DNA of 64,000 nucleotides from Saccostrea cucullata (lineage: Eukaryota): assembly GCF_032062105.1 (NCBI RefSeq), contig NW_026920785.1, positions 1 through 64,000 of the forward strand. Reading direction: 5' to 3'. The position numbers were made by a program, and so were the translations under genes. Under the pieces are notes generated by a model, which was not told where the DNA came from, did not search any database, and saw only the letters and a program-made list of their open reading frames with translations. Below are positions 1 through 64,000 of this stretch, piece by piece; position 1 is the first letter of the stretch, and each line of letters starts with the position of its first letter.

Positions 1-3000
1 ACGGAAGAATGGTGACCGATTTCTTTTGTCATGGTCATCAAATAAATTGTTAGGTTTTATTTGAGGGTTTCATGGAATACCCCTTTTTTATCGCGATACT
101 TGTAAAACGTGTAGTTTGTTAATTAAAAAATCTCATATCTAAATGTAATGATCTTTTCAGTAGTACCAATGCAAATTTTGAGTGTTTAATTTTACAATAA
201 ATAATAAAATAGTCTTATATGTAGATATTTTATTCTCATGAACATAATGAACTTATAGTTTATTTTAGTGAAAAAATCTGCTGACTTCCGTTTAAACAAC
301 CTTAGTTTTTTTCATTATTCAAAACAGCATTTGTATAAATATACACTCCCTGAAAATATCAATTAACTATAATACATGCAATCTCTACTTATTAAAAGAT
401 GGTAAGAATTCCTTGCTTTTTTTTAACAGTTTATACCCCTCTCTGCTGCAAGTAAAGAAAACAAAAGAGTCTGCAAATTCAGAATACACAAGGGGATGGA
501 GCTATCATGTCACCCAGAACCTCTTTCACACATGAATGAACAAGCAGTCCCAAAGAATTAGTCCCAGTGACATCTGGGACTGCTGGGTCTGCTTTCTATA
601 GAAGTCTCAGAGCAGTCCAAAAGCGGTCCCATAGCAGTCCCAGAGCAGTCCCAAAGCAGTTCTACGGACTGCTTTCTGGGAGTGCTTTGGTGTTAGGTTG
701 GGTCTGGTCGGTATTGTTTGTCTTGCTGGTTTTCAGTTATACTTAAAATTATGCGCGACATGGTATCACATGTATGTAGCGTGTTGTAAAAGTATTTTTT
801 CAAAATTGATAATATAGGGTAAAAATAGTAAAGCAATGCGGTAGCACGGCACTCTAGTCTCGCTCGCTGGGGTTTAGAGAATAGTATGGCTGATAGTTAT
901 TCAATGAAGTGCAATGAATTTGGGCTATATATGTGTATTATTTTAAAAGTGGGTATATATTAGCAGTATAAAAATGAATAAAAGCAGTAGCGGGCAGCGT
1001 TCCTACTTGATATGTTTTGTTTTTTTATTCATTTAGCATTTCATTTATTAATATTTGGATGAACTAAGTGAGGGAGAATACAGTGCTGCTATCCCACATG
1101 TTGACATGGGATGGGATCGGATAGGATTCAGGATTGAGGATTCACGATAGAAACATATAGAAGTTAATCCAATCCTATCCTATCCTATCCTATCCTGTAT
1201 CCTACAGCCAATCAGATTCGAGCAAAGGTTTATTCATATTTCAGAATAAATTACAAAAACGAAATACAATATAAAATGTTTACAAAAGAAATATTTATAA
1301 AATTTCAATAGAAAATAAAACATTATCTTTTCTAAAAACAGATTTACATTATAAACTTCGAGTAATACGGCGTACGATCTAACCGTGAACGAGAACCGGA
1401 AGAATAGTCCAGGCATCGAAAGACTGTATTTCTTCAGCTTCTTTGGATGATTTAACCGATTCTTACTTGTCTAAAAGTGTAGTAACACGTTTTTTATCTG
1501 TTAGATATGCTCAAGTAACTTTTTAAATTCATTATCCGATTTTCATTACGTTATAAAACCCAATACATTACAATGATATTTTTTTTCTCGATATATTATG
1601 AATACAAAGTACAAACTTTTGAGTCACTCAATAAAATCAGTGGGCACTGGTATATTGACAGAAATAAAAGGAGTCAAATTTACCTATGTTTTACAATTTT
1701 TCCAAATTAAACCGATCCCGACCAGAATTATATAAAGAAGGAAATACTATAATTGTCATGTTAAATTTGGCTCTTTTGTTGTAATATGGTCAAAAAATTA
1801 CATTATATACTTTTTTTTACATGTCTTATAGGTGGCAGTTGTCTTTAGTTTTATACCTTTACACATTTTGCATTATTTTCAATCGAGATCGGTTCTATTT
1901 CAATCAGGATCGGTTTTACCGTAAAACTAGAAATATTCCTAATCTTTTGGTTCTTCATTTACTTTATCAGAAAAAATATGCTTGTGTTGTATTTCTGTTC
2001 AGTCAGTCAATTGTTTTAAAATTATTTTATCCATAGATTCAAATGGATGTACAATGTATTTAAAATACTAATGTCTTTTGCGTACATGAAGATTACAAAC
2101 ATGTATAACATCTGTTTGATTTCTTGATACTCGGTATGAAAAAAACAAGTATTTGTACATGCATTATGCAACAACTGAGAGCAGACAGTTTATCTTTATT
2201 AAATATCTTATTTCCAAGTATTTTTTTTTTTATTTTCTCAGGAATTAAAGAGTTAATTTGTATTAGTGGCGAAATTTTACTTGTACGAAAATATTTTTAT
2301 GTGCAAAGTCTCGGCTTTATTCATGTTTTTTAAACCTGTCATTTATAAAAAGACTTTCCCCCTATATTTTCATCTTTTATAAAATTTAATTTTATATAAA
2401 TTAAGAAAATAAGTTGTTTCATATATAGTAACATTATTTAAGAGCCCATAAATCGCAAGCAAAAAGCAGGGGAGGGGGAGGGGGGGGGGGGCAAGGCGGC
2501 ATCTGTTAAAAAAAATGCGCAGTTTCATTAATGTGAAAACATTTAAGAATTGGCCAACATAGTCACATGTTTCACTCCATATTGAATGTGAGTTGTTTCA
2601 ATCACCAAATTTAACCAAAAACAAAAAAACAACAAACAAACAAACAAACAAACAAAACCAAATTACTTATAAAAACGGACTTCTAGCTGAGACGCCGCCC
2701 ATGTATAAAATACATTTTATTGAATAATATATGACTATTTTACATTTAGGATAATGCACTCTGAAGAGTTTTTGAACTGAAAAAGAGTAATTATTTATTT
2801 TCAATCTTTTTCTTTGCGCTTTAATGCAAAAAAAAAAAAAAAAAAAAAATACAAATTTCTGTGGAAAACTTGAAACTATCTAATTATGACGCAATATTAG
2901 TTAGGTATATGACGTCACTGATACATCAATGGAAACGTGGATTCAACATGAATAATACTGCCAATTTTAATCTGAATATTGCGTTTAAAGGCGAAAATGA

Positions 3001-3513
3001 ATTTTATTTTGAAAATAAACTAGTAATTTTTTGTTTAATAATTTTTTTTTGTATATATTCTAAACATTTCATTAGGATTCCGATAGTAAGGTGTTTCGCA
3101 GATTTACCGTTGCCACGGGAGATAACTCTTACATCAAAAAATTTCATAAACACGTCTAATATATTTTGCAAGAAAACTACTATCAAAAGTGTTTTACCCA
3201 TTTATTTTATTTTTGAAACTGAAAGACGAAATATATTTTTAGATTTAGTTCATCATGAATTATAGTCCTGTTAAATATGTATTGGAAATTACAGTTCTTT
3301 GTTTCTGACCTAAATTCAATGGTTTATATAGGGGAATTCAAGAACACGAAACAAAAGGATAATTTACTAAATAATCAATTTTCAAACAAATCTTCGATTA
3401 CATTATTCCATTTGGACTACATTGATATTGTTTTTTATAAATTAAAATATCAAATATTAAAATATCAAATATTCCTCACATTCGATGTGCCGCCTATGAA
3501 TATAATCCTGTCT

Positions 3514-3546
<33 letters not shown>

Positions 3547-4771
3547 AGGACTGCCTCTTAAAATCAATCAAGTTACTGTACGTGTACATAATTTGGCGTA
3601 TTCAAAATTTAGCGCAATCAATGGATATGCAGTTGTTGTCGAAACAAGATCGAGTTTGACAAAAGAAAGTTGCGCGTCATAGTCATTAACTTCCAAAGCA
3701 TTAAAGCCAGAAAAGAGAATTTACAGCAGCTGCGATTACCTGTAAGCACAGTGAAGACCCATTGACCATTGGTTCAATTTACCGGCCACCAAGCAGTAAG
3801 ATGGAATATATAGAGGAATTGTGTTCAGGTGTTCAGAGCCTTGCCAGGAGATATCAAGGTTTAGAAATATGGACTGGAGGCGATGCCAACCTGCCCGATA
3901 TCGACTGGAAGTCTTCCAGAACTTCTACCCAACATAATCCAGCAGGTATCAACACCACCTTTATCAACACTGTGTTTGACATTGGAGGCGAGCAGATGGT
4001 AGTCTTTCCTACCCGAGGTACGAACACCGTAGATGTCTTCATCACGAACCGCACCTCCTTATTAAACAGGTGCATACCTTGCTCAGGCCTTAGTGACCAT
4101 GACATGGTCATGATAGAAACGAATATAGTGCCCTCAAAACAGAAACCGGTCAGACGCCTCATCCACTTATGGAAGAAAGCCAACACAACAAAGATGGCAT
4201 TACCTGGCACACCTCCTTGATGGGTATACACATGACACCCCCATAAACGACCTTTGGATCACCTTAAAGACAGTCTGCCTCAACACCATCAGGAAGCACG
4301 TACCAACCAATTGGACTTCAAGTAGATTTAACCAACCATGGTGTAACATAAAGATCAAGCAACTGTCAAGACAAAAACGAAGAGCTTACAACACATATAA
4401 AAGATCAGACAAGGATAAGGATCGACAGAGATACAGGCGCCTGCAGAAATCAACCCAACATGAATGTAAAAGTGCCTATAACTCGTACGCATCAGAAATG
4501 GTGCAGGAGGATTCCAACAGTAAGAAACTCTACTCCTTCATTAATAATAAGAAGTGTGACAGTGCTGGGATTGCTTCACTTCGATCTGACGAGAACCTTC
4601 ATGGAGATCCAGAAACAAAAGCCTCTCCCCTGGACCAACAATTTTCGTCAGCGTTCACCACAGAGGATACATCCGATATTCCATCCCTAGGTTCTAGTTC
4701 CATCCCATCGGCACCTGATATCAGAATCACAGAGAAGGGCGTACTTAAGCTCCTTCAAGGACTTAACCCTA

Positions 4772-6305
4772 TAGTAACACAGTTAAGGTTAAATCGAAAT
4801 ATCGGCGATTTTTAAAGATAAAAAATGAATACTTTATTAGGATGGGCGATTCTTTTGAGGACTTCACTGATACAATAAAAATGTAATGTGGTTTCAATTT
4901 ACATGTTGGGGACATTAAGATTTTTTATTAAGACTTGTCACGTGATGTCGACGTCACACGAAGTTAGCAATTATACTTACAGTTTAGAGATCATCCATAG
5001 ATTCTAATATTGCAAGGGCATAACCAAGTTAAAAATCTTAGTTTAAGGGGGCCGACTATAGTTTCCATTGCGCAATATTTCGTGCATCATAGTAAAATGA
5101 AGCGTATTTACTGTTTTTATACAACTTTTTTCGCTTAATTATAAAATTAAACAAAACTAAGAAATTATAGGTATAAAAATCTTATTATAATTTTATGTAA
5201 TGAATTTTTAACCGATTTTGCAATTGATAAATAGGTTGATGTCTTTGCAGTGTGCTTCTGACGTTATGATAATCTGTAGCTCTGAAAGAAAGGGGTAATA
5301 CAAATATTATTAAAGAAAAAGTAATAAACATACTCCCTTGAAATTTAAAACATAAAGATTTGAGAATATCTCCAATATTTTTATTTTTAAAGTGCTAAAA
5401 ATTTGCATTTTCCTATATAATCCTATTGTAAATGTACCTGTATTTTGAGACGGACCCTCAAAAATATCTGGACTGTAGATATCCCCAAAACTTTGCATAT
5501 ACGCCGAAGTTAATGTAAGTTATATATGATATAAAAAAGAAGAGTTTCGCTATTGTATTTATCACACAATAAATCTATAGTCGGCCCCCTTAGTTTATAA
5601 TCCTTTTCAACACTTTATGTACTTTGTGAAAAGTGCTGCGAACCTATATAGATTCCCCTTTTCAATTGCTAAAATTTGTTGGACTGCAGATTGAATATTT
5701 TGCTGGTCAATTACATAAAATATAGCTATTATTAATTTATTTCATGAGGTTCGCAGCACTTTTCAAATATCTTAATGCTTCTAGAGTTTATGTGTAATAA
5801 CCTGTCAAGATACATTGAGGGTATACCCTTGGAATAAACCGATTTACTAGGGCTCTTCCATTACTTTTTCAACGAATTCGCATACAAATTATAAACATAT
5901 GACAGCATCACTTGTCTGGAGAATGTACGGACAGTTTATAAATAAAATACTAAAATAGACATTGCATCCAAGTTAACGGCCTTTTATTTAATTGCAAATA
6001 ATATTTTATTTGAGAACAAAAGACATTTTTCATTGTACAAAATGAGACTTGATCAGCCTCTCACTGTGTTCAAACTGCGTCATTTTTGACAAGTGCATTG
6101 TTTATATACTGTTGTGTGGGATTTAACAATCGACAAAACTGCATAGTAAGTTTGTATGTGGTATACAGCTATCCAGCTATTTGAAATAGCAAATAATTTC
6201 ATTTTGTGGTATTTTAAAGGCCATATATTTTGTGTGACGTCATAGTAAACATTTCCCGTACAAATTAGGCCCTGCCCCCTTACTTTAACCTTAACTGTGC
6301 TGCGA
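4772..6305. mobile_element. Non-autonomous TIR DNA element inserted in the LINE
   Basis: Perfect 16-bp inverted repeat CACAGTTAAGGTTAAA (4778-4793) / TTTAACCTTAACTGTG (6284-6299), extending to about 22 bp with 3 mismatches. Removal restores LINE codons cct-aat-aag. Internal 19-bp inverted repeat at 5627-5645 / 5747-5765. Confidence 0.8.
5046..5590. mobile_element. MITE nested in the 4772-6305 element
   Basis: TIR AGGGGGCCGACTATAG / CTATAGTCGGCCCCCT, flanked by the direct repeat TAGTTTA (5039-5045, 5591-5597). Confidence 0.85.
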
Positions 6306-9142
6306 ATAAGGCGACTGGCCGGATGAGATCCCCACTAGATTTCTGAAAGAGATGGCTCACCCAGTTACACCAGCACTCACCAAGATTTTCCAGGCATCCT
6401 TTGACCAAGGTCAAACACCTTAGGACTGGCCATGGAAATCAGCGAATGTCTCGCCTATATTCAACCTCTTACCTCTGTATGTTGCAAGGTAATAGAGCAC
6501 ATCATCCACAGCCACCTGATGAATTTTTTCGAGCATCACAGTATCCTAACCGACTACCAGCATGGGTTCAAAAAAAAGGGATCCTGTGAGTCCCAACTAA
6601 TAACAACAATCCAGGACCTCGCCATGAGTATTGAAAACAACACCCAGGTTGATGCAGTGCTACCGGACTTTTCTAAAGCATTGGACAAGGTCCCACATGA
6701 GAGATTGCTAGCCAAACTAGACCCCTACGGGGTACGAGGCAGCCTACTCATTTGCATCAGGAGTTTCTTGTCTGGGCGAATGCAAAAAGTATTGGTCGAG
6801 GGCCATTTTTCACCAACCGCATCGGTTACATCTGGAGTGCCCCAAGGAATGGTCCTTGGCTTACTGCTATTCTTGACATACATAAACGATTTACCCTCCA
6901 GAGTGAAATCCAATGCCAGGTTATTTGCAGATGACTACCTTCTGTATAAGACCATCACTACAGAGGCGGACGCCAGACAACTCCAGATGGTCCATGGCAA
7001 CCTCCAAGATTGGGAAACAGACTGGCTAAGGCATTTCAACCCAGACAAGTGTGAGGTTATCCGTCTCACCACCAAACGGAAACAACGCATCATCCCATAT
7101 TACATCCATGGGAAGGAGTTAGCCTACCACTACCAACAAGGCCAAGTACCTAGGGGTTAACATCTCCAACAACCTATCGTGGAAGCATCATATTGATAGT
7201 GTATGTAAGAAGGCAAACAACACCACTGCCTTCTTAAAGAGGAACTTCTCGTCCTGTCCCAGCAAAATCAAGGACAAGTGTTACAAGACATTGGTCAGAC
7301 CCCAGGTAGAATATGCATCCATCGTCTGGGACCTTCACACAAAGAAAAACATCGACAAACTAGATGCAGTGCAAAGAAGGGCATCTATGTTCGTGACTAA
7401 TAACCACAACACCACCAGTAGTGTCACAACGATGATTGACAGGCTAGAATGGGAAAGTCTACAACAACGCAGAATTAAAGCAACGGCTATTTTGATGTAC
7501 CGTGTTGTCCATTCCCTTGTTGCCATAGACCTGCCTCCCAAATTCAGCCAAACAGGAGCAGCCACCATGGGACACAAACACAGGTACAGGATCCCATTCT
7601 GCCGTACTAACGTCTACAAGGAATCGTTCTTTCCTTTCCTACTACCATCAGGATATGAAACCAGCTGCCAGAAGACACCATCACGGCCATGTCCCCGGAG
7701 TCCTTTAAGACCAGAATTCAGGGATATAAAGCGACATAAATCAAGTAGGACATGTTTATATCAGTTTTTAAAATTGTAAATAGATGCGTGGACTCCCCCT
7801 CACGTACACGCTTTTAATCAAAGTGAGAATATGCCGCAGCAGCGGTCCTTCAATTATCATCCTCTACGCCAAAGCCGCTAAAATATGATGCCCGCTATAT
7901 TAAGTACAAATACACGATATTTGTAAACTAACTAACATTTTATTCTATCATTTGTAAAACTTTGAAAATGACATTTGTCCGTGGAGCCGTTGTAAGAATA
8001 TTTCCCTAGAGTCGTGAACCATCGAGTTGATTCCTACATTCAGGGTTCGAGCCCCACATTAGGCGTTTTACGTGCAGTTCTAATTTTGCAGACCACAAAC
8101 TACAACTTTGACGAGTCAATATGAGTGAAAACTCTCGAAAGACACGTAAAAAAATATCAAAGGCTTATGGTAATCCGATCCTCAGCCAGGAAAGATAACT
8201 CCAAAAAATAATATTTTATATAAAAAAAGCATCAATAATAGACTTAAATATGAAACTTTTTCATGCAACTGTTTTCATTTCATTAGTCTTTATATGATTC
8301 AAGGTTTATGGAGGTATTAGAAAAGGTCTTATATAAAGTTGGCATTTGTAAGCCATAAAAAAGGGAAAAAAATACGTTTTTAGAGAAGTGAGATGGAATT
8401 GAATCAAGCCTTATAAATCATACCAAGGTTAATTAGCATGATATGAAATAAGAAGTTATTTGTGATGTCTTGCAATGATTGCAAAAACCTTTTACGCCAT
8501 GAATTATATAGTACATGAAGGAAATAGAAGACATGAAATACCAAAAAACGTATTAAAAATCGCGACAATTTCTTTGAGTGACTGAATACCTATTGTTTTC
8601 TGACCTATAATTTATCTGTTGATGAATTTGCAATTTGAAAATGCATAGCTGATATTCCTATTCGCTTTTTCTGAATATATATAGGAGATTGTACAATTTT
8701 CCCTATATCATATGATTAACTTAATGTTTAACTTTTAAGAAATACTGTGGATAAATTTACATTACTTTGTGGTTTCAGAGATATTTTTATGAGTAGTTTC
8801 GATTACTTAATTGCTAACTTTATGAACCTGAGGTTCGGACTACCGTAAAAAGCCTTATAACTATAGATTATGAGCATAGTTTTATGAAAGTAAAAACTAT
8901 GTCTTAATAAAAAAAAATCCAAGCAACAACATAATGAATATGAATATCTTAGCAGGCCTTAGTGCTCAAATGTAATCAATATAGAACGTCCTATTTGATG
9001 TACACAAGAAAAGTATAAAAGGGAAAAATATTGATTCTTTTCTTGATTAAAACCTTCTTCCAAAATTAAATAAGTATTTACGAATAATTCAAATTTTATG
9101 CTATTTTGTCGACATAAGATGCAATGTTATTTTTTTCAGATA

Positions 9143-9845
9143 TTAAACAAATCTTTCACATATCAAAAAAAACTTGGAGGCGCAGTAAGGATCATTCCAT
9201 AATCCGGTTCTTGTTTGAAATGTGGAGATTTCAATGCAATCTTCTTTGTCTTCGCTGTCATTTGGTGCTGCTCTGTCCCAGTCCGTGAACGTCAGGGATC
9301 TTCCTGTAGATGACCAGACAAACCTCCCCTTTATGTTTCTATCAGTTCCACCGATCCAAAATTTCTCTTTAAGGTAATTCAAATAGAATGTTACATTACA
9401 TATTGCAAAAATAAGATAAATATTACAGGAGATCTGACTTTAAAATGCTCACTGTATTCAAGATATGACAGAGACTCGTCATCATATATGCTGATTCTTT
9501 GTTTCAGAAAATAGTTTTCTTCCTTTGTTTCTATCTCGACTAGTTTTGCACCAAACTGTAGATACACCATCTACAAAGTTCATTTAATGACAGGTTTACG
9601 AAAATGAGACCGTACATGTTGTAGGTTACATCTGCTAACAAGGTAGTCGTCAGTGAAATTCAATCTTTGAAATACTGAGAACCGTTTTCTAACAGATTTG
9701 ACATTCATCTAACTACTATTAATTTTAAGTTGAAAGAGAAGAAACATAATTTTGCATTGTCCCACGACTTCTCCTGTGCTATGATATTGTAACAGAAACA
9801 TTCAAGCAAAATCCAGTTTGATGGACATGAATTTCTCGTCATATC
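9143..9845 (-). pseudogene. C-type lectin (perlucin-like CTLD), probable pseudogene
   Basis: Exon ~9845-9750 gives CPSNWILLECFCYNIIAQEKSWDNAK. Exon 9570-9480 gives MVYLQFGAKLVEIETKEENYFLKQRI. Exon ~9367-9143 gives FWIGGTD..GRFVWSSTG...FTDW..APN...EDC...WND..C...ICE. The expected donors read TTATGT and ACGAGT instead of GT, and a conserved CTLD Cys appears as Tyr. 5' exons not resolved. Confidence 0.8.
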
Positions 9846-10883
9846 TAAATGTTAGAAAAAAGAAAGATAAGAAATATACGATATGCAATGATGATATACT
9901 TCTGACTAGTTTACAACTTTTGACTTTAATTTCAATTTTCTCTTGAAATATACAACTTTGAAACATAATCTTCAAGTTTTGAGAGTTCAGTGTGCTTTCA
10001 ATTGATTCCCTCTATTATTTAAGGAATGATTATTCACACACAAAAAAATGTTTTTTTGTAAGATACTTGTATTCATATAATGAAAACTGCACAGAACATG
10101 TCAATCGTAAGTGTAATATCTAAAAGAAATTTGTAATAAGGATATTATCAAATTAACAATTCTATGTAAAGATTTTTTTTGTAGATAATTATTTAAGGAG
10201 TAATTTTATGTTATAGTAAGGGAATAATGTCAATGAATATTAAAATCAACATATTACATTGCAACATCAAACACATACCTTCTTTATATTGATATTGAAA
10301 TAATTCTTAAAATACTTTACTTAAAATACTTAAGATATACTTTTAAATTTACTTAAAATACTTTACGTAAAATACTTAAAATATATTTTGCTTAAAATAC
10401 TCCGATAGTTCAATATCGGTTGTCAATGAATCTCATATCATTTTTTACAACATAGGATCAGCAATCGAGATTCAGTCCTCTTCCAGTGACCATGGTACAT
10501 GTAACTTTTAACGATTTTTAATATAATCTGTTTTCTTATAGATCGTTAGCCTAATACAGAGTCTATATTCTTAGCCTGAGCAATTGACATGCAGACACAA
10601 CTCGTTTTTTTTTTTTAAATATTTTTCTGCGTTCAGCAATTGTTCAGAATTTTTATTTTAAGTTTACATGAATACAAATGATGATATTTACGAGTGGTAG
10701 TTTGTGACTTTCTCCTTTGTATTTATTTATTTTTTCAATGAGGTCTGCAGTTTGTATGTAATGAATTTCTTTACACCACAATATCAGTTTGAATGTGCAA
10801 TGAAATGAAAATTCTTGATTTGAATGCTTTTTTTGCTTTTGCACGTTATTGGAATTTACAAAATCTGATCTATTTCGCTGAAA

Positions 10884-11315
10884 TTTCTATGCGCCCGGAT
10901 CGATAGATTCAGGGCGTTTATTGTTTTTGTCCTGTCCATCTGTCTGTCTGTCTGTTTTTCTCGAACTTAAACCTTCACAATAACTTTTGAACCATGAAAG
11001 AAAGAGACTTCATATTTAGTATTCACACCCCACTAATCAGGTTATTTCAATTGACACCAAGGTCAATAACTTTGCGACCTTGACTGTGACCAATTTGCTA
11101 AAAATAGCTATTTTTTAACCCTAACTATAACTTTTGAACCATGAGAGATTGAGATTTTATATCTTATACGCATACTTCATTAATCAAGTTCTTTCAAATG
11201 ACACCAAGGTCAATAGCCTTCTGACCTTGAATGTGACCTTGATGCTAAAAATAGACTTTTCCGAACTTTGTTGCTACCGGGCGCATAGATTTTCACAAAC
11301 AAATCTTGTATTTTT
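10884..11315 (+). mobile_element. Helentron/HINE-like non-autonomous element
   Basis: Starts in a T-run with TATGCGCCCGG, then a (TCTG)n microsatellite and two internal GACACCAAGGTCAA repeats. 3' subterminal inverted copy CCGGGCGCATA, then a short hairpin and TT. Boundaries approximate. Confidence 0.65.
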
Positions 11316-12755
11316 CAGCTAAGGAAGTCCTCTTTACATAAATAAATCCTTGTTCCCAACTAGATGTTCCTGAGTTTCTTGGCGTACCGATGTCTTTTAC
11401 ACTAAGGCATCGTTTGGCACTGCAAAATGTGATCAAACAATTGTCATCATCAATATATACGTGTTTTTGATTTTTTTTATCACTTTCCCTACGTGACGTC
11501 ATCATTCATGGTTAAGTAGTTTTGACATGCTCTAAGCAAAGCAATTAAAATACACACCTGGCCAAATTTCATAATTTTTAGCCACATAGTCAAAACTTTT
11601 TCGCATATTACATGGATACTCATATGCATTTCTTTTCCCTTTCATCAGTACATTAGTTATTGTAAATATTGAAATAAGAGAACTAAATCGTTTTACATTT
11701 TCAAGCTACAAATGTGCTTCAATATATATCTGAATCAATTTCTTTTGTGATTTATTAAAAAAAACTGTCTACTCGTATACATGTGATCAAATCGTGGATA
11801 TATAAACCATAATTGTTTCGTACATAAAAGTCCTTTAGGTTAGGGGAGAAAAACGCGCATCTTCTCTGTTGATAAAATTTTATATTCATTGAAGATTTTG
11901 TTGCATTTGTAACAATACCTTTGGGTCGATTTTTATCCCTTGTATATACAAAGAGTTGACATAAATCAAATGAAGTGCCCATTTTTGTGCCTAAATAGAA
12001 GTTTTCTTTTAGTGTACAACTTATAGTTCTCCTGTCATAGATCACAATTTTATCAGACGATAGAGATTCAGACCGATTTGTAGCTACAGTTTTTATTTAT
12101 ATGAAAGAGATATATAATTAAGATTGGAGAGAGAAAGAAAGAGACAGAAAGAGAACTAATTTAGCTCATAATTATAAACAATCAAGAATTACTAAGAAAT
12201 GGATAAGAGGAATTTACTAAATCTATTAATTGAACACTGCTAAAAGTATCTTATTGGAAAAACTGCATAAAAAAATGAAAGGATTATTGAATTTATGTCA
12301 TCTCAAGTGCTTGCAATTGATCCCCAAAATAGATCCTGAGAAAAAAAGAAGAATGAGGAATAATCAAAAGGATTCGATTAGGTGGTTTAAGCGTACAAAA
12401 AGAAACCAAAATTGTAAAATCTTAATTTTATGAAGTTTATCACTGTTGCTCAGATATTTATACGGAAGAGTCACTAAATTTAATGAATGATTTTAGCCCC
12501 CAAACAGTTTAATGGCTGAGGATATGAGTAAATAATATAAATTTATACTTTTCTATGAGCTATTTCCTCAATTTTTAAATAATCATAAATGTAAATCGGT
12601 TTTATTCATATTTGAGGTAAAACATAAAAAGTAACTTGAAGATAATGTTATTGGCGTGTTAGAAAAAGGGAGTTCTGAAAAATACTTTTGAAATGAATTT
12701 TGCACATGTTAAGTAAATCATGTATATTATATTTGAACGCCTTTTCCGGTTTACA

Positions 12756-13883
12756 TTTTTTGTCGCCCGCTTGAAAAGTGGGGAATATTAATTTGGGTTT
12801 GTCCGTCTTTCTGTCTGTCTTTAACGCTTTCGTTTCCACACGATATCTCAAGAACCCTTTGAGCTTTTGCAATGAAATTTTGCATAGCAACTCCCTATGG
12901 AGTAAAGAAGACCCCTATTGATTTTGAGGTCAAAAGGTCAAAGGTCAAGGTCATTAATAAACAAATTCTAACTGTTATAACACTTTTGTTTCCACACGAT
13001 ATCTCAAGAACCCTTTGAGCTTTTGCAATGATATTTTACACTACTCCCTGTGGTCTAAGGAAGACCCCTATTGATTTTGAGATCAAAAGATCAAAGTTCA
13101 AGGTCGTAAATTTATACAATCTGTTTGGATGAAGCACTATTATTTTCGGGCGATATTTCAAGAAAATTTTGAGCTTTTGCTATGTAATCTTACACCAAAA
13201 CTCCCTAGGACCTCTCACACTCCTCTCAAAGTGCCCCGCCCCGTTTGTTTTCTTAGTATTTATTATATTACATGTCGCTATTTTTAGCACAGGGACATGG
13301 GGAGAATTATTACGCATTAAACAGGTTCTCGGTGGACTTTATATTCTTATTACATCTATTTGAACTGTTTAGTAAAGGTAAAATTAGACACCATGCTTTG
13401 TGTAAAAAATTGACAATATTGAACGTGAATATATACATGTATGTCACTTCATGTATGTATATAATTGTCGTCAAGTAACAGTGGCTCCGTGGTCTAGTGG
13501 TATTGTCTCTCGCTTCACATGTGAGAGGGTCCGGGATCGCAACTCGGACGATTCTTTTTTTTTTTTGAAATACTTTTCTCTTTTTTACTAAACGATAGTA
13601 TTCACCATGTGAAATGAAAAAATTTATGAGGTCTGGCTTGTACAAACTCATAAAATCATCATTACAGTGTGATAGATATTCCATAGAAAAAAGAATCTTC
13701 TACACACATAATAAAGAATAATTCATCAAACCTTAATATCCATATTGGAATATTTTATTTGCTTCAGTATACAATTAATAATTCTATAAATTCAGTGAAG
13801 GGGATCCGACCCCCCCGACCCCGAGCTGCGATTGGTTTACTTTTTCCTAAGCGGGGGACACAAATTCTCTGAATTAGCTTGTT
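12756..13883 (+). mobile_element. Helentron/HINE-like element with ~155-bp internal tandem repeats
   Basis: 5' TTTTGTCGCCCGCTT, TCTG/TCCG microsatellite, two copies of GTTTCCACACGATATCTCAAGAACCC...GAAGACCCCTATTGATTTTGAG, 3' AAGCGGGGGACA inverted motif plus hairpin-TT. Confidence 0.65.
13483..13554 (+). pseudogene. tRNA-Val(CAC)-like pseudogene / tRNA-derived sequence
   Basis: A-box TGGTCTAGTGG. Anticodon arm CTCGC-TTCACAT-GTGAG (CAC at 13516-13518). T-arm CCGGG-ATCGCAA-CTCGG with a non-canonical loop. Poor acceptor stem, followed by oligo-T. Confidence 0.55.
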
Positions 13884-27460: not shown

Positions 27461-28162
27461 CATTGCAATATATGAGATATATCAGACCCCCAACCTTTAA
27501 CCACTGCCTTTAATTCTCTGAGGCTGAGTACGTTTCTTGTAAAAATATAAAACTGTTATTAAAGGAATTTTTTAGCCATGTAAAGATACCGAGTCTCTTT
27601 ATTTTTGCGCTTAGCCCTCTAACATTAAGTGAAATACACGATAACTCAAACGACATCAAAATTGAAAAATTCTACATGAACATTACCAACTGCAGTGCTA
27701 CGATTGTGTGACAAACTGATACAACGTGTTAATGAGCCAAAAATAACAAGAAAAGAAACAAAGAAAAGAAAATGAAAATATTTACAAAAGATAACGAAAA
27801 ACATACCTTTGAAGGGTGAGCTAGAAGACCGAAAAAAGCTTTGTCTTCCATTCGTAGTCAAAGTCGGAAGTTTACTTCCATGTCATAAAAGACAGAGTTT
27901 TAATCTAATGGCTTAACATTATCCGGAAAAAAGATTCCGGTTAGTTTCGCGAAAAAAGCGCAATTATTTACATACATTAGAAAGCGCTTAATACAAGATA
28001 TTTACATTGTTTGTGAACAAAAAAGTGTGAATAACACAATGTAGCATTATAATCTATGTACATTAAATCGAAAATAGCTATGGTTAAATATGTTTATGTG
28101 ATCTCCTTTTTTGTTATAACTGTTTATGAATATCTATCAAATTTACAAACACCCTAAAATTT

Positions 28163-29453
28163 CTACCAGGTCCACTTGGATAAGGTCTTGTTTATTTCCT
28201 GTTCAAGAATCCCGTCGCTAAGCCTCAGTATAACCTACAAAAAGTAAGCAGAAAAAGATTTCAATCTTTATGAGATAGATGTTCACATAAAAATCATGAG
28301 GATCAAATTGTGATGAAACATTTACTTGAGACAAATCCAACCATTTGAGTCTGAACACATGACTATTCATTGTATTATTTGTCTGATGTGCAAGAAAATT
28401 TCGATGCTTGCGTAGTCTCTCAACATCGTCAGTTTTTGTTATATCTTCATCTTTCGGATCTTTCCCCCATCCAGACATAGGTGGCTGTACATCAGTGTAG
28501 TTTCTCAAGATTTTGTACATTATAGTTTCATCAAAGCTTTCCGATGAAACATTTTTCGTGCCTGCAATGATTAAATGTCCCTTACATCATTTTCATGTTT
28601 TACGCAAACAAATACAACATATATATGTATAAAATAAGTTGTAAATTCCCTTGACATAGGTGAAAAAGGATAATTTGTCATTTTTTTTCGTTATAAACGT
28701 ATGTCCCGCACGTGAAACAGAGTGCTTAGGTATTAATTTGTAAAATGACGTTCCATATAACCCATGAAAAGGAATATTTCTTTCGACGGGGGTTGTTCTA
28801 AATATATGTCATGTTCTCTATTGATTTCTAATGTGAAAAATATGTTTTACTAATAATATGAAATTATCTCTCTTTGTTTTGTAATAGATGTTAAATAAGT
28901 GTAAGAAATCATTAAAAAATGTTTACTATAAGGATAAACCCTATTTTACATTTTTGAAATATACGTTTCATTAAAATTAATGATATGCATTAAATGTCAT
29001 TCAATGTCTTTATAGAAAATAATTCTAAAATATAAATTTCAGAGAAATTTAAATAGTATTCAAAATCCTTAGAGAAAACTATTCTGAAGTACTTAGTATA
29101 AATTGCAGGGAAGTAGCAGTCTAAAATTGAAAAGTTATATTTACAATAGCATGTATTAAAATTAGATTGAGTTATAAGTATGTTTTTAGCATCCGTTATT
29201 GAAGTCAAAGGTACTGAAATCTCTTAAAAATCCTTAGAAAAAAAATTACCTGGACTGGGAAAAATTATCTGCAATTGTTTGTCGTTGAATCTATATGGAC
29301 CACTTTTCATCGAAGATTGATTTTTTGCTGTAATAGTTCCCAGTTCTGATGGAGGAACAATTTTGTTGAAGAAAATTCTTAAAGCCTGTATCCCTAGCAT
29401 TCTCAAGGAAGAATAGCGACTAAAATTGTCTTTTTCTTCTCCATGTGTTATTT
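28163..29453 (-). CDS. DZIP3-like HEPN domain (last three exons of the ROCO gene)
   Basis: EEKDNFSRY..LRMLGIQALRIFFNKIVPP..L...QLQIIFP | VSSESFDETIMYKILRNY...PPMSGWGKDP......DDVERLRKHRNFLAH...MNSHVFRLKWLDLSQ | VILRL. RNFLAH (28403-28386) fits the HEPN R-x4-H motif. Confidence 0.88.
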
Positions 29454-32400
29454 CTGCGAAGTAGACGAATTGAAATCTCAATAAAACTTTTATCAAGAAG
29501 ATATTATGTTCTTATTTCAAGCAGATCAATTACTCAAATAATATATTCTATTGCATAATGAAAATTTAAAAGTTGATTTTCAAAATAAATAGGGACTATT
29601 CCTTATTCAAACCCTCTGCATTTTAAAATAAAAACGTGCGTCGCCAAATGTGTAGGCTGTTACATGAATTTTATGGATGAGTCAAAAGTGTTCATACGTA
29701 AATGAAAATGTCTACATACAATAACATTTAGGTACCTTTATAGAAAAAAATGTATGTTGCATTGTGAATTTATTTATTAAGTGTTATTTTATGTCGCATT
29801 TGAGAATGTTGCATTCTTATAGAAACGTCACCAAAAACCGGGTGAACCATTACATTGCTCTTACGACCATTGAAAAAAGAGGGATAATTATCGCAACAAT
29901 GTCAACCTTGAAACGGGACCGCTGTCTGAATGTCCCATAAAAAATATATTCACTTGAAGATGCCAAGTGTGTGGCAAAGGAAGTTTCATACACAAAAGAC
30001 AGTCAAAACGCGGAGCAAGCGCTATACTAACTGAGCTTTGGTGACAGTAAAAAAAATTGAAATTATAAAATAAAGTACTTTAGCTAAGCGTAAGAAATTT
30101 TGTAATTATATTATTGTTTTAAAATTAAATATATTATACGATAACATGCTTATGTAATTTCTATTATTCACAGCTTTATTATATTAATTTATATAACCTC
30201 CTAACTTCCTTTTCTCTAGAATGAATTTTTGCCATTCAATTTATTTTTCTGAGTAGCATTTATGATAAATTTTATTAAATGTGCTAATTTATATTTAATT
30301 AATGATTTGAAGGAGACCAGATTATTTTTCTTTTTCCTGAAGTAAAAAAAAAATCCAATATTATTTTTCGTCTGTTAAAATACCAATGGAAAATACAGAA
30401 ATTTGTATGATCCAGTTTGAGGTTTCAATGTATGTAAAAATGGTGTCTTACATTCTGAAACCAGAAAGAGAAAATGAAATTATTCACTATTAAGGGTTTG
30501 TCTTACCTAAACTTAAAGGAGAATTTTGTCTATTATTGCTCCAGTTCTACAAAAAGGAAAGAAAAATAACATTAAAAAGTTAATACATATAGATTGTACT
30601 TAAGCCTATAAGCTAGAAACCTTTAAATTAAACGTTTTCCTTTAAAAGTGTATGTAAGAAATAATTTTGCTAAAGTATTTACAGTCAATGCGGAAGAAAA
30701 GAAGAATTAAAAAAATAATTTAAAAAAAAAAATAAAAAAAAATAAAGAAGGATATGTTAATATAGATATATGGAGAACATTTAAATTGCTTCATCTGTTT
30801 ACACAATTTTCTTCAAGGAAAAAAAATATCACAAACATGAATGTTTATGAAGACTCATGAGCTTTATGTTTAGTTCTGTTCTCATTTTATGACTAAATCC
30901 CCCCCTAAAAAAAATAAATATTCAAAGCAATTGGAAAATACCATTTCTCCGAAAAAAGGCAACTGTGCTTATGTCTTTTTTTTTAAAGCGTAAATATAGT
31001 ATTTTATAGTGTATTGATTATAGATATAAACCGATAATGAAGGGACACATTCCTTACCTCTGTCCAGTAAGACAGAATGTCCTCCTTATTGATGACTGTG
31101 TAATACTTTTGATGGTTTGGACACGGTATTATCTTCTTCGTAGTCCTCATCAGCTTGTCTTCAGAAATAAAACTATCTTCGTCCTCGTCTGTTATTTTAA
31201 CAGATGAACAAGGGCAATGGAAGCCTATTTCGTACTGTGATTTTTTATGAAATGTTGACGTTATTTCATGCATTTGTTTTTCAACCTGATTTCTGATTTT
31301 TGCGATCATTTCCACTTTTAATGGAATTGTAGTGGCTCGGGTATACACCTGTAACTGAATTGATGTTTTATTAACAGCAATAATAACATGGTGATAGATA
31401 TCATCTTCGCCAGCTTTAAAAATAGCAGCATTTTTCATCAAGGAATCATCACCAATGGGTCTCCAAATTCCAAACAGTGTCACAATGAGGCGGTAAAAGA
31501 AGAAGTGTGGTAAAAACGTTTTAAAATGAAATGTTAAAATTGAAGTATGGTTTCCCTTTTCAATGAAATCTCTTCTCATAAAATCAATTTTGTTGATACT
31601 TGGAATATAGTAGTGTGGTTCCCTTTTCTGTTCAGACAATTCCATCCTCGCCAATATACCAAGTTTTTCCATGTATGGTATAATTTTGTCTTTCGATATT
31701 GTATAGTTTTTCCTCCCATCAAGTTTCCATATGTCAAGCAAAAGAGATTCTGGCAGAATGCCACTTCTATTAAAATTTTGCCATCGAGGTTTAAGTGCAT
31801 GTTTGTGGCATTTGTTTGGGACATGCGTTTCGTCTGTTATGATGTGTTTGAAGGAATCAACAAACCATTGAATATCAACAATGATGGTGTTCCTTAAATG
31901 CTCATCGGGGAAAAATAGTATGATTCCTATTTCGTGATAAAACCTTAACATATCATCAAAATCATCATCCGTTACATAGAATGCCTTCATTTCATCCCGA
32001 GATAAAATTTTTAGTTCCCTCTTTTCACGTATAATCTTTTCAAATTGTAGTCAGGTAGCGGGTACCTTCTCACCCCAGGATGGGAGATTTATGACTGATT
32101 CCGCAATACCTTGTCTGACCTCTTCAATGGCTTGTAATTGTTTCTTTGTCTTTCTCTTTGGGGGAAGTTCTAGTTCATAGTACCAGTGCGATTCATCATT
32201 TAATAGATTGTGTAATGTTGTCGGTACTCCTCTCGTAAGTTGTTTGTAAAAATCATCTCCATCTTCAATTGAGTCGCTCTCAGATACATCCTGAAAAATA
32301 ATAAATGAAGGAAAACAAGATGAAGATTTATTACCATTTCACACACAATTTTAGATTGACTTTAGGATACAATAGATCTATAAATATATAAAATTGTAAA

Positions 32401-35400
32401 TATACCAGTAAATGCAGAAAAATTGAAAGAAAGGTTCATAAGGTTTACATAATTTTAAAAAAAATAAACAAATTACTTTGACTTCTTCGACATAAATTCA
32501 TTCAAAGAATTGAACATTTTTTTTTTATTTTACACAAGATTTGAGAAAAAAGGATATGTACAAATGTTCATTTGATATACGTGTCGCCTTGTCGTGCCAG
32601 GAAACATTAATCTATCCTTTGACAAAATGCATTCTTTCCTTTCTTATTTTCATTGGAAGAAGAAAACATAAAAAAAATCTTTTTTATTGAAGGTCGTATT
32701 TTTAATAAAGTGCAAACAAACCGTCTTGCGATCTTTATGTGTGGCTATTACAATCACAGGAGAAGTAACATTCTGTCCAGAATAATCTTCACTATATGTT
32801 CGAATCGTTTGTAACCAAAAGGTGAAATAATCTGGAATGACAGCATAGGCTTTGATATCGACCTCTCTCATATAAAAACATTTTTGATAAATGCATGTAT
32901 ACGTATATAATATTTATAGATGTAGCTTTTTTCTACAAGTAACTGAATGACGCATTTTAATGGTATTTACTCATTTCTGAAGTATCCATTAAGGATAAAA
33001 AATATACTAACCCTGCGAACTCCAATGTTCAAAAAGGGAGCCTTTGACATTCTGTCTGTCAGAGCTTCCAATTTCAGCATATAGATCTTTTGACATGTCT
33101 ACAACCAGCAGATAAATCGCTCTGCGGGAGAAATATACCTGATGACAAGCATAATACGCCACTTGTCCTGCAAAATCCATAACACTGAGACAGTTTGATT
33201 TTTGTGATTTTTTTCTTCTCTGTGTTCTGGAGAATAGCATATTTGAGGTTGTTTGCGTTTTATAATCTGAAAAAAAAAAAACAAAAACAAAATTCAATAT
33301 TTTCATCTCTCATATGACTAACCATTGTTTCATTGTTTCTTTTTTCGTTTTTTCTTAAAATATTTTTATTGAAACTAATTTTATGCAGTCTTAAGGTCAA
33401 GATATAGTAAATGACAGTTTTTAATATTTCTTTCAAACTTTAAAAAAAAATGAGACTTAAAAAAAAATATTTGTATAGATTAAAAATAAAAATAAACAGA
33501 AACTGATTTCCTTCTCTCATTAATTTGTTTGTCAATGATCTATATCTATTTGGAAATTGTATAAAAGTAGAATATAATTGCTTGATTGATTGTATACTGT
33601 TTAATGTCCCTCTCCAGAATATTTCACTGACATGGAGACGTCACCATTGCCGGTGAAGGGCTGCAAATCCAGGCCTTTGCTCGGCACTAACGGCCTTTGA
33701 GCATGTGGGGATCTTTATTGTGCCACACCTGTTGTGACACGGGTCCTCGGTTTATACGGTCTCATCCGAAGGACCGTCCCATTTAGTCGCATTTTACGAC
33801 AAGCAAGGGGGTACTGAGGACCTATTCTTACCAGGATCACCACGGGGCAAGTTTCTCTACGGGGCAAGTAGAATATGCTCTTGCGTAAGTAGATTATGCT
33901 CTTGCGTATTGAATCAACTGAGAGATATGAACCCAACATATATCAAATGATGTTAACGATTAAGATTATATAGATGGATACCCAGGACAATTTTCCAAGC
34001 ATTAGAAAAAAAAACACACCATAAAAGGCTGTTTTCATCATGTATCAAGTTCAATTTGAAGTGTATTTAATTTTTTTTTTTTGAAATCTTAATTCTTATC
34101 TTCTTCGTCAGATTATCATATATGTTACTTTACATGGTCATCCCATACACAATCGATCTGTATGATTTGATTAGTTTTTTCACTGTATTCATAATGATTT
34201 ATAGATATTATGGCAAAATATATGGATAATTCAAAAAAGGGTCTCATCATGAATATGAAAAGCGTATAAACATAGTTCAACTTGATCAAAGATAAAAGTA
34301 ACAAACTAACAAACAGACTCATTGTTTCATGCAATTTACAACTCTTTTACACTGAAAGAGATTCTGGACGAAGAGGTACATGTAACCTAAACTTATTTGT
34401 CAATATCCTTCAATTAAAATTTAGTGAAGTTAATTAGACCATGCTTTTGAATCTGAAAACATCAGACAAGAATTAATCCTAAATCCATTTAGGAATACAG
34501 GAACTAATACGTGTGGAATATGTAAAATTCCTAATAAATACTATATCCGTGAAATTTGTTAATATTGTGGAAATATAAAGACATTTAAATGATGAAATTT
34601 AATGATGAAACACAAAAAAAGATTATTCATAAATTGGATTTTTTACTTTCATTGTTCATATTTGTTGCAAATGTGCTTTCTGTTCGTATTACTCGGTTAT
34701 TTTCTGATGATGACGAAAAGATTTTTTTTTATTTTACCATACAAGGTCTTATTTCTATTCTTTTCCGAAGATATGACAAAAAGATCCTCGTAAACGTCAA
34801 GCCCCGTTGTTGACTCTGGGGGTTCCCTTGACTTATTCTTCCTCTTTCTCTGGAGATTATGAAGAAGTGTTGTTTTTCCTGCTCCCGCGCAACCTACAAT
34901 AAAACATCTGCCTCTAAACACTTGATCAAAACCACGTTTAAAACTTTCCAGAAATCTCTTCCTTGCTCCGAAGTCCCATTTGAGAATTTCCTCCGGAACT
35001 TGATCTGAAATATGTAAATAAGATTAATACCTAACAATTGACATTACTTATATGGTTGAAATAAGAATATAAGAATAATAATTTTTGCAAAATTGAAAGA
35101 GATTGGGTTCGAAAAATGGAATGAAATTGATATTAACCTCTGGAAAGAAAACCGTAAGTACAGCTTCTTAGAGCAGAATTTAGTCATATCATATTTGTGG
35201 GGACAAGCAGTTCATTCTGCTCAAATACATATGGATAATACATTGTACTCATCCTTGATCATTGTTAGTGATCAAATTGTCCTTCATTTTTCAGATTAAC
35301 ACAACCTTATCCAAAACACTACAATTCTATACTTTTCGGACTAACAAACAATCCGATGTGCTCAAATCTATGTAAAATCTCTTGACCAACTTTCCATTTG

Positions 35401-38400
35401 CTAATTTTTTTTCGCGATTTGAGGTTGCAAAGACCATTTACAATAACAGGTACTCGTGAAAATCAAGGAACCGATAATATTGTAGGTATCTATGATGAAT
35501 AGGTATGCGCCATACTAAATAACAAATTGTATGTATCAGTGGGGTGTCACGTGACTTGAATAAACAGATATTCGATAGACTTGCTGTAGGAAATAGGCTA
35601 GTGCACTGACATACATATGTCCTTATGAAAAATTGTACCTAATGATTTAAAAGTGTTAACATCGTCTTCACTAAAAATGCTAAGGGTTAAATATTGCTGT
35701 CTTGGAAGTGCATGTAATCCTGTTAAAATGAGTTCAGTAGAAAAAATTCCTGTATATGCTTAATACTTTCAATTAATAAAAATTATGTAATACAGACCAG
35801 AATCAACTCACAAGATTTCTTATAATATTCATTGTTAACTTCCTTCCTTACTTTATGCAGCAATACACATGTAACTTTGTCTACTGCATAATGGGTTTAT
35901 ATAGATCTCAATTAATTCGATGCTCAAGAACATGCTCTACATACGAACTTTTTTTTTAACTTGGTATGTTAAAGACAAACAAGTTGCTAAAACAAAATAT
36001 CAACAGTCTCGTTTAGAATCATCATTTCGTGTGTTTAATGGTCGATACAGTGAACTTGTCAGCAAATTCGACTAACGTCATATGCTGACTGACGTTTTTC
36101 ATAAGTATAGTATATCAACTGTTACAACGCGAAATGTAATAAAACGCGAAATGTAATAAACCTGAATTATTACATTTTGTGTTATTACATTTTGCGTCGA
36201 GATCAACGCAAAATGTTATAACGCAAAATGTAATAACACGATTTTTGAATTATTACATTTTGCGTTGTTACATTTTGCGTCGAGATTAAGCAAATGGCAG
36301 GAACGCAAAATGTAATAACACACTTTTTTCATCAGCCAGATTGAGTACAATTTTCAATAGTGTAGTGGCCGATGAAAAGACCGATTTATTGATTGTATAT
36401 TGTTTAACGTCCCTGTAGAGAATTTTTCACACATATGAAGACGTCGCCACTTGCCGGCGGAGAGCTGCAAATTTTGTCTTATACTCGGCACTAAGGGCCA
36501 TTAAGCAGGGAGGGATCTTTTTCGTGTCAGCACCTACTGCCACACGGGACCTCGGTTTATACGGTCTCATTTTAATTAAGACCGGTCTCCACGTCCCACA
36601 GTGGGATTCGAACCCGCGACGTAACTCCTTACTTCGCGACTCTAGACCGATGAAAAGAAAATAAAACAATAGGAAAAAAATTCTATCTCTCTCTTTCTTT
36701 CCATCCTATATTAAATTGATTGTTTCTGCATGTCCACAGTAATACGAAGTAAATACCCCACCTTACCCCTGCCCCTCCTTGCTTAACACATACACATACA
36801 CTTCTAATACACTTACACTTCTAATTTGTTGACCAATGTATACACGCCGAACATGCATATCAAAAGCTTTTAATGAACCTATCGTTAATTTTTTAAAAAT
36901 TGAAAATGTTTTGTTAGACATTTAACAAGAATATCAAAAATATGCCAATCAAAGTTCAATTAATTCTGTATAATTAAGTACAGTGTATTCATTATACTAA
37001 AATCAGAGTCAGAAAAACGATGCATTAAGATGTATTGATGTCCGTAGAAGACCTAACTTTAGTGTCATTGTTTTAGTTCTAAATATTTTACAGCGTGTTT
37101 CTAATTTTGGTAACATGTGTATGTTTGAATATATTTTATCACCGTTTTTGTTAAACGCAATAAAAAAAATTATTATATTTTGTTTTAGGGTGAATTCACC
37201 ATGCATCGGATACCCTTGTACTTCAACAAGTTCTAGCGATATCGCTACCGACGGAAAATTATCAAAATGGAGTTTAACATTTAGTTTGTGATTAAAATAA
37301 CAATTTAGGACACAATTATATGCCGTTTATTGAGAAAATATCCCCGAAAATCGAGTTTTTAGAAAAAACTGAAAATTCACCATGGATCGGACATTGTTCA
37401 CCATGCATCGGACAGACGGTATGGAGACTGGAAAAATATCATACCTTTATCACAGTGCTTTAAAATCCTTGATATGGATATATTTTCATCTTTCATCTAA
37501 GAAATAACCCTCAACTTTAATTTAATCGACGATATTATTGCACAAATGTAGAATGATTCTCTAGACCTCACTCTGCCTAAGAAATGCTTTAAAATGCTTA
37601 TAATGCCGTAATTCGCGCCTTTTTCTCATGGTTTATCATACTCTGGTTTGTAGAAATAAATTGAGTAAAATTCCAGACGTCATATATCGATAACTTGTAT
37701 TTTGACTGAAAATATAGAGTTTTTATTTTCTTTTTCCGCAAAAAACAGCTGTCAGCTGGGTTCTGTATGAAAATGGTAGTGCTTACCTTTGCATCGAAAA
37801 GTGTCCGATGCATGGTTAATTTGTGTCCGATGTACGGTGAAAATAGCATACTGGTAAAAACCAGCTCTAATAAGAATTAAACAAACAATGAAGTGAAATT
37901 TAATTATAATTTATGTAAAATTACCAATCCCTGACAAAATTCACCAAAGTCCGACTCGTTCCGTGGAAGTCGAATTTAAAAGAACGATAACTCTAAAAAT
38001 TGCAAAATCATAAATTTCGGGTTATTCCCCTTAGATGATGTAAAAATGTGACGTAACTTCAAGGCCATTTGTGGGGTATTTTTATCACAACATGATAAAC
38101 GCAATCGGTATCATTAAAAAGTTTAAATCTTCGTCTTTATGACAGAAACAAATAAATACACAGAACTCTTAAGTTGAAAGAGAGTTTATTGCCTAAAGTT
38201 GTCCGAAGCAAGGTATGTGTCCGATGCATGGTGAACTCACCCTATTACATATTGTTTTATTACATTTTGCGTTGTCTTCAGTGCAAAAATAAAAGAACGC
38301 AAAATGTAACAACGAAAAATCACGTTATTACATTTTTCTTTGATCTCGACGCAAAATGTAATAACGCAAAATGTAATAATCTAAAAATTGTGTTATTACA

Positions 38401-39903
38401 TTTTGCGTTATTACATTTTGCGTCGAGATCAACGCAAAATGTAATAACGCAAAATGTAATAATCCAGGTTTATTACATTTCGCGTTGTTATTACATTTCG
38501 CGTTGTAACAATCGACCATAAAGTAACACACTGAATTATCAACATATCTACTAATATTTCCCAATCATGACAAGGAACATACGGCAGGTGTGACCGGTGG
38601 GCAGGAGATGCTCACTTCTCAATTTTTTACTATCCCACCTTTGAAGTTTTTGAGGTTCATGTTTGCTCTGCTCCTATTTTGTACATTTAAGGACTTCTGA
38701 GCTTGATATATAATAATAATGTCTTTATACCTTGACAAGCTCCAGAACTATACTGAAAGGAAAAAGAAACGCAGGGTAAACTTTTGAGGTGTATTTATTT
38801 TATTTTTCCTTTATTTTCTTTTTCGGTATTCTTTTCTAACTTTCAAAAAGATATATCCAAAATCCCATTTGATTTTGTTTAATAATTAATGAGTTATTAA
38901 TTAATGAAGCTCATATGCCGATACCCCCAAAAGTGAAAATCGAAAACTCCCAATATCTTTAATTTCTCTCCTGCGCATCTGTCACGAGCCTTATTTCTCC
39001 TTTTCGTGGAATTTATCAAAGTGTTTATCTTTCTATCCCTTGCTATATTGTGCATGGGTGACCACGCCAAAAAAACTAGTCATACTACGCGCGCATGCGC
39101 CAATGAGAGGAACGCAATATTAAGTGGACCGGCTCAAAAAAATCAAATTGCGGAATTTTTCCCTTTAATATCTCGTTTGAAGGTAATAATTATGATAGTG
39201 TATTATATGAAAGGCGGTTTCGGCGGTAGTAAGGTAGCGATGTTACAACGCAAAATGTAATAACAACGCGAAATGTAATAAACCTGTGTTATTACATTTT
39301 GCGTTATTACATTTTGCGTCGAAATCAACGCAGAATGTAACAACGCAAAATGTAACAACACATTTTGGAGAATTATTACATTTCGCGTTATTACATTTTG
39401 CGTCGAGATCAACGCAGAATGTAATAACGCACAATGTAATAACACAATTTTTGGATTATAACATTTTGCGTTGTTACATTTTGCGTCGAGATTAACCAAA
39501 AGACAGGAACGCAAAATGTAATAACACATTTTTTCGTTGGACAGATTTTCAATAGTGTAGTAGCTGATGAAAAGAAAATAAAACAAAAGATTTAATTAGA
39601 TCAATTTCTTACAATTAATATTTTTTTAGTATATTGATTAAATTAGTTACATGTATTCCCAATCAGTTTAATAAATGCATTCATATTAGATATGTGTTGC
39701 AAATTTGAAACGTGCATCTGTGGGTAGGTTGTTTGGGTATTGAGCTGTGTGTTTTTGCCTTTTTATAGACAATTGCAATGAATTAAAAAAAAATATTCAT
39801 TTGTACTAGCAGGCGTTCATGTTTAGCGGGAAGGGGATTATTGACAATAATGATACCATACTGTTCCTTGCAAATCTCCAGCATTACAGACAAGCAAAAT
39901 CAA

Positions 39904-39938
<35 letters not shown>

Positions 39939-53228: not shown

Positions 53229-56200
53229 CATTTTGTCCGTCGTCCGTCTGTCCGTCTGTAAACTTTTCACATTTTAGACTTCTTCTTCAAGAACCACTGG
53301 GCCAATTTTGACCAAACTTGGTACAAAGCATCCTTGGGTGAAGAGAAATTTAAATTGTTAAAATAAATGGCCAAGTCCCCTCACAAGGGGAGATAATCAA
53401 GAAAAGACAAAAATAGGGTGGGGTCATTAAAAAATCTTCTTCTCAAGAACCACTGGGCCAGAAAAGCTGAAACTTATGTGGAAGCATCCTGGTATAGTGT
53501 AGATTCTAAATTGTACAAATCATGACCCCCGGGGAAGGGCGGGGCCACAATGGGGAATCAAAGTTTTACATAGAAGTATATGGGAAAAATCTTTGAAAAT
53601 CTGCTTCTCAAGAACCACTGGGCCAAAAAAGCTGACACTTATGTGGAAGCATCCTGGTATAGTGTAGATTCTAAATTATTCAAATCATGACCCCCGGGGG
53701 AAGGGCGGGGCCACAATGGGGAATCAAAGTTTAAGAAGGAATATATAGGAAAAATATTTAAAATTGTGTCTAAATTATGATCAGTGGGGTAGGGTGGGGA
53801 TGCATTATGTATTACAAGGGGGAAATCTGGTAAAGAACAGAATGGTCAAAGTTTCTCAGGTGAGCGATGTTGCCCATGGACCTCTTGTTTAACAATATTG
53901 ACCTCTTCACATTATCATAGCTAAATTTGCAAAATAAATCAAAATTGTTAATAAATTCTACATCTTTTTTTAATATAGATCAAGATATTTACTTTATTTT
54001 ATTTTCATCATGTTACAGATCCCATGGAAATATAGGATCCTTGGCTAATCATGTGTCATCTGCAGTGTTACAAAAGAATATTGGATTTATATCAATAAGG
54101 TAATTAGGGACAAAACTGAATTTAAAAAATGGAATAAGATGTAAAAAGAAAAGTATTTTAATTCCACATTTAATAGTTAGGTTGCTAGTTGTATATTCAT
54201 TGATGTGTCACTGACAGGTACATGTAGTTTTTTATTTCCACAAAAACTTGATCCTTTGGTATTAACTCTTGAACAGTTTGTGCTGAGTCTTTGTATTTCA
54301 CAATTACAGTGGACCTTCAGATATCCGGACGCCAGATATCCGTATGCTTCAGTATCCGGACGCTTTTTCATCAGAACAGAATTTTGAAATGCTATTATCA
54401 TTTGAATATGTCTTATCTAACAGCTGATTCAGGTATCCGGACGCATCACATATCCGGACAAATTGACTGGGAACCAAAGCGTCCGGATAAATGAGGCTCC
54501 ACTGTATTTCTTTTCCTTTAACCCCATGGTCTTGGCCTTAGAGTGTGGCCTACATTTAGAAACTAAAATATTTGATCTTTATCCTTATATACCAGTTTGT
54601 TTAATTAAGACAATTCATTAATCCAAATAATTTCCTTGGGAGCAAAAGTGCCCAGATTAATGAGGCTGACTTTATATGCATTTAATTTAAAAAATGCATG
54701 ACATTATATAAAAAAGGTATCTCAAAAGTGTTTTATATTCATATAGACACAGTCATACTATGTTTGCAGTGTAAGAAAGAAGTAAAACATGTATTTTCAT
54801 TCTTATTGTATTGAAATATTTTGTTCTTTTCAGAAAAAGAACTACCAGAAGGAGACGTTAAAGAGGAACGGACATATCACACCATAAGACGTGCTTCAAA
54901 ATCTGAATATACGGAGTGAATTTTGCTTACTGCAGATCCTTGTGAAAGAACACCTTTGTTGTATTGACATAAAAACAACGGAATTGTCAGGATCCTTGAA
55001 CATGACGCAACTGGCTGCATACGATGGCAATTAAAAATGCAAACATGTTTACATTGATCTTTGTTAACCAATAAGACAAAAAGCAAAATAGCAAGTTTAT
55101 CCTATTACCGTACATGTTCTGAATGTATTCACTTTATTTTGTTAAACTACATCATGAGTTTAAAAATTGTACAGTATCACATACAGTTTATGGTGGGATT
55201 CCTCTAACTTTTATGAATCTGTTTGCAAAATATTTACTTTAAAGTTACAAATTATTACCTCTAATGCATTGTATGGTTTTTTTGGTAAATTATTAAACTA
55301 CTTTTGTATATATGTAATAGTGTTGGCAATGAGTACCCGGTTAACCGGTTAACCGTCGAACGATGCGAGTATCGGTTAGTAAAACTGCTATTCGGTTACT
55401 CGGATAAAACACATTTTTCATAGTAAATACGAATTAAATAATTTTGAAGTTATTTGTAAATGTATATATTGACACATTTCCCTAATTTAATTACCATTAG
55501 GCTTGCTCTAGAATCGATTTGTTTTGATTAGTTAATTGATGACTTTAATTGCCAGGGGGTACACGTTTTGGAGACCTGAGTTATAATTACCTCTTTTAGA
55601 CCCGTGTTAGTCAGAGGAACACACTTTAGCTAGATGCCAATATAAACATCTAAAGTATGAAAATATTGTTAAAGAACGACTGACTCGAAATCTGTCAGAT
55701 GCAATTTATGTAAATCAGAGTTGTCGTATAAGGTTGGAACTACAAATATGCTAAATCAACTAAGATTGAAAAGTAATTCGATAACCATTGACTTGCATGA
55801 AACTCAACAAAAAAAAAACAGTAATTGCATTTTGTGTTAAAGTGTATGTTAATTCTCCTCGATCACGACATATATCTTCTTCATGTGTTAATAAAATTAT
55901 TTTTTAAACAAAAACAAATTCCCCATTTCAAGTGACATTTAAAATCTTTGAAGATATTGTGTTTTTGGAGTTTGTATTTTGTAAATAAAGTAACATTTAT
56001 TATTTATTATTATCAATATGTAAAAGGATGAGATTGATAAAAAATACGGAAACTATAACAAAAAATCATCCGAGTAACCGGGTACTCGATCGGAAGATTA
56101 AGCGAGTAACTGGTTAATGAAAATCGTCCGATTTGCCAACACTAATATGTAATGATAACCAAATCACCCAATTTTTCCGCACTTTTTACCATATATTTAG

Positions 56201-59200
56201 CATTTGTTTTAACCATGCTTTAGTATATTAATATCTGACAACTGATGACCAGGCAGTCTTCATTTAACAGTGCTATTGTAATACATAACACATTTTTATC
56301 TGAATATTTTTAAAACAAGGATAACATGCCATGGATTTATTCTGCATACAAAACTTCATAATCACTGGGTTTTCTTATTCATTTTGTAAATGTATTTGGA
56401 ATAAAAAAGGAATTGTTAAAAGAAAAGTGAAATTAATCATTCTTTTGTTGTCAAAGGAAGATAATAAAACCTGTTTACTTATGCACAGAATTGGTCAAAA
56501 CATATTGTCATTGATAATTCATCCAAGAATCATATGTATAATAGATCTACAAAGTCAATTTGAAGGATATCAAGGAAAGTTCTTTTTTTTTAATATAAGT
56601 GCAAAAAGGTCAAGCAGGGCAACATGTGTCCGGGTGTACATGTATAAATTGTTTTCTGTGATATAGAATGTAATTTAGAAGAATATTACTTGGAATTTTA
56701 CTCATTTTCTTTGAAGTATTTTGATTAATTCCATCTATCAAAGTCAATTTGAACGATATAAGGAAAACTTCTTATCTTTTTTAATATAAGTGCAAAAAGG
56801 TCAACCAGGGCAACATGTGTCTAGGTGTACATGTATAAATTGTTTTTGTGATACAAAATATTATTTAGAAGAATATTACAAAGAATTTACTAATTTTCTG
56901 TGAAATATTTTGATAAATTCTTGATAATCTCTCTTAGTCACCATTTTCTTCAAAATTGCATCCTTCTAAAGGAAGGGGGTAGGGTAGGGTGTAAGATAAT
57001 AAACTTGTTCCAGGTTGAATTTAAACCCCATTATGTAGTATGATTTTTTTCTGAAATTTAAGACACTTATAGGCTAACTATAATATGCAATAAAAAAAGA
57101 AATTTGATGGGTAATTTTTTCACAGTGGAAGCAGAAGTGTGAGACTGTGTGCAATGAATAGGCAATATTTTAACCTAATTTGACCATGCATGTTGGTAAA
57201 TTTATTTCTGTTTTTTGCTTACAATGCTTGATAAATTTAAGATTGATGTCAAATATTAATCCATACACACAGATGTTTGAATTCATATAAGACAAATGAT
57301 AATTGATATAGCAATAAAAAATTTACAGCCCTTTTCATATCATATTCTTATATTATTTTACCATGCTTTTTCAGCTCTTTGGTGGTTGATGAAGGCTATA
57401 TTAAAATTGTCAAATTTCTCTAAAACTAGCCCGATGACCTGCCTTGAATTTTTGATATGATTTAGAACAAGGACTCAACACAAACATATAAAAAATTCAG
57501 AAAAATTCAATGGGCAGTTTTTTTGTTGACCAGCTATCAATCTCTACCTTAAGGACTCTCGTAGGTAAATCAGCCTATGCACAGTTTCGGGAAATCGATT
57601 ATGACGTCACGATTAAACTGTACAAATCATTTACTTTCTTTTTCATACATTCTCACCTACAGTCATTCCTCAAAAATATTGTTAACATTAAACAATGTGT
57701 AATGTATCTTATATATTTTTGAATGTAGAATTAAAGCCACCTTGACACACAGTTTCTCTAAACTTAAGACGTAGATCAAGCAATTATTGAAACTAGTAAA
57801 TATGAAAATTAAATTTAAGATTTCCGATCAATAATAGACTCAGAATGAATTTTAATGCATAACAGATATATATTGGCCGAATATTAAGAAAATGTAGTAT
57901 TAATATGTCATATGAAATGTGGCAGACACTCCATACATACATGTATAATAGTAGATTTTCTATTAAATCAAAACTCGTGTAAACAAAAGAAATATCAACA
58001 TTATATTGATTTTATCGAAATATTCTGCTGACGTAGTATTTACGTATTTATTCACATAGTATTTTTGTTTAAGGGGTTTATTAAATTTCCCAATATAAAA
58101 ATCAAAAATACAATGTAACACGAGTAAACTGATTTAAAACTTTCAAAGTATTGCATTTAAAACTCCAAGAAGATTCTTGTATTTCCTTATTTTCTGACGA
58201 AATTCGTGATATATATTTTTTATAATAAAAATATGTGTAAGGTTTTCTTATTAATCAATTATTGATATACTAAACAGGAAAATTATATCCTTGTCAATTT
58301 CCTCTTTTCACTGAATATTTTAATTACATGTAACGCCTAACTTACAATTGATTTCTGTTTGCATTTTTTTTACGTATTTTCTATATTGAATTTACGTACG
58401 CGTTGTGGGGTGTCTGGTACATAAGTTAGGGGATATAAAACATTTTTTTTTTTAAATTTTATATTTATTTATTAACATACCGACATGTCCTTTTTGTTTA
58501 TTTTTCCGAAGGCATTGGGAGAAAAAATGACGAATGTTCTGCCTCAAATCAGGCCAACGTAGCCAAATAATATATATTGCTATTACAATCGATCCAGCAG
58601 CTATTGCAGTCAAACCTCCCACCACTAGTTGAATAGTAGTACTTGAATTATCGTTGGTAGGTCTAAATTCAGTGATATTTCCTGAGTTTTTTGTCATGCT
58701 AGAAGAAAAAAATAATAAGATCAACAACACAGTCAATAAATTAAAACTCCATTTTACATTGTAACTGGAATAAATTCTCTCGCTAAAATTGCTTAGATTC
58801 ATATCTTTCCAATGCTTATAAACAGTATCACTTTGTCAAAAATAACCTCTTGTAAAACAACTACTCTGAAATTGATGTTAATAAGAAGCTAAAGTTCCTC
58901 TTTAAGAACGTGTACGTAAATGTTGAGGCTAGAACGTACATTAACTTACTCTTCTCGTTAAACACCATACAATTTATTTATTTTTTTGTAATGTATTTAT
59001 TATCATCATGTTTATATGCCGTACTTTGACCACATGATAGTATGAAACCATAATTTGAACTTTGGGAATCCTCTCCTCTTCCTATTGATATACAATATAG
59101 GGTGACCGTTGGCCTTCCTATTTATATACACTCCTTATATATGTATAGTTAAGGTGAACACTAGTCTTCCTATTCATGTACAATATTAGGTAACCTCTGA

Positions 59201-62200
59201 CCTCCTTTTTGATGTACAATGTAAGGTGACCAATGATCTCCGTATTGGTGTACAATATTAGAAGACTACTGGCCTACCTATTGATGTAAAATATAAGGTA
59301 ACCTCTGGTCCCTTTAATGATGTGCAATATAAGGCGACCTCTGATCTTCTCTTGCATATTTCATTCCTTTTAGCCTTCAATGCCTGAAGAGTTCATATAA
59401 TACTATACACTGTATTTCTAATCAAAATGAGTATTTGTGGGTTACCCGAGGTCCCAATTTAGAGTTTGAAAGGAAACAGGAGGAACCTCTCTTGCGTCAC
59501 AAGTACCGTCTTTATCTATATATTTCTTTCATCAATTTTATAATTTTTTTCAAATATCCATGCCTTAAAAGGGATTTGGTTTCCTTATCATGTCATAATT
59601 TATCAAAAAGTAGAAAACAATCCTGTATAGATGTACCTTTGATTCACTAAAGGACACTGAGGATCGTCTATGAAGCATCCTAACTGCTTGTTAATGTTGA
59701 GGCATCTCTGGACTTAAATACATAAATTAGACAGTTAAATCCATGTATAAAAATCAAACTATATTATGACAATTGAAAATAAACAATTTCTTTTTAGTAA
59801 TTCATATTATTTAATATGGATGCAAACGCAATTTCTCCTTCATCGTATATCTGAAAAATAAATCTGAAAGGGAAAGTGATTAAATAATAATAAATTTATT
59901 GCTTTTTATAGGCAAAAACATTCAATGCACACAGACATTAATGTTTTTTCTCATATTTCCGATTTGTAACACGATTAGAATTGGGAAAATAAGGCAGAAT
60001 TTGCACAGAAACTTGCACAAAATTTCACCTGCGCATGAAAAATAAATTAATATTATTTTTTGTTATTTTGTTTGAATATGAACACACCAGTAGTTTTGTT
60101 AAAAGTTTTTTTTTTTTGTGATAGTTATATCAAACCATATAATCAGAGTTTTCAAAATCAAGTCAGTCACTGTAATATCGAGTATAATTTTAAACGAGAC
60201 TGCTGATATTCTTGTTTCATCAACTTGGTTGTCAATAATTCACTGAAGGTACCGGTATTTACTTAAATCTCTTTCTTCTTTGGGATTCAACATTCCAAGA
60301 AAGACCTTTCTAACAAATTACTGCATAATATTTTACGGTTAAAGTGATCATGTAGGAGCATACCTATACACAATATTTACTCGATATTATATTGTGGGGG
60401 GGGGGGGGGGGCTTTAACATTAAATAATGTTTGTCATCTCCATACCCTTCATTGTACTTTAGAAAGATCACAATCTGATAAGATAGTGAAATATAATACT
60501 CACAGAGGAAAATGTTGTTACTTAGGTAAGGCCGATAAGGACAGCCATCATTAAAGCTTTTACAACTGTCTTCATTTACTGTTCCGGAATCCGTAAGATG
60601 TAAACAATGACCTATAAATATTTAAAGAACAGTACCCATGTGTATTTCATGTATATTTTGTTACATTTGTAATATAATTTTTATAAATATTTCTAGTGTC
60701 ATTGTATGAAGACAGGGATAATTATAAAACAAAAAGACTAAGGAATTTTACGGGTTTTTTTTTTTATCAGAGGGAAGAATCGTGTCATTTGAAATGTAGA
60801 GTGCACAATTTATATTAGACTTTTTGAAAAAAATGGAATTTGCCATTGTAAATATATGGGTGGCCGTATGATTGGGGGGGGGGGGGGGGTTATCATTTAG
60901 TGAGATCATTTCTTGTATTACCTCTAATTAAACTAAACTACACGGTACATCCAATAGGAAGAATAGAAATATACTATAGGCTGTCTGGATTGGTAAACTC
61001 CATAAAGATACTATTTAGTGTAAAAAATTCAAAATATAAAGTGTGCGCATTAATTTGTATAAATTGTTCAATGGTTATCCATAACAAATAAACCTCCCCT
61101 ATGAAAAGAATGCTCTTTAGAAAGTATCACAGACTGAATCTAAAAAAAATAAAAAGCGACGATTGTTTGTACTGGAAAAAGTACATAATACAGGAGCAAT
61201 GTGATCAGAATACATCACAAAATTAAAAAACATTGGTTCAACTAAGCAAAAAATATAAATTTGCTTTCATATGTATCACGTTCTTTAATCAACTGAGACA
61301 ATTGAAAAGAAGAAAACGTTATATATACCTCCCCCCCCCCCCCCGAAAAAAAGACATACCCTTTTCATGCAGACGAATAAAATAATCATAGCAAAATTCG
61401 AGTAGAGCAGTTTTGGCTTGGTTTGGGATACACATGTATTGGAATCTGTTGTTTTTGTCGTAAGTGCAGTTTAATTGTACACCAGCTTCATACCAGGACT
61501 GATTTGTTGTGGGACAGGAGTTAACCTCATTCACCGGGAATCGGTACTGAAATAAGAATTATGCAACTACAGAAATTTAAGTGTTTCTGCAAGTCAACTC
61601 CTAGATGGGATTTGCATTTAGATAAAGGAAAATTACAAGGAGTTCTTTGGTAACAAATTTCCATAATCTTGGGGGCAAAATCTTTAAAATAAATCAAGTT
61701 AAGAAAATGGAGGATAAGGCGGACGAAACACCTATAGTTCGACAAACATGAACTGAAAAACTATAACTCAAATATATAAAAAAAAAATGCTTTGATATTT
61801 AATTTTAGATTAACATTTATTTTTCATAATTTTAGAAATTGCAATAATGAAAACTTGATCATGTGTTGATCTAAGTACTAAATTCACAAACACAGAAAAA
61901 AGAATACGATTTCTTAATATCTGTAGCTAAAGGCAATCTGCACGCCTTGTTCAACCATCTCCTTTATGAGTTTGCCTAATAATTTTGTTTTATTATCGAA
62001 CGGATCTACATCTGGCGTTTTCAGAGTGTTACCGATCTCAACAATATGATATTCACTACACTATTACCAGGTAAAAACACATATTCATATCATATTGACG
62101 TTCACTGAGAATCTTCTGCCGTTAAACTTATAATATGATAATATTAGAAAGATTATTATTTTTCCACATTCATCTTAGAAATGCAATGTAATTTTCGATA

Positions 62201-62659
62201 TATACAAGGAATAAATTGGCTTGTTTCAAAAACATTTTTTTTTAAACTTAAATATGATATCAGATTTTAAGAAACAAAAGCACTTACTTGCTTTACAGGA
62301 TAACTCTTAACCAAGAGAAAGTAAAACATTAGGCATGAACCAGTGACCAGCACCTGCAAATACCTTATAGTTATTTCGAAACATTTTTTACTCCCATTCT
62401 TGTTATATAAATGAAAGAAAAAGTTAATATCAGCAAAATTATCTAAAGAAAAAAAGATAGATTTTTATTCCTAAATTTGATTGTTCCCTCTTTGAACAGA
62501 AAATTGTTTAACATTTTACAAGTGAAATATGTGTGAAAAATTTTGAAAGGTAAGTAAGCAAACATATAGACAATTTTACAATTTACATATTATGGTAACA
62601 TGCTGAATGCTTCAAATATTTTGCCCTACCTTGTGAAGAAGTAAAGCTGAGAAAGACAT
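28163..62659 (-). CDS. Predicted single-pass transmembrane ROCO protein: signal peptide - Cys-rich ectodomain - TM - Ig-like - Roc GTPase - COR - DZIP3-like HEPN (19 exons, 1463 codons, in-frame TGA at codon ~948)
   Basis: Exons 62659-62630, 62353-62288, 61546-61360, 60611-60504, 59712-59637, 58698-58481, 49437-49225, 49136-48885, 46666-46175, 43533-43285, 35719-35639, 35004-34738, 33266-33012, 32831-32722, 32290-31058, 30546-30507, 29453-29250, 28561-28326, 28234-28163. All GT-AG, phases chain, total 4389 nt. The first exon and the 58481-to-49437 join are the least certain parts. Confidence 0.7.
31058..35004 (-). CDS. Roc GTPase and COR domains of the ROCO gene
   Basis: P-loop GCAGAGKTT, switch I ESTTGLDV, G3 DFAGQ..YYACHQ, G4 IATHKD. 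Junction WGEKVPAT*LQFE. COR motifs MLRFYHEIGIILFF, DIQWFVDSFKHII, YYIPS and FLPHFFFYRLIV. Confidence 0.92.
33580..33850 (-). mobile_element. SINE copy
   Basis: (GATT)n tail and body homologous to 23829-24110. Confidence 0.7.
36381..36646 (-). mobile_element. SINE copy with 12-bp TSD
   Basis: TSD CCGATGAAAAGA (36369-36380, 36647-36658). B-box-like GGATTCGAACCC. Empty site visible in copy 2 near 39560-39575. Confidence 0.85.
37188..38242. mobile_element. Non-autonomous TIR element with TA TSD
   Basis: TIR GGGTGA(A/G)TTCACCATGCATCGGA and internal CACCATG(C/G)ATCGGAC repeats. Empty site GTTTTATTACATATTG in copy 2 (~40416-40431). Confidence 0.88.
39241..40672. mobile_element. Foldback-like TGT...ACA DNA element, copy 2
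   Basis: Same TIRs and internal sequence as copy 1. Perfect 6-bp TSD TAGCGA (39235-39240, 40673-40678). Confidence 0.9.
42625..43150 (-). mobile_element. Two tandem 3' remnants of the Penelope-like repeat
   Basis: GAGTGAG(T/C)ATCC...ACCGGTCACAC(T/C)CGCCGTGTG occurs twice, as the reverse complement of 36000-36110 plus 38515-38690. Confidence 0.55.
43604..44717. mobile_element. MITE with long inverted arms made of ~80-bp tandem repeats
   Basis: Termini TGCATTGTTGCA / TGCAACAATGCA with TA flanks. ACCACTATTGAAATA arrays are inverted at the two ends. Confidence 0.85.
44895..46162 (-). mobile_element. Helentron/HINE-like element with ~165-170-bp satellite units
   Basis: Termini AACAAGAGGCCCATGG...AGGTCACCTGAG and AGGTCACCTGAGTTTACTCGGGTGACCTAAA, a (GAC/GGAC)n microsatellite and tandem CCCCTGACCC..GGGCCAT units. 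Ends about 12 nt from a ROCO splice donor. Confidence 0.8.
46967..47085. repeat. Long near-perfect palindrome with GCCGAAGGC-type loop
   Basis: CCAGAATATTTGCCCC..GGTGACAGGAAAGCCCTGGAGTGTTA is mirrored by TAACACTCCAGGGCTTTCCTGTCACC..GGGGCAAATATTCTGG. Confidence 0.9.
49711..51727. mobile_element. Kolobok-like non-autonomous element A
   Basis: TTAA flanks (49707-49710, 51728-51731). Imperfect TIR GGAAAGGATTGCACGG / CCTTGCAATCGCGTCC. Confidence 0.65.
53183..53890 (+). mobile_element. Helentron/HINE-like element with ~165-bp satellite units
   Basis: 5' TTTTTAGCTAACCTGAGCCGAAGGCTCAAGTGAGC, (GTCC/GTCT)n, tandem CTTCTCAAGAACCACTGGGCCA units, 3' CTCAGGTGAGCGATGTTGCCCATGGACCTCTTGTT. Confidence 0.85.
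54307..54504. mobile_element. Tc1/mariner-type MITE
   Basis: CAGTGGA...ATCCGGAC / GTCCGGAT...TCCACTG TIRs with TA TSD. Confidence 0.85.
55318..56144. mobile_element. hAT-type MITE
   Basis: TIR TAGTGTTGGCAA / TTGCCAACACTA, perfect 8-bp TSD ATATGTAA (55310-55317, 56145-56152), subterminal ACCGG/TAACC motifs. Confidence 0.92.
56548..56915. repeat. Tandem duplication, 2 x ~190 bp
   Basis: CAAAGTCAATTTGAA...GTGCAAAAAGGTCAA.CAGGGCAACATGTGTC...GAAGAATATTAC occurs twice. Confidence 0.85.
58481..62353 (-). CDS. Signal peptide, 10-Cys extracellular domain and transmembrane helix (N-terminal exons)
   Basis: VLVTGSCLMFYFLLVKS|YP, then YRFPVNEVNSCP...W...LNC...YMCIPN...LLEFCY...KGHCL...C..F..GCP...Y...RCLNI...GCF....C, a Ser/Thr/Asn stalk, and TM LVVGGLTAIAAGSIVIAIYIIWL followed by basic residues. 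Exon phases chain 0-0-1-1-2-1. Confidence 0.85.
59075..59350. repeat. Degenerate ~39-bp minisatellite
   Basis: About 7 units of CCTATTGATGTACAATATAAGGTGACC-like sequence. Confidence 0.75.
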
Positions 62660-64000
62660 AACTGGTTACATTTTTCTTGGATTATCCCAGATCTAAATGC
62701 GATCAAAAATAACTGTGATTTATTTTAGGTAGGATCCAAATAATAACTCAATTGTGAACTGTTTGATGATCTTTTTTCAAGGCGGCAGTATATTTCGTGT
62801 TCAGTTTCAGAATGAAATTTTTAGTTAACCTGCACCAAAAAAAAAAATCTAAATCGAAAAATATCTCACAAGCGCGGGAATTGAATTCATAGTCACCACT
62901 ACTGACAGAATATATATATAAAATACACGGTATCTGTCTTGAAATATAAGCGATAGGGTAAGAAAACATGATAGAGGGCGAGGCTTGCCGAGCCCTTTTA
63001 CGTGTTCGACCCAAGCCCAAGTATCGCTTATGTTTTAATACAGTTACAGTGTATCGTGTTTTTGTTTATCTTTAACATATTAAAAAATTCTTACATTTGA
63101 ACGTCCAAAACTAGCTATTTTTGACAGATTTAGACACGTATCTGCGGTTGAAAAGTTCTATATAATGACGCCATAGCATAAACATTGCAATATATGTGAC
63201 GTCACAATGCTTTTAGAACCTCGGAATACATGCACGAGACTTTATTAGGGCAGTGATCGGATAAAGGTAAGTTTATTAGGTTACCTTTATTAGGTCAATG
63301 CAAGAAGTAGTTGCAGGATAAAAAAAAGTTATACTGAAGGCCTATAGAAGGAAGGAATACTTCTGTTACACTGATAATTTGGGATTCACAAGTACATCGG
63401 TCTTGGTTTATAAATACGTATGTATCCTATGCATATGTAAAAAATGTACTTTTTTAACACATCGAAAGGGTTAACATATATGAACTTGAAAATAATCAAA
63501 GAACTAAATACTTGTGTTAAACTATCTTTTAACACCATATGAATAGGCCAGGTATTTGAATCAAAAGACAGTATTTACCAAAAAATGAAATGGATTGTTT
63601 AAAGAAGAAAATGATACAGCTTTAATTATGTTTGGAAATACCTTACTTGCTACTGAAATCATGACATGGATCTATTATTAGCGTGAAAATAGGTTTTCCT
63701 TACGTAGGTGTAGGATCAATATATTAGAAAGTTCCAAATGAAATTAAAGGACAATAATAACCGAGTTTTTAAACATGAAGAAGTAGTGCTCTGTGAATCA
63801 GTAGGGAGAAAAATGTCAGTTCTAAAGCTCCAACTGCTGTATATACATATTAAATTTTTTTTTTCATATTGTTTAACGGTACTTGAACACAGATTTAAAG
63901 TTATTCTTTCCTCTATAATATTAAGAGTTAGGTATTTTAATAGCATTTTACACAAAAATTAAATAAAAATCTTATTTCATATAAAAGATATTAAAATTTC

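Follow-up and report, generated by a model that had tools for sequence, protein, structure and literature searches.

Research on ROCO GTPases centres almost wholly on cytosolic, kinase-linked members such as LRRK2. The DZIP3-type HEPN domains of bivalves, in turn, are hugely expanded, and we know of none with a demonstrated activity or trigger. Dimerisation mediated by the COR domain is an accepted regulatory principle of ROCO proteins (PMC6337361), and in RNase L and Ire1 a sensor-driven dimerisation or oligomerisation assembles the Rx4-6H RNase site of the HEPN domain (PMC3710099). In Crassostrea, a lineage-specific expansion of NCOA6-clade TRADD-N proteins has been described computationally, which combines a constant Cys-rich extracellular domain and a transmembrane (TM) helix with variable cytosolic C-termini, including HEPN RNases, Death-like domains, ankyrins and B-boxes (Kaur et al., 2021; PMC8195603). 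TLR-ROCO fusions of Aplysia and NACHT-HEPN_DZIP3 proteins of Pinctada, the latter bearing Rx4H, are likewise mollusc immune-type proteins, and Roc-COR joined to HEPN is reported in neither of the two studies concerned (PMC9334734, PMC9646362).

The locus considered here lies on the minus strand of a 64,000-nucleotide stretch of the Saccostrea cucullata genome, referred to as the window. With a probability of roughly 0.6, we read it as one gene of at least 16 exons, a member of the oyster ROCO family present in the assembly as a TGA-closed allele, whose product would carry an N-glycosylated 10-Cys domain outside the cell and, inside, an Ig-like domain, a tandem winged-helix-like module, Roc, COR-A/B, a linker and a DZIP3-type HEPN domain. 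As in this gene, Roc is immediately followed by COR in LRRK2, DAPK1, MFHAS1 and the Roco proteins of Dictyostelium and Chlorobium, but these are cytosolic proteins with kinase, LRR, ankyrin or death domains, which lack both an ectodomain-bearing TM anchor and HEPN. Ire1 is a single-pass membrane protein, as is predicted for the oyster gene product (PMC3710099); however, RNase L and Ire1 couple a kinase or pseudokinase switch to a KEN-type HEPN, whereas the oyster gene has Roc-COR, a DZIP3-type HEPN and no kinase, so that the likeness is one of analogy only. The NCOA6-clade proteins use the adaptors DED and TRADD-N and the NTPases STAND and AIG in place of a Roc-COR core, and no DED or TRADD_N Pfam match was found in the exons of the window, which is a weak negative. 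The Aplysia fusions differ in their LRR-TIR sensor and the Pinctada proteins in their NACHT NTPase. The parts of the architecture are not unprecedented.

The closest relatives fall into two sets of oyster paralogues. The TM-type proteins P0153 (S. cucullata LOC134265676), P0003 (S. echinata XP_061190276.1) and P0151 (Ostrea edulis XP_048770043.2), all named 'uncharacterized protein', share the TM helix, the cytosolic Ig-like domain(s), the pre-Roc module, Roc and COR-A/B, and their ectodomain is either a similar Cys-rich one (50-53% identity) or short. Their COR is 41-51% identical to that of the gene and forms a common supported clade with it, but they end a few residues past COR, and for those of the same genome the 10 kb downstream are free of HEPN exons. 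The ROCO-HEPN paralogues (P0041, LOC134261693; P0180, LOC134255623; P0034, P0032, P0015 and others) consist of an Ig-like or other N-terminus, the pre-Roc module, Roc-COR and a C-terminal HEPN_DZIP3 with Rx4H; their HEPN is about 47-51% identical to that of the gene and their COR only 32-36%, and their models contain neither the Cys-rich ectodomain nor the TM helix.

The exons (Table 1) splice into 1,329 codons (3,990 nt) in a single frame from 62659 to 28163, with canonical AG/GT splice sites at 30 of 30 positions of the 16-exon model, no frameshift, and the TGA as the sole internal stop. Pfam was run on the exons singly, while the joined frame was only counted by script. In full length, the product is predicted to have about 1,330-1,400 residues and to cross the membrane once, in type I orientation. 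The initial annotation had placed the start at 62659, the end at 28163 and junctions at 58481/49437 and 31058, all of which coincide with the independently derived positions, but had counted 19 exons, where 16 suffice and 17 are reached with the probable, phase-compatible 201-nt linker exon. The translation of that candidate exon, 'EIETLDLYGP...', resembles 'EIQKLKLVGE...' of P0041 and 'AVKLIGPN...' of P0003, and the residue pattern of exon 4 agrees with 'YPRCQQ...C...C' of P0003. A scan of the introns for tRNA genes found none, and low-stringency tblastn turned up nothing but noise when a further Ig exon was sought in the interval from 58.5 to 49.4 kb.

Table 1. Exons and other features of the ROCO-HEPN locus (positions in the window).
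Feature	Position	Strand	Description
Exon 1	62630..62659	-	Putative start, short leader MSFSALLLHK; ATG, donor AAG/GTAGGG, phase 0 into exon 2
Exon 2	61360..61546	-	Cys-rich ectodomain part 1, 4 Cys; tblastn 52-53% identity to N-termini of P0003/P0153; AG/GT
Exon 3	60504..60611	-	Ectodomain part 2, 3 Cys; tblastn 51-57% identity to P0003/P0153; phases fit
Exon 4	59637..59712	-	Ectodomain part 3, 3 Cys; weak tblastn match to P0153 122-139; phases fit
Exon 5	58481..58698	-	N-glycosylated stalk, TM helix (about codons 160-182), basic cytosolic flank; AG/GT; phase 2 in, 1 out
Exon 6	49225..49437	-	Cytosolic Ig-like (I-set) domain; Pfam I-set E 1.2e-6; phase 1-1
Probable extra linker exon	48936..49136	-	201 nt, phase 1-1, AG/GT; dispensable for frame
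Exon 7	46175..46666	-	Pre-Roc module part A, winged-helix-like; colinear with P0003/P0151/P0005
Exon 8	43285..43533	-	Pre-Roc module part B; tblastn 37-40% identity to P0003/P0153/P0151
Exon 9	34738..35004	-	Roc G1 P-loop GCAGAGKT (34893-34870) and switch I; Pfam Roc/P-loop; 45-58% identity to homologues
Exon 10	33012..33266	-	Roc G3 DFAGQ; Pfam Roc E 7.7e-8; 3' junction in RNA contig
Exon 11	32722..32831	-	Roc G4 THKD; both junctions in X1 RNA contigs, one in X3
Exon 12	31058..32290	-	Roc end, COR-A and COR-B; Pfam COR-A E 1.9e-8, COR-B E 1.1e-4
In-frame TGA	32051..32053	-	Codon 815, Roc/COR junction, in place of conserved Trp of 'P..W'
Exon 13	30507..30546	-	40-nt COR-HEPN linker; AG/GT; phase 0 in, 1 out; RNA joints
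Exon 14	29250..29453	-	Linker and N-terminal HEPN helices; RNA joints; aligns to P0034 882-941, P0015 1000-1063
Exon 15	28326..28561	-	HEPN_DZIP3 core, RNFLAH at 28403-28386; Pfam E 1.8e-15; RNA joints
Exon 16	28163..28234	-	Last HEPN helix, stop TAG (28165-28163); X1 RNA contig; matches P0034 1024-1037

The predicted extracellular part contains 10 Cys and five N-glycosylation sequons, which precede the only strong hydrophobic segment (Kyte-Doolittle 19-mer score 2.23), followed by RWPDLRQNIRH. The exon model thereby bears out the 10-Cys ectodomain and TM helix proposed earlier and combines the features of a type I single-pass receptor, namely a TM helix, a positive-inside flank and a disulfide-rich, glycosylated N-terminus. 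The signal peptide also proposed there fares less well: a short putative leader exon with an ATG is present, but its 10 residues, with a weak hydrophobic core of six, compare with about 20 in the leaders of paralogues, and it ranks 43rd in hydrophobicity among 170 candidate leader exons. Another hydrophobic signal-peptide exon, at contig positions 67377-67306 outside the window, was considered and set aside, as nothing supports it. The genome contains no fewer than 150 paralogues of exon 2, and the Cys-rich exon family numbers 447 candidates in it. Exon 5, encoding the TM helix, has no second copy. An ESM Atlas query with the ectodomain returned only unnamed mollusc clusters, below 0.9.

On the cytosolic side, the exon-by-exon Pfam search and the reading of motifs confirmed the Ig-like, Roc and HEPN assignments of the initial annotation. 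The I-set Ig domain scores 29 bits (cutoff 23.7) and Roc, on the G3 exon, 33.0 bits (cutoff 27), and the G1, G3 and G4 motifs are all intact. HEPN_DZIP3 (PF18738) reaches 57.4 bits from one exon alone, against a cutoff of 27, and its RNFLAH conforms to the Rx4-6H motif (as Rx4H) with a polar residue after R; the domain sequence is that of a catalytically plausible DZIP3-type HEPN. For COR, the picture is mixed: COR-A, at 34.8 bits, falls just under its cutoff of 35.3, which it exceeds in homologues, and COR-B has an E of 1e-4, both encoded in frame by the exon that also holds the end of Roc but separated from it in the assembly by the TGA. None of the exons matched a kinase family, and the HEPN matches DZIP3 rather than KEN.

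Upstream of Roc, part A of the pre-Roc module has at least 29 paralogous exons, and part B carries a conserved unit, 'YFRTxGY...C.C.P...H.T..D', which lies just upstream of Roc and which a profile search found to precede Roc in many family members. The predicted fold of a homologue of the module (pLDDT 79.7) gave winged-helix matches in VIA at Z 6-6.8, while a Foldseek search with the module's model gave no significant match. A reading of the module as a DED/TRADD-N dyad was rejected with low confidence, given that Pfam gave no hit and that all VIA matches were winged helices.

Evidence for expression comes from RNA contigs of X1 and X3, from runs of two studies, which cover 28.1-34.1 kb. These spliced contigs support all six junctions from the G3 exon to the last exon with GT..AG borders, joining G3, G4, G5-COR, linker, HEPN-N, HEPN core and last exon in this order (joints include 31060/30547 in X1 and X3, 30507/29453 in X3, 29249/28560 and 28325/28232). 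The gene is therefore real and transcribed, and Roc-COR and the DZIP3-type HEPN share one spliced transcript. The single-gene architecture of the initial annotation is accordingly confirmed by RNA from Roc G3 to HEPN, while the ectodomain and TM helix are probably joined to Roc, as suggested by the colinearity of RefSeq paralogues, by exon phases that agree and by a synteny that recurs.

Homologues have W at the site of the TGA, which was read directly from the sequence. Replacing this Trp at the Roc/COR junction, the TGA causes the reference allele to stop before COR and HEPN, so that it encodes at most the ectodomain, TM helix, Ig-like domain, winged-helix module and Roc. The X1 contig runs unbroken over 31060-32249, spanning the TGA site, with 11 differences from the assembly. 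Most likely, the assembly copy represents a null allele, or a young pseudogene allele, of a gene that is still transcribed and correctly spliced. The initial annotation is silent on the in-frame TGA. Its interpretation of the locus as a receptor, switch and nuclease in one chain retains the Roc-COR-HEPN transcript and a receptor-type N-terminus colinear with P0003 and P0153, but not, for the assembly allele, the COR-HEPN end.

For an intact product, the working may be pictured by analogy with the systems described above. Ligand binding or clustering of the ectodomain would alter the dimer or nucleotide state of Roc-COR, this change would pair two HEPN domains into a composite RNase site, and the site would cut viral or host RNA, leading to cell-autonomous defence or a death response. 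Such an Ire1/RNase L-like mechanism is plausible, and the dimerisation-driven assembly of the RNase site is a step that we only infer. That alleles with Trp-815, or readthrough of the UGA, yield a membrane receptor in which Roc-COR gates a HEPN RNase we consider unlikely; if true, the protein would be the first immune sensor of a metazoan to link the cell surface to an RNase through a ROCO switch, and a natural experimental entry into the role of the many oyster ROCO-HEPN proteins.

Rather unlikely, too, is the reading that a recent accident of exon shuffling or gene fusion put HEPN exons on a TM-type ROCO gene, which was since inactivated by the nonsense codon, leaving residual transcripts and no functional receptor-GTPase-RNase. 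It would account for a stop at a conserved Trp, for the weak leader exon, and for the position of the gene in the COR tree as the sole HEPN-bearing member of its well-supported clade, and HEPN exons are missing from the 10 kb downstream of each of its 20 closest COR paralogues, on which ground the full TM-ROCO-HEPN combination may indeed be a one-off fusion. Roughly one in four of the paralogous COR exons also contains stops, which indicates that pseudogenes are common in the oyster ROCO family, and seven of the eight listed differences between RNA and assembly in the last exon are non-synonymous, stop changes included. Against such decay, the remainder of the 1,329 codons and all splice sites are intact, and spliced expression was seen in the runs of both studies. 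Synonymous changes are over-represented between RNA and assembly in the COR and HEPN exons (11 synonymous, nine non-synonymous), with RNFLAH unchanged, and the HEPN-bearing clades are immediate sisters in the tree, so that HEPN may be ancestral rather than accidental. Regulated readthrough, in which the UGA (context UGA-CUA) would be partly read, most easily as Trp, to give a short ectodomain-TM-Roc form and a long COR-HEPN form, is highly improbable. The stop does coincide with a Trp codon position, differs from TGG by one transition and has CTA next to it, in a transcript that is otherwise intact and expressed; however, the strong animal readthrough motif is UGA-CUAG and the site reads UGA-CUAC, none of the paralogues inspected has a stop at this site, and a single nonsense substitution is simpler.

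The locus might also comprise two transcription units, with the Cys-rich and TM exons (62.6-58.5 kb) forming a separate small membrane-protein gene or remnant and a cytosolic ROCO-HEPN gene starting at or near the Ig exon, as in P0041 and P0180. The RNA contigs cover the 3' part of the locus (28.1-34.1 kb), the intron after the TM exon measures 9 kb, Roc is separated from that exon by introns of 9 kb and 8 kb, and the Cys-rich exon family far outnumbers the accompanying ROCO set. In addition, the Ig exon has an early in-frame Met at the equivalent of which the RefSeq model of P0041 begins. Quite unlikely in our view, this arrangement is opposed by the exact fit of the ectodomain, TM and Ig exon phases and by a TM exon that stays open in frame up to the GT donor at which it ends. 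RefSeq models P0003, P0153 and P0151 moreover hold TM and Roc-COR in one protein, the COR of the gene groups with TM-type ROCO proteins in the tree, and the order of Cys exon, module A and COR is kept on one strand at no fewer than five paralogous loci (contigs C6222, C2716, C13008, C18249 and C13714). Under the single-gene reading, a TM-less isoform could possibly start at the Met within the Ig exon, since the cytosolic Ig-WH-Roc-COR-HEPN models P0041 and P0180 both start at the equivalent Met.

By comparison within the genome, the gene belongs, with its shuffled modules, to a very large oyster-specific, immune-type ROCO expansion, which in S. cucullata comprises at least 124 COR exons. Around the Roc-COR core, the C-terminal effectors of the family include HEPN, Death, DED, ankyrin and UBA domains, and phase 1-1 exons appear to shuffle these effectors and the N-terminal sensor modules. 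Annotated oyster proteins include at least eight clusters of TM-anchored ROCOs and at least 20 clusters of ROCO-HEPN fusions, both uncharacterised, and COR followed by HEPN recurs at no fewer than 13 other loci. The earlier statement that no characterised protein is known to have the whole architecture agrees with its absence from the 20 closest paralogues and the proteins sampled, but both halves, TM-ROCO and ROCO-HEPN, are already annotated. Searches for the whole architecture through the P0003 ectodomain (three matches) and the P0041 HEPN (nine matches) found none with both ends, protein searches with the locus gave nothing above 51% identity, two of the window's ORFs had no match when looked up exactly, and the assembly holds no retrocopy, the next-best COR match being 49% identical.

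An RNase output and a TM input would broaden the known range of Roc-COR switch control. Alongside its ROCO-HEPN and TM-ROCO paralogues, which are better preserved, the locus offers concrete, expressed constructs for tests of a GTP- or dimerisation-gated RNase in invertebrate immunity. It also illustrates how immune receptor diversity may be built by phase 1-1 exon shuffling, and shows such receptor genes at the edge of pseudogenisation. On contig C21136, one other locus combines a Cys exon with COR and HEPN, all on the same strand.

We consider it reasonably probable, at roughly 0.6, that the minus-strand exons of the window form a single modular receptor gene of immune type, with a null reference allele. 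The DNA is AT-rich and eukaryotic, and all candidate coding pieces of the window are held by this strand. With splice sites placed from the sequence itself and from tblastn of homologues, a model of 16 exons was obtained, in which all acceptors are AG and all donors GT, and which totals 3,990 nt (divisible by three), with one internal stop and a terminal TAG at 28165-28163. Its start, end and junctions at 58481/49437 and 31058, derived independently, coincide with those of the initial annotation. As an additional 201-nt phase 1-1 exon is likely at 49136-48936, the 16 exons are a minimum, against 19 in the initial annotation. Seven consecutive introns, from after the TM exon through before the G4 exon, share phase 1, so that each of the five exons in a row from Ig to G3 is phase 1-1, as expected of shuffled domain exons. 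Shortly beyond the 3' end of the gene, 128 consecutive N occupy 27117-27244.

Exons of the gene model and joints observed in RNA contigs
Feature	Content	Coordinates	Strand	Basis
Exon 1	putative leader	62659-62630	minus	AG/GT model
Exon 2	Cys-rich ectodomain	61546-61360	minus	AG/GT model
Exon 3	Cys-rich ectodomain	60611-60504	minus	AG/GT model
Exon 4	Cys-rich ectodomain	59712-59637	minus	AG/GT model
Exon 5	TM	58698-58481	minus	AG/GT model
Exon 6	Ig-like	49437-49225	minus	AG/GT model
Exon 7	pre-Roc module A	46666-46175	minus	AG/GT model
Exon 8	pre-Roc module B	43533-43285	minus	AG/GT model
Exon 9	Roc G1	35004-34738	minus	AG/GT model
Exon 10	Roc G3	33266-33012	minus	AG/GT model
Exon 11	Roc G4	32831-32722	minus	AG/GT model
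Exon 12	Roc end, COR-A/B	32290-31058	minus	AG/GT model
Exon 13	linker	30546-30507	minus	AG/GT model
Exon 14	HEPN	29453-29250	minus	AG/GT model
Exon 15	HEPN	28561-28326	minus	AG/GT model
Exon 16	last	28234-28163	minus	AG/GT model
RNA joint		33012/32831	minus	X1/X3 contigs
RNA joint		32722/32289	minus	X1/X3 contigs
RNA joint		31060/30547	minus	X1/X3 contigs
RNA joint		30507/29453	minus	X1/X3 contigs
RNA joint		29249/28560	minus	X1/X3 contigs
RNA joint		28325/28232	minus	X1/X3 contigs

Pfam scans, run on single open frames of the window one at a time, placed an I-set Ig domain at 49208-49438, a P-loop/Roc match on the G1 exon, and HEPN_DZIP3 at 28221-28586 (57.4 bits vs cutoff 27, E 1.8e-15). The G3 exon scored 33.0 bits for Roc (cutoff 27), and the 348-residue frame 31007-32050 matched COR-A (34.8 bits, just under the cutoff of 35.3) and COR-B (E 1e-4); the remaining open frames tested had zero matches. 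The model contains GCAGAGKT, DFAGQ, THKD and RNFLAH, so that the intact Roc G1, G3 and G4 motifs and the RNFLAH-bearing HEPN domain of the initial annotation hold. The same applies to its 10-Cys ectodomain and TM helix, since 10 Cys, with five N-x-S/T sequons, precede the sole strong hydrophobic segment (about codons 160-182, then RWPDLRQNIRH). The topology is clear, the Cys-rich, glycosylated part being placed outside and the Ig-like domain with all that follows it inside. An in-frame ATG at 49421 lies within the Ig-like exon ('MNNVSFKHH...'), where the RefSeq model of the S. cucullata paralogue P0041 starts ('MRNSISLEV...'); this Met could be the start of a cytosolic isoform that lacks the TM helix, or else may signal that the P0041 model is truncated.

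Contigs from four RNA runs were aligned to 28101-34100. In those of X1 and X3, two runs that come from separate studies, the introns are missing, and the joints have minus-strand GT..AG borders. The six joints thus define one spliced RNA of Roc G3, G4, G5-COR, a 40-nt linker, the two HEPN exons and the terminal exon, and the proposed connection across 31058-28163 is seen in RNA (31060/30547 through 28325/28232). No retrocopy was found in the assembly, whose second-best match to COR reaches 49% identity, and the COR-HEPN fusion is therefore transcribed. Two transcription units in place of one gene are quite unlikely; Cys, module and COR exons also follow one another on one strand on the contigs C6222, C2716, C13008, C18249 and C13714 of the same genome. 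Differences between the RNA contigs and the assembly amount to 1-5%. Those listed for the COR and HEPN exons comprise 11 synonymous and 9 non-synonymous ones, and RNFLAH is the same, which is a weak sign of constraint; the last exon has changed more. A TGA at 32053-32051 divides one frame into 32338-32054 and 32050-31007 ('...SWGEKVPAT*LQFEK'), at a position where homologues have Trp ('IPVKWSIFEQ', 'IPVQWSIFEH', 'IPLNWIKLAD'). The X1 contig is unbroken over this site, so the stop is not removed by splicing, and the reference allele stops after Roc; regulated readthrough of the TGA is hardly credible.

A one-off, decaying chimera is unlikely too, if the least so of these alternatives. In the genome searched (1.17 Gb, 23,869 contigs), exon matches numbered at least 124 (of 624 candidates) for COR, 150 (of 761) for HEPN, 150 (of 447) for the Cys-rich ectodomain and 29 (of 183) for the pre-Roc module; the TM exon is unique. 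At 13 further loci among the matches listed, HEPN comes after COR at a distance of up to about 13 kb. For the 20 COR paralogues of this genome that are closest to the window's, the 10 kb downstream contained no HEPN exons. With the COR exon as query, an exhaustive search without profiles matched 636 protein clusters, whose architectures were read by local comparison and Pfam. They include ectodomain, TM, Ig, module and Roc-COR, ending after COR (P0003 of S. echinata, P0153 of S. cucullata and, with a short ectodomain, P0151 of Ostrea edulis); ectodomain, TM and Roc-COR with ankyrin repeats or UBA (P0062, P0065, P0068, P0079, P0080, P0116); Roc-COR with HEPN and without TM (at least 20 clusters, among them P0015, P0032, P0034, P0041 and P0180); and variants that carry Death, DED, B-box or, at the N-terminus, HEPN. 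Among the proteins sampled, not one combines the ectodomain/TM with a C-terminal HEPN. A FastTree of COR regions puts the window's COR in a well-supported clade with TM-type proteins ending after COR, the sisters of which are HEPN-bearing clades; HEPN was thus either retained only here or regained. The phase 1-1 symmetry of the exons allows shuffling and agrees with these mix-and-match architectures.

Related combinations are known from other molluscs. In Crassostrea, an expansion joins a constant Cys-rich extracellular domain and TM helix to DED-TRADD-N and then variable effectors, including HEPN (Kaur et al., 2021, PMC8195603). One pearl oyster has >200 DZIP3-type HEPN genes, with many NACHT fusions and mostly Rx4H (Takeuchi et al., 2022, PMC9646362), and in the Aplysia immunome Roc-COR is fused to TLRs and MyD88s (PMC9334734). 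A 2013 HEPN survey gives DZIP3-family fusions, Roc-COR not among them (PMC3710099), and our literature search found no published description of Roc-COR-HEPN or of an ectodomain-TM-ROCO class. Each piece taken alone is of a known kind. The pairing of ROCO with HEPN is annotated yet undescribed, and the four-part combination has so far been seen only at this locus. The initial annotation's statement that no characterised protein with the whole architecture is known holds for the proteins sampled, but TM-ROCO and ROCO-HEPN proteins are both annotated; the observation is genuine and of moderate interest, but less singular than first proposed. In the relative P0135 (1,347 aa), found via the COR exon, HEPN_DZIP3 stands at the N-terminus and is followed by three Ig domains, a weak match to DED and finally Roc-COR, which links the ROCO expansion to the Crassostrea gigas HEPN-Ig-DED-TRADD-N architecture.

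ROCO proteins dimerise through COR, and HEPN RNases require two adjacent Rx4-6H motifs (PMC6337361, PMC3710099); ligand-driven clustering might be relayed by Roc-COR to form a HEPN pair. The pre-Roc module has no Pfam match. Modelled from a 27-row alignment (pLDDT 79.7), the module of the O. edulis homologue gave no significant Foldseek match. Of the 50 best matches of this model in VIA, at Z 5.4-6.8, almost every one is a winged-helix domain, among them those of ORC/Cdc6 and plant NLRs. With modest confidence, the module is read as tandem winged-helix-like units and not as a DED/TRADD-N dyad.

The intron between the Roc G1 and G3 exons holds a short repeat (33577-33930), with a depth of 180-1,600 in all four RNA runs vs 2-10 for exons and many loose ends (e.g. 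'...GGGATTCGAACC'). The repeat resembles a SINE-like element that is transcribed and very abundant; ARAGORN found no tRNA gene in the introns, and a related copy with the same 'RPYKPR.RV' frame lies at 36430-36705. Furthermore, the long introns carry several satellite-like direct repeats (36137-40672, 43631-43879, 44437-44686, 45451-45943, 53431-53760). Their units measure about 83, 148-165 and 165-168 nt, and long spurious open frames ('NVITQNVIT...') arise from some of these repeats.
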